From: Vulcanimicrobiota bacterium
GTDB lineage: Bacteria > Vulcanimicrobiota > Vulcanimicrobiia > Eremiobacterales > Eremiobacteraceae
Length of the DNA: 64,000 nt
Direction: 5' to 3'
Assembly (NCBI GenBank): GCA_963812135.1
Contig: CAWETU010000001.1
Location: forward strand, 1,280,001-1,344,000
Positions 1 to 64,000 of the stretch are shown here, in pieces (the first letter of the stretch is position 1; each line of letters opens with the position of its first letter). A program made the position numbers and the translations under genes. The notes beneath the pieces were generated by a model, which saw only the letters and a program-made list of their open reading frames with translations, did no database searches and was not told where the DNA came from.

Positions 1-1001
1 CGCAGCCATTCCGCATGCCGGTAGCGCACGCGGCTGCCGACGCCGTGGTGCATGACCGCCTCTTCCCACAGCGGCATGGTGAAAGGCTGGCCGCGCGCGA
101 TCAGCGCGAGCGCGCGCCCGTCGGGGTGCGGGGCGAAGTGTTCGAGCGTCGGCGCTGCGTCGACGAATCGCCGCGCGGTTTGCGTCGTGGTCGATGGCGC
201 GGTGACGTCGAGCCGCGCCGTCGTATCCGCCTTCGCATCATAAAGGAAGAGATCCGCACCGGCTCCGTAGACGATGCGCTTGCCGTCGGTGGACGGATAG
301 CGGACGTAGTATTCGTCGTGGTCGGTATGGCGACGGAGCTCCGAACCGTCGACGGCGCACGAGTAAAGATTGCCGATCCCCTCGTGATCGGAGAGGAAAT
401 ACACGCGCTCGCCGACCCACATCGGGTTGACGGCGTTGCCGTCGACCGAGAGAAGCTTGGAGAACCGACCCTTGCCTATGGGGTCTGCCCACAGCTCACC
501 GGCGGTCCCGCCGCGATACCGTTTCCATCGAGCAGGGTCGTTGTTGTTGCGTCCGATGAGCGTGGCGCCGTCGCGCGCGATGTCGATCGACAGCATGTGA
601 CCGAGTTCGAGCGAACGGGGCGCGCCGCCGTTGCGGCTGACGGCGAAACCCTCGGTGTGGCGGAGAAACGGCGATCGTCCGTCCGTGACGAATAAGATCT
701 CATCACCGTTTGGATGCCAACCGGCGACGTGACATGTCTCAGAACCGAGATACGTCAGTCGCGTGGCGTCGCCGCCGTCGGCGGACATGACGTAGACTTC
801 AGGATGCCCTTCTTCGCGCCCCACGAACGCGATGAAGCGGCCGTCCGGCGAGAATCTCGGCGACGAGCACTCGCCGACGCCCGCGGTCAGGCGTCGAGCG
901 ACGCCCCCGCTAGCCGCAACCGACCACAGATCGTCCTCGCACACGAAGACGATGGTGTCGCCGGCGATCGTCGGCTGACGATAATAGCCCACGTTGCTCA
1001 T
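1..1001 (-). CDS. Tricorn-protease-like S41 peptidase, N-terminal beta-propeller part (runs off window start)
   Basis: Hand translation from ATG at 1001: MSNVGYYRQPTIAGDTIVFVCEDDLWSV...PRFSPDG...ARWKRYRGGTAGELW, typical tricorn N-terminus. Confidence 0.85.
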   Translation of the reverse strand, partial: MSNVGYYRQPTIAGDTIVFVCEDDLWSVAASGGVARRLTAGVGECSSPRFSPDGRFIAFVGREEGHPEVYVMSADGGDATRLTYLGSETCHVAGWHPNGDEILFVTDGRSPFLRHTEGFAVSRNGGAPRSLELGHMLSIDIARDGATLIGRNNNDPARWKRYRGGTAGELWADPIGKGRFSKLLSVDGNAVNPMWVGERVYFLSDHEGIGNLYSCAVDGSELRRHTDHDEYYVRYPSTDGKRIVYGAGADLFLYDAKADTTARLDVTAPSTTTQTARRFVDAAPTLEHFAPHPDGRALALIARGQPFTMPLWEEAVMHHGVGSRVRYRHAEWL

Positions 1002-1052
1002 AAGAGGCGAGAATTGGCGTGTGCGGGGAGCCGAGCCTTTTCCCGGCGGCGA

Positions 1053-2066
1053 TTATGAGGGCTGGCTGGGCCGCGGCGCGGGCAACACGGGCGCCGCATC
1101 CTGGGTGCCGGATGTCGGGCGGTTACCCGCAAGCATGTCTTGCCAGGCTTTGCTCGCCGCGGGGGCCACAGACTGCAGCGAGTGGGTCGCATCGGGCTGC
1201 TCGTAGTACGTGACGAGCGCACCGTGCGTGCGTAGCCACGCCGCGAGTTGGCGGACGTAGGTCGCGGCGACGCTCTGATCATTCGCGCCTGCGACCAAGT
1301 AGATCGATTTGCCGCGCACGCGACCTGCGACCGCCTCGCTATCGGTCTCGGCTACAGCCCCTTCGATCACCAGCGTTGCCGTCCAGCGGTCGGGCGATTT
1401 CGCAAGTGCCTTGAACGCAGCGAAGCCGCCAAGCGAATCGCCTGCGAGATAGACGCGCCGGCGATCGATGCGCATCGAGTTTTCGACCTGATCGAGCGCC
1501 TGATACAGATCGGCGATGTTCGCGTCGGAGAGCATGTCATCGCCGCCAGCATACGGCGCGACGACGATGCTGCCGGTCGTGTCTGCCAGCGAGCGTACGA
1601 GTGGAGAGGCGATGACGTCCGCCTCGTTTTGGCCTTTCCCGTGAAGGAAGAAGATGAGCGGCGCAGATTTCGCCGCGGCCGCCGGCGACACGTAGACCGC
1701 CATGACGTAGGGTCGCTTTTGCGGACCGATGGCCGGCAGCAGCGCCGGCGAAGCGCCGCGGATTGCGCCCAAGGTCACGTACGTCTGGTTCGCGAGCTGA
1801 TCGATGAGCGCGGCATCGAGTTCGGCCAGGCGCAGAATCGCTTCTGGATCGCCGCCCGCATTGAGCTGCGCGCGAGCGGCTTGCAAGCGCGTCTTGAGCA
1901 GCGCGCTCATCTGCCAGCGCCCGTCGATCGCGGCCGCGTTCGCGTCGAGCTGATGTTGCGCATCGTCCAAGACGACGCGCGCTTGCTCGATCTGCTCGTT
2001 CGGCGTCGCCGCCGATGCGATGCCGGCCGTGAGCGCGAGCGCGGTGATCAGGCTGAAAAATCTCAT
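1053..2066 (-). CDS. Secreted alpha/beta hydrolase (esterase-like)
   Basis: Signal peptide MRFFSLITALALT, FLHGKG motif, GDSLGG nucleophile elbow, C-terminal His. Confidence 0.75.
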   Translation of the reverse strand: MRFFSLITALALTAGIASAATPNEQIEQARVVLDDAQHQLDANAAAIDGRWQMSALLKTRLQAARAQLNAGGDPEAILRLAELDAALIDQLANQTYVTLGAIRGASPALLPAIGPQKRPYVMAVYVSPAAAAKSAPLIFFLHGKGQNEADVIASPLVRSLADTTGSIVVAPYAGGDDMLSDANIADLYQALDQVENSMRIDRRRVYLAGDSLGGFAAFKALAKSPDRWTATLVIEGAVAETDSEAVAGRVRGKSIYLVAGANDQSVAATYVRQLAAWLRTHGALVTYYEQPDATHSLQSVAPAASKAWQDMLAGNRPTSGTQDAAPVLPAPRPSQPS

Positions 2067-2129
2067 CAGCGCGCGTTGTTTTCGCACGCTCTCGCGGGAT
2101 TCATTTTCACGAATTTCGAATGTAGCCGT

Positions 2130-2690
2130 ATGAAAGTTCTGGCTCACGCAGCCGCGGGGGCGACCACGCTCGCACTCATGTGCGCCCTGGGGTCGAGCGC
2201 CTTGGCGAGCATGCCGGCGGACGGTGCTCGCGCGCCGGCGATCCCCGTGCTGCAGTCCGTGTTCGACGGCAATTACGAATCATTCGATCTTGCAAAGGCG
2301 TCGGCCGGCAGGACCGTGGTGCTCTACTTCTTCCCCAAAGCGTTCACCGAGGGCTGAACGATCGAGGCGAAAGCCTACGCCGCCAGGCTGGCGGACTTCC
2401 AGAAGCTGGGCGCGACGGTCGTCGGGATCTCCAACGATCCGCTCGATGTCTTGAAGAAGTTCCAGACCGAAGAAAAAGCGCCGCAGCGCTTCGTCTCTGA
2501 CCCAAAGAACGACGCCGTCAACGCGTTCGATGTCTCGCTCACCGATCAGAACGAGGTCTATGCCAAACGCGCGACGTTCGTCATCCGCGACGGGACTGTG
2601 CTCCACACGGTATTCGATTGGAGCCCGCTGGGAAACGTCAGCAAGACGCTCGAGTGGCTGACGGCGCATCCACAAAAAGATGCACAGTGA
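2130..2690 (+). CDS. Secreted peroxiredoxin (BCP/PrxQ-like), selenocysteine at in-frame TGA 2355-2357
   Basis: VVLYFFPKAFTEG-TGA-TIEAKAY...KRATFVI continues in frame; the TGA occupies the peroxidatic Cys position of PxxxTxxC. Confidence 0.9.
2365..2394 (+). promoter_or_regulatory. Candidate bacterial SECIS hairpin(s)
   Basis: CCGCCA-GGC-TGGCGG (2380-2394), G-initiated loop 28 nt after the UGA; also AGGC-GAAA-GCCT (2365-2376). Confidence 0.6.
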
Positions 2691-3211
2691 TAGATAGAGG
2701 CGCTGCGCTCGCGCGCGCAGTCTCTCTGTTCGCTCTGGTGTGCCTCGCGGCGCTTGCCCCTGCCGGCGCGGCGTCGAAGCCGCCGCTTGCAGGTACGCAG
2801 GCGCCTGCCATCGCGCTCCCGATCATCGTCAATGGAAGCGGCAGCTTCGTGCTCGCGCAGCAGCGCGGCCACGGCGTCTATCTGAATTTCTTCTCGTCGT
2901 GGTGCAAGCCGTGCGCGCAAGAGGTCACGACGATCGAAGCCGTCACACGCGAGCTTCCCACCGACGGCCCGCGAGTCGTCGGCATCGCCGTGCTGGATTC
3001 GCAGGCGAGCGCGCTAGCATTTGTCCAAAGTCATGGGGTTCGTTATCCAATCGTCTTCGATCGATCGGGCGACGTCGGAGCTGCGTATCGGCTCACCAAA
3101 CTACCGCTGCACGTGTTCATCGGGCCGGATGGGGTGATCAAGCAGTACGTGGAAGGCGGACCGATCTCGGCGGCGGAGTTGCGCGCGGGGCTGTCGCAGA
3201 TCGCCCACTAG
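2687..3211 (+). CDS. TlpA-like thioredoxin (exported)
   Basis: LNFFSSWCKPC motif, signal peptide, GTGA overlap with the peroxiredoxin stop. Confidence 0.85.
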   Translation: MIDRGAALARAVSLFALVCLAALAPAGAASKPPLAGTQAPAIALPIIVNGSGSFVLAQQRGHGVYLNFFSSWCKPCAQEVTTIEAVTRELPTDGPRVVGIAVLDSQASALAFVQSHGVRYPIVFDRSGDVGAAYRLTKLPLHVFIGPDGVIKQYVEGGPISAAELRAGLSQIAH

Positions 3212-3242
3212 GATTTTTCCGGCGTTCGCGAAACCGCCCGGC

Positions 3243-4076
3243 ATGTACGATCTGTTCGCACACGCTCCCGGTTGGTTTGTGCTCGCGATCTTCATGCTGG
3301 TGCCGGCGTTGACCGCCGTCGCGCTTCACACGATCTTCCGACGGATCGTCCCCGCGAGCGTCCTCATCCCGCATCATGACGTCGCCGGTTTTCTGGTGGC
3401 GATCGTCGGCGTGCTGTATGCGGTGATGCTCGGGTTTCTCGTCATCACCGTCTGGAATTCGTTCGACCAAGCACAGCGCAATGCAGACGCTGAGACGACC
3501 GCAATCGCGGATGTTCTGTACTTGACTCGGGCGCTGCCGGACCCCGAGCGTTCGCGCGAACGCGAGCTGCTCGGCGCCTACGCGCACGAGGTGCGCGACG
3601 TCGAATGGCCGATGCTGGCGGACGGACAGGAGGACCTTCGGGCGCGCAGGCTCTTAGCCGCGGCGCTGAACGTGATCGCGGCGAGCGAGATCCCGCCCAG
3701 CACCCGACAAACGGAGATGCTGCGGCAATCGTCGTTACGCGATGCGGCGCTCGGCAGCTTCCGCGATGTCACCGCGGAGCGCCGTCTTCGCATCCTCGAC
3801 GCGCAGAGCCAGGTCCAGCCGACGATGTACGTCGCACTGATCGCGGGCGGGCTTATCCTGCTCGCGTTCGTCTTTCTTTTCGGAGTGGACAACTGGATGC
3901 TTCAGTCGGTGATGACGGCGCTCGTGGCTGCGATGATCGGTTTGCAGATCGGCGTCATCTTCGAGATGGATCGCCCGTTTTGGGGTGCGATCCACGTGAC
4001 TTCAGACGCGTGGTCGCTGCTGATCCAAGACAATCATCTGGTGAGGTTTCAGGACACCGGATCGGCACCGCCCTAG
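3243..4076 (+). CDS. Membrane protein, DUF4239-like
   Basis: GVLYAVMLGFLVITVW and MDRPFWG patterns, several TM segments. Confidence 0.7.
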   Translation: MYDLFAHAPGWFVLAIFMLVPALTAVALHTIFRRIVPASVLIPHHDVAGFLVAIVGVLYAVMLGFLVITVWNSFDQAQRNADAETTAIADVLYLTRALPDPERSRERELLGAYAHEVRDVEWPMLADGQEDLRARRLLAAALNVIAASEIPPSTRQTEMLRQSSLRDAALGSFRDVTAERRLRILDAQSQVQPTMYVALIAGGLILLAFVFLFGVDNWMLQSVMTALVAAMIGLQIGVIFEMDRPFWGAIHVTSDAWSLLIQDNHLVRFQDTGSAPP

Positions 4077-4273
4077 TCGAGATCTTTTTGGTGATCGATG
4101 TTCCATTCTTTGGTGGTCGGCAGCCGCTGCAGATCGTCTTCGGTGAAATGCCGCTCGACAAGCTCGTCTTTGTGGTGGAAGCGGACGACGATCGAGCGCG
4201 TGCGCACCTCGATGACCTCGCCTTCGACGCCGAGGTTGCGTATGAGGACCTTGTCGCCGTGCCGAAATTTCAT
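4073..4273 (-). CDS. Small hypothetical protein (KOW/SH3-like)
   Basis: MKFRHGDKVLI..GVEGEVIEV; GGGGTG upstream. Confidence 0.55.
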   Translation of the reverse strand: MKFRHGDKVLIRNLGVEGEVIEVRTRSIVVRFHHKDELVERHFTEDDLQRLPTTKEWNIDHQKDLD

Positions 4274-4366
4274 ACTGCCATCACCCCTACTCGAGCCAAT
4301 GCCTTGGATACCGGTTTGGGGCTTTCCGCTCTTGGAAAAACACTAGCCAAAGGAGAATAAGGCCGG

Positions 4367-5263
4367 ATGAAATACCGCGCACTCGGCCAGACCGGCGAGC
4401 GGGTCTCGATTGTCGGCGTCGGAGGCTTCCATTTGAGCAAGCCTGCGGATCCACAGATCGCGATCCGCATCGTGCGCACGGCGCTGGATAACGGCATCAA
4501 CTTTCTCGACAACAGCTGGGACTATGGCGAAGGCGAAAGCGAACGCCGGATGGGTATGGCGCTGCGCGACGGCTATCGCGAGAAAGCGTTCCTGATGACC
4601 AAGATCGATGGCCGCACCGCCGAAAGCGCGGCCACGCAGCTCGAAGAGTCGCTGGAGCGCCTTCAGACCGACCACGTAGACCTCTTGCAATTTCACGAAG
4701 TGATCCGCATGGAGGATCCCGATCGCATCTTCGCGCCCGGCGGGGCGCTGGAAGCCGTGCTCCGAGCGCGGGATCAAGGAAAGGTGCGCTACATAGGCTT
4801 CACCGGTCACAAGAGTCCCGAGATCCACAAGCACATGCTCGAGCGCGCAGAACAGCATAACTTCCGCTTCGCCACATTGCAGATGCCGCTCAACGTCATG
4901 GATGCGCACTACCACAGCTTCGAGCACATCGTGCTACCCATAGCGACGCAGAAGCAGATGGGCGTTCTCGGCATGAAGCCGATGGGCGATCCGTTTATCC
5001 TGGACAGCCACGCCGTCAGCGCGCCCGAGTGCCTGCGCTATGCGATGAGCCTGCCGGTGAGCGTGACGATCACGGGGATCGATTCTATGGAGATCCTACA
5101 ACAGGCGCTCGACGTGGCCGATCATTTCGAACCGTTGACGGCGCAAGAACGAACGGCGCTGCTCGCAAAGACGGCAGTGGCTGCCGCGAATGGCCAATTC
5201 GAGCGCTACAAAGCGACCCAGCACTTCGACAGCACCGCGCTGCATCCCGAATGGCTCGGTTGA
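4367..5263 (+). CDS. Aldo/keto reductase
   Basis: GINFLDNSWDYG, FLMTKID, DLLQFH, GKVRYIGFTGH; AAGGAG RBS. Confidence 0.9.
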   Translation: MKYRALGQTGERVSIVGVGGFHLSKPADPQIAIRIVRTALDNGINFLDNSWDYGEGESERRMGMALRDGYREKAFLMTKIDGRTAESAATQLEESLERLQTDHVDLLQFHEVIRMEDPDRIFAPGGALEAVLRARDQGKVRYIGFTGHKSPEIHKHMLERAEQHNFRFATLQMPLNVMDAHYHSFEHIVLPIATQKQMGVLGMKPMGDPFILDSHAVSAPECLRYAMSLPVSVTITGIDSMEILQQALDVADHFEPLTAQERTALLAKTAVAAANGQFERYKATQHFDSTALHPEWLG

Positions 5264-5361
5264 CGCGACGGCCTCTCACCACACTTTCGGCTGGGTTTAC
5301 GAAACAGACGTCTTAGTCTATGATCACCATCTGATCTCGACTCTCCGGAAGGATAGGATCC

Positions 5362-7347
5362 GTGACGATCAATCAAATGGATCTGGCTTCACCGGTTTCA
5401 CCGGTTGAGACGCGCGAAGAGCTCCTTTACCTGCTCACCAGAGCGTCGGAATTGGAGCACAATCTCGCCTGCGTCTATTTGTACGCCGGCTACTCGCTGA
5501 AGAATCATGTCGATGAGGGCGGTGTGACGCCGGAAGAGCTGGAGATCGTGCGCACGTGGAAGCGCAATCTCGCCGGCGTCGCCGTCGAGGAGATGCTTCA
5601 TCTCGCGCAAGTCTCAAATATCCTGACGGCGGTCGGGGGCGCTCCGCATTTCGCCCGCTCGAACTTCCCGATGCCTGCCTCGACCTATCCCTTCGGCATC
5701 GCGCTGACGCTTGAGCCGTTCTCAAAGGCGTTGATCGAGCGGTTCGTATGCTACGAGCTGCCGGAAAAGGGCGTCCTACCGGAGGATCGCGCAGCCTTCT
5801 ATGACGAGATCCGGGGCCGCGTGGCGGTTGACTTCGACCGAGTCGAGGCGATTCGCGCGCAAAACGCGCTCGAGCCATTCGACATCGACTTCCGCACCGT
5901 CGGCGAATTCTATCATAAGATCGAGAGCGCGTTCCGCTGCATTCCGCAGGAACGCCTTTTCATCGGGCCCCCGGAAGCGCAAGCGAATCCCAAGTATCTC
6001 GACCTGCCGGGTGAGCTGGTCGAGGTGACGGACGCAGCTTCGGCGGCTCGCGCCATCGAGATGATCATCGAACAGGGAGAGTCACCGACCAGCGAACACC
6101 CCGACGCGCACTTCGTGGTCTTCGACTCGATTCGCAAAGAATACGAAGACCTGTGCGCGCGCGCCAAAGCGGCCGGCAGAGTTTTCGATCCGGTGCGTCC
6201 CCTGATCAGCAACCCGACGACTCGCGGCTACGCCGACGCTCCCGGTTCGAACCGCATCACGGATGCGACCGCGCAAGAGCTTGCGGAGCTGTTCAACGGG
6301 ACATACGATTTGATGCTGATGATGCTCTTGCGGTTCTTCGCTCATGAAGGCGAGACTGAAGAGCAGTTCCGGTTACTCGCGCGCGGCACTTTGCGCATCA
6401 TGGCATCGGTGCTGCGCCCGCTCGGCGAGGCGCTCGCGAAGACACCCGCAGGACCGGAGTACCCCGGCAAAGCCGCCGGTCCCGGGTTTGGATTCAACCG
6501 CAGCATCCATCTGCTGTCGCATCGGCAGTCGGCGTGGATATTCTTCCTTGAACGGCTCTATGATCTGGCGGCGCGGTTGACGCAGCTGGCCGACGACGCG
6601 GCGATGCCGCCGGAGGTGCAGGAGGCGGCGGCCGCGCTCGAATCGGTGGCCGAGCACCTGACGCCATTCATCCCGCAGGACTTCGCGCAGACGATCCGCG
6701 GCAGCTGCACCGAACGCAACGCGCGTACAAGCGTTCGTCCGGAGTTGAACGGGCCGTTGATCGTCCGCAATCTGCGTAACCTCACCAATTCAAAGGGCGA
6801 GGTCTTGCGAACCCGTCCGATCGTCGCGCTCTGCCGCTGCGGAGGATCGAATCTCAAACCGTATTGCGACGGCACGCATGCGCGCAACGGCTTCGCGAGC
6901 GCGAAATCTCCCAACCGGACGAAGGATCGCTTGGACAGCTACGAGGGGGTTGGGATCACGGTGCGTGACAACCGCGGCACGTGCTGCCATTTCGGGAACT
7001 GCACGGACCATTTGCCGCAGGTGTTCCATGCGACCGGCGAGCCGTTCGTGACGGCGAAAGGCGCAGATGCAGATACCATCGAGGCCATCGTGCGCCAATG
7101 CCCGTCAGGCGCCCTCGGCTTTGTCCGCAACGGAACCGCCTATCAAGGCGAGCAGCGCGAGCCGGGGATCTACGTCGCGAACAACGCGAGCTATTATGTC
7201 CGCGGTGGGATTGAGTTGGAGGGTGAGCTGAAGAATGAGGGCGCCAACAGCGAACACTACGCGCTCTGTCGCTGTGGCCAATCGAAGAACAAGCCGTTCT
7301 GCGATGGGACCCATTGGTGGGTCAAGTTCAACGACCCCGATAACTAG
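5362..7347 (+). CDS. Ferritin-like (VioB C-terminal type) domain fused to two CDGSH Fe-S domains and a divergent 4Fe-4S domain
   Basis: ELEH..YLYA, EEMLH, IIEQGE, HF; LCRCGGSNLKPYCDGTH; CCHFGNC..CPSGAL; LCRCGQSKNKPFCDGTH. Confidence 0.8.
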   Translation: MTINQMDLASPVSPVETREELLYLLTRASELEHNLACVYLYAGYSLKNHVDEGGVTPEELEIVRTWKRNLAGVAVEEMLHLAQVSNILTAVGGAPHFARSNFPMPASTYPFGIALTLEPFSKALIERFVCYELPEKGVLPEDRAAFYDEIRGRVAVDFDRVEAIRAQNALEPFDIDFRTVGEFYHKIESAFRCIPQERLFIGPPEAQANPKYLDLPGELVEVTDAASAARAIEMIIEQGESPTSEHPDAHFVVFDSIRKEYEDLCARAKAAGRVFDPVRPLISNPTTRGYADAPGSNRITDATAQELAELFNGTYDLMLMMLLRFFAHEGETEEQFRLLARGTLRIMASVLRPLGEALAKTPAGPEYPGKAAGPGFGFNRSIHLLSHRQSAWIFFLERLYDLAARLTQLADDAAMPPEVQEAAAALESVAEHLTPFIPQDFAQTIRGSCTERNARTSVRPELNGPLIVRNLRNLTNSKGEVLRTRPIVALCRCGGSNLKPYCDGTHARNGFASAKSPNRTKDRLDSYEGVGITVRDNRGTCCHFGNCTDHLPQVFHATGEPFVTAKGADADTIEAIVRQCPSGALGFVRNGTAYQGEQREPGIYVANNASYYVRGGIELEGELKNEGANSEHYALCRCGQSKNKPFCDGTHWWVKFNDPDN

Positions 7348-7506
7348 GAATCCGGAAAAGACGGAAATAGCGCAATAACTTTGCGACTTTGGTTCGAAGG
7401 TCGTTCCGTCAGAGCCGCGAAAACGCCCGGCCACAAGCGCTGCCCTCGGTAGAGACTCGCTTTTGCTGCTTGGTCGGCATCATTGTATGCTGGGAGCGTA
7501 GTCGCC

Positions 7507-8754
7507 ATGCACGTTGCACGCTTCGCCGCGGCGGTTTTCGTCGTTGCGTTCCTCCTCTGGGGCGCCGGCGCAAACGCTGCCGATTTCGGCAGTCCGCCCT
7601 CCGGTCAGATCCCGATCCTCTACAACGATCAGCATGTCTACGCGAAGCCCGACGTGTTGCGCGCCGGCCGCGTGCTCGCTGCGTTGGTGAAGAACGGCGA
7701 GATCCTCGTGCCGTTGCGCAGTATGTTCGAGTCGATGGGCGCCACCGTCAGTTATGACGCCAAAGCCAAGAGCTTCACCATCCAACGCAGTGGCGCGAGC
7801 ATTCAGCTGGCGCTCGGCAGCAAATCGGCGATCATCAATGGCGAGACGCGCCCGCTCGACCAGGGCCCCATGATGTACCAAGGCGTTGCGCTGGTGCCGA
7901 TCCGGGTTATCTCGGAGACCATGGGCGCGTACGTCCAATGGGTGCAGGAGCGGCGCATCGCGGTGGTACGCTATCTTCCGCCCACGCCTGTCCCGACGGC
8001 GCCGCCGACTCTAGCGCCGACCGCACCGCCGACTCTAGCGCCGACGGCGCCTCCAACACCCACACCGACGAAAGCCCCGTATCAGTTCTTCGTCCAGGCC
8101 GGTTTCGCGGGCGGTAGAAACTTCAACGAGTTTGTGGACGGCGCATACTGCTTCCGGAACACGTATGTCGCGTCCGGCGCGTGGGTCCCCAAGAATTCGC
8201 CGTTCGCACTCAAGGTCGATTTCCGTCAGGATGCATACGTCACCGCCGATAACTTCGTCGACTCGGCCGGCGACCATTGGACGATCTTCAACACCGTCGA
8301 TGGGCTCGTCGACGCAGCGCCCGTGTTCTTAGGCAAGCAGACGACGCTGGACGGCCGGCTCGAGTACGAGATCTTCCAGCCGCACGTCTATGTGGGCGTC
8401 GGCTACTTGACGACGTCCACGAGCTACGGATATCCGCATCTCAACGGCGTGGGCTTCGGGGCGGAAAAGCTGCCCGACTTCACGTCGTCGCTCAGCTATT
8501 ACGGCTCGATGTACTACTACCCGAGCACGACCGGCAACTATACGATCCCCCAAGTGGCGAGCCCGAATTTCGGCGTGACGTACAAGCAGCAGTATTCGAT
8601 TCTCAAGTACGACGTAGGGCTTGCACTGTCCGAGAAACGCTTCCCCGTATACCTGTACGGCGGCTGGAGCGGCAATACGTATTACGCGAGGGCTAATGCG
8701 CCGATAGGTCAGTCGCACAACGGCCCCTACATCGGCCTCGGCGTTCGGTTCTAG
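7507..8754 (+). CDS. Secreted stalk/copper amine oxidase N-terminal domain protein with beta-barrel-like C-terminus
   Basis: LVPLRSMFESMGATVSYD and LVPIRVISETMGA repeats, Pro/Thr linker, terminal YIGLGVRF. Confidence 0.7.
   Translation: MHVARFAAAVFVVAFLLWGAGANAADFGSPPSGQIPILYNDQHVYAKPDVLRAGRVLAALVKNGEILVPLRSMFESMGATVSYDAKAKSFTIQRSGASIQLALGSKSAIINGETRPLDQGPMMYQGVALVPIRVISETMGAYVQWVQERRIAVVRYLPPTPVPTAPPTLAPTAPPTLAPTAPPTPTPTKAPYQFFVQAGFAGGRNFNEFVDGAYCFRNTYVASGAWVPKNSPFALKVDFRQDAYVTADNFVDSAGDHWTIFNTVDGLVDAAPVFLGKQTTLDGRLEYEIFQPHVYVGVGYLTTSTSYGYPHLNGVGFGAEKLPDFTSSLSYYGSMYYYPSTTGNYTIPQVASPNFGVTYKQQYSILKYDVGLALSEKRFPVYLYGGWSGNTYYARANAPIGQSHNGPYIGLGVRF
7980..8070 (+). repeat. Coding tandem repeat (PTLAPTAP), Pro/Thr linker
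   Basis: About 24-bp units ccgactctagcgccgac. Confidence 0.8.
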
Positions 8755-8775
8755 ATCGGCAGAGGTGCAAAGACG

Positions 8776-10242
8776 ATGCGAGAGATGATACACTCGGCTC
8801 GACACAAGCTCATCGGCGTGCTCGCGACGATCGCGATCGCCTTCCTCGCCGGTTGCAGCTGCAACAATTGCAGCGTGCCCATGGGCGCCCCGGGCGGCGG
8901 CCTGCCGCCGGGCGTGCTCAAGTGCACGGCCAGCGGCACCGGCGCCATCGGCGTCATCTGCACCAGCGGCAAGACCTACGCGTTCGTCGGCAAAGGCAAC
9001 GCAGGCAGTAGCACTGTCGAGCAGATCGATATCTCCGCGGGCGCGTTGAAGGCTGCGGCCTCGTCCGCGCGCGTGGTACAGTCCGCGTCGCGACCCGTCC
9101 AACAGGATGGCGGGTCACGTGCCAACGGACGCAGTGGTCAGACTGCTCCAATCCTAGGATTGCAGCCCGCGACCGTGACGAAGCAGGCTGCGCCCGCCAC
9201 AAGCTCGATCGTCCACACGTACGCGCTTTCGTTCGCGGCCACGGAATGCGCGTCCGACGAGGGGAATCTGCGCGTTTTCTGCGCGGCCTACGGCGCCTCG
9301 AAGATCGCCGATATCATGGTGGCCGCCCAAACGGATACCGAGTTCGACACGTTAGCGACCGGAACGTTGGGCTTCACCGGCGGTTCATGCACCATTTGCG
9401 ACATCGCTTACGATCCCACTGACAACGCGTTCCTCATCCTCGTGCCGGGCCCGAGCGGAGGGTTATTCCAGCGATGGGGTGAGAACTCGCACACCTCCAC
9501 CGCGTCGGTCGCGGTGTCCGACCCGAATGAGAATTGGGGCTATGACTACGTGAAGAACTGGGTCTTCACACCCCAATACAACACGACGCCGCCGGCGCTG
9601 CAGATCATCGACTTCACGACCTCCACGCTGTACACGTCGTCGACGACCTTCCCGATGATCGTCACGCCTGACTCGGGCAATGTTGACGTTTCGACGCACG
9701 TCGCAATCACGCCCAACGAGTTCAACCCGCCTGATGTGTTCACGACCGCGGATCTTGGCACGGCAGTCCTCAACAGCCCGTCAGCCGGCATGTTCACCGT
9801 ATCGGGCAGCTCGCAAACGCTGACGATCAACCTGCTCGGCACGTGCGGCGCGGACGACACCGACATCGCGACCGATTCGGTGCTGCATCTGGAATTCGTC
9901 ACCGGCGAGTTCTGCGACGGCGGCATGGAGCGCATGGGTTTCGTGCTGCTGCCCACCTCGAGCAGCGGCTTGGCGATCTCCGACTACGCGTTTGTGAAGA
10001 TACCCAACACGCCGGACGCGAAGCCGTGGGATGCCGCCCACGACCCGCACCCGATCGCCGCGTTCAACGATCCGGCCAACTGTCCTGACTGCGCCGTCAT
10101 CGTGAATCGCGAAGTCACCTGGCTTGCCGTCATCGATCTGAAGAAGCTGATGGCGGCGCCGCGCAGCGCCACCGATCCGCACGCGATCGACCCGACGTAC
10201 GACCTGCAAACGAACGGGGTACTCGCCTACTACGGGATCTGA
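8776..10242 (+). CDS. Cys-rich lipoprotein, hypothetical
   Basis: Lipobox FLAGC; CSCNNC, CTIC and CPDC motifs. Confidence 0.65.
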   Translation: MREMIHSARHKLIGVLATIAIAFLAGCSCNNCSVPMGAPGGGLPPGVLKCTASGTGAIGVICTSGKTYAFVGKGNAGSSTVEQIDISAGALKAAASSARVVQSASRPVQQDGGSRANGRSGQTAPILGLQPATVTKQAAPATSSIVHTYALSFAATECASDEGNLRVFCAAYGASKIADIMVAAQTDTEFDTLATGTLGFTGGSCTICDIAYDPTDNAFLILVPGPSGGLFQRWGENSHTSTASVAVSDPNENWGYDYVKNWVFTPQYNTTPPALQIIDFTTSTLYTSSTTFPMIVTPDSGNVDVSTHVAITPNEFNPPDVFTTADLGTAVLNSPSAGMFTVSGSSQTLTINLLGTCGADDTDIATDSVLHLEFVTGEFCDGGMERMGFVLLPTSSSGLAISDYAFVKIPNTPDAKPWDAAHDPHPIAAFNDPANCPDCAVIVNREVTWLAVIDLKKLMAAPRSATDPHAIDPTYDLQTNGVLAYYGI

Positions 10243-10297
10243 CGAGTCCTATCGGCGTCGCCACTTGAAACCCGCACCGCGTAAAAGCGTTGCGGGT
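10243..10297 (+). repeat. Degenerate tRNA-Asp 3'-end/att copy upstream of the intact tRNA
   Basis: cgagtcctatcggcgtcgcca-cttgaaacccgc; its downstream hairpin matches the one after the 20082 copy. Confidence 0.7.
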
Positions 10298-10451
10298 AAC
10301 CGATCATGGCGAGCGCGATTCCCCGCACCCGATCGCCTATTAGGCCCCACGGCCGATTGTTTGGCAGTCGATAGTCACAACAACGTCTATGTCCTTAGGA
10401 CTGACTCGACGAAACCCGGCAGCCCGTCGTTATGAGAAAGGCTTAGGCGTC

Positions 10452-10979
10452 ATGGCTAGACATCTGCTTGCGACGACGGCGCTCGCGCTGACCGTCGCTC
10501 TCTTCAGCGTTGGCGCGTCTGAGCCGGTCCGACCCATCGATCAATTGAGTTGGCTTGTGGGCGGCGTTTGGACAGCCCAACCACCCGCATCGACCGACGG
10601 CCCGCAGCGCATCGATGTGCGCTACGAATGGCCACCGAATCACAGCTTTGTCCGCTTCACCACGCAATTCGTGATGGCCAACGGCTCGAACGCTGGGTAC
10701 GCGGGCGACCTGTTTTACGATCCTGCTGACAAGGCTCTGAAGATATGGTACATGGATGAGCACAACGCGATAACGCAAGGCCCGATGAGCGTCAGCGGCG
10801 ACAAATGAACGATCTCATTCCGCGACTCGGGAGATATCGTCGGCGTCACGGGACCCGTCGATTATCGAGTGGATATCGTCCGCACAGCACCTGACACGTA
10901 CCAGTGGACGCTTTTCGCAAACGTCGCGCAGACTTGGAAGAGGGTGTTCGCGCTCGTGTACCAGCGCTCCCAAGCATAG
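10452..10979 (+). pseudogene. Secreted hypothetical protein interrupted by in-frame TGA (10806-10808)
   Basis: LSWLVGGVW...SGDK*TISFRD...LVYQRSQA reads on in frame. Confidence 0.6.
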
Positions 10980-11032
10980 CTGGGACGTAGGTAAGAATTC
11001 GGGGACCGCGAAAAGCCGCTACAATGGCGCGT

Positions 11033-11109
11033 GGCGCTGTAGCTCAGTTGGTTAGAGCGCCTGCCTGTCACGCAGGAGGTCGTCGGTTCGAGCCCGATCA
11101 GCGTCGCCA
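11033..11109 (+). tRNA. tRNA-Asp(GTC)
   Basis: Full cloverleaf, anticodon arm CCTGC-CTGTCAC-GCAGG, encoded CCA; TACAAT -10 at 11020-11025. Confidence 0.97.
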
Positions 11110-11113
11110 CTTG

Positions 11114-11145
11114 AAACCCGCGTAGCATAAGGCTTCGCGGGTTTT
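11114..11145 (+). terminator. Intrinsic terminator-like hairpin after tRNA-Asp
   Basis: AAACCCGCG...CGCGGGTTTT. Confidence 0.7.
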
Positions 11146-11511
11146 CTTATCCTCGGATGCAGATCAGCGGATTGGGTTTTGACAGCCTAATGACAGCCCA
11201 TAGTGCGTTCCGAGCTCGGAATGCCGCGGTTTTCAGCGCTTCGAGTCAGCACACAGCTTGGCGAGGGAGCGGAGGGCGGAGGGATCATCTTGTGACAAGA
11301 CCGCGTTTTGCGGCGCTGCTCGTCTTCGTTTAACGGGGCAAGCTTGAGGCGATTTCGTAGCTTCCTCCCGGGAATTCAGCCACGATGCCTAGCCGTCCGT
11401 GGAAACGTCGCGCGGTGCGCGCGATAGCAGAGTTCCGCGAGAAACTCGACGAACCGGTCCAAGCGTGCTCTCAAGGTAACCCATCACCCGTCTAACCAGG
11501 TCGTCACGTTT

Positions 11512-13950
11512 ATGGATAAAAACGTCAGAGCCAGCGACTTAGCCGAGACGAATCTTTCGCCTCGCGAGCGTGAAGTTGCCGAACTGGTCGCCCACGGCAA
11601 GTCGAATCGCGCGATCGCCGAGACGCTCTTTTTGAGCGAGCGTACCGTCGAGACTCACGTCAGTTCGATCCTCAGCAAATTGAGCTTCCACTCGCGCGTG
11701 GAGCTCTTGGCCGCAGTTCTTCAAGGCGACGCCAACGTCGATTCGCTGGCCGGTCGGCATCATGTGCCTTCGAACAATCTTCCGATTCAGCTCACGAGCC
11801 TTCTCGGACGCGAGCATGACATCGACGATGTCAAGTCGCTGCTTGGACAGCACAACCTCGTGACAGTGTCGGGCGCCGGCGGCGTCGGCAAGACACGGCT
11901 CGCGCTGCGAGTCGGGGCCGACGTTCTCGACCACTACAGCGACGGCGTGTGGTTTGTCGACCTTGCGCCCATCAGCGACCCGGAGTTGGTCTCAAGTGTC
12001 ATTGCTCGAGTGCTTGGCATGAGTCAGCAGGAGGATCGCAGAGTCGATCCATCGATTCCGCGATGGCTCAAGAATAAGCAGTTGCTGCTCATCCTGGACA
12101 ACTGCGAACATCTCCTCGGGGCGGTCGTGAGCATTGCAGAGAATATCGCGCGGTCGTGCACAAAGGTGCGAATGCTCGCCACCTCGCGACAGGCGCTTGA
12201 CATCGGCGGCGAGGTGGTGTATCGGTTGCCGTCACTGACCACTCCCGATAAGGCCGTGATCGTGCAGGCAGCCGAAGCGCCGCAATACGCCGCCATCGCG
12301 CTCTTCGTCGACCGAGCGAAGGCCGCCGACAATCACTTTGCGCTCACCGATGAAACTGCGCCAACCGTTGCCGACATCTGCCGCCGCTTAGACGGAATCC
12401 CGCTGGCGATCGAGCTAGCCGCGGCCCGCGTGAAGGTGCTCTCCATCCCAAATATCGCGCGCCGCTTGAACGACCGCTTTAAGGTCCTCACCGGCGGCAG
12501 CCGCACTGCGGTACCGAGACAGAAGACGCTCGGCGCGCTCATCGACTGGAGTTATGATCTGCTCGATGCCGACGAGCAAGCGCTCTTCAAGCGCCTTGGC
12601 ATCTTTGCCGGCGGTTTCAGCTTGGCTGCGGTGGCGGCAGTTCATGCTGGCGATGATCTCGACGAGACCGGCATCGTGGACCTGCTCTCATCGTTGACCG
12701 ACAAGTCGCTAGTCGTAGCGGATACGAGCGGGGAGCAGGAACGTTACCGGTTGCTTGAATCCACCCGCGCCTATGCTTTGGAAAAACTTGACGCTACCGG
12801 CGAACGCGAGCAACTCGCTCGCCGTCATAGCGACTACTTTCGCGCCGAAGCGGAGGCGGCTGACAAGCGATTCGGTACTGGCTCGACCGGCGCGTGGCTT
12901 ACGGTCGTCGAGCTCGAACTCGACAACTACCGCGCGACGCTTGAGTGGGCGCTCACAAACGGACATGATGTGGCGCTCGGTGGCGAGCTCGCCGGCGCGT
13001 TGGAACATCTCTGGTTTGACGGCGGACTCCTGGGCGAAGGGCGCTATTGGATCGGTCTTGCGCAAGCCGAACTTGACGAGGTCGAGCAACCTCGCGTGGC
13101 GGCCCGTCTTTGGCGTGCATCAGCCCGGCTGTCCGGTGGTAAGCGACGGCACGCGTGCGCGGAGCGGGCTCTGACGCTATATCAATCGATAGGAGATGAC
13201 GACGGGGCGACCTGGGCGCTGCTCGATCTTGTGCACGGTCTGCTCGACCTCGGCCGCATTGAGCAGGCTGATGAGGCGAACTCACGCGCGCTAACGGCCG
13301 CACGCGAGCAGGGAAATAAATGGGGCTTGGCGTTGTCCCTGCTTCACCAAGCTGGCATCGATGAATCTCGCGGTGATTTTGCGGCAGCGCGTTTGTCGTA
13401 TGTTCAGGCGCTTGAGACATTCGAAGCCATCGGAGACGAAGCTGGGATCGCGTGGGTTTTAGCGGACCACTCTGAGCTAGAATTCGAAGATGGTCGCGTT
13501 GAACAGGCGCTGCGCCTGGTGCGCGAGGCCATCGATATCGACGCGCGTGGCAAGAATGTATCGCACCTAGCTCTTGACCACAGCGAAAAAACGGTATTCT
13601 GCATTGCGCTCGGAGATCTCACAGCAGCGCGTGAAGCTGCACGCGAAGCACTGCGCTGGGCGCTGAAAGCTCACTCCGTGCTTCTCATGCTCGCGCTGCA
13701 GCACTTCGCGCTGCTTGGAGCGCTCGGCGGACAAATATCGAGTGCAGCACGCCTTATCGGATACGTCAACGCGAACTACGAGGAACTCGAGCTCCAGCGT
13801 GCGAGCATCGGGGCCGCCGGCATGTGGGGCCTCGAGAAGCTCATGGCAACGCTGCGCGAGCATCTCAGCGACGCCGAGATAGATGAACTCGCGGCCGAAG
13901 GCGCGGCTTGGTCCGAGGATCGCACGCTCGAAGCAGCGCTCGAGATGTGA
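11512..13950 (+). CDS. LuxR-HTH + STAND/NB-ARC ATPase + TPR regulator
   Basis: LSPREREVAELVAHGKSNRAIA; GAGGVGKT; LLILDNCEH; LDGIPLAIELAAAR. Confidence 0.9.
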   Translation: MDKNVRASDLAETNLSPREREVAELVAHGKSNRAIAETLFLSERTVETHVSSILSKLSFHSRVELLAAVLQGDANVDSLAGRHHVPSNNLPIQLTSLLGREHDIDDVKSLLGQHNLVTVSGAGGVGKTRLALRVGADVLDHYSDGVWFVDLAPISDPELVSSVIARVLGMSQQEDRRVDPSIPRWLKNKQLLLILDNCEHLLGAVVSIAENIARSCTKVRMLATSRQALDIGGEVVYRLPSLTTPDKAVIVQAAEAPQYAAIALFVDRAKAADNHFALTDETAPTVADICRRLDGIPLAIELAAARVKVLSIPNIARRLNDRFKVLTGGSRTAVPRQKTLGALIDWSYDLLDADEQALFKRLGIFAGGFSLAAVAAVHAGDDLDETGIVDLLSSLTDKSLVVADTSGEQERYRLLESTRAYALEKLDATGEREQLARRHSDYFRAEAEAADKRFGTGSTGAWLTVVELELDNYRATLEWALTNGHDVALGGELAGALEHLWFDGGLLGEGRYWIGLAQAELDEVEQPRVAARLWRASARLSGGKRRHACAERALTLYQSIGDDDGATWALLDLVHGLLDLGRIEQADEANSRALTAAREQGNKWGLALSLLHQAGIDESRGDFAAARLSYVQALETFEAIGDEAGIAWVLADHSELEFEDGRVEQALRLVREAIDIDARGKNVSHLALDHSEKTVFCIALGDLTAAREAAREALRWALKAHSVLLMLALQHFALLGALGGQISSAARLIGYVNANYEELELQRASIGAAGMWGLEKLMATLREHLSDAEIDELAAEGAAWSEDRTLEAALEM

Positions 13951-13953
13951 GTA

Positions 13954-14379
13954 CTAATGTTGGCGTCTGTCTATGGGCGCCCCGTGTGCGACTGCAAGCT
14001 GGAGCGGGGAGCCGGTGAGGTAGATCGCCGTCGCAACAAAGCCGCCCACGGGCCAGGCCACGACGCTAGTTGCCAAACGCGCCACAAGATACGCGGCGCC
14101 GATTGCAAGACCGACGGAGAACAGGTGTAATGCACCCCACACTACCGCGCGCGGTGGATGAACAATCGTGGTTTCATGCGATCCGGCGAAAGCCAGCAAC
14201 CCGACAGTCGCGTACGCCGCGACTGCGCCGAGCAGGAACAGCAGCGCTTCGCTCGCGCTCGGGACGCCGTGCGCGTGCGTCAGGACCGCTCCGGAAGTCC
14301 AAACCGTTAGCGTGTAGCCGTACGGAGCCGCGCTCGCGACCACCGTCGCGCGCACGGCAGATTTATAGCGCTCCCACAC
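13954..14379 (-). CDS. Small membrane protein, hypothetical
   Basis: Four hydrophobic segments, PYGYTLTVW. Confidence 0.6.
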   Translation of the reverse strand: MWERYKSAVRATVVASAAPYGYTLTVWTSGAVLTHAHGVPSASEALLFLLGAVAAYATVGLLAFAGSHETTIVHPPRAVVWGALHLFSVGLAIGAAYLVARLATSVVAWPVGGFVATAIYLTGSPLQLAVAHGAPIDRRQH

Positions 14380-15330
14380 TACGACCGCGCTCCGTTGGCG
14401 TCGAGAACACTGCGCACATCAAACTGGCGTCGCAACACCCACGAAAACGTGGGCCGAAAGACCAGCCTTAAGACCAGGTTCTGCACCGCAACACCAAACG
14501 ATGTGCTCGGCAGGAACGATTTCGCGAACGAACGCGCGGCTTTTTGTTGCGACTCGACATATGGTCGGAGCTGCCGCTCATAACGTGCGAACGCTGCCTC
14601 CGGGGATGATTCCTCTCCTAGACACTGAGCGAGGATGTATGCTCCGCCCATGGCAAGGGATGCGCCTTGACCAGCGTCGGGCAGTCGCACGCATCGCCCA
14701 CGAGCGCCACGCGCCCTTCATGCCAGCGCGGGATTTGAATTTGCGCCACCGTGTCCATGAACACGTCGTCGCCGTCGGGCGCATCGTCGAGAAGGTCGCG
14801 CGTTATCCAGCCGACCCCCTCAAATTCGCGCTGCAACCGAGGTACGCGTTCCGCCCGAGGGACGTGCAAGCGATCGGTCGTCTCGAACATGAAGAAAGCA
14901 AACGCGCTACCCGGAGCATCACCCGCATAGAGTCCGACCATATGCCCAGGCTCGAGATACATCGTCCAGGTCGGCCCGAGCTGATATCGATCGGATACTC
15001 GGTAACTCGCTACGCAATATCCTAGGGGCCACAAAAACGCGTCCTCCCCGCCGAAGACAAGCGCGCGCACGCTTGAATGGATGCCGTCAGCGCCGACGAG
15101 CACGTCGCATGACAGTTGCGATCCGTCGTCGAGCTTTACGTGCACCCCTTTGTCGTCGGATTCGAGTGCGGTGATCGTCGTATCGAATCGGACGTCGCTC
15201 TGGTCCTTGACCGCGTCGAAGAGCACGCTTTCAAGCGTTTGATGCATGAGCGCCATGTAGCGTCCACCCAAGATCGCTCGGATGCGGTCGATGGATAGCG
15301 ACGCAATAGGCTTTCCATTCTTGCCGACGG
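14379..15330 (-). pseudogene. FAD-dependent monooxygenase, 5'-truncated and frameshifted near 14670
   Basis: LVGADGIHSSVR, RVALVGDAC, then GQGASLAM in another frame; no N-terminal GxGxxG. Confidence 0.8.
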
Positions 15331-15640
15331 GTGTTACCGCGGAGTTACTTGCAACGCTTGACCTTGGCCCTGAGATCGAGGGTATGGCAGGGCGCCAACT
15401 TCGAATGCGTATGGTGACTTTCGAGCCGGGAGGCGTCTTCGGACCGATTCACGACCATAAAGACAGACCAGGCATCGTCTACATACTGCAAGGAACGATC
15501 ACTGACCATCGAAACGGAGTCGCTACGGACTATGGGCGGGGAGTGGGCTGGCCCGAGGATAGGAGCACCACACACTCGCTCGAGAACAGAGGAACGATTC
15601 CGGCGGTGGAGATCTCGGTCGATATAGTCAGGCGGCACCC
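15327..15640 (+). pseudogene. Cupin-domain gene fragment ending at the att repeat
   Basis: RMRMVTFEPGG..HDHKDRPG..HSLEN; no native start, runs into the tRNA repeat. Confidence 0.7.
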
Positions 15641-15718
15641 CTGTCACGCAGGAGGTCGTCGGTTCGAGCCCGATCAGCGTCGCCACTTGAAACCCGCGTA
15701 GCATAAGGCTTCGCGGGT
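15640..15718 (+). repeat. att copy: 79-bp direct repeat of 11064-11142 (tRNA-Asp 3' half plus hairpin)
   Basis: Exact match by eye. Confidence 0.95.
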
Positions 15719-15841
15719 CTCTTCTTGATTTTGCCGTTTTAGGCTTGACACCAATTGGAGATTGGCGACCCACGGTGCCGACGTTACGTAGCCCCTATCG
15801 TCTGTCAATTGGGTACAAAAGGACCGCATAGAAGGCTTGCG

Positions 15842-16564
15842 CTAACCGGTCACCAACCGCGCAATGAGAAACGCCACGGTCGCGGCGACGCCGCCGATAA
15901 TGACCGTCTGAACCGCGCTGCGAAACCAGGTCACACCCGTCAATGCACCCTTCACTGCACCAAAAGTGAAAAGAGCGAGAAGTGTAACAAGTGATGAGAC
16001 GTATAGAGCCTGTCTTGAATCTTGGACCAACATATAGGGCAGTAGCGGCACCAATCCACCGACCACGTATGCGCCGCCTATGGTGAGCGCGCTCATCGGG
16101 GCCCTCTTTCGATCGGGCTCCTCGAGACCCAGCTCGAATCGCATCATGAAGTCGACCCAGCGTTGTCGGTCGGCGCTAAGACGGGTAGCGGCGTTGCGCG
16201 CATCCTCGTCGTTCAACCCGTACTCACGAAAAATGCTGACGACCTCGGCCTTTTCAGCCTGCGGCATCTCCTCGACTTCCCGTAGCTCGCGACGCTTCTC
16301 GCTTTCGAAATGCTCGACGTCGGTGCGGGCCGCGAGATAACCGCCAAGACCCATCGATATCCCGCCTGCCGCCAACTCCGCGATGCCGGCGGTTACAACG
16401 ATGTGCGAAGCGGCGATCGCCCCAGTGATCCCAGCAGCGAGCGCGAAGGGCACGGTCAGACCGTCCGACATGCCAATGACCACGTCGCGAACAGCTGCGG
16501 ATGCTTTGGAGTGTCTTTCTACGTGTTGGGGCTGCGGCGTGCTGCGCGGAATTCGTGCGCTCAT
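15842..16564 (-). CDS. VIT1/CCC1 iron/manganese transporter
   Basis: VRDVVIGMSDGLTVPFAL, ISMGLGGYLA, FMMRFELGL. Confidence 0.92.
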   Translation of the reverse strand: MSARIPRSTPQPQHVERHSKASAAVRDVVIGMSDGLTVPFALAAGITGAIAASHIVVTAGIAELAAGGISMGLGGYLAARTDVEHFESEKRRELREVEEMPQAEKAEVVSIFREYGLNDEDARNAATRLSADRQRWVDFMMRFELGLEEPDRKRAPMSALTIGGAYVVGGLVPLLPYMLVQDSRQALYVSSLVTLLALFTFGAVKGALTGVTWFRSAVQTVIIGGVAATVAFLIARLVTG

Positions 16565-16613
16565 ATCCTACGATGCCTCTGTTTCCTGTTCAGCGGGTTA
16601 CGCGATTCGGAGC

Positions 16614-17864
16614 TCAGTGGGCTTGGACGAACGCGAATCCTATCCAGGCCGCCAACAGCATGAGCACAAGCCCCGGGATGACCTGCAGCGCAAAGCGGGA
16701 GCCGCCGATCCAAGCGGCGATGATAGCTTTCGTCACAGCATTGGTGGTCAGGCCTGCAAGAATGGGAATCGCGGCCTCCGGCGCTGTGATCCTATCGGCG
16801 GCCACGAGAGAAGCCACGGACACGGCCGCGGAATGAGTATCGGCGAAGCCTGCGATCGCTGCGGCGGCGATCAGTCCTTTTTCGCCGAACCACGCGTTGA
16901 GTGCCGCCGAGACGACGACGACGACGGTGATCGTCGTTGCCAAAGCAAGCGCGGTCCAAAGATTGAACGGCCGCCCCAGTCGCTTCAGGTCGGGCGTTTC
17001 GTGGCGGATGCTCGTGATCGTCAGCAGCGTTCCGTAAGCGATTGCCGCTATGCCGGCGGCGATCAGCGGAACACGCAATTCGAGAAAGGTGGGCTCGCTA
17101 ACCGCGGCCAGCACTATCCCCATCAGCACAACGGTAGCAACACTTGAAAGGACGGCGCCTGCAACGGCTGACCGCGCGACCGAAGGTTCCTTTGCGGCTA
17201 GGGCGCCCATCGCGCCGATCGTGGCCGAGCTCGAGACAAAGCCTGACGCAAGACCGGCAAGAGGAAGCCCGAAACGGGTGCCAAGCAGCCGAACCGCGAC
17301 GTATCCAGCGGCGCTGATCGACATCATGAGGATGACGATCATCCAGACAGTGCGGGGATTTATCGAATCAAAGGGCCCAAGATATCGGTTCGGGACAAGG
17401 GGCAACACGACCAGAACCGCAGCTGCGAAGATGAGTCCGTCCGTCAGCTCTTCTTCGCTTAACACGTTGCGGACGAAGCGATGCAGACTTGTCCGAGCAG
17501 CCAATAGGATCGTCACCACAACGGCGACGCCTGCGGCGATCGCGGTATCCTGCTGGGCCAGCGCGCCTAAGAGAACGGTCAGCAAAAGCGCTGCTTCTGA
17601 TGTGACGCCGGGATCTCTGTCGTGACTTCGCAGATAGGCCATGGCACAGAGGCTAGCGGTTGCAAGCATCGTGACGGCTAGCAGTACATAGCCGCCCAGC
17701 ATGAAACTCACGCCCCCAAGGAGTGCCGCCACCGCGAACGTTCTGATCCCCGCCGCAGAGCGCCCCGGAGACTCCGTCTTTCGGCGCTCACGTTCGGCGC
17801 CGATCAGCAGGCCGATGGCGAGCGCGCTGCCCAGCCGGAATACCGGCTCGTCTGTGATCACCAC
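16614..17864 (-). CDS. MgtC/SapB-DUF4010 family membrane protein
   Basis: GLLIGAERE, AGIRTF, GFVSSSAT. Confidence 0.85.
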   Translation of the reverse strand: MVITDEPVFRLGSALAIGLLIGAERERRKTESPGRSAAGIRTFAVAALLGGVSFMLGGYVLLAVTMLATASLCAMAYLRSHDRDPGVTSEAALLLTVLLGALAQQDTAIAAGVAVVVTILLAARTSLHRFVRNVLSEEELTDGLIFAAAVLVVLPLVPNRYLGPFDSINPRTVWMIVILMMSISAAGYVAVRLLGTRFGLPLAGLASGFVSSSATIGAMGALAAKEPSVARSAVAGAVLSSVATVVLMGIVLAAVSEPTFLELRVPLIAAGIAAIAYGTLLTITSIRHETPDLKRLGRPFNLWTALALATTITVVVVVSAALNAWFGEKGLIAAAAIAGFADTHSAAVSVASLVAADRITAPEAAIPILAGLTTNAVTKAIIAAWIGGSRFALQVIPGLVLMLLAAWIGFAFVQAH

Positions 17865-17982
17865 GTGCGATTCAACCTACAGGGCGATAAAGAGAACTGC
17901 GCCCACAGTTACGAAATTCTTGCCTCGTGAAAGCAGTGTGTTTCGGGGAGGGTCGGGGTCCCTGCCGTCTGAGGGGACCGAT

Positions 17983-19134
17983 ATGCAGGCGTCGTCGCTC
18001 GTGAGCGCGCGTTTGGGGACCGCGCTCCAGGTGCTCGCGGTGATCGTGCTCGCTGCAGTCATCCTCATCGGTTTCATCCACCTCCTTGGGCGGCTGCACA
18101 CTTTGACGACGATTGTCATCGGCGCTATATGCTTGTGCTACGTGATGGTGCCGGGGGTGCGGCGTCTCAACGAGCGTCTACCGATGTGGGCGTCCATAGC
18201 CATCGTCTATGCGGCGGTCATCGTGATCGTCGTCTCGTCGATCGCATTTATCGTGCCGGCGGTCAGTGGTGACGTCAAGCAGTTCGTCCAGGACGCGCCC
18301 GGGATCGCCCGCGACGCGCAAACCACGCTCTCCGATCCCACTAGTCCGATCGGGGCACGGCTGCCGCCTTTCATCAGAGATTATATCGCGGGACTGCCGA
18401 CGGAGTTCGTCACGCTCGTAGATCGCTACGGCGCCGACGTCGCGAAGAGCTTCTTCGGTGTGTTCATGTCCGCGATATCAATTCTTGCGCTCTTCGTGGT
18501 CGTCCCGATCGTGGCGATCTATCTCATGATCGAGAGCGACTCGATGCATCGTGGGATCGTCAGCTTGATCCCTCCCTCTGCAAGGCCCAAGGCGCTGGCG
18601 ATCCTCGATGGCATCAATGCAGTTCTCGGTGGATTCATCCGAGGCCAATTGCTCGTCGCGCTCATCGTCGGCACGTTGACCGCTGTCATGTTGACGCTTC
18701 TCCACGTTCGTTTCGCGATCTTGATCGGCCTTATTGCGGGCCTTCTCAATGTGATCCCCTATGTCGGCGCGTTCGCCGGTGCAGCGCCTGCAGTGCTGAT
18801 CGCGCTTATCACCAGTGGTCCGTTGAATACGCTCTTCGTGATCATCGGATTCGTCATCATCAATCAGCTCGAAGGACATCTCATCGCACCAAACGTCGTC
18901 GGTCCAAGCGTCGGCCTCTCGCCGCTGGCGGTGATCATCGCGTTGCTCGCGGGCGGCGAACTCTTCGGACTGCTGGGCCTGCTCGTCGCGGTGCCGGTCG
19001 CTGGCATCATAAAGGTGGTATTCGTCACCCTCGTTCCGCGATATGCGCCCCTCGAATCCGCGCCAGCGCCGCCGGCCAGCGGCAGCCCGCCACCGGGGGC
19101 AGTTACCGATGACGAGGCAGGCTGGTCTGGATGA
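17983..19134 (+). CDS. AI-2E family transporter
   Basis: GGFIRGQLLV, NVIPYVG, NQLEGHLIAP, GLLGLLVAVP. Confidence 0.9.
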   Translation: MQASSLVSARLGTALQVLAVIVLAAVILIGFIHLLGRLHTLTTIVIGAICLCYVMVPGVRRLNERLPMWASIAIVYAAVIVIVVSSIAFIVPAVSGDVKQFVQDAPGIARDAQTTLSDPTSPIGARLPPFIRDYIAGLPTEFVTLVDRYGADVAKSFFGVFMSAISILALFVVVPIVAIYLMIESDSMHRGIVSLIPPSARPKALAILDGINAVLGGFIRGQLLVALIVGTLTAVMLTLLHVRFAILIGLIAGLLNVIPYVGAFAGAAPAVLIALITSGPLNTLFVIIGFVIINQLEGHLIAPNVVGPSVGLSPLAVIIALLAGGELFGLLGLLVAVPVAGIIKVVFVTLVPRYAPLESAPAPPASGSPPPGAVTDDEAGWSG

Positions 19135-19282
19135 AAGCGAACGCGCACCGCTTCTACGCTCACGTCAAGGTCAACGAGATATGCTTACGCGAGCTTATGG
19201 CGCTATGGACTGAGCGCTTGTCCGGTTGGCAGGAGCCAAGCTGAGGGCAAGATTCCCGCGTAGAATCTCTCTCCAAACCTTA

Positions 19283-19311
19283 TTGACCCGCATATCGATA
19301 CATGATACACT
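19283..19311 (+). promoter_or_regulatory. Sigma70 promoter of higBA-1 (probably leaderless)
   Basis: TTGACC-17 nt-TACACT with TG extension; GTG start 7 nt downstream. Confidence 0.7.
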
Positions 19312-19317
19312 TTCATC

Positions 19318-19605
19318 GTGGGGTGCTTCGCCGACCGCGGCACCGAGGACCTAGCAAACGGTTTCGATACTAAAGCTGCCCGGGCTTCATGCCCCAAGGC
19401 AATTTGGCCAGTTGCGAGACGGAAGCTTGACATGGTCATTTATGCGGGAGGTCTTGGAGATCTGCGTTCGCCTGGCAACCAACTCGAAGCTCTGAAAGGG
19501 GATCGACCCAGCCAACACAGCATTCGCGTGAACAAGCGGTATCGTGTATGCTTCGTTTGGTCCGATCAAGGAGCACAAGAAATTGAAATCGTCGACTATC
19601 ATTAG
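19318..19605 (+). CDS. higB: HigB (RelE/ParE superfamily) toxin
   Basis: ARRKLDM, PGNQLEALKGDR, HSIRVNKRYRVCFVW, EIVDYH. Confidence 0.88.
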   Translation: MGCFADRGTEDLANGFDTKAARASCPKAIWPVARRKLDMVIYAGGLGDLRSPGNQLEALKGDRPSQHSIRVNKRYRVCFVWSDQGAQEIEIVDYH

Positions 19606-19612
19606 AACCGAT

Positions 19613-19921
19613 ATTTTCGTTCCATCTGCGCGGCGACCCACAAGCCCCGGCACCATGCTGGTCGAGGAGTTCATGAAGCCTCTGGGGCTCACGCAGCAGG
19701 CTCTCGCGGATGCCATGGCTGTTACGCGGGTCCGTGTCAATGAAATCGTCAACGGCCGGCGTGGTATTACGGCCGACACGGCGCTGCGACTGGCAAGGGC
19801 GCTGGGTACCTCCGTTGACCTCTGGCTCAGGCTTCAGCTCGCATGTGATCTCTTCGACGCACTTCACTCGCCAAAAGCGAAAGCCATCGCCAAGGTTCGA
19901 CGGATCATCCCAGCCGCTTGA
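19613..19921 (+). CDS. higA: HigA antitoxin (start uncertain: ATT 19613 or ATG 19655)
   Basis: RPTSPGTML.EEFMKPLGLTQ, NEIVNGRRGITADTALRLA. Confidence 0.85.
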   Translation: MFVPSARRPTSPGTMLVEEFMKPLGLTQQALADAMAVTRVRVNEIVNGRRGITADTALRLARALGTSVDLWLRLQLACDLFDALHSPKAKAIAKVRRIIPAA

Positions 19922-20081
19922 GCTTTGATCTGACGGCATGTGGCTTAATGTGGCTTAGCGCCCAAAGAAACGCGGGCGAATGTCGGCGAACAGCCGTTAA
20001 CAGTAGAGCGAGGATCCAGGGGCTGTGCCGAAATTCTTCGGCGGACGCTCGGGGAAACTGGAGGACAGGCCGAAAACGCCC

Positions 20082-20253
20082 GTCACGCAGGAGGTCGTCG
20101 GTTCGAGCCCGATCAGCGTCGTCACTTGAACCCGCATCGCGTAAAGCGTTGCGGGTTTTTTCTTGACTTTAGCGTTTCAGGCTTGACACCAATTTTGACA
20201 CCAAATGGAAGATTGGCGACCCTCGCTGCCGTCGTTACGTAGCTCCTGTCGTC
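20082..20253 (+). repeat. att copy (tRNA-Asp 3' half) with hairpin, TTGACACCAA x2 and a flank homologous to about 15724-15803
   Basis: gtcacgcaggaggtcgtcggttcgagcccgatcagcgtcgtca. Confidence 0.92.
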
Positions 20254-20271
20254 CGGCATGGCTGAGCGCTC

Positions 20272-20323
20272 GAGCGTTGGCTGAGTCAGAATGTCGTTGG
20301 TTCGAGTCCAACTCGGGGAGCCA
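20272..20323 (+). pseudogene. Degenerate 3' fragment of a different tRNA (Asn-like)
   Basis: T-arm GTTGG-TTCGAGT-CCAAC and end CGGGGAGCCA; anticodon and 5' half missing. Confidence 0.6.
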
Positions 20324-20324
20324 C

Positions 20325-20370
20325 TAAAAAAGTAAACCCTCTGCGCAAAGCGTGCGGGTCTACTTTTTTG
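20325..20370. terminator. Bidirectional terminator-like hairpin
   Basis: AAAAAAGTA...TACTTTTTT. Confidence 0.6.
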
Positions 20371-20381
20371 CTAGACGTTGG

Positions 20382-21065
20382 TCATCTGGTGCCCATTGAT
20401 TGGTGCATCGGACAGTTCGCCATTGCGCCCATCATAGACCCACTCTTCCCGGCGCCGCTCATTAGCTGACCCATGTTGCCTTGCATCTGGCTCATGCTGC
20501 CGGGCATCTGGCCCATACGCATATGACCCATGCCGCCATGCATCTGGTCCATGCCGCTGGGCATCGGCGATGGCGCCATCATTGCATGTGCGCCGTGATC
20601 CTTCACTTGCGCGTCGAACCACTCGTGCACCGCGGAAACTAGTGAAGCATCCTGCGTCGTGAACGCGATCTGCGCGCCGGCCGGTAGCGCGCTATAGCGC
20701 ACCTCGAGGCGCGTTGCACTCGCGCTCAATGCCTGGAGACCGGGCATGTCGCTGCCGTGGATGTAAGCAGGATCCGAGAAATTACCTGCCGCGAAGAGCT
20801 TGCTCTCCTTTTCCAGGTGCGAGCGGACCAACGCGATGTCTGCGGTATCGCTCGGGTCCTTTACTACAATCGTCTCGACGCCACCGGACGACGTCTTGCG
20901 GAAGACGTGCATGGTCTTGTTCATATCGAACGGCATGACTTGCTTGCTATGCTGTTCGACCGTAGTGGATTGGCTATCGTCCGCGCGAACGGTGGCGCCG
21001 GCCAAGGCCGTGCCGATGATCAACGCGAGTGCCGCCAGGAGAATGGTCTTCTTATCGGTTTTCAT
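20382..21065 (-). CDS. Secreted protein with Met/His-rich C-terminal tail
   Basis: Signal peptide, VMPFD..KTMHVF, HGSDMPGL, HEWFDAQVKDHG, Met-rich tail ending CPMH. Confidence 0.75.
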   Translation of the reverse strand: MKTDKKTILLAALALIIGTALAGATVRADDSQSTTVEQHSKQVMPFDMNKTMHVFRKTSSGGVETIVVKDPSDTADIALVRSHLEKESKLFAAGNFSDPAYIHGSDMPGLQALSASATRLEVRYSALPAGAQIAFTTQDASLVSAVHEWFDAQVKDHGAHAMMAPSPMPSGMDQMHGGMGHMRMGQMPGSMSQMQGNMGQLMSGAGKSGSMMGAMANCPMHQSMGTR

Positions 21066-21513
21066 AGATCACCTTTACAAGAGTGTCAACCGCGCGCAGT
21101 ACCGACGTCCGGTCCGCGCGCGGTATGCCTTGGAATAGCCGTGAGAACATCCGGCGTCGAGAGTCGGCCAATTGCGCGGCCGCTTTACGCCCGGCGGGCG
21201 TGAGCCTCAGCAGAAGAGCCCGCCCATCGCCGTCGCTGCGGGCCCGTTTGATCCATCGGCGCCCGGCAAGAGCGGCGACGAGCCGGCTGACGGTGCTCTT
21301 CTCGAGCGCGAGTCGCCGCGAGAGCTGTGTCTGTGATAACGGTGCTTGCTGAGTGAGTTCGAGTAGCGCGTGCGCCTCCGCAACCGAGACCGGTCGCCCG
21401 CACGGCGTACGATCGGGCGCGTGCAGCCCGAGCGAGCGGACCAACCGGACCATCTGCCCCTGGAAGTCTGCTGCGGTTGCGCGGCCATTCTGGCCGCGGA
21501 GGATGGTGCGCAT
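21052..21513 (-). CDS. MarR family regulator
   Basis: TPCG, LEKSTVSRLV, DGRALLLRLTPAG. Confidence 0.88.
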   Translation of the reverse strand: MRTILRGQNGRATAADFQGQMVRLVRSLGLHAPDRTPCGRPVSVAEAHALLELTQQAPLSQTQLSRRLALEKSTVSRLVAALAGRRWIKRARSDGDGRALLLRLTPAGRKAAAQLADSRRRMFSRLFQGIPRADRTSVLRAVDTLVKVIYENR

Positions 21514-21532
21514 TAGTTGTACCATACAACTA
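21514..21532. promoter_or_regulatory. Inverted repeat, probable MarR operator
   Basis: TAGTTGTA-CCA-TACAACTA abutting the MarR start codon. Confidence 0.7.
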
Positions 21533-21629
21533 TATCACCGGGGGTTCCTGCCGGCGAAACACTTGCCCACAGACCGGCCCTTGGATGGCGTTTCGGCCGG
21601 GGTGACTTGTCGTGTTACGGGGGGAGGAC

Positions 21630-21908
21630 ACCCTTGCGCCAAAGTCGTCTTGTGGGTCGATCAAAAGCAAGGTAGCAGAAGGACGTGTCGACCGGACCGT
21701 GGTGATTCGATTCTCGCTCGACGAAACGTTCGACATAGGCGAGGACACAGGCACGCCCGTCGTAGAGGACTACGCCGATAAGATGCCGTTTGCTTTCCAA
21801 GGCACGCTGCACAGGTTCGTCGTCGTGCTTCAACCGCAGAAGTTGAGCGAGGAAGACCAGCAACGCCTCCTGGCGGAACTAGCGCGCGCGTCAATGGCGG
21901 TTCACTGA
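21630..21908 (+). pseudogene. Arylsulfatase-like C-terminal fragment
   Basis: VAEGRVDRT..FSLDETFDIGEDTGTPV..DY..PFAFQG. Confidence 0.65.
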
Positions 21909-22142
21909 GAAGGCATCACGGGGGCTTTCATCACCATCAATGCGCCGGCTGCATTTCGGTAGGGCGGGTGGCTGCCTATCCCCGGTTTTTCTGACGCCAA
22001 AGTTGACACCAAATGGACGCTCCGTTGGCGCACACCGGCGCACATGCGGCAGACAAGAATATCCGGGTAACCCCTAATGAATGCCACGTCTGCGCATGTT
22101 GGCGCACATGCGCGCACGACCGCGCACATCGAGGGGAATTGT

Positions 22143-22187
22143 CTGTCAAACAGGAGGTCGTCGGTTCGAGCCCGATCAGCGTCGCCA
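22143..22187 (+). repeat. att copy (tRNA-Asp 3' half, anticodon arm altered)
   Basis: ctgtcaaacaggaggtcgtcggttcgagcccgatcagcgtcgcca, followed by a hairpin. Confidence 0.92.
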
Positions 22188-22269
22188 GTCAAAAGCCCGT
22201 GAAGTGAAACTCCGCGGGCTTTCCTTTCCTTGGCATCCCCGTCGCGTTTGACTAGTACCATATACAGTA

Positions 22270-22299
22270 TTGCAATCGTGGTATCATATATGATACTAT
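22270..22299 (+). promoter_or_regulatory. hicAB promoter with palindromic operator
   Basis: TTGCAA...TG-A-TACTAT; perfect palindrome GTATCATATATGATAC at 22281-22296. Confidence 0.7.
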
Positions 22300-22306
22300 A
22301 GTTTTG

Positions 22307-22534
22307 GTGGAGAAACGGCTTCAGCGGCTGTACGACCAAGTAGCCAAGAATCGCAAGAATTGCCGCTATGAGGATCTGGAGCGGTTGTTGCTAGCTGCGG
22401 GGTTTACGCTCCGAAAAACGGGTGGATCGCACATGATCTTCAAGCGCGGTTCAAGCATACTGAGCGTGCCGAAGCGGAAACCCGTCAAAGAGCACTATGT
22501 CAGTGAGGCCCTCTCAATGATCGCTGAGACCTGA
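22307..22534 (+). CDS. hicA: HicA toxin
   Basis: LLLAAGFTLRKTGGSHMIFK..LSVP. Confidence 0.85.
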   Translation: MEKRLQRLYDQVAKNRKNCRYEDLERLLLAAGFTLRKTGGSHMIFKRGSSILSVPKRKPVKEHYVSEALSMIAET

Positions 22535-22563
22535 AGAGGCCGCCCTAACTGGAGAAGTATGAT

Positions 22564-22941
22564 ATGGCAAACGTAACCGTGAAGCGAGACAAGATAAAAA
22601 AATATCTCGCGAAGCCCTATGCCCGGGAATTGATTCGGAACGAAGACGGGACCTGGTTTGCTCGAGTCATGGAGCTCAAGGGTTGCATGACTGAAGGCAA
22701 TACGAAAGAGGAGGCTCTCAAGAATCTTGATGATGCGATGAAAGGCTGGATTGATGTCGCAATTGCAGATGGCGAGTCCATACCCGAGCCACTCGAATCG
22801 CGCTCTTTTAGCGGCAAGTTTGTGGTTCGCGTTCCGCGGTCGCTGCATCGGAACTTGGCAAAGCATGCAGAGGTCGAGGGCGTAAGCTTGAATCAAGTCG
22901 TTGTGGCGGCCTTGGCCAGAGAAATCGGGCAGAAGAAGTAA
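22564..22941 (+). CDS. hicB: HicB antitoxin (RHH C-terminus)
   Basis: ELKGCMTEGNTKEEAL, IPEP, SGKFVVRVPRSLH, GVSLNQ. Confidence 0.9.
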   Translation: MANVTVKRDKIKKYLAKPYARELIRNEDGTWFARVMELKGCMTEGNTKEEALKNLDDAMKGWIDVAIADGESIPEPLESRSFSGKFVVRVPRSLHRNLAKHAEVEGVSLNQVVVAALAREIGQKK

Positions 22942-22954
22942 ACGGGCGGGATTG

Positions 22955-23081
22955 AAGCGTCCATAATCAGGATCGATTTGGTGCCATCGCCGGGCGTCGG
23001 GAACGCAAACAGATCAGTGTAGTCTAAGCGCGCATCCCCATGGGGGAACGTAACGTCGGGACCCGAGTAATGGTGGGACAT
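22955..23081 (-). pseudogene. DUF4331-like N-terminal fragment
   Basis: MSHHYSGPD..DARLDYTDLFAFP, AAGGAG RBS, truncated at the hicB boundary. Confidence 0.65.
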
Positions 23082-23309
23082 AGTTTATTTTCTCCTTCGC
23101 TGGCAGTATTCCCGATTTCAGCGCCGGACGGCCGATCAATGGTACTGCTGCATATGGCGATGTGCAAGGACACGTATGTTCGCATCGCGGCTGCTTTTCA
23201 CTACGCAGAAGTGTTTGAAGAGCGCCGACAGGTATTGCGCTTCAAGGTGGAGAGAGCGACGCTTTCTGACGTACAAGCGTAGGTTCCGAGTTCTAAGAGG
23301 AGGCGCACC

Positions 23310-24350
23310 ATGCACGAGGATCTCAACCTCGGCCGCCGCAAATTCTTTGGGAAGGCGGCGATGACCATCGTTGCCGCTGAGCTCGGCATGCTAAGCCCTG
23401 CGAGCGCGCAATTGAGCAGCGCTCCAGTAGCCGTGACGCCGGCGAGTCCGAAGAATACCTCGTTTGCGTCCATCAAACAAGTCAACGCCGGCGTTCTCAA
23501 CATCGGGTACGCTGAGGATGGACCGGCCGATGGGCAGCCAGTAATCCTGCTGCACGGATGGCCCTTTGACATCCACGCGTTCGTCGATGTCGCTCCGCTG
23601 CTGGCGAAGGCTGGGTTTCGCGTCATCGTTCCGTATCAACGTGGCTATGGCTCGACGACGTTCCTCTCTGCCGACACGTTTCGCAACGCTCAGCAGTCGA
23701 TTTGCGGCGAAGATGTCGTCAACTTGATGGACGCGCTCAAGATCAAGAAGGCGATCATCGGCGGTTTCGATATCGGATCGCGAACGGCGGCCGTCGTGGG
23801 GATCCTTTGGCCCGAGCGGGTCAAGGCGTTGGTGCTCGTTAGCGGCTATTTGATCGCCAACGTACCGGCAAACAAGCTACCGGCACCGCCGAGAGCCGAA
23901 TATGCCTTTTGGTACCAGTGGTATTTCTCGACGCAACGCGGGCTCTTAGGCTACACGCAGTACACCTACGATTTCAGCAAACTCGTCTGGACACTCCAGT
24001 CGCCGAAATGGCAGTTCAGCGATGCGACATACGATCTCACGGCGGCGTCGTTCAAGAATCCCGATCATGTGGCGATTGTGATACACAACTACCGTTGGCG
24101 CATCGGCCTCGCGGCAGGAGATCCGAAATACGACAGCTTGGAGAACAAGCTCTTCGCGGGTCCTGCCATCGATCTGCCCACAGTCACGATCGCAAGCGAT
24201 TTCGACGGCGCGAACGCGAGCGGCGCTGCATACCGGAGCAAGTTCACGGGCAAGTACTCGCACCGGATCCTCAGCGGCATCGGTCACGATGTGCCACAGG
24301 AGGCGCCGCAAGCGTTTTCGGACGCGATCGTCACCGTCGCCGGCTATTAG
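23310..24350 (+). CDS. Tat-exported alpha/beta hydrolase (epoxide-hydrolase-like)
   Basis: GRRKFFG signal, LLHGWP, RGYG, GFDIGS, GIGHDVPQEAP. Confidence 0.88.
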   Translation: MHEDLNLGRRKFFGKAAMTIVAAELGMLSPASAQLSSAPVAVTPASPKNTSFASIKQVNAGVLNIGYAEDGPADGQPVILLHGWPFDIHAFVDVAPLLAKAGFRVIVPYQRGYGSTTFLSADTFRNAQQSICGEDVVNLMDALKIKKAIIGGFDIGSRTAAVVGILWPERVKALVLVSGYLIANVPANKLPAPPRAEYAFWYQWYFSTQRGLLGYTQYTYDFSKLVWTLQSPKWQFSDATYDLTAASFKNPDHVAIVIHNYRWRIGLAAGDPKYDSLENKLFAGPAIDLPTVTIASDFDGANASGAAYRSKFTGKYSHRILSGIGHDVPQEAPQAFSDAIVTVAGY

Positions 24351-24369
24351 GTGCCCCGCAACTGAAGTA

Positions 24370-24531
24370 TGGGCGGTTACGGGAGATGAGCTGGCCGCGC
24401 ACTTGGCTCCACACTTTGTCGGATGGGCGCTTCCCGACTACTACGTTTTCGTGGAGTCGATCCCACACGCGTCCGTGGACAAGGCGGACAAGAAGGAACT
24501 CCGTGACGACTACAGGGATTGGCGGCCCTAA
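24370..24531 (+). pseudogene. Acyl-CoA ligase C-terminal fragment
   Basis: HLAPHFVGWALPDYYVFVESIPHASVDKADKKELR. Confidence 0.6.
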
Positions 24532-24547
24532 CTGAATCTCATTCGCC

Positions 24548-25147
24548 ATGAGGTGGCTGCCTATGCGTCGTCTGCTTTGTTTTACGTTGGTGGTTATCGC
24601 ACTTAACATCGCTTTGAAAGCCGCACAGGCGTCGGTGGATTTGGACCGTTGGTTCCTTGACGCCACCGCGTCTCAGGCCAAAGTGACGGCGACACAACTC
24701 GCGAAGCCAGACTTCTTGGGCGGCAGTTCGCTGTCAAGCAATTGCCATTTCCCTTATAATGGCAAGCTGCCGGCCTTGGCCGGCGTGTGGCAGCTGTTAA
24801 AGTACGACCGCAAGCATCAAATAGGCTTGGCATACGCGACGACGGACCAATGCAGCTCCGCCCTCTTCAAAGCTTCTCCGCCGCCTGCTTCCGTACCAGA
24901 TGGCGATCTGTCGCAATATGGCACCGCGCGAGGATTGAAGATCGGCAGCAGCTATGCCCAAGTGCTTTCTACGTACGGGCTGCCCGCCAGGCACGGGCAG
25001 CACTTCGTGGCTGCGTATAGCGCGAGCGTGCCCTCCACGGACCTCAAAAACAAGCCGATCAAGCTTCCCGAGATCATCACGTTGGTGATCGAGGACGGCA
25101 GAATTTCGTCGATAACGATCTACGTCGACGAAGGCGGCCTGTTCTAA
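24548..25147 (+). CDS. Secreted hypothetical protein
   Basis: Signal peptide; TARGLKIGSSYAQVLSTYG pattern. Confidence 0.65.
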   Translation: MRWLPMRRLLCFTLVVIALNIALKAAQASVDLDRWFLDATASQAKVTATQLAKPDFLGGSSLSSNCHFPYNGKLPALAGVWQLLKYDRKHQIGLAYATTDQCSSALFKASPPPASVPDGDLSQYGTARGLKIGSSYAQVLSTYGLPARHGQHFVAAYSASVPSTDLKNKPIKLPEIITLVIEDGRISSITIYVDEGGLF

Positions 25148-25181
25148 GGATGGTTTCCAAGCTCGGTCCCGGCTGCATAGA

Positions 25182-27061
25182 TCAGTTGCACGCGGGCGCG
25201 AGATCGTCGTCGAGATGGTTGCCGTGCCCTTTCTTGCGGTCAGCGTCGACCGATCGTTGTGCAGCTCGCAAATCTGGGTCACGGTCGCGAAGTTGTAGGG
25301 TCCGAGGCTTGTATCGGAAGCCGAAGTGTATTGCCAGGGGATGACCGCCTTCACGAAGCCGGGGTCGAACGACCGGTGTGGTTGCGCTCCCGACCAAACC
25401 GAGTCAGTCAATTTGAGCAGCCATCCCTTGCCCAGCGCGAACGATCTGGCTTCAATCCACGGCGGATTAAGGATGGGATGATCCCAGCCTTCGTGCCACT
25501 TGCCGTCCTCCCACCCGTAATAGCCGGTCGCGCTGAATTGCACGTCTTTCTCGCGGACCTTGATGTATTGGAATGAGACCGTGTCGGGTTGGAGGTAGAC
25601 GTTCGCGTCGAAGCCGACGCTGGGAATGCCTTGGAAGTGGTGGAAGAAATCGGCATCGGGCGGCGGCGTGGCTTGATTGGCGGGGATGACCTCAAAGAGC
25701 GGATCCTGTGGCGTCAATATCTTGAAGGTGATCGTCGCGGTGGCATGTGTCACTGCGTCAACGGCCTCGATCGTCACCGCCGGTGCAGCTGTGATGCTCG
25801 CGGTGTACGTGACGGTCTTGCCACTGGTCGATGAGAGTTTCCCAAGACCGCTCGCATTCGACCACTGCGCGCTGTTGCCCGAGAAGGTCAGCGTCACCGG
25901 CTCGTTGACGCCGAGATCGTGGCGTGACCGATCAGCCGGCTCCGTCGCGACCGTCTCTGAAGTGATTTCTGCGCTCGGCGACGGTGAGGGCGTCGGCTGC
26001 GGCGGAGCGCCGCCAGGTTGCGGCGCTTGTGTCAGCGGCTGCACCGAATCGGAGCCCGGGTTGTTCACCACGTTCGAAAACGGAACGTTTGCACCGCCGG
26101 ACGGAGGACCGAGGCCGAACAGCCGCGTGCCGCTGACTTGTGAGGCCGCAAGAACGCGGACCTCGTACGTGCCGGGTGTGGCGAAGTTGCCGCTCGTCAC
26201 GAAGCGGACGTAGACGCGATCTGAGTAACGGCTCCACGGCGTGTCCCCCGAACCAGCGTGCTCCGGCGGCGCGTAGGGAATCAGTTCGCGTACCAGCTCG
26301 TTAAATGTCGGTGGAGGCTGCGCCATCTCCTCGCGTAGCCGCTGCATCTCCAGCACAGCCTGCCCGACCGAGCCGAGGCGGCCAAGCGCACCGTCGAAGG
26401 ACGGCATGCCTGGCACTTTCGACGCGACTTGATCGTACTGCGCGCGGATGCTCGTGTAGACATCCGCGTTGAGACGAGAGCGAAAATCCGGAATGACCCG
26501 ATCGACGATCGCGCGCTGGGCCTGCGGCATCGCGCTGTACGGAAGCCCCGCTTGGATGTCCCACGAGAGCACCTGCACTGCGCGATGATCGAGTTGATAC
26601 GATGGAATGCGCGAGTTGAGCGCTCGGAAGATGTCAGCCGCGGAGCCGCGCAGGGGCGCGACGAGGTAGCGGTGGCCGCTTGGGCTATGCGCGTGCGCCT
26701 TCATGCAAAAGACGTCAACGCTGAAGGCGTAGTCGCCTGGCGGCAGCGAGACCGTGCCGTCTGTTGAGGCGCGAAGCAGCGCGGTGATGTTGCGCGCGCT
26801 CGCTGCGGCGAACGGCAGTCCAGGCAGGTTGGCGGTTGGATACGCGTCTGATGGCGACACGACAATAGGAAGCTGATCGCCGATCGTCTTGCCGAAGGAC
26901 GAGAGCGCGGCGCGAACCGTGGCATCCTGCGCGGCTCCGGCCGGATTGGGAATCGGAATCGGGAACGCGACACTCGACGTGGCGGTTGCAAGCAGGATGA
27001 TGCAACCCGCGATCAACGCGTATGCCAATGCCGTCCGGAACCTCACCGCGAGCCGCCACAC
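25182..27061 (-). CDS. Secreted modular protein with thioester-domain-like N-terminus (probable 1-bp frameshift near 25200)
   Basis: VFCMK, VQVLSW and VQPL motifs; paralog at 48258-50103; alternate-frame end APACN-TGA avoids overlap with 24548-25147. Confidence 0.65.
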
Positions 27062-27222
27062 AGGTCAGCCGTTCTTTAGTGCAATCGCGTTTCCCACCCT
27101 GAAACGCGGAGATGCAACGCCGCGCCCTAAGTCGCCGTCCGCCGCAGTCCGTGCTCGTACGATCTCTCCAATGGCCCGTCCATGCCCGTGCGGGTGTGTG
27201 CGCTCAAGTGCAAATGGCGTGC

Positions 27223-27265
27223 GTCACGCAGGAGGTCGACGGTTCGAGCCCGATCAGCGTCGCCA
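27223..27265 (+). repeat. Distal att copy (tRNA-Asp 3' half)
   Basis: gtcacgcaggaggtcgacggttcgagcccgatcagcgtcgcca plus hairpin AGGAACCC..GGGTTCCT. Confidence 0.92.
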
Positions 27266-27384
27266 GGTCTAGGAACCCGTGCAGCATGCTTCATGGGTTC
27301 CTTCGTCTAACCAAGCCATTATAGCCCGCTTATTTCGGCGATCCCGCGAAATTGGATTAGTATCCTAGTAGAAAGGGGCATCGT

Positions 27385-28134
27385 ATGCGAGTCATTCGTG
27401 TTCTCGCGATGGTCACTCTACTTTCGTTCCTCGGTCCTCTTGTGGGCCTATTTCCCGCGGGGCGAGCCCTCGCTGGCAACGTTCGCATCGTCGTCAACGG
27501 TCAAGAGGTGACGTTCGACCAGCCACCGATCGAGCGAAGCGGACGTGTTTTTGTGCCGCTGCGCGGCGTATTCGAGCGCCTTGGCGCAAGCGTCGTCTAT
27601 GACAACGGTTTGATCAACGCCAGCGGCAACGGCCGCAACATCCAACTGCACATAGGCTCAACGTCGGCAACCGTCAACGGCCAGACGACCTCCTTGGATG
27701 TCGCCCCCTTCTTGGTGGGCGCGCGCACGTTGGTACCGTTGCGTTTCATCTCCGAGTCGTTGGGAGCGAACGTCAACTACGATGGCAGCTCTCAGACCGT
27801 GACCGTTGCATTGGCCGCTGCGCAGGGCCCGCCACTTCCGACGGCAACCCCCGCTGGGGTCAGGGTCATCAACATCGTCGCGTCCAACTGGCAGTTCACT
27901 CCGAACACCATCACCCTTGCGGCTGGAAGGGCCGTGACGCTGCGATTGACGTCCGCTTCCGGCGTGCATGGGATCCAATCAAACGAACTCGGGATCCCGC
28001 TCACGGCGATCAAGCCTGACCAATTCGTACAAACGACCTTTATTCCGAAAGCGGCAGGAACATACGTCATCCATTGCGCGATTGAGTGCGGCGCTGGCCA
28101 TAGCAACATGACCCTCACCATTATGGTGAAATAA
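27385..28134 (+). CDS. Stalk-domain protein with CuA-type cupredoxin domain
   Basis: FVPLRGVFERLGA; GVHG...CAIECGAGHSNM. Confidence 0.8.
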   Translation: MRVIRVLAMVTLLSFLGPLVGLFPAGRALAGNVRIVVNGQEVTFDQPPIERSGRVFVPLRGVFERLGASVVYDNGLINASGNGRNIQLHIGSTSATVNGQTTSLDVAPFLVGARTLVPLRFISESLGANVNYDGSSQTVTVALAAAQGPPLPTATPAGVRVINIVASNWQFTPNTITLAAGRAVTLRLTSASGVHGIQSNELGIPLTAIKPDQFVQTTFIPKAAGTYVIHCAIECGAGHSNMTLTIMVK

Positions 28135-28159
28135 CGTCGGGTTTCTTGTTACTGGTCGC

Positions 28160-29353
28160 TCACAGCAGCTGTTCGAGAACGACCGCGTGGCTCGAGCTCT
28201 TGCCATGAGACTGGCTCACGACCGTTATCGACGTCCCCGGCAGGTTCGTCGCGAACATTGCTCTGAGCGATAAGACGTCCCCGGGGTCGACTCGTCGGCC
28301 ATTCACGGCCACGATGTCGTCGCCTTGCTGTAACCCGGCATTCGATGCGGGCCCTGAAGGCAGCAGGCCGGCGACGTACGCGTGGTCGTCGTGCGTGGAG
28401 ATCCACAGGCCGCCGCGATCGTATCCGTCGCGAACCGCAAAATCCGCGCTCTTCCAAACATATAAGGTGCTGTGCGGATAATCGTAGACGATGTTGAAGC
28501 GCCTGAGAACTCCACCGCCGATGCTCGCCGCGGCGATGTTTGATTCAAAAGCTCCGCCGCTTTGACGTGAGGCGCGCGTTGTAATATTGGTGAGACGGGC
28601 GCCCAAGATGTCGAACTGCGGTAACGTAAACACGTCTGCGTAGACCGGACCGCCGACGCCAAAACCTGTCAGCACGTCTCGTACGCCGCCAAATCGTCCA
28701 TACATGCTGTGCTGCCTGGCAAAGGGGCCGAACAGAGTGAGCGACGTACGATCGCCGGTATCGATGAGTATCCGTCCGGGCTGATCTTGTATGCGGCCTT
28801 GCACGAAGACAAAGCCGGAATCCAGCGTGAACGGAACGGAAATGGCGTCAGACGGAAGCGCAAGACGTTCGCGGCTCAGTGTCAGAACGTGTCGATCCAT
28901 GTCGACTTCGACGGCGTAATGCCGCAGCATCGAGTACCCGATGATCCCATCGAGGCGGCGCAGGCCAATGCCTTCGCGGATGGCCGACAGATCCAGAATC
29001 GTCGCTTGTTGGTTCGAAGCGTGGGCGGTGCCAACGTCGAGCGCTGCAACAAGCGCGGTTGAATAGGATACGGTGTGGCTTCCCGCCCCGCCGAGGGTAC
29101 CTGCGTGTTCCCCGTGCAGATCCAGCCGATGCGCGAGTGTGCGATCGATCGTTATATCGCCCGCCCCGGTGTCGATGACAAAAGCATACGGCCCTTGTCC
29201 ATTGATCTTGCACTGGACGAATATGCGATTGTCTTCAAACGAGAATGGCACTGTGGCGGATTGGAATTGGGTCGCCGCGGCTGCGGGGCACATATGCGCT
29301 GCGCCGTAAGCGAAGAGCAGACCTAAGATGATCCGGGCAATCGACTTATGCAT
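28160..29353 (-). CDS. Secreted aspartyl protease (two retropepsin-like domains) + PDZ
   Basis: FVIDTGA, ILIDTGD, GPASNAGLQQGDDIVAVNG. Confidence 0.85.
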   Translation of the reverse strand: MHKSIARIILGLLFAYGAAHMCPAAAATQFQSATVPFSFEDNRIFVQCKINGQGPYAFVIDTGAGDITIDRTLAHRLDLHGEHAGTLGGAGSHTVSYSTALVAALDVGTAHASNQQATILDLSAIREGIGLRRLDGIIGYSMLRHYAVEVDMDRHVLTLSRERLALPSDAISVPFTLDSGFVFVQGRIQDQPGRILIDTGDRTSLTLFGPFARQHSMYGRFGGVRDVLTGFGVGGPVYADVFTLPQFDILGARLTNITTRASRQSGGAFESNIAAASIGGGVLRRFNIVYDYPHSTLYVWKSADFAVRDGYDRGGLWISTHDDHAYVAGLLPSGPASNAGLQQGDDIVAVNGRRVDPGDVLSLRAMFATNLPGTSITVVSQSHGKSSSHAVVLEQLL

Positions 29354-29543
29354 CCTATGCTCTTGGACGTTCAGTGGTCTGGCTCATGTGCAAATGTTGC
29401 CAGCGGCGTGCCAGCGAAACGGCACTCCAAAAGAGCATGAGTGGCCGACGCTAGCGCAGTGATTTTTCGTTCACAGATATACGGCCATGCCTGCCACGAT
29501 CTTCATCGAGCCAGGGGTCAGTGATCGGGAGACGCCTCGCGTG

Positions 29544-30910
29544 GCGCGAAACGCCGGCACCCTCTGACGCCAGCTGTCATTCGCGTGATGGTGGGGATCA
29601 AGGGCGGCTGCAATCGCCCTAAGCGCGTATGGAGCGAACGGGCACAAAGTCGATGGCGCATGTACCTAGGGGGACGCCGCTCAAGCGGATGGCGCGGGTG
29701 AAGCTTTATCCCACTCCCTCCCAGGCAGCCGCCTTGGGAAAGGCGCTTGACATCTGTCGCCAGCTCTATAATACCGCGCTCGAGCAGCGGCGCGACGCGT
29801 GGCGCACCCGTCGGCTCTCGGTCACGTTTCGTCAGCAGTATGCGCAGCTGACTGAGTTGCGTCAAAGTGACCCGCGCATCGCTTCGATCTATCGCGAACT
29901 GCTTGATGCTGCCCTGTGGAAGCTCGATCTCGCATTCGCGGCATTTTTTCGAAGAATGCGCAAGGGGGAGAAGCCCGGATTCCCACGCTTTCGCGGTCGC
30001 GTAAGGTACAACTGCCTGGAATTCCCCCACGGCAACCGAGCTCTTACGCTCAGCCCAGCGCGGCGAAAAGTGCGCGTGCCAGGAGTGGGTCTTGTACGCA
30101 TGCGTAAGGGTCGCGATATCGGCGTCTTCGGGCGCGCCATGATAGTGCGGAACGCGCGAGGATGGTACGCGCTCTTCGAATGCCAGCGCGAGACTAAGCC
30201 CAAATCGCCAACGGGCCGGCGAGTGGGGCTGGACCGCGGCATCAACACGTTTCCAGCCCACCAGAGACGGGGATCGGTTGACGCACCCGCCTTTGCAATC
30301 GGAACCAGGCTCACGTGGCGCGCTTAGCGCGGGTCGTAGCTCGGCACCAGAGAGGTGCCAACCGGCACGGCCGTGACCATGCTGGCTCGAGCACATGACC
30401 GCCTGCGCTGGACCAGACGAGACTTCTTACACAAGTTTTCGCGACCCTCATCACAGCGACGATTTTGTCGCGATCAAGCGCTCAAGGTGCGCAACGTGAT
30501 CGCTCGACCAAAGGGAGTATGAGCAGCCGGTCAGCAACGTACGCGCTAAGGCGCGCTTGAACTTCGCGATTGCCGACGCAGGTTGGACTCTGTTTGCCTC
30601 GATGCTGCATGCCAAAGCGGAAGAAGCTGGGCGTACGTTTTCGAGGTCGACCGCGCCTTACAAGCCAGACTTGTTCAAGTTGCGGCTGGGTCGACGGTGC
30701 ATCAGTATCTCTAAAGCGGTGTTCGTCTGTACCGATTGTGGCTCGCAGATAGACGCCGATGTCAACGCCGCCAAGATGATACTCAAGAAGACCGAGTTAG
30801 CGGCCTGTGGGGAGGGGCGCCGGGTTGCCGGACCTCAAAGATCCACGAAGTTCACTAGCGCCGGGGCGGACCCGGTTCACGCGCATCGGCTGCGTGAGAG
30901 TGCATGCAAC
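29544..30910 (+). mobile_element. tnpB: TnpB-only IS200/IS605 element, copy 1 (tnpB frameshifted)
   Basis: Homologous to 37407-38783; ATG at 29689; multiple indels after about 30250. Confidence 0.88.
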
Positions 30911-31297
30911 GAACGAAGTCGTACCAGTTTAAGAGGTGAGCCCACAACGGCGCGTCCTTGCGGTCGTACGATCCTTCTCGAGACATCCGAAACGCCGCGA
31001 AGGTTTCTTTCGCAACGACTTTGTCGGTCGCGCAAAACGGCGAAGAACGGATATCGCATCGACAGGATGATGAGCAGACGATCGGGAACAACGCGATCAC
31101 ATCTGCACATCGCCGTTCGGATGCACATGCAAGCGGTAACTCGACCTCGCGAGAGCGGAAGGTACGATTTACCCTGCGTCCCTCCGCAAGCTGGATGATG
31201 TTACCTACGATTAGGTCATCGTACAGGAAGCGAGTGCCGCTATTCGCAAAGCCGGAAATGTGACAAATCAGAACAGCTCCGAATGAGAGTGGTTGAA

Positions 31298-31744
31298 ATG
31301 CGCTATCTCGTGGTTCTCTTCATTTGCATGTGCGCGCTTGTCTTGGCCACATCGAGCGACGCCTACGCGAAGGGCACCGTAACGGTGCAGCAAAGCGACG
31401 GCTCGACCCAGCAATATGCCGGCGTCACGATCCATGTCGTCAACAAGACGCTGCGGATCACGACGGCTGATGGGTTAGGCACACTCGTGATCGACAGGGC
31501 CGCGTGCTCGTACGTCGGCAATCTCATGATGTGTCTGCCCTACGACATGACGCTCAATCAAGGCGGCGGATCGCACCCGCTCGATTTCCAGCGGGGAACA
31601 GTGTACCTCAATCTCACCGACGCAAAGCAGCAATTGCCGCTTTCGTCCACGCAGTTGCCGCCGCAAGGCATCCTGCTCTCATTGACCACGAAGATCGGAA
31701 CGATCGTCAATCTGAGCGGAACGATCGATCAGGTGCAGAAATGA
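31298..31744 (+). CDS. Secreted hypothetical protein
   Basis: Signal peptide, beta-rich, two Cys. Confidence 0.65.
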   Translation: MRYLVVLFICMCALVLATSSDAYAKGTVTVQQSDGSTQQYAGVTIHVVNKTLRITTADGLGTLVIDRAACSYVGNLMMCLPYDMTLNQGGGSHPLDFQRGTVYLNLTDAKQQLPLSSTQLPPQGILLSLTTKIGTIVNLSGTIDQVQK

Positions 31745-32577
31745 GAACGTTGGCTTGCGCAATCGCAGTTCTCTTGCTCGCGGCTCAGCCCCTTAGCAGC
31801 GCTGGAGCGGCCCACCGGCGGTGGCGGCGGTTCTCCGAGCGTCTCGCGCCCAGCTCGGCGCCGGCACGGCCCGCGCCAAGCGGCGGATCTCGCCCTCCGG
31901 CGGCGCGCCGCAAGGCGGGGGCTTCAATATCAGTCGTGACATGAGCGCTTCGCAAAAGCCTGCAACCGTCCGGCCAACAACCCGGTCGCGAACCGGCCGA
32001 ACACAGGCACGGAAAACAATGGAACCGACCGAACGGCGGCAATGGTAACAAACAACGGAGCCAACCGGCCGAACACAGGCACGGGAACAACAACACCGTC
32101 AACCGACCGAACAACGGCAACAACAACACCGTCAACCGACCGAACAACGGCAACAACAACATCAATAATATCAACAATAACAACATCAACGTGAACCGCA
32201 ACGTCGTCGTCAATCCCGTCTATCACGGCGGTGCGGCTTGGGGTTGGAACCGCGGCGTCATCTGGGTTCCCGCGCCGGCGTATTATGGCGGCGGGTTCTG
32301 GGGTCCATTCGCGATCGGCGTCACGAGCGCAGTCATATGGGGCTCAATCGTGAATTCCCAAACGCATCAGACGGTCACATCCTATCAGGTGCAACCGAGC
32401 AGTCCCGGCGCAACGCTCTTGTCCAACTATCAACTGACGCAGACGCAGTGCGGCCCGCCGAATCTTGTCGTCATCTACGGCCCGAACAACAGCGCCATCT
32501 GCGCCAATCCGAACAGCTTGGTGTCAGCCGGCGAATACACCGTCGATTCGTCGAACCTCTCGATCGTCTCGCTGTAG
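31741..32577 (+). pseudogene. Secreted Gly/Asn-rich protein, several frameshifts
   Basis: ATGA overlap start, NRPNNGNNNTV repeats, intact C-terminal ORF 32191-32577. Confidence 0.6.
32085..32190 (+). repeat. 33-bp coding tandem repeat and Asn-rich tract
   Basis: aacaacaacaccgtcaaccgaccgaacaacggc x2. Confidence 0.8.
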
Positions 32578-32641
32578 GGGATTCTCGTCCGCGAGCCCGC
32601 CTGTCTAGGGCTGCCTTTCGTTTCGCAGTGAGGATATCATT

Positions 32642-33109
32642 ATGAGCCGACGATTTCCAACAGACAATTTCGGTGTGCGTGCAAGCGTTCTGGTTCTCTT
32701 GATCGCGTGGTCGGCGGTCGCTTTTGGCTGCGCGAAGAATCCAAAGCAGTCAAGTGAAAGCCCGAGCGCCGCGCCGGCGGCGACAGTTGCAGCGGCGCCG
32801 GCAACGGATAATCTCATGGCAAAGCTGCCAGTGTATCCCGGAGCGGCGCTTGCCATGTCGAATACGGGGACAATATCCGGCAAGCATGTGGTGCTGCAGG
32901 TGTACACCACTCGGGATTCGTTCGACAAGGTGTACACGTGGTACCAAGGCGCACTGCCCGCACATTCCGAGACGTCGCACAACACGTCCCAGAGTCAGGA
33001 ATCTGCGGTGTTCACATTATCGGGCGGCACGAAACAGCAGAGCGTATCGATCTTGAAGACCGGCGGGGTTGAGGTCGTCAATATCTCACTCTCAACGACT
33101 GGGGAATAG
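32642..33109 (+). CDS. Lipoprotein, hypothetical
   Basis: AFGC lipobox, LPVYPGA, DSFDKVYTWY. Confidence 0.65.
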   Translation: MSRRFPTDNFGVRASVLVLLIAWSAVAFGCAKNPKQSSESPSAAPAATVAAAPATDNLMAKLPVYPGAALAMSNTGTISGKHVVLQVYTTRDSFDKVYTWYQGALPAHSETSHNTSQSQESAVFTLSGGTKQQSVSILKTGGVEVVNISLSTTGE

Positions 33110-33631
33110 CGCGGAGGCGGGAGCGATGTCCGCCACTTTTCCGCGAGCCACGCGATGCACGTGCTCGCGGATCTGGTCTTCGCTCAGCCCGCCCGCCGCG
33201 AATGTCGCGCTCCCATCCTCGACTAGCGTCACGCGGTAGCCGCGGCGTTCAGCCTCGCGAATCGTCGCGTCAACGCAGAACTCCGTCTGCATACCGCACA
33301 CGATGAGCTGCTCCACGCCGAAACGCTCAAGAACATCCTCCAGGTCGGTCTCGCGAAAGGAGTCCCGAAAGCGCTTTTCAACGATGGGATCGCCCTCGCC
33401 GGGCGCTATCTCGGACGCGATGTGCCACGCCGCAGAACCCGGAACAAACTCTTCGTCCTGGTGGCGGATATAGATCACCGGCACGCCGGCAGCGCGGGCG
33501 CGGCTTCGCAAGTTAGCGAGCGTGGAGAGGAAACGCTCGCGCCGCGAGGGTTCGAGCCCATCGACCAGCAGGCGCTGTACATCGACGATGACAAGCGCAG
33601 ACGTCGCGCCGGAGTCCCCGCTCGTCGTCAT
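33092..33631 (-). CDS. Isochorismatase-family cysteine hydrolase
   Basis: ALVIVDVQ, EKRFRDSF, GMQTEFCVDAT. Confidence 0.9.
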   Translation of the reverse strand: MTTSGDSGATSALVIVDVQRLLVDGLEPSRRERFLSTLANLRSRARAAGVPVIYIRHQDEEFVPGSAAWHIASEIAPGEGDPIVEKRFRDSFRETDLEDVLERFGVEQLIVCGMQTEFCVDATIREAERRGYRVTLVEDGSATFAAGGLSEDQIREHVHRVARGKVADIAPASALFPSR

Positions 33632-34305
33632 TGCGGATTTCCCGAGCAGATGAACTGATTGTCCGCACCACTATCGTTGATATGGTATTTCCAACCGGCC
33701 CACGTCATGCCGAGCCCGCCGTCGCAGCCTTTCAACCAGGCCGTCAAGCCGCTTACATCCGCGGCCTCCGTGTTGCCGAGGACGTTGACGTTGTCGCGTA
33801 CCATCGTGAGTGTGCTGTACAGATAGTTCTCGTCGAAGGTCAACTCGTTCTTCATATCGCTCACTTCTTGGGCGAGCTGCGCCTCTTGCGCAGCCATTTG
33901 TGCCTCCTGCGCAGCGAGCTGGGCGACCGTCGGTGGCGGCGTCGGCAGCGGATAAATATGCGGCCAGTTCGTTGACAGCTTGAGGAACGAAGCGTGATGG
34001 GACTGAAGCGACGCCAGGCCAGGCCCGATGTCCTCGATCTTTGCGGTATGTTTTTTTGGGATAACCATCATGTGCTTGCTCGGGGGAGCCGCGGGCACAT
34101 GGACCTGGGCGTGCATCCCGGATGTGCTCCGTTCGAGCGCACTCACGCGGGTCTGCAGCTGCTTGATGAGCTTGCCTTGCGCGGCGACCGTCTGTTGAAG
34201 CGATGAGACCGATGGACCACTCGCGTTGGCTCCGGTGATGGCCGCGGCGGCGATCCAAATCGACGCGAATGCAATCGCGGCGACGAGCCAGGTTCGAACG
34301 TTCAT
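33628..34305 (-). CDS. Secreted coiled-coil hypothetical protein
   Basis: Signal peptide, heptad segments, GGGAGG RBS. Confidence 0.6.
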   Translation of the reverse strand: MNVRTWLVAAIAFASIWIAAAAITGANASGPSVSSLQQTVAAQGKLIKQLQTRVSALERSTSGMHAQVHVPAAPPSKHMMVIPKKHTAKIEDIGPGLASLQSHHASFLKLSTNWPHIYPLPTPPPTVAQLAAQEAQMAAQEAQLAQEVSDMKNELTFDENYLYSTLTMVRDNVNVLGNTEAADVSGLTAWLKGCDGGLGMTWAGWKYHINDSGADNQFICSGNPQ

Positions 34306-34329
34306 GTCCCTGCCCTCCCAAGGCGACCG

Positions 34330-35160
34330 TTAGCTGGAACCTTGGGTTGGCCCTTGACGGACGGAGTCGTCCGGTGTCGCGGAGAGGATCACCGTCATCT
34401 TGGTGCCTTGATTTGGGCTCGATTCCACACGCACGCCGCCCGCCAGTGTGCCGATGAGAAACAATCCGCGGCCCTTTTCGACAAGATCGCTGTTGGGAAG
34501 CGTCGGAGAGAACCGTCCAAGACCAGGCCCGGTGTTGACGATCGTGACGGTTGGCTGATCTCCCGAGCGATCGATTTCGACTTTCACCAGACCCGGCGCA
34601 TGCTCGACCGTGTTGGCGAGGATCTCTCCGATGATGAGCTCGATCCGGAACAGCTCGTCTTCGGTGCCGATGAAGCCTCGGATGAATCGCATAAGCTCGT
34701 GACGCAGCGCGCGGGCGGCGTACGCATCGCTCGAATGAAATGCCCAGGTCTTGCGAAGTTCGCCGTCAACGCTGACCGGCGCGGTCGAGGTCGTCGAGGC
34801 AAGCTGAAGGACCATGATCACCGCGTCGTCGGCGGGCCGTTCGGTGCCCATCACGGCGCGTTGCACGACAGCCGCCGGCTGAGGGTTGGCCACGTCGCCG
34901 ACCAGTGTTGCGACGACGTCGCGCAGCGCCTGCTTGGCAGACGCGATGTCGCGCTTGAATTCAGTCACGCCATCAGTATAGAAGAGGATGACTGCGTCGC
35001 GCTCCAACGCGATGCTCTACCGGTTCCCCATATCGCGATCATCGATATGTTCGCGATCGCCAGCGTCGTCGCACGCTGGTGAAAGCGCAGCGCGATCGGC
35101 ATATCAATGCCGAGCGTACGGGCCTTGGGTACGGCAGAAACCGCCTGGCTCATGGGCGCG
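34330..35160 (-). pseudogene. SpoIIE/PP2C phosphatase C-terminus + anti-sigma-type HATPase, 5'-truncated
   Basis: LFYTDGVTE, ADDAV, EILANTVEHA, GRGLFLI; disrupted upstream. Confidence 0.7.
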
Positions 35161-35274
35161 AGACCGTTTCGCCGAGCCGTAGTAGGTAGCATTTGTTGCC
35201 CTATCCCTCCCGGCATGAATCAATCCCGTGCAAACGAAACCACTCGGACTGCGTCATTGGAGGCGCATAAGGCG

Positions 35275-36219
35275 ATGGCTAAGACGATCACCAGTCCAGC
35301 AAAGCCGAAGAAGAACGGCGAGGCAAAACTGAAGAAGAACGGCGCTGCCGCCTACGCGGATGGCCGACCACAGGATCAGGTGCAATTCTTCGACGCAAAG
35401 CTGATCTTGAAGCCCGACTTTTTCGCAAGCGTGAGGGGTTTCAAGGCTTTTAGCGATCTTGTCGCCGAGGCCGCGAGCAAAGTTCCCAAGGTCACATATA
35501 CGGCTTTCGACCTCACGAAGATGCGGCCCAAGATCCGAGAGGTCATGTTCGTCGACACGGCCGACTTCCGGATGTACAACAACTCATTCATCCTGCGCCG
35601 GCGCACGATGTACCAGGACGGTTTCCCCATCAGCGATCCCGAGATCGTCGTCAAATATCGAAGCGATGATCTTGCGAAAGCCGCGGCGATCGATATCCGG
35701 CCGAATGTCTCCGGTCCATATCGCATCAAGCTCAAGGCCGAAGCGCTGCCTCTGAAAGACTCCGTGGGCGGTTATCGCATGCTGTATGCGCACAACTGCA
35801 TCATCCCGTCAAGCTCCATCCATGCGGGCGATCGCACGAACCTCCAGACCATCGCGCGCCTCATGCCCGCGCTGCGCGGCCTGATCGGCGACGCGGAGGG
35901 AAGCGTCGAACTCGTCAATTCGACGCTCGTCGAAGAAGTGCTGATGGATATCGGTACGCTCGATTTCGGCAAAGGATTCACCGCGAAGGCGAACATCTCG
36001 CTGTGGCGATCGCTGGGCGACCATCACGTCATGTGCGGCGAATTCGCGTACCAGACCAAGTTCGCGGACAAAGCCGCCGTGAATCAGAAGATCAGACAGC
36101 GCGTCGAAGAGCTCTTCATGAAGCTGCAGCTGCTCGCGACCGGCTGGTTGTTCCTCGGCACGACGAAGACCGGTCTGGTCTATCAGCTCAAAGGTAACCC
36201 GCCGCAAGCACATGAGTGA
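35275..36219 (+). CDS. Hypothetical protein (possibly CYTH-like), coupled to chromate transporters
   Basis: REVMFVDTADFRMYNNSFILRRR; overlaps the chrA start. Confidence 0.65.
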   Translation: MAKTITSPAKPKKNGEAKLKKNGAAAYADGRPQDQVQFFDAKLILKPDFFASVRGFKAFSDLVAEAASKVPKVTYTAFDLTKMRPKIREVMFVDTADFRMYNNSFILRRRTMYQDGFPISDPEIVVKYRSDDLAKAAAIDIRPNVSGPYRIKLKAEALPLKDSVGGYRMLYAHNCIIPSSSIHAGDRTNLQTIARLMPALRGLIGDAEGSVELVNSTLVEEVLMDIGTLDFGKGFTAKANISLWRSLGDHHVMCGEFAYQTKFADKAAVNQKIRQRVEELFMKLQLLATGWLFLGTTKTGLVYQLKGNPPQAHE

Positions 36220-36823
36220 TGTCGCAACGCCGGCTGCTCCCGCTTCGGCGGAGACGCCGGCGGCGAAGGTGTCCGTCGGCGAGATATTCCTCGCATTTCT
36301 GACGATCGGCGCCACGAGCTTCGGCGGAGGCGCGGTTGCGTATCTCAGGGCCAGCCTCGTCACCAAGAACCAATGGCTCGATGACAAGAGCTTCGTCGAG
36401 CTGTTCTCGATCAGCCAATCGCTGCCGGGCCTGAACACGACGAACATGGCGATCCTCGCCGGCGACCGGCTATGCGGTTGGATGGGCGCGGTCGCGGCCG
36501 TCGTCGGCGTGATCCTCCCCGGTGCGATTCTCATGACGTTGGCAGGTGTCGTGTACGGAATGGGCGGCAATCGACCGCTCGTCACCGCAGGATTGAAGGG
36601 CGTCGCCGCGGCGGCGACGGGCCTGCTGCTTGCGACGTTTCTCCAGCTGGCGCGCAAGACGCTGCGCGGCTGGCTCGACGTGGTCTTCATCATCATCGCC
36701 GTCGTCGCGGTGAACTGGTTCCACATCTCGGTGCTTTACGCGCTCCTCGGCATCGCAGCGTTGGCGACCCTCGCCTACCGGCCGCGCTCCTCCGATACGA
36801 AACCGGAGCAAACGGCCTCATGA
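36212..36823 (+). CDS. chrA: Short-chain chromate transporter subunit 1
   Basis: IGATSFGGG, SQSLPGLN. Confidence 0.88.
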   Translation: MSDVATPAAPASAETPAAKVSVGEIFLAFLTIGATSFGGGAVAYLRASLVTKNQWLDDKSFVELFSISQSLPGLNTTNMAILAGDRLCGWMGAVAAVVGVILPGAILMTLAGVVYGMGGNRPLVTAGLKGVAAAATGLLLATFLQLARKTLRGWLDVVFIIIAVVAVNWFHISVLYALLGIAALATLAYRPRSSDTKPEQTAS

Positions 36824-37376
36824 ACCAAATATCCCAGCTCGTCGCCGTGTTCGCCTATCTTTCGCTGCTCACCGTCGGCGGCGGCATGGCGGCGTATCCG
36901 GAGATGGAGAACCTTACCGTCAACGTGCACCACTGGGTGACGCAAGACCAGCTGGTGCATTTCTATTCGCTCGGGCAGATGGCGCCCGGACCGAACTTGA
37001 ACATGGTCGCGGCCATCGGAGAACACGTAGCGGGAATCGCGGGAGCGATCGCCGTCCTGCTCGCGTTTTACGCCCGACCGGACTCTTCGCGCTCATCATC
37101 GGCCGGGTGTGGACACGGCTTGCGAATTGGCCGTGGCGCACCTCGATCCAGAACGGGCTATCGCCGACCGCTCTCGGTCTCATGCTCGCGGGTTTGCTAT
37201 CCTTCGGAACGACGGCCCTACGCCTGGGTCACCCTCGCGTCGCGTTCTTGGTCGGACTTGATTGGATCGCGGTCGCGATGGCCGTCTTTGTGCTCGTCAT
37301 GATGCTGCGCACCAAAGTCAATCCGGCGCTATTGGTGCTTGGCTGCGGCATCGTGGGCGCGTTCACGTTCCGCTGA
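36820..37376 (+). pseudogene. chrA: Short-chain chromate transporter subunit 2, 1-bp frameshift near 37070
   Basis: LLTVGGG, GQMAPGPN, continues in ORF 37107-37376. Confidence 0.8.
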
Positions 37377-37406
37377 GCGCAACCTTCAAAAGAATGAGTC
37401 AGACGA

Positions 37407-38783
37407 GCGCGAACCGCCCGCGCCCTTGACGCCCGTTATCTTTCGCGGGATAGTGCGGACCAAGGGCGGCTGTAGTCGCCCTAAGTGCGTATGCAGCGAA
37501 CGGGCACACAGTCGGAGCATGCACCTGCGGGGACGCCCTCAAGCGGATGGCGCGGGTAAAGCTTTACCCTAACCCCTCCCAGGCGGCCGCGCTGGGAAAG
37601 GCGCTCGACATCTGCCGCCAGCTCTATAATATCGCGCTCGAGCAGCGGCGCGACGCATGGCGTACCCGCCGGCTGCAGGTAACGCACCGTCAGCAGTATG
37701 CGCAGCTGACCGAGTTGCGTCAAAACGATCCGCGCATCGCTTCGATCTACCGCGAACTGCTTGATGCCGCGCTCCACAAGCTCGATCTCGCCTTCGCGGC
37801 ATTTTTTCGAAGAATGCGCAAGGGGGAGAAGCCCGGGTTTCCGCGTTTTTGCGCTCGTGCTCGGTACAACTGCCTCGAGTTCCCGCACGGCAACCGAGCC
37901 CTCACGCTCAGCAGGACGCAGCGCGAAGTGCGAGTGCCAGGCGTGGGTTCGGTACGGCTGCGCAAGGGGAGAGATATCGGCGCCTTCGGGCGCGCCATGA
38001 TAGTGCGTAACGCGCGCGGGTGGTATGCACTCTTCGAATGCCACCGAGAGGTCGAACCGAAATCGCCAACGGGCCGGCGAGTGGGTCTGGACCGAGGTAT
38101 TATCACGTTTGCGGCCACCAGCAATGGGGATCGGTTGACGCACCCACGCCTGGGAAATCGTAAACAAGCTCAAGTGGCCCGCTTAGCAAGGATCGTGGCG
38201 CGGCGCCGACGAGGCGGAGCAAACCGTCGCAAGGCCGTGAAGATGCTGGCAAGGGCACACGACCGATTGCGCTGGGCCAGACGAGACTTCATACACAAGC
38301 TTACGCGATCCATCGTCAACAGCCACGATTTTATCGCGATCGAAGCGCTCAACGTACGCAATATGATGCGCTCGGCCAAAGGGAGCACCCAGCAGCCGGG
38401 CAGTAACGTACGTGCGAAGGCGCGCTTGAACTTTGCGATTGCTGACGCAAGCTGGACTCTGTTTGCCTCGATGCTGCACGCCAAAGCGGAAGAAGCTGGA
38501 CGTACGGTTGTCGAGGTCGATCCTCGTTACACGAGTCAGACCTGTTCAGGGTGCAACTGGGTCGACGCCGCATCGCGTAGCTCTCAAGCGGCGTTCATCT
38601 GTACCCATTGTGGTGTGCAGCTGGACGCAGACGTCAACGCCGCCAAAGTAATACTCAAGAGGGCCGAGTTAGCGGCCTGTGGGGAGGGGCGCCGGGTTAC
38701 CGGACCTCAAAGATCCACGAAGTGCACTAGCGCCGGGGCGGACCCGGTTCGCGCGGCTTCAGCCGCGTGAGGGGGCATGCAAC
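37407..38783 (+). mobile_element. TnpB-only IS200/IS605 element, copy 2
   Basis: Related end hairpins 37463-37482 and 38749-38770; no tnpA. Confidence 0.88.
37547..38770 (+). CDS. tnpB: RNA-guided endonuclease TnpB
   Basis: RuvC D (GLDRG), E (IEAL), D (DADVNAA); zinc finger CSGC/CTHC. Confidence 0.93.
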   Translation: MARVKLYPNPSQAAALGKALDICRQLYNIALEQRRDAWRTRRLQVTHRQQYAQLTELRQNDPRIASIYRELLDAALHKLDLAFAAFFRRMRKGEKPGFPRFCARARYNCLEFPHGNRALTLSRTQREVRVPGVGSVRLRKGRDIGAFGRAMIVRNARGWYALFECHREVEPKSPTGRRVGLDRGIITFAATSNGDRLTHPRLGNRKQAQVARLARIVARRRRGGANRRKAVKMLARAHDRLRWARRDFIHKLTRSIVNSHDFIAIEALNVRNMMRSAKGSTQQPGSNVRAKARLNFAIADASWTLFASMLHAKAEEAGRTVVEVDPRYTSQTCSGCNWVDAASRSSQAAFICTHCGVQLDADVNAAKVILKRAELAACGEGRRVTGPQRSTKCTSAGADPVRAASAA

Positions 38784-38803
38784 GAATAGGTCAAGCACGA
38801 CGT
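38640..38803 (+). ncRNA. Putative TnpB omega/reRNA with 3' guide (boundaries approximate)
   Basis: 3' region is strongly conserved between the two copies, ending GCATGCAAC; position matches known TnpB reRNAs. Confidence 0.6.
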
Positions 38804-38811
38804 ACGGTCTC

Positions 38812-39846
38812 TTAGGCCAAGATAAGGTGCGAGTCTCCGAACTCGTGCCAGAGGTAGCCGGCCTTTAGCGCGGTCGCATACGCATGCGCGACGGAGTCCG
38901 GCCCAGCGATCGCCTCTAGCATCGCCAGATGCGACGACGTGGGCTCGTGAAAACCCGTCACAACACCGTCCACGGCGGAGACTCCCAACTGCGGTGTGAT
39001 CACAAGGTCGCTCCAGCCGCGCGATGCGATAATTCGGCCGTGCTCGTCGAGCGACGACTCCAGCGCGCGGACGACCGTCGTCCCGACCGCGATGACCCGT
39101 CCGCGATTTCGCCGCGCGCGCTGGATCGCGTGCACCGTCTCGGTGGGGACGCTATACCATTCCTCATACGGCGGTTCGTCGCGCTCGGGGCTCGAGACGC
39201 CCGCGTGCAGCGTGACGAACGCGATGTCGACGTCGCGTTCGCGCAGCCGCCCGAGCACCGCATGCGTGAACGGCCGCCCAGCTGACGGCATCTCCGCGGA
39301 GCCGGGCTCGGACGCATAGACGTTCTGATAAGTCTCCAGCGGCCAGTCGCCTGCTGCGTGGCGATATCTGATGGGCTCACCGAAGCGCGAGATGTATGAG
39401 AGGAAGGGTGCGGGCAGATAGAGGCGCGCCACCCAAAGGCGCTGCGAATCGCGATACGGCGTGAGTATCTCAGCCATGCCGCCGCCGGCGAGACGCAAGC
39501 GCTCGCGCGGCTCGACCTGTGCGTCGCGCACTTCGACCACCGTCAGGTCAGCGGGCAGCCGGGTCGAGAGATGGAGTTGGACGTTGCTCTCATCGGCGCG
39601 CCGAGCGGTAAGAGCCGCGGGAATCGTGGCCGACTGGTTGAGGACGATCAGATCGCCGGCGTCGAGCAGATCCGGCAGTTGCCGAAAGCTGGCGTGCACG
39701 TCGCGGCTGCCCGCTTTCGTCACGAGCAGCCGCACGTCGTCGCGGCCGTTGCCGCGCTCCTCGGCGGGTTGCCTTGCTTCAAGCGCGGGAGGAATGACGA
39801 ACGCTGGGCGCCGGACTTCCGGTGCGAGCACGTCAGCGGACAGCAT
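38812..39846 (-). CDS. QueA-like protein
   Basis: GRDDVRLLV, GSAEMPSAGRPF, TLHAGVSS, AVGTTVVRALES, TGFHEP, WHEFGDSHLI. Confidence 0.85.
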   Translation of the reverse strand: MLSADVLAPEVRRPAFVIPPALEARQPAEERGNGRDDVRLLVTKAGSRDVHASFRQLPDLLDAGDLIVLNQSATIPAALTARRADESNVQLHLSTRLPADLTVVEVRDAQVEPRERLRLAGGGMAEILTPYRDSQRLWVARLYLPAPFLSYISRFGEPIRYRHAAGDWPLETYQNVYASEPGSAEMPSAGRPFTHAVLGRLRERDVDIAFVTLHAGVSSPERDEPPYEEWYSVPTETVHAIQRARRNRGRVIAVGTTVVRALESSLDEHGRIIASRGWSDLVITPQLGVSAVDGVVTGFHEPTSSHLAMLEAIAGPDSVAHAYATALKAGYLWHEFGDSHLILA

Positions 39847-40552
39847 GAACCGCGAGCTCCTGGGCTTTGTAACGGCCCGAGGCAATACCCTGATCTTCCA
39901 AGAGCGCGACGATCGCGGGCGCGACGACGCGGGCCGGCGGCAGCTCGGAGAGATCGACCCCGGGCTCGGCCAGCTGATGCATCGGCGTGTTCATGTCGCC
40001 GGGATCGACGATCAGCACGCGCACGCCGCTGTCCTCGAGCTCTGCGATCAGCGTGTTTGAGATGTGCTCGAGTGCGGCTTTGCTGGCGCCATAGCCGCCC
40101 CAACCCGGATACGAGTTCACGCCGGCATCGGAGCTGACGTTGATGATCGTGCCGTCGCGTCGTTCGCGCATTCCGGGCAAGACCAGCTGCGCCAAGTGCA
40201 GCGGCGCCAAGACGTTGACCCGCATGATGTGCTCGAGGTCCTGCCATCCGAGCGAATCGAGCCGCGGCATCGGACTTGGCCCCAATTCCGATGCGTTGTT
40301 GATCAAGGCATCGATGCGGCCGAAGCGGCGCAACCCCTGCGCCACAATAGTCTCAGCGTCTTCGCTGACGTCGGCGGCGAGCGAGACGACATCCGTGTGT
40401 TCGCGCATCGGCGCGGTCGCGCGCTCGAGCGCGGCGGCGCCGCGCGCCGCGACGATCAGGCGGGCGCCCCGCCTCGCGAGCAGCAAGGCCGTCTCATAGC
40501 CGAGACCGCTGGACGCGCCGGTGATGAGAACCACTGAATCTTTGATTGTCAT
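39833..40552 (-). CDS. SDR oxidoreductase
   Basis: TGASSGLG, NNAS, YGASK, DPGDMNT. Confidence 0.9.
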   Translation of the reverse strand: MTIKDSVVLITGASSGLGYETALLLARRGARLIVAARGAAALERATAPMREHTDVVSLAADVSEDAETIVAQGLRRFGRIDALINNASELGPSPMPRLDSLGWQDLEHIMRVNVLAPLHLAQLVLPGMRERRDGTIINVSSDAGVNSYPGWGGYGASKAALEHISNTLIAELEDSGVRVLIVDPGDMNTPMHQLAEPGVDLSELPPARVVAPAIVALLEDQGIASGRYKAQELAVHAVR

Positions 40553-40610
40553 ACGGTGAGTATGCGCCATGCGCGCAGCCAGTGCCATCGTGCAGTCGAG
40601 CAGGCGGCGG

Positions 40611-40628
40611 CCTGTCCGATCGGACAGG
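40611..40628. promoter_or_regulatory. Perfect 18-bp palindrome upstream of the SDR-QueA-like operon
   Basis: CCTGTCCGATCGGACAGG. Confidence 0.6.
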
Positions 40629-40714
40629 GATGGTCGAATCCGTACGAACATATGACCGGATGGAACTTCTCGTGTTCGTGAGAACGTTCTCTGACGGGAA
40701 GGGTTAGGTATTTC

Positions 40715-41512
40715 ATGCTGCTTGAAATTATCGCCGCTTCAATCTTCGCGTTTGCCACCAACACAGTGCCGGCCAACGCGCCGCAGCCGGCGACACAGCC
40801 GCTTCCAAAGCTCACATGCGCCGGCTTCGGCTTGAAGGAAGTGATCATCATCGATAACGATCGATTCCCAGTGCCGGCCGGCACGATCGTGGAGTGGCAA
40901 CTTCCGGCGGAAACGCATCTTGTAGGCGGCGGTGACGTCTACTTCCCGCCAGCGAGCGGGTTCTACGAGTTCCAACAGCCGCTGATCCCAGGGGGTCAGT
41001 TCGCCCTCAACGCGCCCCTGCCCGCGCCTGCGTCAGGCGGGCCGGGAGGGCCGCAGCCTCCGCCGGAACTAGTGGCGCTCGTTATTGAGTTGTTTCGCGG
41101 CTGCAACATAAGTTACTCGACGCGCGCCGCGATGATGGCCCAACAGATGCAAGTGCATAGCATCGTCGCGCTCATGCCCGCCACGCCGACGGGAGTGTCT
41201 GTACGCCGCACGGACGCGAACACGGTGCGCGTGGCATGGAACGGCGGTCTGGCCACCGCCCATTTCTCGATCTACGACCTGACGACCGCGTCGAGTCCGC
41301 CGAACAGCTACCATGGCTGGCAAAACCCGGTGACGGTCGCCGGCAACGTTCTCACATCGACCGTATCGATTCCGGCGGCGACGAAACCGCAAACCAACTA
41401 TTATATGGTGTGCGCCGCAAACGCCAACGCGAGCATCGTCAATTGTTCGGCACCCGCGGTCGAGAGCGCCCTCCCGTACGCCGCACCGCATCCGCTCGTG
41501 CAGCCGCATTAG
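40715..41512 (+). CDS. Secreted hypothetical protein with Fn3-like C-terminus
   Basis: Signal peptide; PATPTGVSV..VRVAW..YYMVCAAN. Confidence 0.6.
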   Translation: MLLEIIAASIFAFATNTVPANAPQPATQPLPKLTCAGFGLKEVIIIDNDRFPVPAGTIVEWQLPAETHLVGGGDVYFPPASGFYEFQQPLIPGGQFALNAPLPAPASGGPGGPQPPPELVALVIELFRGCNISYSTRAAMMAQQMQVHSIVALMPATPTGVSVRRTDANTVRVAWNGGLATAHFSIYDLTTASSPPNSYHGWQNPVTVAGNVLTSTVSIPAATKPQTNYYMVCAANANASIVNCSAPAVESALPYAAPHPLVQPH

Positions 41513-41524
41513 GATCAGGATGCA

Positions 41525-43282
41525 TCAGAGGAGGCGGCGGCGCGCGGCAACAGCGACCGCCTGGGCCCGATTGTCGGCGCCGAGCTTGGTCATCACGGAG
41601 TTGAGGTGGAACTTCACCGTGCGTTCGGCGATGTCCATGCGGCCCGCGATCTGCTTGTTCGAAAGCCCGTCGGCTACGAAGCGCAACACTTCCCGCTCGC
41701 GCACGGTCAACGCCGCCGGCGCCGGCTCGCGGACCTCCGCCGCCAGCACCGCGGCGATGGGCGGAGGGAGGAACGAACCGCCGGCATAGACCTCGCGGAT
41801 GGCGCGGGCTACTTCGGTCGCCGGTGCGCCCTTGAGGATGTAGCCGCGCGCGCCGGCGCGCACCGCGCCGACGATCTTGTCGTCGTCGGCATACGCGGTG
41901 AAGATGACGACGCGCGCGTCCGGCATCGCCCGCGCGAGCTCGCGCACCGCCTGCACGCCGCTCAGACCCGGCATCTCGAAATCGAGCAACACGACATCCG
42001 GCCGCCATTGTGCGCCGTGCGCGATGAGATCCTCGGTTGAGCCCGTGGCGCCGACGATCTCGAGATCCTGCTCGCCGTCCAGGGCCGCCGTCAGGCCTTC
42101 GCGGACAACCGGATGATCATCGACGAGCGCGACCCGGATCATCGCAGTCGCGGCCGCCACCGGCACCGTGACCGCGACGGTGGTGCCGCGGCCGCGCGAG
42201 CTCGCGATCTTCAGCGAGCCGCCGGCGAGCTGCGCGCGCTCGCGCATCCCGATGACGCCTTGACCCGACCCGCGCGACGACCGGCGATAGCCGAGGCCGT
42301 CGTCGTGCACCTGGAGCGTCGCGCGGTTGCCGCGTTTCGACAAAGTGATCGCGACCGCCGTGGCGCGCGCGTGCTTGTCGACATTCGTGAGGGCCTCCTT
42401 CGCGATGGCGAGCAGCTCGCTCTCGACGGATGCCGGCAGGTCGAATTGAGCGGCCTGCACGCGCACCTGCACGCCCGTGCGCGACGTGAACGATCGCGCG
42501 AGCGACTCCAAACCAGTTGCAAGCGGCTCGCCCGCCCGCGTGGCGCCGCGCAGCGACTGCATCGAACCGCGCGCCTCGCCGATGCCTTCACGCGCGACGT
42601 CGAGGGCCCGCGCGAGTTCGCCACGTGCGCGGTCGCTCGCGCCATCGAGGTGCTTGAGCGCTCCCTCTAAGTGCAAGGCGATCGCAGTGAAGCGCTGCGC
42701 CAGCGTGTCGTGGATCTCGCGCGCGAGCCTGGTCCGCTCCTCGATCCGCGCGAGACGCGCGCCTTCGCCCGCCAGCCGCATGCGCTCGATCGTCGCGCCG
42801 GCTTGCAGCGCGATCGTCTCGAGCAAACGCAGCTCACCTTTCGAGAGGCGGCGCCATTTCGGGCCGGTGAGGTTCATGATGCCGAGCGGCTTGCCGCGAA
42901 AATACAGCGGCACGCTCGCATGGTAGCGCAGGCCGCCGGTCAGCTCGGTGTGTTCGCCCGCGACCGCGGGTGCGAGCCGGCTGCACTCGATGACGTCGAC
43001 ATTGTGCGGCGAGAGTTTGCCGTCGCGGAAGTCCTGCGTGCATTGACACCAGCTGCCCGCCATGCGCACCGGTTCCCGCAAGTATGGAGGAAGATTGTGC
43101 GCGGCCACATTGTAAAAACGATTGGTGTCAGGATCGATCAGCCAAATCCAACCGGTGCGCAATCCGAGTAGGCCTGTGACGATCGCGAGCATGCGCTCGA
43201 GCGCCCGCCCGAGGTCGGTGGCGGCGTTGAGCTCGTCGGCGATGGCGTACAATATGCGCAGCTCTTTCGCGCGAGCTTGCAT
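41525..43282 (-). CDS. GAF + HisKA_3 histidine kinase fused in frame to a NarL/LuxR response regulator (regulator ATG at 42142)
   Basis: ERTRLAREIHD, EALTNVDKHA, DDGLG; VDDHPVV, LLDFEMP, LTVREREVL. Confidence 0.85.
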   Translation of the reverse strand: MQARAKELRILYAIADELNAATDLGRALERMLAIVTGLLGLRTGWIWLIDPDTNRFYNVAAHNLPPYLREPVRMAGSWCQCTQDFRDGKLSPHNVDVIECSRLAPAVAGEHTELTGGLRYHASVPLYFRGKPLGIMNLTGPKWRRLSKGELRLLETIALQAGATIERMRLAGEGARLARIEERTRLAREIHDTLAQRFTAIALHLEGALKHLDGASDRARGELARALDVAREGIGEARGSMQSLRGATRAGEPLATGLESLARSFTSRTGVQVRVQAAQFDLPASVESELLAIAKEALTNVDKHARATAVAITLSKRGNRATLQVHDDGLGYRRSSRGSGQGVIGMRERAQLAGGSLKIASSRGRGTTVAVTVPVAAATAMIRVALVDDHPVVREGLTAALDGEQDLEIVGATGSTEDLIAHGAQWRPDVVLLDFEMPGLSGVQAVRELARAMPDARVVIFTAYADDDKIVGAVRAGARGYILKGAPATEVARAIREVYAGGSFLPPPIAAVLAAEVREPAPAALTVREREVLRFVADGLSNKQIAGRMDIAERTVKFHLNSVMTKLGADNRAQAVAVAARRRLL

Positions 43283-43336
43283 GGTGCCGCGAGTTCGGTC
43301 CCGAACGCTCTTTGTCCGCCCCGAAAGGATGCGATC

Positions 43337-43906
43337 ATGGCCGGTAAGATCACGTGGGTTCCGACTCTTGATGACGCGCTCGCCCAGTCCAAAGGTTCCG
43401 GCAAGCTCGTGCTGCTGGATTTTTTCAGCCCTACCTGAGGGGGCTGCAAAGCGCTGGATACCGTGACGTATCCACAGACCTTCGTCCAAGACATCATCAA
43501 CGAGTTTTGCGTCCCCGTGCAGATCAACAATTCACTTGACGAGAACAAGCCATTGCTCACGCGTTTCAGGCACATCTGGACGCCCGATCTGCGCGTGCTT
43601 GACACCGATGGGTACGAACTCTATCGCTGGAACGGCTATCTGCCGCCGGCGGAATTTGCCGCACAGACGCTGACCGCGCTCGGTCTGGCGCGGTTGCGCT
43701 TGCGGCAATTCGACCAGGCGCAGGGCCACTACACCGACGTGCTGCGCCGCTTTCCGACGTCGTTTGCGGCGCCCGAAGCGGCCTATTTCCTCGCCGTGAC
43801 CAACTACCGCAGCTCCGGCGAAGCGAATGCGCTGCTCCACGGCTGGCACGATCTCGAGAAAACGTATCCCACGAGCGAGTGGACGGCGAAGCAGAACTTC
43901 GACTGA
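43337..43906 (+). CDS. Thioredoxin-fold + TPR-like selenoprotein (UxxC), TGA at 43436-43438
   Basis: MAGKITW..LDDALAQSKGSGKLVLLDFFSPT-TGA-GGCKALD, in frame with ORF 43463-43906; AAGGA RBS. Confidence 0.9.
43455..43474 (+). promoter_or_regulatory. Candidate bacterial SECIS
   Basis: TGGATAC-CGTGAC-GTATCCA, loop 23 nt after the UGA, G at loop position 2. Confidence 0.7.
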
Positions 43907-43910
43907 CGCG

Positions 43911-44489
43911 CTAGTCCAGTCCGATCCATTCGCGGATCTGCCGCGCCACGCCCTCGGCTGATGGCGGGTCGTAGTTCGACAAGACGACGAGCGTATAGCC
44001 GCTTGCGGGATCGATCTCAAGATCGGCGTTGATGCCGGGTGCACCGCCCGCGACTCCGATACCCTCGCCGAGGACGGAACGCGTGCCCGCAGGGTCGAGC
44101 AGCTTCCCGCTCTCAAGCGCAGCGCTGTTGCCGATCGTATCGTCGTGCGAGAGCTTGCGCTGAGCGACGAGCTGTTCGACCGCGATGCGCGTCATAAGCT
44201 TGTTGATCGAACCCAGATTGAACCGCATGTCGAGTGTGTTCGGCGCGGCGTACTCCTTGCTCGCCATGCCATAGGCGCCGCTGAACACGACATCGCCATG
44301 TCGAGCGAGCACGACGACACCTGAAAACGCGTCGGCGAGCGCTTGCGTCGCCAAGTACGACCTGATGCGTGCGGCAAGGTCCGCCGGCACGGGCGGCTGC
44401 GTTTGCGCGGCGACCGTTTTCGAAGGCGCCGCTGCCATGAGAACGGCCAGCGCGATGACAGCCAGCGCCGCACGGCGTATCGCCTTCAT
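43911..44489 (-). pseudogene. Serine hydrolase (beta-lactamase family) with large in-frame internal deletion
   Basis: FNLGSINK (SxxK) joined shortly to GGAPG..VVLSN; YxN region absent. Confidence 0.65.
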
Positions 44490-44524
44490 GCGTTCACCGT
44501 AGATCGGTCGAATAAATTCGACCG

Positions 44525-45019
44525 CTACACGGCGCGATCGAAGAACGTATCGTCGGCGGAGCGGCGGACCGGCAAGTCCGTCGGCCGCATATCGTCGGCC
44601 TTGGGCGTCGCGGCATCGCGCGATATGCCCGCCTGGGACGTGATCGAAGAATCGCCGACGGAGTCCGCGAGGCGCTGCAACGCCACCCGGCGTTCGCGGT
44701 AGAACTGCCGCAGCGAGATACTAAGATCAGCCGCTACGCGATCGCGCAGCTGGCCGCCGACGTCATACTGCTCGATGATGGCCCGCTGCCGTCTGCGTTG
44801 CAGGGCGCCGCGGAGCGTGTGCTGCTCGGCGTCGAGCATCGTGACGCACCACAGGACGAAGCGCTGCACGTTGCGGACGTCCGTTTCGTCAAATGGACGC
44901 GCCGCCGGCGATTGCCGGCGGAAGAAGCGGATGGCGTTCGCGAGCGGATCCCTGCGCAGGGCGACAGGGTGGTAGAGATTGCGCAGCAACCGCTTCACGG
45001 AGCCAGGCGTGGCTTCCAT
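44525..45019 (-). CDS. Hypothetical protein with C-terminal HTH
   Basis: VAADLSISLRQFYRERR; paralog of the 47145 gene. Confidence 0.6.
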   Translation of the reverse strand: MEATPGSVKRLLRNLYHPVALRRDPLANAIRFFRRQSPAARPFDETDVRNVQRFVLWCVTMLDAEQHTLRGALQRRRQRAIIEQYDVGGQLRDRVAADLSISLRQFYRERRVALQRLADSVGDSSITSQAGISRDAATPKADDMRPTDLPVRRSADDTFFDRAV

Positions 45020-45121
45020 TGATCCCTCTTACGCCGCCGTGATCGAAATGTTTCACCCCGAAAGGGGTCGCCGCTGACACCGTCGTTCGGCCAGCCCGTG
45101 GCATTTCCTTGTCACCGAAAG

Positions 45122-45133
45122 GTGCATATGCAC
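45122..45133. promoter_or_regulatory. Palindrome, probable MarR operator
   Basis: GTGCATATGCAC upstream of the MarR start. Confidence 0.5.
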
Positions 45134-45159
45134 GTTTTCAGCGAAGATACAGCCGTTCC

Positions 45160-45615
45160 ATGAAAACAAATCGTCTCGACCCCGAACGGCTGGAGCAGTG
45201 CGCTTGTCTGAGCGCGCGCAAGACCGCGCGCGCGGTCACCCGCGCGTTCGACGCGGCGCTCGCCCCGAGCGGCCTGGAGGCGACGCAATTCACGGTGCTC
45301 GCAGCGCTCGCCGGCGCACCGCAGACCGTGGGCCGGCTGGCAGACGAGCTGGTCATGGACCGCACGACGTTGTCGCGCAACGTCCAGCCGCTGCGGCGGC
45401 TCGGCTTGGTGTCCGTACGTCCGGATCGCGATGCACGCCGCCGCGTCGTCGCGCTCACCGGCGCGGGCACGCGCAAGCTCAAGGCAGCATTCCCGTTGTG
45501 GCGTAAAATGCAGCGCGAGACCATGGCTGCGGTGGGTCGGGCGCGATTCGTCGACGCCCTCGAAAGCATGTCAGAACTTACCGCGGCTTCGATCGCGCCG
45601 CGGTCGAGCCGCTAG
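45160..45615 (+). CDS. MarR family regulator
   Basis: CACLSARKTARAVTR, MDRTTLSRN, DARRRVVALT. Confidence 0.88.
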   Translation: MKTNRLDPERLEQCACLSARKTARAVTRAFDAALAPSGLEATQFTVLAALAGAPQTVGRLADELVMDRTTLSRNVQPLRRLGLVSVRPDRDARRRVVALTGAGTRKLKAAFPLWRKMQRETMAAVGRARFVDALESMSELTAASIAPRSSR

Positions 45616-47021
45616 TAGCGGGTCACCGGACGCAGATCGTCGATCCGCGGGTCATAGTACACTGTGGCCATCGAGTTGTCACGATGCTCAAGCGCCAAGA
45701 CCAGGTATCGCTGAGCGAGCTGCCGCTCGTTGAGCGCGTCATAGACCAGGGCGAGCGAGTACCACGGCCGCGGATGTTCTGCAAGCAGCTGGTCGAGCGA
45801 TGCCTCGGCTTCGCGCCGCCGGTGCTGCAGCGCAAGGATGCGGCCGCGCTCGGCGACGTAGGTTGGATCGGGATTGAGCCGGTTCGCCTCGTCGATCGCC
45901 TTGAGCGCATCGTCGTATTGGCCTTGCTGTTCTTGTGAGAGCGCCATGCCGAAAAACGTATAGTCGTTCCTCGGGTCGATCGTGGACGCTTCGGTGAACG
46001 CGACCAGCGCACGATCGAACTGCCGGACGTAGAAGAGCTGCCAGCCAAGCGCGATCTTGATGATGCTTGAGGTGGGCTCGAGCTCGCTCGCCTTTTCGAT
46101 CTCGGCAAGGCTGGCGGCGCTGTGGCTGCGGCTATAGAAGAGCAGCCACGAATACCATTCGTGCGCGGTGGCGTAGTTCGGATCGAGACGGATCGCCTCT
46201 TCGAATTCCGTCTGGGCGACCCTCATGTCGCGGTCCACGTTTTCGGCGACGAAGGCGACCGATGCGTGGCATTCGGCGCAGGTGTCGTCGAGCGCGACGC
46301 TGCGCGCCGCGGCGACGCGCGCGAGTTCTCCAAGCCGCTTGGCTTCCTCGGGCGAATCCGACGCGAGCCGCATGACCGAGTACGTGTCGGCCAAACCCGA
46401 ATATGCCTGCGGATACTGCGGGTCCAGCCTGATCGCCGATTCGAATCGGTTGAGCGCGATCTTGACGTTCGGATCGGTGCGCCGGCTCCAATAGAAGCGT
46501 CCTTGCTCGTAGGCAACCCTCGCCGCTGGATCGGCGGTCGCAAGCGGCGCGTGGGAGGGCCGCACCGTCGACAACAGCGCGATGAGACTGAGCGCGAGCA
46601 CGCCGCCGATGAGCGCGGCGCGCGCCGGGAGCGACCAGCGCTCCAAGCGCTGCGAGGACAACGTGGGGGTTGACGGGTCTTCTGCAAGCGGCGCCGAGCT
46701 TTCGCGACTCGCGGCGGAAACAAATCGATAGCCTTGGCCAGGTACGGTCGCGATGATCTCACCGTCGTCGCCCGCGATCTTGAACGTGCGGCGTAGCACG
46801 TAGACGGTTTGCGGCACATTGTTGGGTTCGACGCAGCCTTCGGGCCAGACCGCGGCGAGCAGATCGTCTTTCGTGACGATCTCGCCTGCATGCTCGAGGA
46901 AGTATCCAAGCGCGGTCGCGCACCGCACGTTGAGCTCGATCGGGCGGCCATCGCGCGTCAGCGTCTTGGTCGCGGGGTCGAAACGATAGCGGCCGAACCG
47001 CACGACGGCGCCCTGTGCCAT
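45612..47021 (-). CDS. Winged-helix (OmpR/CadC-type) + TM + TPR regulator
   Basis: VTKDDLLAAVW, IATVPGQGYRF, TM segment, TPR repeats. Confidence 0.85.
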   Translation of the reverse strand: MAQGAVVRFGRYRFDPATKTLTRDGRPIELNVRCATALGYFLEHAGEIVTKDDLLAAVWPEGCVEPNNVPQTVYVLRRTFKIAGDDGEIIATVPGQGYRFVSAASRESSAPLAEDPSTPTLSSQRLERWSLPARAALIGGVLALSLIALLSTVRPSHAPLATADPAARVAYEQGRFYWSRRTDPNVKIALNRFESAIRLDPQYPQAYSGLADTYSVMRLASDSPEEAKRLGELARVAAARSVALDDTCAECHASVAFVAENVDRDMRVAQTEFEEAIRLDPNYATAHEWYSWLLFYSRSHSAASLAEIEKASELEPTSSIIKIALGWQLFYVRQFDRALVAFTEASTIDPRNDYTFFGMALSQEQQGQYDDALKAIDEANRLNPDPTYVAERGRILALQHRRREAEASLDQLLAEHPRPWYSLALVYDALNERQLAQRYLVLALEHRDNSMATVYYDPRIDDLRPVTRY

Positions 47022-47144
47022 ACGGTCTGGTTCGGTTCGATGGCACGCAGATGCTCCTCGACAGGCACCCGTTTGGCATTCTCATGGCAAAAAACCGCCG
47101 ATTATTGAGCGATACTTGATTGCCTAAAGCGCGCTTGGGCGCGT

Positions 47145-47560
47145 ATGGTTGGACGCGAGGTCATCGCTTTGTTCACACCGGCTGCCGTCACCCAGTTCCT
47201 CCGGCACCTGCACTACCCGTTGGCGCTGCGCCGCAGCGCCGCTGCCCGAGTCATCTGCTCGGAGCGGCGGCCGATCCAGGCGGACGAGCCGCTGCGCAAC
47301 GATGACCTCGTCTTCGTGCAAAGCGTCGCGCACAGCTGTCTTGCGCAGATCGAAGCCGAGCCGCAGACCTTGCGCGGGGCGGCCAGCCGCGCGCGGCAGG
47401 CGGCGATTTTGACGCGTTACGAGGTGAAGGGCGAACCGCGCGAGCGCATCACCGCCGAGCTGAGCATCTCCGCGCGGCAGTTCTATAGAGAGCGCGCGCG
47501 CGGCTTGCAGACGTTCGCCGCGCTCTTAGCCGACCGCGTGCTAGCCGGCGTCAGCGGCGG
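47145..47560 (+). CDS. Hypothetical HTH protein (true 3' end uncertain)
   Basis: FLRHLHYPLALRR, AELSISARQFYRER. Confidence 0.55.
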
Positions 47561-47690
47561 CCGCCGGGCGCGCGGCGTGCCGGTACTCGCTGGGGTTGGT
47601 GCCGGCCACTCGCTTGAACGTCTTGGAAGTGGCTCTGGTCCGCAAAGCCCGCCGCGACCGCTGAGGCTAGCGCTCCCGCTCGGCACTTCC
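47541..47690 (-). pseudogene. AraC-family C-terminal HTH remnant
   Basis: AVAAGFADQSHF, frameshift, then KTFKRVAGTNPSEYR. Confidence 0.65.
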
Positions 47691-47745
47691 TCGCCTTTCG
47701 CAGCAAAAAAAGGGCCGCGACGCGTGCATGGCCGTATGTTGCCAG

Positions 47746-48078
47746 ATGAAAACGGGCGAACGGCTGACGTTCGCGCAGTTCTGGCCGACGTATCTGCGCG
47801 ATCACAGCAATCCAACCACGCGCGCCATCCATCTCGCGGGCACCGTCGCAGCGCTGCTCTGCCTCGCTACCGCGCTCATCGCGCGCAACCCGTGGTGGAT
47901 CCTCATCGGAATCATCGCCGGTTACGGCCCGGCGTGGTTCGCGCATTTCTTCGTCGAGAAGAACCGCCCCGCGACGTTCAGCCACCCCTTTCTCTCGCTC
48001 GCCGCCGACTTCGCCATGTTGGGCCACGCGCTGCGCGGCACGCTCGACGACGAAGTCCGCAAGGCGACGCAGCAGTAG
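47746..48078 (+). CDS. DUF962/Mpo1-like membrane protein
   Basis: FAQFWPTYLRDHS, AWFAHFFVEKNRPATF. Confidence 0.85.
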   Translation: MKTGERLTFAQFWPTYLRDHSNPTTRAIHLAGTVAALLCLATALIARNPWWILIGIIAGYGPAWFAHFFVEKNRPATFSHPFLSLAADFAMLGHALRGTLDDEVRKATQQ

Positions 48079-48118
48079 CGCAGGCCTCCCGCGGGGTGGA
48101 ACAGAATGCAGGCGGCGC

Positions 48119-48191
48119 GCCGAGATAGCTCAGTTGGTAGAGCACCGCACTGAAAATGCGGGTGTCGTCAGTTCAATTCTGACTCTCGGCA
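48119..48191 (+). tRNA. tRNA-Phe(GAA), CCA not encoded
   Basis: GCCGAGA acceptor stem, CCGCA-CTGAAAA-TGCGG. Confidence 0.95.
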
Positions 48192-48257
48192 TATCGCTTT
48201 TGTGCAGCACCCCTGCCGTACACGCTGCACTTCCTTTATACCGCGGGATCTGGCGCC

Positions 48258-50103
48258 CTACATATGGCCCCATTGATCTTCGTAAAGGAAGTTGTTCGGA
48301 TCGACCTGGTGCGCTTGCGCTTGGGATCCTGTGAAGTCGCCGTCGACGACCCACGCGTTGATATGAATCGCCTGACCTTGCATGCCGGCGATGCAGAGAC
48401 GGTTCTCAAGCTCGGCGCCGCTCAACCATCCGTTCTTGGGGCCGTTCCCCGCTAACGTCTGCGTCAACTCAGGGCAAAACGGCGAAACGCTTCCGTAGTC
48501 GATGATCGCGGTGATGTGCTTCTTGATGTAGAGCTGTGTGATGGTCGACGTGGTCGCATACGTGTAGTGCGCGACGATGACGACGTGGCCCGGTTGAGCA
48601 TGTCCGAACAGGCTGTAGCTGGCGGAGCCGTCATCAACTTGGCCGCCGGGACGAGTCGGCCAGCCGAGTGGCGCGAGACTGATAAATGGCCGCAGCAGCA
48701 GACAGACCCAGCCGTGTCCCTTGCCTCGCCCGATGTTCATCCCGCCAGAACTGTCGCTGACAAGTAGGCCCTTGTCGACGCCGAAAACGTTGTCGGGAGG
48801 ATCGCACGACGACGAAGCTCGCCGTTGTCATCATCAGGCTTTGAACCGTTACTGTTCTGTCCGCCGTTGTTGCCGCCGCCACCCCCGCCGCTGCTGTCAT
48901 CCGGGCTCTGACCGGGGTTCGGCGAGTTACCGTTGTTCGGCGCCTGACCGGGATTTGGCGCGCCGTTGTTGCCATTCGGTTCTGAACCGGGATTCGGTGC
49001 ATTACCATCCGGAGGAATGCCGGGGTCATCCCCCGGTTTCGGATTCCAACCAAGCGCCTGAACCGCGCCGCCAGATAGCCGGCCCACCCGGTGCTGCCCA
49101 GGTCCGTTCCACCGAATCCGGCAGCGATCGCGTGCGGCAATCCGCGATTGCTCAAAGTCGCGAGTTGGACGCCGTTCGCAGACACGGCTTGGCGCGTGAC
49201 CCGAATCTCGAGCACGCCGGGGTTCAGATAGCCGCCCTTGTCGAGCATGCGCGCGTAGACGCTCGGCTTGACGATGCTCCACGGAGTCGGCGCCAGGTCG
49301 CCCGGGACTCGAGCGACGCCGATGGTCGCGAAGTCCCGCATGATCGAATCATAATCCGCCGCGTTGGCGATGAGCTCATTGCGGATGTCGCGCACCTGGA
49401 TGATACCTTGCCGACATCGCCCATCTGTCCGAGCGCAGCGTCAAAGCTGGGAACGCCCGGCACGTTGGATGAGATCTGACCCCAGTACCGCTGAAGCTTC
49501 TCGTAGAAGCTCTCCTGCATTCGCGATTTGAACTCGGGTAGAACCGTGTCCACGAGATGCCGCGAAGCAGGGGAAAGCTCTTGGTACTTCATCCCGGCCA
49601 GCAACGACCAGGTGAGGATTTGGACGTCATGGGGATTGTAGCCATAAGAAGTGCGAGCGAACAGCGCCGAGGCGATGTCGGCCCATTGCCCCTGGATCGG
49701 CGTGAGGCGGAACTTGTTGCGGGTCGGCACATGGACGTGCGCGAGCATGCAATAATTGAAGACGCTGATGGCATAGTCGCCGGCGGGAAAGAGCACGTGG
49801 CCGTCGCGTGAATGCGCGTACAGGTTCTAGACGACGTCTTGACTCACCGGACGAAAATGCCCGCCGGGCAGCGTCGCTACGATCGGATATTCCGCATCTG
49901 CGCTGAGGCGCAGGGGCTGCTCGAGGAAGAACTCATCACCCATCTTCTTGACGAGCTCTTTCGAAACAACGTCCTTTGCGGCTTGGTTCACAGAAGGAAC
50001 GCCAGGCACGCCTGGAATCCCTGGCAAGCCCGCCCGGGCAGGCCCCATCGTCAACGCGAGGATCAACGCCACGAGAGAGACGAAGTCGCAACAGCAGCTT
50101 CAT
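48258..50103 (-). pseudogene. Second thioester-domain-like secreted protein; in-frame TAG at 49827-49829 and several 1-bp frameshifts
   Basis: NYCML, VQILTW and VQAL; aligns by eye with the N-terminal domain of 25182-27061. Confidence 0.7.
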
Positions 50104-50136
50104 GTCGGTTTCGAACACCGCTTTCTGTCGAAGGCA

Positions 50137-50589
50137 TTATACCACGGGCCGGCGCGGCACGATCAGGCGCGCGATCTCGCTCAGCACCAGCTCGTCGTTC
50201 TGATTGCGGGTCGTCAGGCGCACGCTGACGATGCCGCGCGGCTGGCCCCGATCTGACGCTTTGACATCGACGATCTCCAACGTGACGCGCAGCGTGTCGC
50301 CTGGCCGCACGGGACGCGGCCAGCGCAGCTCGTCGATTCCGATCCCGATGATGCCGATCGCCGCCATGACCCCGCTATTCACGGTGAGCCGCATCGTGAG
50401 CGCAGCCGTGAACCAGCCGCTCGCGGTCAGTCCTTTGAAGATGCTCGCATCTGCCGCGGCGTCGTCGAGATGGAACGGCTGGGGATCGTAACGGCGCGCG
50501 AACGCCATGATCTCATCGCGCTCGACCAGCGCCGAACCGGCCTCGTGAACTTGGCCCGGTTCGAAGTCCTCGAGATAGCGGTAGGTCAT
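50137..50589 (-). CDS. MaoC family dehydratase
   Basis: YDPQPFHLD, ASGW, LRWPRPVRPGD. Confidence 0.9.
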   Translation of the reverse strand: MTYRYLEDFEPGQVHEAGSALVERDEIMAFARRYDPQPFHLDDAAADASIFKGLTASGWFTAALTMRLTVNSGVMAAIGIIGIGIDELRWPRPVRPGDTLRVTLEIVDVKASDRGQPRGIVSVRLTTRNQNDELVLSEIARLIVPRRPVV

Positions 50590-50636
50590 GCAGCCGCGCG
50601 TTCAAAGAACGCGCACGCACATCCTCGGACCCGGGC

Positions 50637-51971
50637 TTAAGCGGCCGTGACTGCGTCTTGCGTGCGGGTGGGCGCTTCGCGGATCTTGGGTTTGTCCGAG
50701 ATCAGCGGGAAGATGATCGCGACAAGCAGCATGATCGCCACCGGCAATAGCGCTCCGGCGAACGAGCCGGTCATGTCTTTGACCGTCGAGACGAATGCCG
50801 GACCCACCAACCCCGCACAGCCCCATGCTGTGATGTTCAAGCCGTAGTTGGCGCCGAAATGCTTGGTGCCGAAGAAGTCCGCGTTGAACGCGGGCATGAC
50901 GCCGAAGCCGCCGCCGTAGCACAATAGCACGATCGCGTACACGGCGGCCACCGCCGCGAGAGTATGCAGTTCGCCCAGAAAGAAGAAGAGGATCACCTGG
51001 ATCCCAAAGATCAGCGCGTATGAGAGACGCCGGCCGATGCGGTCGGACAGCCAACCCCAGAACAACCGTCCGAAACCGTTGAAAAACGCAAGATACGCGT
51101 AGGTCGCGATGACGACCGGCGCGCTGACCGAGGTGAGTTCCTGCATGATGCCGGTCGCGTTGGAGATGACGATGATGCCGGCGGTGACGTTCAAGAACAG
51201 CATGACCCACAGCAGATAGAACTGCGGGCTGCCGAGCATCTCGGCGGTCGTATAGGAAAGCTCGTCGTCGTTCGACGGGAAGCCGTGCACCGAGAAACCG
51301 TATGGCGGTTCGCGCAGCGCGAACGCGAAGATGCAGCCGAACACGATGAACGCGATCCCAGAATAGGTGAACAGATTCATGAAGTTCGCGATGACGTCGG
51401 GCTTGAGCGCGTATTGCGCCGCGTTGAAGGCGCTTTGCGATATCTCCGCGGCAGTGCGCGCGCTGATGAACGCCGCGGCCGCCTTGGCGGCGTTGGCGAA
51501 GGCAGGCAGGCTTCGGATCACGAGCCCGTAGATGGGCGCGCCGAGACCAAAGCCCATGATGACGAGGCCGCCCCCGAATCCGCGCGCTTCAGGAAACCAC
51601 TTGATGACGCTGGTCACGGCAGCGATGTACGCCATGCCGCAGCCCAGTCCGCCGATGACGCCGTACGTGATCCACAGCCACTCCACGCCGAAGCTCGCGG
51701 TGCCGTAGCCGGCGAGGATGTTGCCGAGGCCCCAGAGCGTGACGCCTACCAGCGCCACACTGCGCGTTCCCAGGCGGTATGCGAGGATGCCACCGAGCAC
51801 GCCGCCGAGGCCAAGGAAGAAGTTCGCCAAGGCGAAGCCCCAGGTCGTCTCGGTCGTGGTCCATTCGAAACCCGCCAACAGCGGCTGGGTGAAGAGGCTG
51901 TATGAATACAGCGCGCCCGGGCCGAGCATGACCATGATTCCGGCGAACGCCACGAGCCAGCGGTTTCTCAT
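50637..51971 (-). CDS. OFA (oxalate/formate antiporter-like) MFS transporter
   Basis: KWFP..RG, NGFGRLFWGWLSDRIGR, YGGGFGVMPA. Confidence 0.9.
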   Translation of the reverse strand: MRNRWLVAFAGIMVMLGPGALYSYSLFTQPLLAGFEWTTTETTWGFALANFFLGLGGVLGGILAYRLGTRSVALVGVTLWGLGNILAGYGTASFGVEWLWITYGVIGGLGCGMAYIAAVTSVIKWFPEARGFGGGLVIMGFGLGAPIYGLVIRSLPAFANAAKAAAAFISARTAAEISQSAFNAAQYALKPDVIANFMNLFTYSGIAFIVFGCIFAFALREPPYGFSVHGFPSNDDELSYTTAEMLGSPQFYLLWVMLFLNVTAGIIVISNATGIMQELTSVSAPVVIATYAYLAFFNGFGRLFWGWLSDRIGRRLSYALIFGIQVILFFFLGELHTLAAVAAVYAIVLLCYGGGFGVMPAFNADFFGTKHFGANYGLNITAWGCAGLVGPAFVSTVKDMTGSFAGALLPVAIMLLVAIIFPLISDKPKIREAPTRTQDAVTAA

Positions 51972-52155
51972 CAATACCCTCAAAGAAAACGTGATGCTAT
52001 GCTCACATTAGAACGTATTCGGACTATCGGCGTGACGCCGGCTGGACTTGCGCGACTGCTCTGTGTGACCGGTCACATGCCTGCGACGCGGCGGCGCGGC
52101 GGCGCGCGCCGATGTATACATCAAGAGGGTCCCATCGCAATCGCTCCGCGCTGGA

Positions 52156-54414
52156 GTGTCTACGAACCACATGAGATACGTAACGCACGCACCTCGGGAA
52201 GCGCCGTCGTCGCAGGTCTGGCTGACGATCGGGTTGGTCGTGTGCGTCCTGGCGTTCACCGGGGCGCTGTTCGGCACCGTGCTCGTCAACGCCGCGATCA
52301 CCGTCCGCTCGCAAGCCAACATCAAATTGGTGAACGTCGCCGCGCGCCAAAGCGAGCTCATGCAGCGCATGACGAAAGATCTCGCCGAGATGCAGCTCGC
52401 GCAACGCGCCAATCAGGCGCCGGCGCCGTCGACCGTGTCCGACCTGGCCGACGCGGCGAACACGTTCGAAGCGACGCTCAAAGCATTTGAAAGCGGCGGC
52501 ACGACCACCGATCTCGCAGGATCGCCGTTCGCTGTCGCACCCTTGAAGGGCGATTCCGAGATCGCCGCACTCTCGCAGGCACGCGCCGCATGGTCGCCGG
52601 TGAAGCAGAAGATCGCCGCCATCGTCGCTGGGCCGGTGACGCCGGCCGTCGTCGATGAAGCCGCCTCGGCCGCCACGGCGTCCGAGCGCCAGATCTCGAA
52701 CATGATGAGCGACGTCGCGCTCTCGATCGAGCGGACGGCGACGCAGAGCGCGAAGGATCTGACCTTCATGCGCAACCTGTTGATCGGGCTCGCCGTCATG
52801 TGCGTCGTGGTGATCGTCGCCATCCTCTTCACGCGCGTCACCGAAGGCCAGAACCAGATCCAGGTCTACGCGAGCTCGCTCGAGCTGCGCAACGATGAGC
52901 TCGCCGAAAGCTCCTCGGCCCTGGCCCAAGCCAAACTGGGCACCGACCTGATCATGGAGACGGTGCGCCAAGGACTGTTGCTCATCGGTCCGGATTATCG
53001 GATCGAGACCCAGTACTCGCGCGAGCTTGAAGACATCTTCCGGATGAAGGAGCTTGCCGGCTACCATTTCCTCAACATCTTGCAGCGCATCCTCACCGAG
53101 CGCATGTTCAACACCTCGCGCGATTATCTCGGCCTGCTCTTCGACCCGAAGAAGAAAGAACGCGCCGTCCTGAAGGTCAATCCGCTCGACGAGGTCGAGG
53201 TCAACTTCCCGAACCCCGAGGGCGGCTTCATCTCCAAGTACTTGGCGTTCTCGTTCCGCCGGATCGTGCAAAAACGCGAGATCACGCGGGTCTTCATCGC
53301 GGTGACCGACGTGACGGAGCGCGTGCAGCTGGAACGCCAACTGCGAGAATCGGAGCATCGCAAAGAGCGCCAGTTCGAGCTGCTGCTGGGCATCCTGCAC
53401 GTCGAGCCGCAGATGCTCGACGAATTCATCGCGGGAGCACAAGCGCGCACGCACGAGATGAACGATGCGCTCAAAGCGCAGGACTTTGCGGCGGCCTCGA
53501 GCGGCCAGATGAGCCTGTTGCGCCAGCGGCTTGACGTCGTCTTCCGCTGCGTGCACAGCATCAAAGGCAACGCGGCATTGCTCAACCTCGATTATTTCCA
53601 AAAGACCTGCGATGCGTTCGAGCAGAAGATCGTCGAGCTGCGTAACCGGCCCGCGCTCGGCGGCGACGACTTCTTGTCAATCGTCATCGCGGAGTCGGAT
53701 TTGCGCTCTGACCTGGCCGAGCTTCAGGATCTGCGTGAGAAACTGACCGGCATCCAGCGCGCGGTCGCAGGACCGGTCGCCGGCGCGCCTGCGTTCGCTG
53801 GAGTCGCGCCGCCTAAGCCCAATCGCGACGACGTCGTCGAAGCGATCAGCGGCCTGGCGCAGTCCCTCGCGCTCAAGCTGGGCAAGGACGTGCGCGTCCG
53901 CGCCGCCGGATTCGACACGCGTGCGCTGCCGCCAGAACTGCGGCGCACGGTCAAAGACGTGCTCATCCAGCTCACGCGCAACAGTCTTGCGCACGGCATC
54001 GAGGCGCCGGCCGCACGCGAAGCGGCGGGCAAGCCGAAGACGGCGACGATCGAGATCCGGCCGTTGACCGCTAGCGCACCCGGGTCGTTCGGCTTCGCGT
54101 TCCGTGACGATGGCCGCGGGCTCGATCCGGTGCGCATCAAAGAACGAGCGCTCGAGCTCGGCCTGGTCTCCAGCGACGAGGCCGCCAAGAGCGACGAGAG
54201 TCAGCTCGCACGATTCATCTTCGCGCCCGGCTTCACGACGAGCAACGGCGCGACGACCGACGCGGGGCGCGGTATTGGGATGGATCTCGTCAAGCACATC
54301 GTGGTCGACGATTGCGGCGGCGAGATCGGCGTCAGCTCGGATCCGGGGCGGTACTGCGAGTTCAGCTTCGTGCTGCCGCGCGCGCCGCTCGCCGTGCCGG
54401 TGCCGGTGGCGTGA
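52156..54414 (+). CDS. Membrane sensor + Hpt + CheA-type HATPase kinase lacking a CheW domain (start may be 52171)
   Basis: NVAARQSELMQRMTK sensor, two TM segments, FRCVHSIKGNA, RNSLAHGIE, DDGRGLD, FAPGFTT, GRGIGMD. Confidence 0.85.
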   Translation: MSTNHMRYVTHAPREAPSSQVWLTIGLVVCVLAFTGALFGTVLVNAAITVRSQANIKLVNVAARQSELMQRMTKDLAEMQLAQRANQAPAPSTVSDLADAANTFEATLKAFESGGTTTDLAGSPFAVAPLKGDSEIAALSQARAAWSPVKQKIAAIVAGPVTPAVVDEAASAATASERQISNMMSDVALSIERTATQSAKDLTFMRNLLIGLAVMCVVVIVAILFTRVTEGQNQIQVYASSLELRNDELAESSSALAQAKLGTDLIMETVRQGLLLIGPDYRIETQYSRELEDIFRMKELAGYHFLNILQRILTERMFNTSRDYLGLLFDPKKKERAVLKVNPLDEVEVNFPNPEGGFISKYLAFSFRRIVQKREITRVFIAVTDVTERVQLERQLRESEHRKERQFELLLGILHVEPQMLDEFIAGAQARTHEMNDALKAQDFAAASSGQMSLLRQRLDVVFRCVHSIKGNAALLNLDYFQKTCDAFEQKIVELRNRPALGGDDFLSIVIAESDLRSDLAELQDLREKLTGIQRAVAGPVAGAPAFAGVAPPKPNRDDVVEAISGLAQSLALKLGKDVRVRAAGFDTRALPPELRRTVKDVLIQLTRNSLAHGIEAPAAREAAGKPKTATIEIRPLTASAPGSFGFAFRDDGRGLDPVRIKERALELGLVSSDEAAKSDESQLARFIFAPGFTTSNGATTDAGRGIGMDLVKHIVVDDCGGEIGVSSDPGRYCEFSFVLPRAPLAVPVPVA

Positions 54415-54418
54415 CGGT

Positions 54419-54778
54419 ATGGCGATGAAACTGCTGATCGTCGACGATTCGAACGTCATCCGCCGCGCCATCACTCGGCAGGTCGCGTCGTCCGAATACG
54501 AGGTCCGATCGGCGGGCAACGGTCAGGAGGCGCTGCGCGTCTTCGACGAGTTCAACCCGGAGATCGTGACGATGGACATCACGATGCCCGAACTGGACGG
54601 GCTGTCGTGCGTCGAGGCGATTCTCAACCGTAACCAGGACACCAAGATCTTGGTGATCTCGGCGCTGGCCGACAAGGCCACGGCGGTCGAGGCCATCAAG
54701 CGGGGGGCACAGGGATTCTTACTCAAACCGTTCACAGCGGAGATGCTGCAAATCGAGCTCGCCGAGCTGCTGACGTAG
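54419..54778 (+). CDS. CheY-like single-domain response regulator
   Basis: LIVDDS, MDITMP, LLKPF. Confidence 0.9.
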   Translation: MAMKLLIVDDSNVIRRAITRQVASSEYEVRSAGNGQEALRVFDEFNPEIVTMDITMPELDGLSCVEAILNRNQDTKILVISALADKATAVEAIKRGAQGFLLKPFTAEMLQIELAELLT

Positions 54779-54801
54779 GCAACACCGAGGACGACCTCAA
54801 G

Positions 54802-55260
54802 GTGTTCGTCCACGGTGCGGCGCGCTTTTTCAGCAAGATCTCACCGGTGCCGGCGCAGGTCGGGACGCCGTTTTTGCGCGAGGAATCGGACCGGGTCATG
54901 TCCGACTTCTCGGCCGTCATCGGCATCTCGGGAAACCAGCGCGGCTGCGTGTACTACAGCGCGCCGCGCGAAATGGTGCTGGCGCTCGCAGACCTGTTCG
55001 GCGAATCGGATCTGTCGGACGACATCTGCGCTGATTTCGTCGGCGAGATCGCCAATACGATCTCGGGCAACGCGCGCGAACACCTCGGTCCAGGCTTCCT
55101 GATCTCCGTGCCGGTCGTCATCCGCGGCCGCGCCGACGACGTCCGGTTTCCCGATGATGCGCCCGCGTTCGTCATCCCGATCAGCTGGAGCGGCCACCGC
55201 TCGAGCCTGATCATCTGCCTGAAGGAAGAACCACGGCGACGGAGCCCACGCCCGCGATGA
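54802..55260 (+). CDS. cheX: CheX-like phosphatase 1 (homology begins about 54784)
   Basis: VIGISG, GEIANTISGNAR, ISVPVV. Confidence 0.85.
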   Translation: MFVHGAARFFSKISPVPAQVGTPFLREESDRVMSDFSAVIGISGNQRGCVYYSAPREMVLALADLFGESDLSDDICADFVGEIANTISGNAREHLGPGFLISVPVVIRGRADDVRFPDDAPAFVIPISWSGHRSSLIICLKEEPRRRSPRPR

Positions 55261-55727
55261 GCGACTCCGATCTGAAGATGTTCATCGACATCGTCACGCA
55301 CTATTTCAGCACAGTCGTGGGGGAACCGCCCGCGCTCGACGACCCCGTCATCGAGTTCACGGCTCCCAAACTGCTCGACTATAGCGGTTTCATCCAGATC
55401 TCGGGCAGCGACGATGGGTGCGTCTACATCACCGTCGCGCGTGATTTCGCGGCTGCGTTCCTGCGCCGCATAGGTGAGAACGCAAGCGACGACGAGCTGT
55501 TCAGCGATCTGGTCGGCGAGATGGCTAGCACCGTTGCCAGCAATGCGCGCGAGCGCTTCGGCAACCAGTTCCGCATCTCGGTCCCGCGCACGCACATCGG
55601 AGCGCAGCAGCCGGCGTTTACCTTGCCCCAGACGCGTTTCGTGCTGCCGATCAAATGGAACGGGCAGACCGCCCGGCTGGGCGTCGGCGTGTTCTCGAAG
55701 GTCGAGGCCGCGAGATCGCCGTCATGA
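55257..55727 (+). CDS. cheX: CheX-like protein 2 (ExxN changed to EMAS)
   Basis: GFIQISG, GEMASTVASNAR, ISVP. Confidence 0.8.
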   Translation: MSDSDLKMFIDIVTHYFSTVVGEPPALDDPVIEFTAPKLLDYSGFIQISGSDDGCVYITVARDFAAAFLRRIGENASDDELFSDLVGEMASTVASNARERFGNQFRISVPRTHIGAQQPAFTLPQTRFVLPIKWNGQTARLGVGVFSKVEAARSPS

Positions 55728-56626
55728 GCGCGGGCAAAGACGTCTTCAAACGCCCGCGCGATTTCGACGATCGCGCGCTCGGCGTGAGCTTGCGTCCCTA
55801 CGAATGGGAGGTCTTGCTCTCGCTCGACGGCCGCACGCCGCTCGTCCAACTGCTCCGGCACATGGGCCTCGAAGAGCTCGACGCGGACGACGTGGCCGAC
55901 GAACTGGGCGGCAAAGGCCTCATGGATCAATGCGTGGTCACGTACGGCGAGTTCATGCGCGAACGCGGCATGCCCGCCCAGGGGCCATCGCCCGCAATCG
56001 TCGCCTCCGCCGGGCTGCCGCCGCCAAGCGTTGCCCCGCCGAGCGTTGCGCCACCCAGCGTTGCGCCGCCCAGCGTTGCGCCACCCAGCGTTGCGCCACT
56101 CAGTGTTGCGTCACCGAGCGTTGCGCCGCCAAGCGCCGTCGCGCCCCCGACGTCGACAGCCCTGTCGCTCGACACGACGCCGGCGATGATCCCAACGCCG
56201 CCCGTGCCAGAGACGCCGGTGAAATCGCAGACGAATGGATCGACGACGCCCGCGCCGTCTCTGATCATCAGGGCAACGATCAAACCGCCGCCGCCCCGAC
56301 TTGCGTTCTCGCTCAAGCCTGGCTCGGCTGCGCCGCACATCGCGGTCGGCATCACCGGTTACAAGTTGAAACCGCTGTTCGACTTCATCATCGACAAGGC
56401 CGGCGGCGACGCGCTGCCGAAAGTCGCGGCGCAGCTCGCGGTGTATCGCGTCTTCCGGCGCGTGCCGCGCGAGTTGGTGCTCGCAGACAACATCCATTCG
56501 CTGAACATCGCCGACCCGACGATCGAAGTGCACAACAAGGAGCTGTACGACGCGATCATCCGGGCGATCGAAGCGACCTTCGGTGTGAAGTACGATTCAG
56601 ACAACGCCAACCGCGCCACCGGCTGA
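55724..56626 (+). CDS. Hypothetical two-domain protein with Pro-rich linker
   Basis: ATGA coupling; EWEVLLSLDG winged-helix-like N-terminus. Confidence 0.7.
   Translation: MSAGKDVFKRPRDFDDRALGVSLRPYEWEVLLSLDGRTPLVQLLRHMGLEELDADDVADELGGKGLMDQCVVTYGEFMRERGMPAQGPSPAIVASAGLPPPSVAPPSVAPPSVAPPSVAPPSVAPLSVASPSVAPPSAVAPPTSTALSLDTTPAMIPTPPVPETPVKSQTNGSTTPAPSLIIRATIKPPPPRLAFSLKPGSAAPHIAVGITGYKLKPLFDFIIDKAGGDALPKVAAQLAVYRVFRRVPRELVLADNIHSLNIADPTIEVHNKELYDAIIRAIEATFGVKYDSDNANRATG
56027..56131 (+). repeat. 15-bp coding tandem repeat (SVAPP-like x7)
   Basis: agcgttgcgccnccn units. Confidence 0.85.
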
Positions 56627-56775
56627 CCACCCGCGCTTCTCCGTGATCGTGCCCGCTCGCAACGAAGAGCGCTATATCGGCGCGTGCCTGGAGTCTATCC
56701 GAGTCGCGGCGCAACCTTAACCCGCTGCGTCCCGCCAATCGGGATGCGGACCCGTGTGGGGCAATATGCTAATGC

Positions 56776-56804
56776 TTGACGTATTACGCTAAGCGTAATA
56801 TGAT
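56776..56804 (+). promoter_or_regulatory. higBA-2 promoter with operator palindrome
   Basis: TTGACG-17 nt-TATGAT; TATTACGCT-A-AGCGTAATA; GTG 7 nt downstream. Confidence 0.8.
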
Positions 56805-56810
56805 ACACAT

Positions 56811-57086
56811 GTGATTGGGTCGTTCAAATGCAGCGACACCGAGGCGCTCTTCAACGGTGAGCGGGTACTCAACTTCAGACAGTTCGAGAGCCCGGCGCGG
56901 CGCAAACTGCAAATGCTTCACGCTGCAACTGAGCTACGCGATCTTAGATCGCCCGGAAGTCAACTGGAGAAACTCAAGGGAAACCGAGCGGGCCAATGGA
57001 GTATCAGAATCAACGCCAGATGGAGACTCTGCTTCGTTTGGAAGGATGGCGGAGCGCACGACGTTGAGATCACGGATTATCACTAG
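56811..57086 (+). CDS. higB: HigB toxin
   Basis: ARRKLQML, LEKLKGNRAGQWSIRINARWRLCF, EITDYH. Confidence 0.92.
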   Translation: MIGSFKCSDTEALFNGERVLNFRQFESPARRKLQMLHAATELRDLRSPGSQLEKLKGNRAGQWSIRINARWRLCFVWKDGGAHDVEITDYH

Positions 57087-57106
57087 AGGAAGAACGAGGG
57101 AAGAAA

Positions 57107-57418
57107 ATGAGCAAGGCAACGCGGCTGGCACCGATACACCCGGGAGAGATTCTCCGCGAGGAATACCTGAGGCCGATGAAGATGACGCCGAACGCTCTGG
57201 CGAAGGCGCTAAGTATGGACGCTCCAGCGATCTCGGACATCGTAAATCGCAAGCGCGGTATTACAGCGAAGACCGCGCTGCGTCTGGCGAAGTATTTCGA
57301 CACGACCCCAGACTACTGGATGAACCTTCAATCGCAATACGAACTCGCGACGGAAACGGAAACCTGTGGATCAACTATCGAGATGCAGGTAATCCCGATG
57401 GCGGCGCGCGCCCACTAA
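57107..57418 (+). CDS. higA: HigA antitoxin
   Basis: PIHPGEILREEYL, RGITAKTALRLAKYF, WMNLQ. Confidence 0.92.
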   Translation: MSKATRLAPIHPGEILREEYLRPMKMTPNALAKALSMDAPAISDIVNRKRGITAKTALRLAKYFDTTPDYWMNLQSQYELATETETCGSTIEMQVIPMAARAH

Positions 57419-57467
57419 TCCTAACGGAAAGAATCACAACAGCTCAGTCTGCTAAGCTACGGAGGTA

Positions 57468-57752
57468 TTGACGACAGTGCGAAAAGACAAAGCGTTATCA
57501 AAACGGGTGCAAGATAAACTCGATGGCTTCGAAATAGGGATGCGCCTTTGGGAAACAGCGCCCGACGAGCGTCGGCTTGAAAAGCGCTTCACGATTAACT
57601 TCCACATTTCGCTTTGCAACCTACCCGCAAAATGGCGAGAGGATGAATATGGTAGCGGCTACTGGCACACGCCGCTGGGGGACGCTCGAACATTCGGCGA
57701 TCTTCGAGTAATCTTACGCCGTATGTACGACGAGACCGGATTGGCCTCTTGA
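57468..57752 (+). CDS. Hypothetical protein
   Basis: GGAGG RBS before TTG, 94 aa. Confidence 0.5.
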   Translation: MTTVRKDKALSKRVQDKLDGFEIGMRLWETAPDERRLEKRFTINFHISLCNLPAKWREDEYGSGYWHTPLGDARTFGDLRVILRRMYDETGLAS

Positions 57753-57771
57753 AAACTGCTACGCTTGCTAG

Positions 57772-58503
57772 ATGACGACCCCAGCTGAACGCTCACATTT
57801 TTCCGTGATCGTGCCCGCTCGCAACGAAGAGCGCTATATCGGCGCGTGCCTGGAGTCTATCCGAGTCGCGGCGCGGCCGTATCCCGGTCTCGTCGAAACG
57901 ATCGTCGTCTTGAATCGCTGCGACGACCGGACCGAGGAGATCGCTCGCGGATTCGGCGCACGCGTGGTCCAGGCGGAAGGCAAGAACCTCTCGGTCGTGC
58001 GCAATGCTGGCGCGCGCGCCGCATCAGGCGACTATCTCATCACGATCGATGCCGATTCAGTGATGGCCCCGAACACGCTGGCCGAGGTGGAGCGTCACCT
58101 CGAAAGCGGCAGGTATGTCGGGGGCGGTGTCATGATCCATCCCGAGCGCATGTCACCCGGCATCGCAGCCACCGGCGTGCTGTTGGTGTGGCTGATGGTG
58201 CGCTACCGCGTGTCGGCCGGACTGTTCTGGCTGCGTCGCCCGGATTTCGAAACGCTCGGCGGCTTCGACGAATCGCTGGTCTCGGTCGAGGATCTCGACC
58301 TGGCGACGCGCCTCAAAGCGCTGGGACGGGCGCGCGGCCAACGCTTCGGCACGCTCTGGCGCGCGCCGATCACGACATCGTGCCGCAAGTTCGATCACTT
58401 CGGCGACTGGTTCATCTTCCGCAACACGTGGCTGTGGCGCGCGATCCTCGGCGGGCGCGACGAGCAGGCGGCGAATCTCTACTTCTACGACTTCCCGCGA
58501 TAG
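57772..58503 (+). CDS. Glycosyltransferase family 2
   Basis: SVIVPARNEE, RNAGA, IDADS, GGFDE, EDLD. Confidence 0.92.
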   Translation: MTTPAERSHFSVIVPARNEERYIGACLESIRVAARPYPGLVETIVVLNRCDDRTEEIARGFGARVVQAEGKNLSVVRNAGARAASGDYLITIDADSVMAPNTLAEVERHLESGRYVGGGVMIHPERMSPGIAATGVLLVWLMVRYRVSAGLFWLRRPDFETLGGFDESLVSVEDLDLATRLKALGRARGQRFGTLWRAPITTSCRKFDHFGDWFIFRNTWLWRAILGGRDEQAANLYFYDFPR

Positions 58504-58509
58504 CGCGGA

Positions 58510-59013
58510 CTAGCTGCCCACCCGTATGAACCGCGGCGGTCCCATGGGCGGCACGGCCAAGCGCAACAACGCGAGCCCCGCGTCGTTCTGCGTCTGATCG
58601 TCAGCTGCCGGCGGCCGTAGCGCGGGTCCCCCTGAATCTCCCGCCGCAGCTCGCGCCTTCTCGATGATCGCTTGCGTCTGCGTCTCCAAACCGCTCTGCG
58701 CGGCCAGGATCGCTTTCGCTTCGCGCGGTGTGAGTTCGGCGTCGAGCGTCTTGGCGGCGGCGTTCACATCCGGAGTGCCCGCCACGGCGAGTTGTCCGAC
58801 GACCTGACTCAGCAGCGTGCGGCTCGCCGGCGTGAGCGCATTGAGCGCCGCAGTGCGCGCCTGCACGCGGACCTGATCGAGCTGTCCGCGCACTTGGCCC
58901 ATCGGGCCGCCAGGACCGCCCGGCGGCGGCGCCGGCGGCGAGGAATCCGCGAACGAGGGTAAAGGTGCGAAAATCAATGCGACGACGAGCGCCGCTCTTG
59001 CGAGTTGTCTCAT
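58510..59013 (-). CDS. Secreted helical hypothetical protein (Spy/CpxP-like)
   Basis: Signal peptide, LTP motifs. Confidence 0.55.
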   Translation of the reverse strand: MRQLARAALVVALIFAPLPSFADSSPPAPPPGGPGGPMGQVRGQLDQVRVQARTAALNALTPASRTLLSQVVGQLAVAGTPDVNAAAKTLDAELTPREAKAILAAQSGLETQTQAIIEKARAAAGDSGGPALRPPAADDQTQNDAGLALLRLAVPPMGPPRFIRVGS

Positions 59014-59062
59014 GCGGTTATCCTATCAATGGGCGCTGAGAGCCGCCTGGGATGCGGGCATG

Positions 59063-60208
59063 TCAGCTCTGGTGCGGCAGCATCATCGACGGCAGCGTAT
59101 AGCCGTCGTAGACGACCGCGGTCACCAGGCCGCTCATGACATCGTGATTGTCCACCATGTGAGACACGATGTGGCAGTGCAACGGCCACACGCCGGGATT
59201 GTTGGCGATAAAATCGATGTCCACCGTACGGCCTGGATCGACCGGAATCGTGTTCATCGGGCGCGGCTGGGGAAGCGGTGCGCCATCTTGCGCGATCCAG
59301 CGGAACCAGTGACCGTGCAAATGCATCGGATGCGCCATGTGCGTGATGTTCGCGAAGCGCACGCGCACCAGATCGCCACGCTTGACCCGAATCGGATCGG
59401 TGGCGGGAAACGTCTTGCCGTTGAAACACCAATATTCGGTCATATCCATGCGTTCCATCGCATCGCCCATGCCCGGATTTGGATCGGCTTTCGGATCCGC
59501 GGCCATGGCCGGCATCAGCATCGAGTTCGCCAAGACGGCCTGGGCTTCGACGTTACGCGCCGGCTCCCAATCGACTGAGGTCACCGCGATCGGGAAATCG
59601 ACGTCGTAACGTGGCTCGCGCGACGCATCCTGCGGGCTGACGACGATCATGCCGAACACGTTCTCTTGGTCGATATCGTTGTAGTGCGCGTGGTACATGT
59701 AGGTCCCCGCTTGCGGCGCGATCCAGCGATAGACGAACTGATCGCCCGGTTTGATCGGCGCCTGCGAGAACATGGCGGCGCCGTCCATCGCGAACGGCAC
59801 CGGAACGCCGTGCCAGTGGATGCTCGACTCCTGCGCAAGGCGGTTCACCACCGTGATCTCGACATCGTCGCCCTCCGTCATCCGCAGCACTGGGCCGGGC
59901 GAGATGCCGTTGACGCCGCGCGTCTGGACGCTGTGGCCGGGCAGCGGTTCCATCATGATCGAACCGAGCACGAGCGTGAACGTACGCTTGCGCCCGGTCC
60001 GCTTGAGCGCGCCTGCCGGTTTGAGCACGGGCAGCGCGCGCAGATCCGCGGTCGTCAGGCGGCGCAGCTCGTCCGTGGCCGCGCCGGCTCGCGCCGGCGC
60101 CGAATTCGCCATCGGCATCGCTCCCGCCATGGCGGCCGACGCGCGTGATGCCGCGAGCGCGAATGCGCCTGCGCCGGTGAGCTTGAGAACATCCTTGCGT
60201 GAGATCAT
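59063..60208 (-). CDS. Tat-exported two-domain multicopper oxidase
   Basis: SRKDVLK, IHWHG, YHAH, HPMHLHGH, LHCHIVSH. Confidence 0.9.
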   Translation of the reverse strand: MISRKDVLKLTGAGAFALAASRASAAMAGAMPMANSAPARAGAATDELRRLTTADLRALPVLKPAGALKRTGRKRTFTLVLGSIMMEPLPGHSVQTRGVNGISPGPVLRMTEGDDVEITVVNRLAQESSIHWHGVPVPFAMDGAAMFSQAPIKPGDQFVYRWIAPQAGTYMYHAHYNDIDQENVFGMIVVSPQDASREPRYDVDFPIAVTSVDWEPARNVEAQAVLANSMLMPAMAADPKADPNPGMGDAMERMDMTEYWCFNGKTFPATDPIRVKRGDLVRVRFANITHMAHPMHLHGHWFRWIAQDGAPLPQPRPMNTIPVDPGRTVDIDFIANNPGVWPLHCHIVSHMVDNHDVMSGLVTAVVYDGYTLPSMMLPHQS

Positions 60209-61343
60209 TTGACGCCAAGCGTTTCTAAGAACGCAGTCAGATCCGCGATGTCCTTGTCGGTGAGACGCAAGGGCGGCGTGACCGCGACGTGTTGTTTGAT
60301 GTGCCACGCGATGTGGCTCGGCGTGAAGTGCGTGGCCATGTCGCTCAATTCCGGCGCCGTGCCCGCGCCTTGCCCGCCGGCGCCGTGGCATTGAGCGCAA
60401 CTGCGGCCGTAGATCGCTCGACCTGCAGACGGATCGCCGGTCTCGACGCCGGAGAAATACGTGAATCCGCCGGCGTCAAGCGGCGGCTGGTCCACGGGAT
60501 AGACCGGAGGTGGCTGCGCCATCGACATCTGCATCCCTTTCATATTCATGTTCATCCCAGGCATTGATCCGCTCGCCGGCGCGGCATGCGCCTGCGCGAC
60601 TTCGGCAGCGACGGTTCGCCCCGGTGTCAACGTCACGACGTAGGCGACGAGATTCGCGATGTCGGAGTCGCTGAGCGGAAAGGTCGGCATGGGCGGCATG
60701 GGGTGTTTGATTCGCTCGTACAGCTCGTTATACGAGACGCTGCCGGCGATGCCGACGAGCTTCGGTCCGATGCCGCCACCGGCGCCGCCGGCGCCGTGGC
60801 ACGCTGCGCAGTTGTTAGCCGCGAAGAGATGTTCGCCCGCGACCGCGTCTCCGTGGGCGAGCGTCGTGTCGAGCGGCGACATAGGCATGGGCGTGGCGTT
60901 GGGGCCGGCCATGCTCATGCCTTGCATGCCGGGCATGTTCGCCATATCGGACCCCGACATGTTCATGCCCCGCATCTCGCCCAACACCGGGGACGCAAGC
61001 ACATTGCGCCTCGTCCACGGGCCTGCCCACTCGAGCTGTTCGAGATAGTAGGTGAAGTTCGGGCCGAGAAAGCCACCGGACAAGATGCCGAGATTATCGG
61101 TGAACAGTTTCGGCGGCGGCGGGTTGCCCTTCGAGAGATACTGCTCCGACACGACGATCACGTAAAGCCAGTGTTCTCGCGCCGAACGCGAAAACCCCCC
61201 CTAATTGTCCGGCTAGCGCCCGTGCGCTTGGCGAACATCGGAATCGCCTCGGCGGGATGCGGCCGCAGCGCCTGCGCGCCCCATGCGAGCACCGATGCCA
61301 CGATGACGATCAAGATGATAGGAACGAAGGACGAACGTTTCAA
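60205..61343 (-). CDS. Met-rich diheme cytochrome c (ORF 60205-61161) with a disrupted N-terminal part
   Basis: CAACH and CAQCH; upstream signal peptide + AIPMFAKRTGAS in another frame. Confidence 0.7.
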
Positions 61344-61449
61344 CGACTCGAGCGTTCGCTTCGGCGACAGCCGGGCCTCGCGACGCGACAACCGCAGACA
61401 GAGGCGGGAGCGTCGCGCGACGCCGCCGAAACGCGGCACATGCAGGCAT

Positions 61450-61522
61450 GCGGGAGTAGCTCAGTTGGTAGAGCGATAGCTTCCCAAGCTATAGGTCGCG
61501 GGTTCGAGGCCCGTCTCCCGCT
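61450..61522 (+). tRNA. tRNA-Gly(CCC), CCA not encoded
   Basis: GCGGGAG acceptor stem, ATAGC-TTCCCAA-GCTAT. Confidence 0.95.
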
Positions 61523-61528
61523 CGCCGA

Positions 61529-62425
61529 TCACTTCGCCGCCGTAGCCACCGGCGGCACCGAATGCACGTACATCCATAACGCCTTGATCTCCGGGTCCGT
61601 CATCTGCGCGGTTTCTGCCCACGGCATGAACGGATTGATCGTCGTGCCGTCTGGCCGCTTGCCGGCGCGCAGCGCGTGGAAGAAGTCCGCTTCGCTCCAC
61701 GAGCCGATCCCCGCGGGCGTGAGGTTCTGCGCGTCGGGGAAATCGGGCGGCGTGCCCGGCACGTGCCCGCCGGCAAGGTTCGCGCGATGGCAGCCCGTGC
61801 ATCCGCCGATCTGCGCCATGTAACGGCCATATTCCAACGTCACGGCGGCCGGCATGGTTGCGGGTGGTTGGGCGTTCTGGTCGATCGTGTTGGCGTCGGA
61901 TTCCGGCATTTGGCCGACGGCGAGCAACATTCGTCCGAGCGGACGGATATCGGTCGGCGGCAGCGTGCGGTCCACGGGCGCGACCGACTTGGCGTACGCG
62001 ATGATCGAGGCCAAATCCGCGTCGCTCAGACCCGCATACTCGCGCGACGGCATCACGAGCAGACCGTGGCCATCTGGGGCGACGCCGTGGCGGATGGCGC
62101 GCACGTAGTCCGCATCGCTCAACGACCCGCCGACGCCGCCGGCGCCTTTCGTGAGATTGGGCGCGACCACGCGGAAGGGCGGCGCTTCGATAAAGATCGT
62201 GCCGCCAAGGTCGGCGCCATGGCACACGGTGCATTTGGTGATCGCGACCGCGAGGTGCCGGCCGCGCGCGACGCTCGCGGCGTCGCTCGGCACCGAAAGC
62301 GCGAGTGACTGAGGGGCGATGTCGAATTTGCGGTTCAGTTTCAGCGAGCCGATCAAATAGATCGTCGCCGCCACGATGACGATCAAGATGATGATGATTC
62401 CCAGGACGCGAGCAAGCAACGCCAT
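61529..62425 (-). CDS. Membrane-anchored diheme cytochrome c
   Basis: CTVCHG, APNLT, CTGCH, MPW. Confidence 0.88.
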   Translation of the reverse strand: MALLARVLGIIIILIVIVAATIYLIGSLKLNRKFDIAPQSLALSVPSDAASVARGRHLAVAITKCTVCHGADLGGTIFIEAPPFRVVAPNLTKGAGGVGGSLSDADYVRAIRHGVAPDGHGLLVMPSREYAGLSDADLASIIAYAKSVAPVDRTLPPTDIRPLGRMLLAVGQMPESDANTIDQNAQPPATMPAAVTLEYGRYMAQIGGCTGCHRANLAGGHVPGTPPDFPDAQNLTPAGIGSWSEADFFHALRAGKRPDGTTINPFMPWAETAQMTDPEIKALWMYVHSVPPVATAAK

Positions 62426-62472
62426 GATGAGCAACCCTCCCCGCCCAGCGCTCGAGGCGGTAGAATCCTTCG

Positions 62473-63447
62473 CTAGGCGCCGGCTTCCTCTGTCGCCGGG
62501 ACATCTCCGCGGGCGAGAATCGCGCGCGCAACGGCTACCAAGCGCTCGCGCAACTCCAGCGGCTCCATGAGCCTGACGCAGTCTCCCCATGCGACCAGCT
62601 GGGGCAGCGCCGCATCCACCGATGGGAAGATGACGCGTGCCTCGATCCAACCGTCGGGCGCAGCGCCGCGGTCCGTGAATTGGACTTCCCAGTAGCCGGT
62701 GACATCCTCGATCGCCGCGGGCGACACGTGCAATCTCACGGCATAGGTGGTCAAGCTTTCCTCGAACCGCGTGCTCCACGATTGCCAAAACGCCGCAAGA
62801 TCAAAGCCGGCAGGCCGTTCGAACGTGCCGCCCTCGACGTCGACCGTGAGGATGCGGTCGCACCGGAAGACGCGCATGTCGTCCTTCGAGCGCGCGACCA
62901 GATACCAGACGCCGGCCTTCGCAACCAGTCCGAGGGGCTCAGCCACGCGCACGGTTTTCTCGCGCTTGCTGTCGCGATAGCCAAGCTTGATGCGCCGGTC
63001 TTCCCAGATCGCGCGCCGAAGCGTCGCCAAGTGTTCGCGCGGCGCAAGCGCCTGTTTCCAGCGGCGGGGATCGAAGAAGATGAGACTGCGGCTGCGCTCG
63101 GCCGTCCGTCTTTGCGGCGCGGGCAGCGCGCCGGCGAGCTTTTCGAGCGCCCTAGCCAGACCTTCGCCAAGGCCGATGTCGGCTAGCGGGTTGGCGGACG
63201 CGATGAACAGCGCCCGGATCTCGTCATCGCCGAACTGCGTGAGCGCCTTGCGGTACCCGTCGGCGAGTCTGATGCCGCCGCCGACTCCGCGTTCGGCATA
63301 CACGGGGATGCCGGCGGAACTGAGCGCGTCCATGTCGCGATGGATGGTGCGCTCGGAAACCTCCAACCGGCCCGCGAGGTCCGCCGCCGTGAGACGGTTG
63401 TTGGCCTGCAGCAAGAGCAAGAGGTTCAGGAGACGGCCGGACTTCAT
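62473..63447 (-). CDS. WYL-domain (YafY-type) regulator
   Basis: VSERTIHRD, GVWYLVA, RVFRCDRI. Confidence 0.92.
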   Translation of the reverse strand: MKSGRLLNLLLLLQANNRLTAADLAGRLEVSERTIHRDMDALSSAGIPVYAERGVGGGIRLADGYRKALTQFGDDEIRALFIASANPLADIGLGEGLARALEKLAGALPAPQRRTAERSRSLIFFDPRRWKQALAPREHLATLRRAIWEDRRIKLGYRDSKREKTVRVAEPLGLVAKAGVWYLVARSKDDMRVFRCDRILTVDVEGGTFERPAGFDLAAFWQSWSTRFEESLTTYAVRLHVSPAAIEDVTGYWEVQFTDRGAAPDGWIEARVIFPSVDAALPQLVAWGDCVRLMEPLELRERLVAVARAILARGDVPATEEAGA

Positions 63448-63470
63448 GTTGCAAGCATGCTACACAAATA

Positions 63471-63485
63471 TGACATCAGGTGTCA
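63471..63485. promoter_or_regulatory. Probable WYL-regulator operator
   Basis: TGACA-TCAGG-TGTCA in the divergent intergenic region. Confidence 0.7.
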
Positions 63486-63548
63486 AGTATTAAGGCGTAC
63501 TATGGCTTTCGTCAGATCACTGTTCGAACGAAAGGACACGTTTCTATC

Positions 63549-63926
63549 ATGGCTATCGCGACCACGCCGGAGATCTCCGGCATCGACGTTCACTGCTATC
63601 TCGTGAAAGAGCCGTCCCGCGCCATCAAATTCTACCGCGATGTCTTAGGTCTGCCGCTCACGCGCGAGCTGGATGGCAACGGCGCCGAGTTCGAGCTGGG
63701 CGACGGCTCGACGTTCGGGCTGTGGCGCATGCAAGACGGGTCATGGCATCCCAACAACGGCGTGATGTTCGCGGTCAAAGACATCGAGCAAGCCGTCGAG
63801 GGCTATTGCAAGCGCGGCGGCAAGCTGGTCGGCGAGATCTTCGACAACGACCACTGCCGGATGGCGATCTGCGAGGACACCGAAGGCAACGGCTTCATCC
63901 TGCACCAGCTGAAGTCGGCGGCTTAA
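63549..63926 (+). CDS. VOC/glyoxalase family protein
   Basis: FYRDVLGL, DTEGNGFILHQ. Confidence 0.88.
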   Translation: MAIATTPEISGIDVHCYLVKEPSRAIKFYRDVLGLPLTRELDGNGAEFELGDGSTFGLWRMQDGSWHPNNGVMFAVKDIEQAVEGYCKRGGKLVGEIFDNDHCRMAICEDTEGNGFILHQLKSAA

Positions 63927-64000
63927 GATCATGCGGCGTCATGTCACGCGCCAAAGTCTCGCGCGCATCTTGCACGACCTCACGGCGACCGTGATCGTTC

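Follow-up and report, generated by a model that had tools for sequence, protein, structure and literature searches.

Cis-mobilizable elements (CIMEs) and their accretion in tandem were defined for ICESt1/ICESt3-type elements (PMC5704250), and a model of accretion followed by decay has been published (PMC5704250, PMC3146451). CIMEs keep their att sites without integration and transfer genes, accumulate as successive site-specific insertions into the same target, and form chimeric junctions between element families (PMC5704250). In the ssrA arrays of Dehalococcoides, many tandem islands lie between repeats of a tDNA 3' end, next to which the sequence is conserved, and 15 islands without an integration module were proposed to be CIMEs (PMC3146451). 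The additive flexible islands of Alteromonas (PMC4898812), Actinomarinales (PMC7771536), and Methylopumilus (PMC10872708) hold variable cassettes behind a tRNA, with tRNA-part repeats. Tycheposons of Prochlorococcus show growth seeded at a tRNA, with older elements pushed outward and with fragmented integrases and partial tRNAs, and some cryptic elements of that genus carry little beyond an integrase and an excisionase (bioRxiv 10.1101/2020.12.28.424599). Integrons are likewise arrays of small accessory units that lack a recombinase of their own.

Here we describe an array behind a tRNA-Asp gene in a 64,000-nucleotide stretch of a Vulcanimicrobiota genome (the window), which resembles each of these systems in the respects just named. 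Like a CIME stack, it consists of direct-repeat units bounded by att cores, with neither intact integrase nor transfer genes inside them. Compared with the ICESt1/ICESt3-type stacks (PMC5704250), it differs in having no ICE in the array, no intact integrase in any of 28 complete units, and a small median unit size of 2.8 kb, a contrast that published per-island sizes may alter. The Dehalococcoides arrays involve a tmRNA target, a T-loop crossover, and the serine integrase DsiB, and 16 of their islands retain a module of six genes (PMC3146451), whereas the arrays studied here combine a tRNA-Asp anticodon loop with relics of tyrosine integrases. Going by their descriptions, the additive islands (PMC4898812, PMC7771536, PMC10872708) are set apart from our locus by its putative arm-type sites and end families, which can be typed and linked to a clade of integrases. 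Tycheposons come with integrases and in many cases with genes for replication (bioRxiv 10.1101/2020.12.28.424599), none of which is intact in these arrays. Relative to integrons, the locus has no IntI and no attC, and its boundaries are tRNA-derived cores with arm-type repeats. The array thus likely belongs to a known kind of hotspot rather than being a new integron.

Arrays of this sort are under-counted by Islander, which rejects candidates that lack an integrase or are shorter than 2 kb (PMC4383910); no unit in the window carries the integrase gene demanded of each island. In literature that leaves most subscription journals outside its coverage, we found no description of this locus or lineage (Eremiobacter, WPS-2).

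Results

Copies of the tRNA-Asp 3' part delimit four units

BLAST within the window found four direct copies of the tRNA-Asp 3' part (E values from 4e-41 to 4e-16), which start at tRNA positions 30 to 35, in the anticodon arm, and divide the array into units of 4576, 4439, 2063, and 5078 bp, measured start to start (Table 1). These results bear out the initial annotation, which had described four direct repeats of the tRNA 3' half beginning in the anticodon arm, each followed by a hairpin, and segments of about 4.5, 4.4, 2.0, and 5.0 kb; the starts now stand at 15640, 20079, 22140, and 27223. It had overlooked the paired arm-type repeats, the copy at 10243-10297, a tRNA-Asn fragment, and the broken cargo genes. 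The search for further att copies that it had proposed found no tRNA-Asp fragment in the 2.79-Mb genome (98% complete) beyond the array and the degenerate 10243-10297 copy. As in islands of the Islander type, an intact tRNA accompanies displaced 3' fragments with an anticodon-centred site.

The anticodon loop is a known integration subsite in tRNA genes (PMC4383910). In 11 of 12 cores of end type A, the sequence departs from the tRNA immediately 5' of the loop, which indicates the loop, CTGTCAC, as the inferred 7-bp crossover segment. Core 4 has two substitutions at the edge between anticodon loop and stem that are absent from the 11 other type-A copies and are confirmed by an identical contig in read run X1. 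Core 2 with its 33-bp hairpin is 100% identical to the tRNA end along 79 bp. Altered loop bases in core 3 and core 5 are not counted as signs of decay, as the core 3 variant also occurs in genome G002 and the core 5 right end recurs in contigs of run X2.

Core 5 with its hairpin (27223..27301) is likely the oldest displaced tRNA end. Its region is shared with G005, together with the downstream anchor gene, which follows a tRNA-Asp fragment in both G005 (94%) and G006 (89%). On the other side, about 6.7 kb of accessory DNA (4300-11030) precedes the tRNA and contains the degenerate core at 10243; the ferritin-like/CDGSH gene of this accessory DNA lies downstream of the array in G028, and in G029, too, cores precede the tRNA-Asp. 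Just past the array, at 29629-31198, is a split remnant of an IS605-family TnpB-like gene, with PF12323 and PF07282 in separate frames.

Table 1. Features of the tRNA-Asp array, in window positions
Feature	Position	Strand	Remarks
Degenerate copy of tRNA-Asp 3' end	10243-10297	+	Short, with hairpin; 5' of tRNA; old boundary
Intact tRNA-Asp(GTC)	11033..11109	+	ARAGORN; single integration target
Unit 1 left end	11110..11200	+	Terminator-like hairpin, then paired TGACAGCC at 11180 and 11191
LuxR-HTH/NB-ARC/TPR regulator	11512..13950	+	Unit 1; 812 aa
FAD monooxygenase pseudogene	14379..15271	-	Unit 1; profile 94-294 and 295-378 of 392
Cupin gene	15282..15640	+	Unit 1; lacks own stop, reads directly into core 2
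Core 2	15640-15685	+	BLAST; direct copy of tRNA-Asp 3' part
Core 2, hairpin, type-A left end	15640..15807	+	Single arm copy, 15746-15754
Unit 2 cargo	15842..19921	.	VIT1, MgtC/DUF4010, AI-2E transporter, higBA
Type-E right end	19939..20078	+	Unit 2; paired TGTGGCTTA at 19939 and 19949, plus spacer
Core 3	20079-20124	+	BLAST; direct copy of tRNA-Asp 3' part
Core 3, hairpin, type-A left end	20079..20256	+	Paired TGACACCAA at 20184 and 20196
tRNA-Asn 3' fragment and own hairpin	20258..20370	+	Inside unit 3; fragment 20258-20323
Unit 3 cargo	20382..21908	.	Secreted protein, MarR regulator, sulfatase scrap
Sulfatase scrap	21612-21908		Unit 3; C-terminal
Type-A right end	21992..22139	+	Unit 3; paired TGAC(G/A)CCAA at 21992 and 22004, plus ~130-bp spacer
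Core 4	22140-22187	+	BLAST; direct copy of tRNA-Asp 3' part
Core 4 and hairpin	22140..22222	+	
Unit 4 cargo	22304..27061	.	hicAB, gene scrap, alpha/beta hydrolase, secreted protein, large secreted protein
Gene scrap	22896-23081		Unit 4; 42 residues
Core 5	27223-27265	+	BLAST; direct copy of tRNA-Asp 3' part
Downstream anchor gene	27385..28134	+	Cu-amine-oxidase-N/cupredoxin

Hairpins and paired repeats define the ends of units

Every core is followed by a stable hairpin, with folding z scores of -4.0 to -5.3 against 200 shuffles. We judged hairpins by folding instead of a terminator and promoter scan that performed at chance level, flagging those at 20137 and 20340 and leaving the others unflagged. 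At several junctions the cores are flanked by paired direct repeats of 10 to 12 bp. Mycobacteriophage attP sites have a comparable layout, in which pairs of 11-bp repeats, predicted to be arm-type sites, flank the core and a terminator lies between core and arm (PMC3203893). Because loci of related integrases show such pairs (near the integrase stop in 13 of 30), we read the repeats in the array as putative arm sites.

At least four end families meet in the window: A, E, the unit 1 type, and the core 5 type. Arm type TGACAGCC was seen at the unit 1 left end only; the type-A arm, TGACACCAA, occurs at three places (15746, 20184/20196, and 21992/22004). The window's type-A right end is 74 to 83% identical to 11 other copies, and its type-E right end has homologues in G002 and one metagenome contig. 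Three of the four units have unmatched or absent arms: the right arm is missing from unit 1, unit 2 runs from a type-A left end to a type-E right end, and the left arm is missing from unit 4. The arms match in unit 3 alone, where the right core is mutated.

Two independent sequences, the window (20258-20370) and contig L045 (reverse complement, 2828-2879), have a tRNA-Asn 3' fragment immediately within a type-A left end, and the alpha/beta hydrolase of the window has a homologue in a tRNA-Asn array of G005. Islands at tRNA-Asn and tRNA-Asp seem to exchange cargo and att sites.

Cargo genes are accessory, and several are broken

The initial annotation's summary of the cargo as metal transport, regulators, secreted proteins, and toxin-antitoxin modules was confirmed by Pfam on 37 open reading frames (ORFs), which recognized VIT1, MgtC/DUF4010, an AI-2E transporter, LuxR-NB-ARC-TPR, MarR, HigBA, HicAB, and secreted proteins, on genes that point in both directions. 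Paralogues of the 812-aa LuxR regulator recur in other tRNA-anchored units, and genes of unit 2 are present at 95 to 97% identity in run X2, which comes from another study.

Four cargo genes in the window are truncated or frameshifted, and a fifth lacks its stop. The FAD monooxygenase has lost about its first 93 profile positions and carries a frameshift, and the large secreted protein of unit 4, its stop lost, reads beyond the end of its homologues. The hicAB pair forms a 944-bp unit of its own in L047; in the window it is joined to other DNA at the hicB stop. Unit 4 is likely a fusion of several former units.

The genome has one Xer-like recombinase and no element integrase

No integrase lies in any of the four segments, as first reported and now upheld by Pfam on the 37 ORFs, tblastn, and a six-frame profile search. 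The same ORFs include no relaxase, type IV secretion, virion, or replication genes. A search of the genome for a tyrosine recombinase, one of the checks suggested at the outset, returned a single PF00589 protein, which is Xer-like, lies about 220 kb from the array, and is no element integrase. Its best matches are XerC/XerD (288 and 264 bits, below their cutoffs), and it scores 128 bits against IntI, whose cutoff is 265. The genome has no serine recombinase (PF00239, PF07508), no arm-binding N-terminal integrase domain (PF14659), and no IntI above the family cutoff. When a clade profile built from 22 integrases of relatives was run over the six-frame genome, it matched only Xer and a 66-aa C-terminal relic, the sole trace of an element integrase in this genome (G000), which accompanies a tRNA-Thr(CGT) and a 5' fragment 2.5 kb away (C5:228637-231237).

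We also looked for excision joints in the assembled contigs of four read runs; the run that best covers the locus is a soil metagenome, which may be the source sample, and no RNA run was listed. There was no joint of the "go back" kind among 15 of 20 joints, or among 2 of 2; since rare forms drop out of contigs, this result has no bearing either way. Other joints, from 25159 to 27284 in run X1 and from a hairpin to 25193 in run X2, have short sides or unknown inserts.

Relatives carry arrays of different cargo

We fetched tRNA-Asp loci from among the matches listed in a search of 60 relatives and added metagenome contigs by presence of the type-A end, giving a catalogue of 22 family genomes, this one included, and four contigs. 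Its members are kin and not independent, and several assemblies break at core repeats. The catalogue leaves out L043 and L044 (duplicates of L046 and G006), G018 (contig end), five loci from other families, a 43-kb interval in G029, a G011 integrase relic at tRNA-Gly, and a G017 relic upstream of its tRNA. G016 and G013, both unpublished, contribute one fragment each, and G016 also one type-C end.

At least one tRNA-Asp fragment is present in 13 of the 22 family genomes. The 43 catalogued fragments include 35 with an intact CTGTCAC loop, and complete units, counted over relatives, metagenome contigs, and the window, number 28 and span 761 to 8583 bp (median, 2760). This comparison across related genomes, which the initial annotation had called for, found one locus with shared tRNA-part repeats and cargo that differs between arrays, as in additive flexible islands. 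Five relatives (G006, G002, G011, G024, and G008) share synteny with the window in the backbone upstream, and the flanks of the G005 array (L002/L003, C3:630001-670000) are inverted relative to the window and G006. Two tiny units (~470 bp; ~560 and ~900 bp) with one short gene apiece, in which paired repeats were not detected, come after both tRNA-Glu genes of G000 (C1:1113372-1114366 and C1:106244-107777).

Right ends recur with unrelated cargo, in 12 copies for type A and 15 for type C. Those of type A, found in 3 of 201 genomes of the class, all of one genus, are 74 to 93% identical between units and so are not recent copies of one module. Among viral contigs, neither the type-A end nor the tRNA-Asp half had a match, and the G005 integrase had none either. 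From the left end onward, no complete unit recurs in another genome except hicAB (72 to 90%) and the integrase-bearing type-B end (97%), and in the catalogue no integrase-less unit is near identical over its full length in two genomes. Relics of relaxase, conjugation, replication, or phage structural genes were absent from 109 ORFs, a non-exhaustive set chosen by a length rule, in relatives' arrays and the DNA immediately beside them.

Integrase relics and graded left ends point to probable decay

None of the 28 complete units has an intact integrase, and four have relics: a full-length frameshifted gene in G005, fragments in G028, the last ~19 profile positions in L046, and a piece in G029. 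Units cut by contig ends add two truncated integrases, one in G006 (half a gene, at 97% DNA identity) and one in L046. The relics thus form a series from the frameshifted full gene of G005 through the half gene of G006 and the fragments of G028 to the last-helix tail of L046; in G005, the frameshift may have been introduced during assembly. Left ends are graded in the same way when set against the longest copy. Type-B ends keep 604 and 93 bp of a copy with the whole gene, type-C ends run from 120 down to ~35 bp, and type-A ends range between 221 and 43 bp. The end of the integrase gene adjoins the left arm in types B and C, and for these types in relatives, units are derived by deletion from integrase-bearing elements. 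For type A, the window's type, the evidence for such an origin is one truncated integrase, linked at a right end; type-A left ends have no integrase similarity. Three of them (L046:6526-6750, L047:2545-2770, and L045 reverse 981-1190) share ~200 to 220 bp, including a short plus-strand frame that is conserved, and part directly past its stop codon. Unit 1 of G005 is a chimera of a type-B left end and a type-A right end.

Intact integrases of the clade have a tRNA or tRNA fragment nearby in 22 of 30 loci. Those at other tRNAs belong to elements of 5.8 to 18.5 kb, of which one has a tape-measure gene, one a helicase, and two cargo only; other intact clade integrases adjoin VirB9/VirB10 or relaxase genes. 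A parent did not have to be large, as the sole near-complete unit resembling one measures 3.9 kb. We found no intact type-A or type-C parent in its context. The type-A-linked integrase has a full-length relative of 369 aa (76%), encoded on a 12,950-bp contig, and a GTDB scan with the L046 integrase piece returned distant relatives only. In G009, an intact tyrosine recombinase of a different type (330 aa) lies 2.7 kb ahead of a core.

Similarity of right ends stops at the outer arm

Similarity among 11 copies of the type-A right end is 0.64 to 0.90 inside the outer arm and 0.39 to 0.47 outside it. For type C (9 of 13 copies with a readable arm) the values are 0.57 to 0.95 and 0.36 to 0.42, and in both types similarity is at background within ~20 bp of the outer arm. 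No trace of an integrase is left in 11 of 12 type-A right ends, a pattern that random deletion explains poorly; the type-C boundary is consistent with a slot for variable cargo on the side away from the integrase.

Matched arms without an integrase are found in unit 3 of the window, unit 1 of G006 (1.6 kb, nearest the tRNA), a 1.7-kb unit of L045, a tRNA-Val unit of G000, and a 673-bp tRNA-Asn unit of G005. The G000 unit (C1:1237377-1240375; 2.9 kb) lies at tRNA-Val(GAC), has paired TGCTGACCAA at both ends, and carries a LuxR-type regulator like that of unit 1. The G005 unit (L105:9673-10419) has TTAGGGTGCAC-like paired repeats at both ends. A motif of ~50 bp is shared by four sequences (L002:9067, L105:10231, L045 reverse 2420, and L032 reverse 19872); in three units, which belong to two end families, it adjoins the inner side of the right arm. 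We take it to resemble an IS3-family end; insertion sequences may drive some of the deletions.

Discussion

The array is probably a tandem stack of small integrative elements that entered at the tRNA-Asp anticodon loop and each then likely lost its integrase, leaving CIME-like units. Under this model, a circle carrying arm, tRNA 3' half, terminator, and arm would be inserted by its own tyrosine integrase. Crossover in the 7-bp loop would restore the tRNA and displace older units outward, which would make core 5 the oldest. The integrase would be lost by deletion after insertion, and some deletions would have crossed unit boundaries and fused units. Some parents were probably minimal, with an integrase plus cargo in 4 to 17 kb, and at least four end families would have contributed to the window. 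The array is likely immobile in this genome unless a compatible element arrives, and units with intact matched ends could be remobilized by a visiting cognate element. Relics, graded left ends, broken cargo, and the lack of an element integrase all support accretion and decay. Of the two readings first offered for the locus, it is that of decayed tandem islands of tyrosine-integrase elements which gains support, as relatives hold graded broken integrases beside the same kind of ends.

One alternative is that the units are non-autonomous cassettes, each an arm-core-arm attP with captured cargo, moved in trans by a visiting ICE, prophage, or satellite. We consider this unlikely. The sharp right-end boundary, seen with unrelated cargo behind 12 type-A and 15 type-C ends, speaks for it and makes helper-mobilized cassettes possible, as do the recurrence of matched-arm, integrase-less units at tRNA-Asp, tRNA-Val, and tRNA-Asn, the intact loops of most cores (35 of 43), the full-length relative of the type-A-linked integrase, and the close copies of unit 2 genes in run X2. 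However, left ends vary in length and several retain integrase scraps, type-A right ends are too divergent between units (74 to 93% alike) to be recent copies of one module, no integrase-less unit was found near identical over its length in two genomes, and three of the four window units have unmatched or missing arms. The broader proposal, that in this family minimal attP modules, made of paired arm repeats, tRNA half, and terminator and lacking an integrase, captured cargo at the arm edge and were stacked and reshuffled at tRNA-Asp by integrases borrowed from passing elements, is likewise unlikely.

It is very unlikely that, once the first integrations had taken place, turnover of the array came mostly from homologous recombination among the 43- to 79-bp repeats of core and hairpin, by loop-out and by insertion of incoming DNA, with no integrase involved. 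In favor of this reading, core 2 with its hairpin shares 79 bp with the tRNA end where other hairpins differ, the cupin gene of unit 1 reads into the core with no right arm in between, and the hairpin followed by a type-A tail looks recombinant. This process fits one of four junctions, however, and leaves the conserved arms, the start of homology in the anticodon arm, and the integrase relics unexplained. Taken together, the 79-bp identity and the missing right arm mean that the stacking model needs an extra event, and the identity itself suggests a single homology-driven or conversion event.

A true integron-like platform served by a dedicated chromosomal recombinase, Xer-like or IntI, the other reading first offered, is highly improbable and largely refuted: small units in one orientation with toxin-antitoxin modules do resemble cassette arrays, and the genome has one intact tyrosine recombinase, but that protein is Xer-like, falls far below the IntI cutoff, and is distant from the array, PF14659 is lacking, cargo points both ways, units come from several end families, and the attC-like pattern RYYYAAC...GTTRRRY occurs at none of five junctions in a simple pattern test.

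The array is most likely a tRNA hotspot that gathers accessory genes for metal transport, regulation, and toxin-antitoxin functions and keeps them after the decay of their carriers. It adds a set of typed end families and a graded series of decay in an uncultured lineage. If the cassette reading is true, island finders that demand an integrase miss such units by design, and if units with matched arms were moved in trans, they would represent a second route to integron-like stockpiling of genes.
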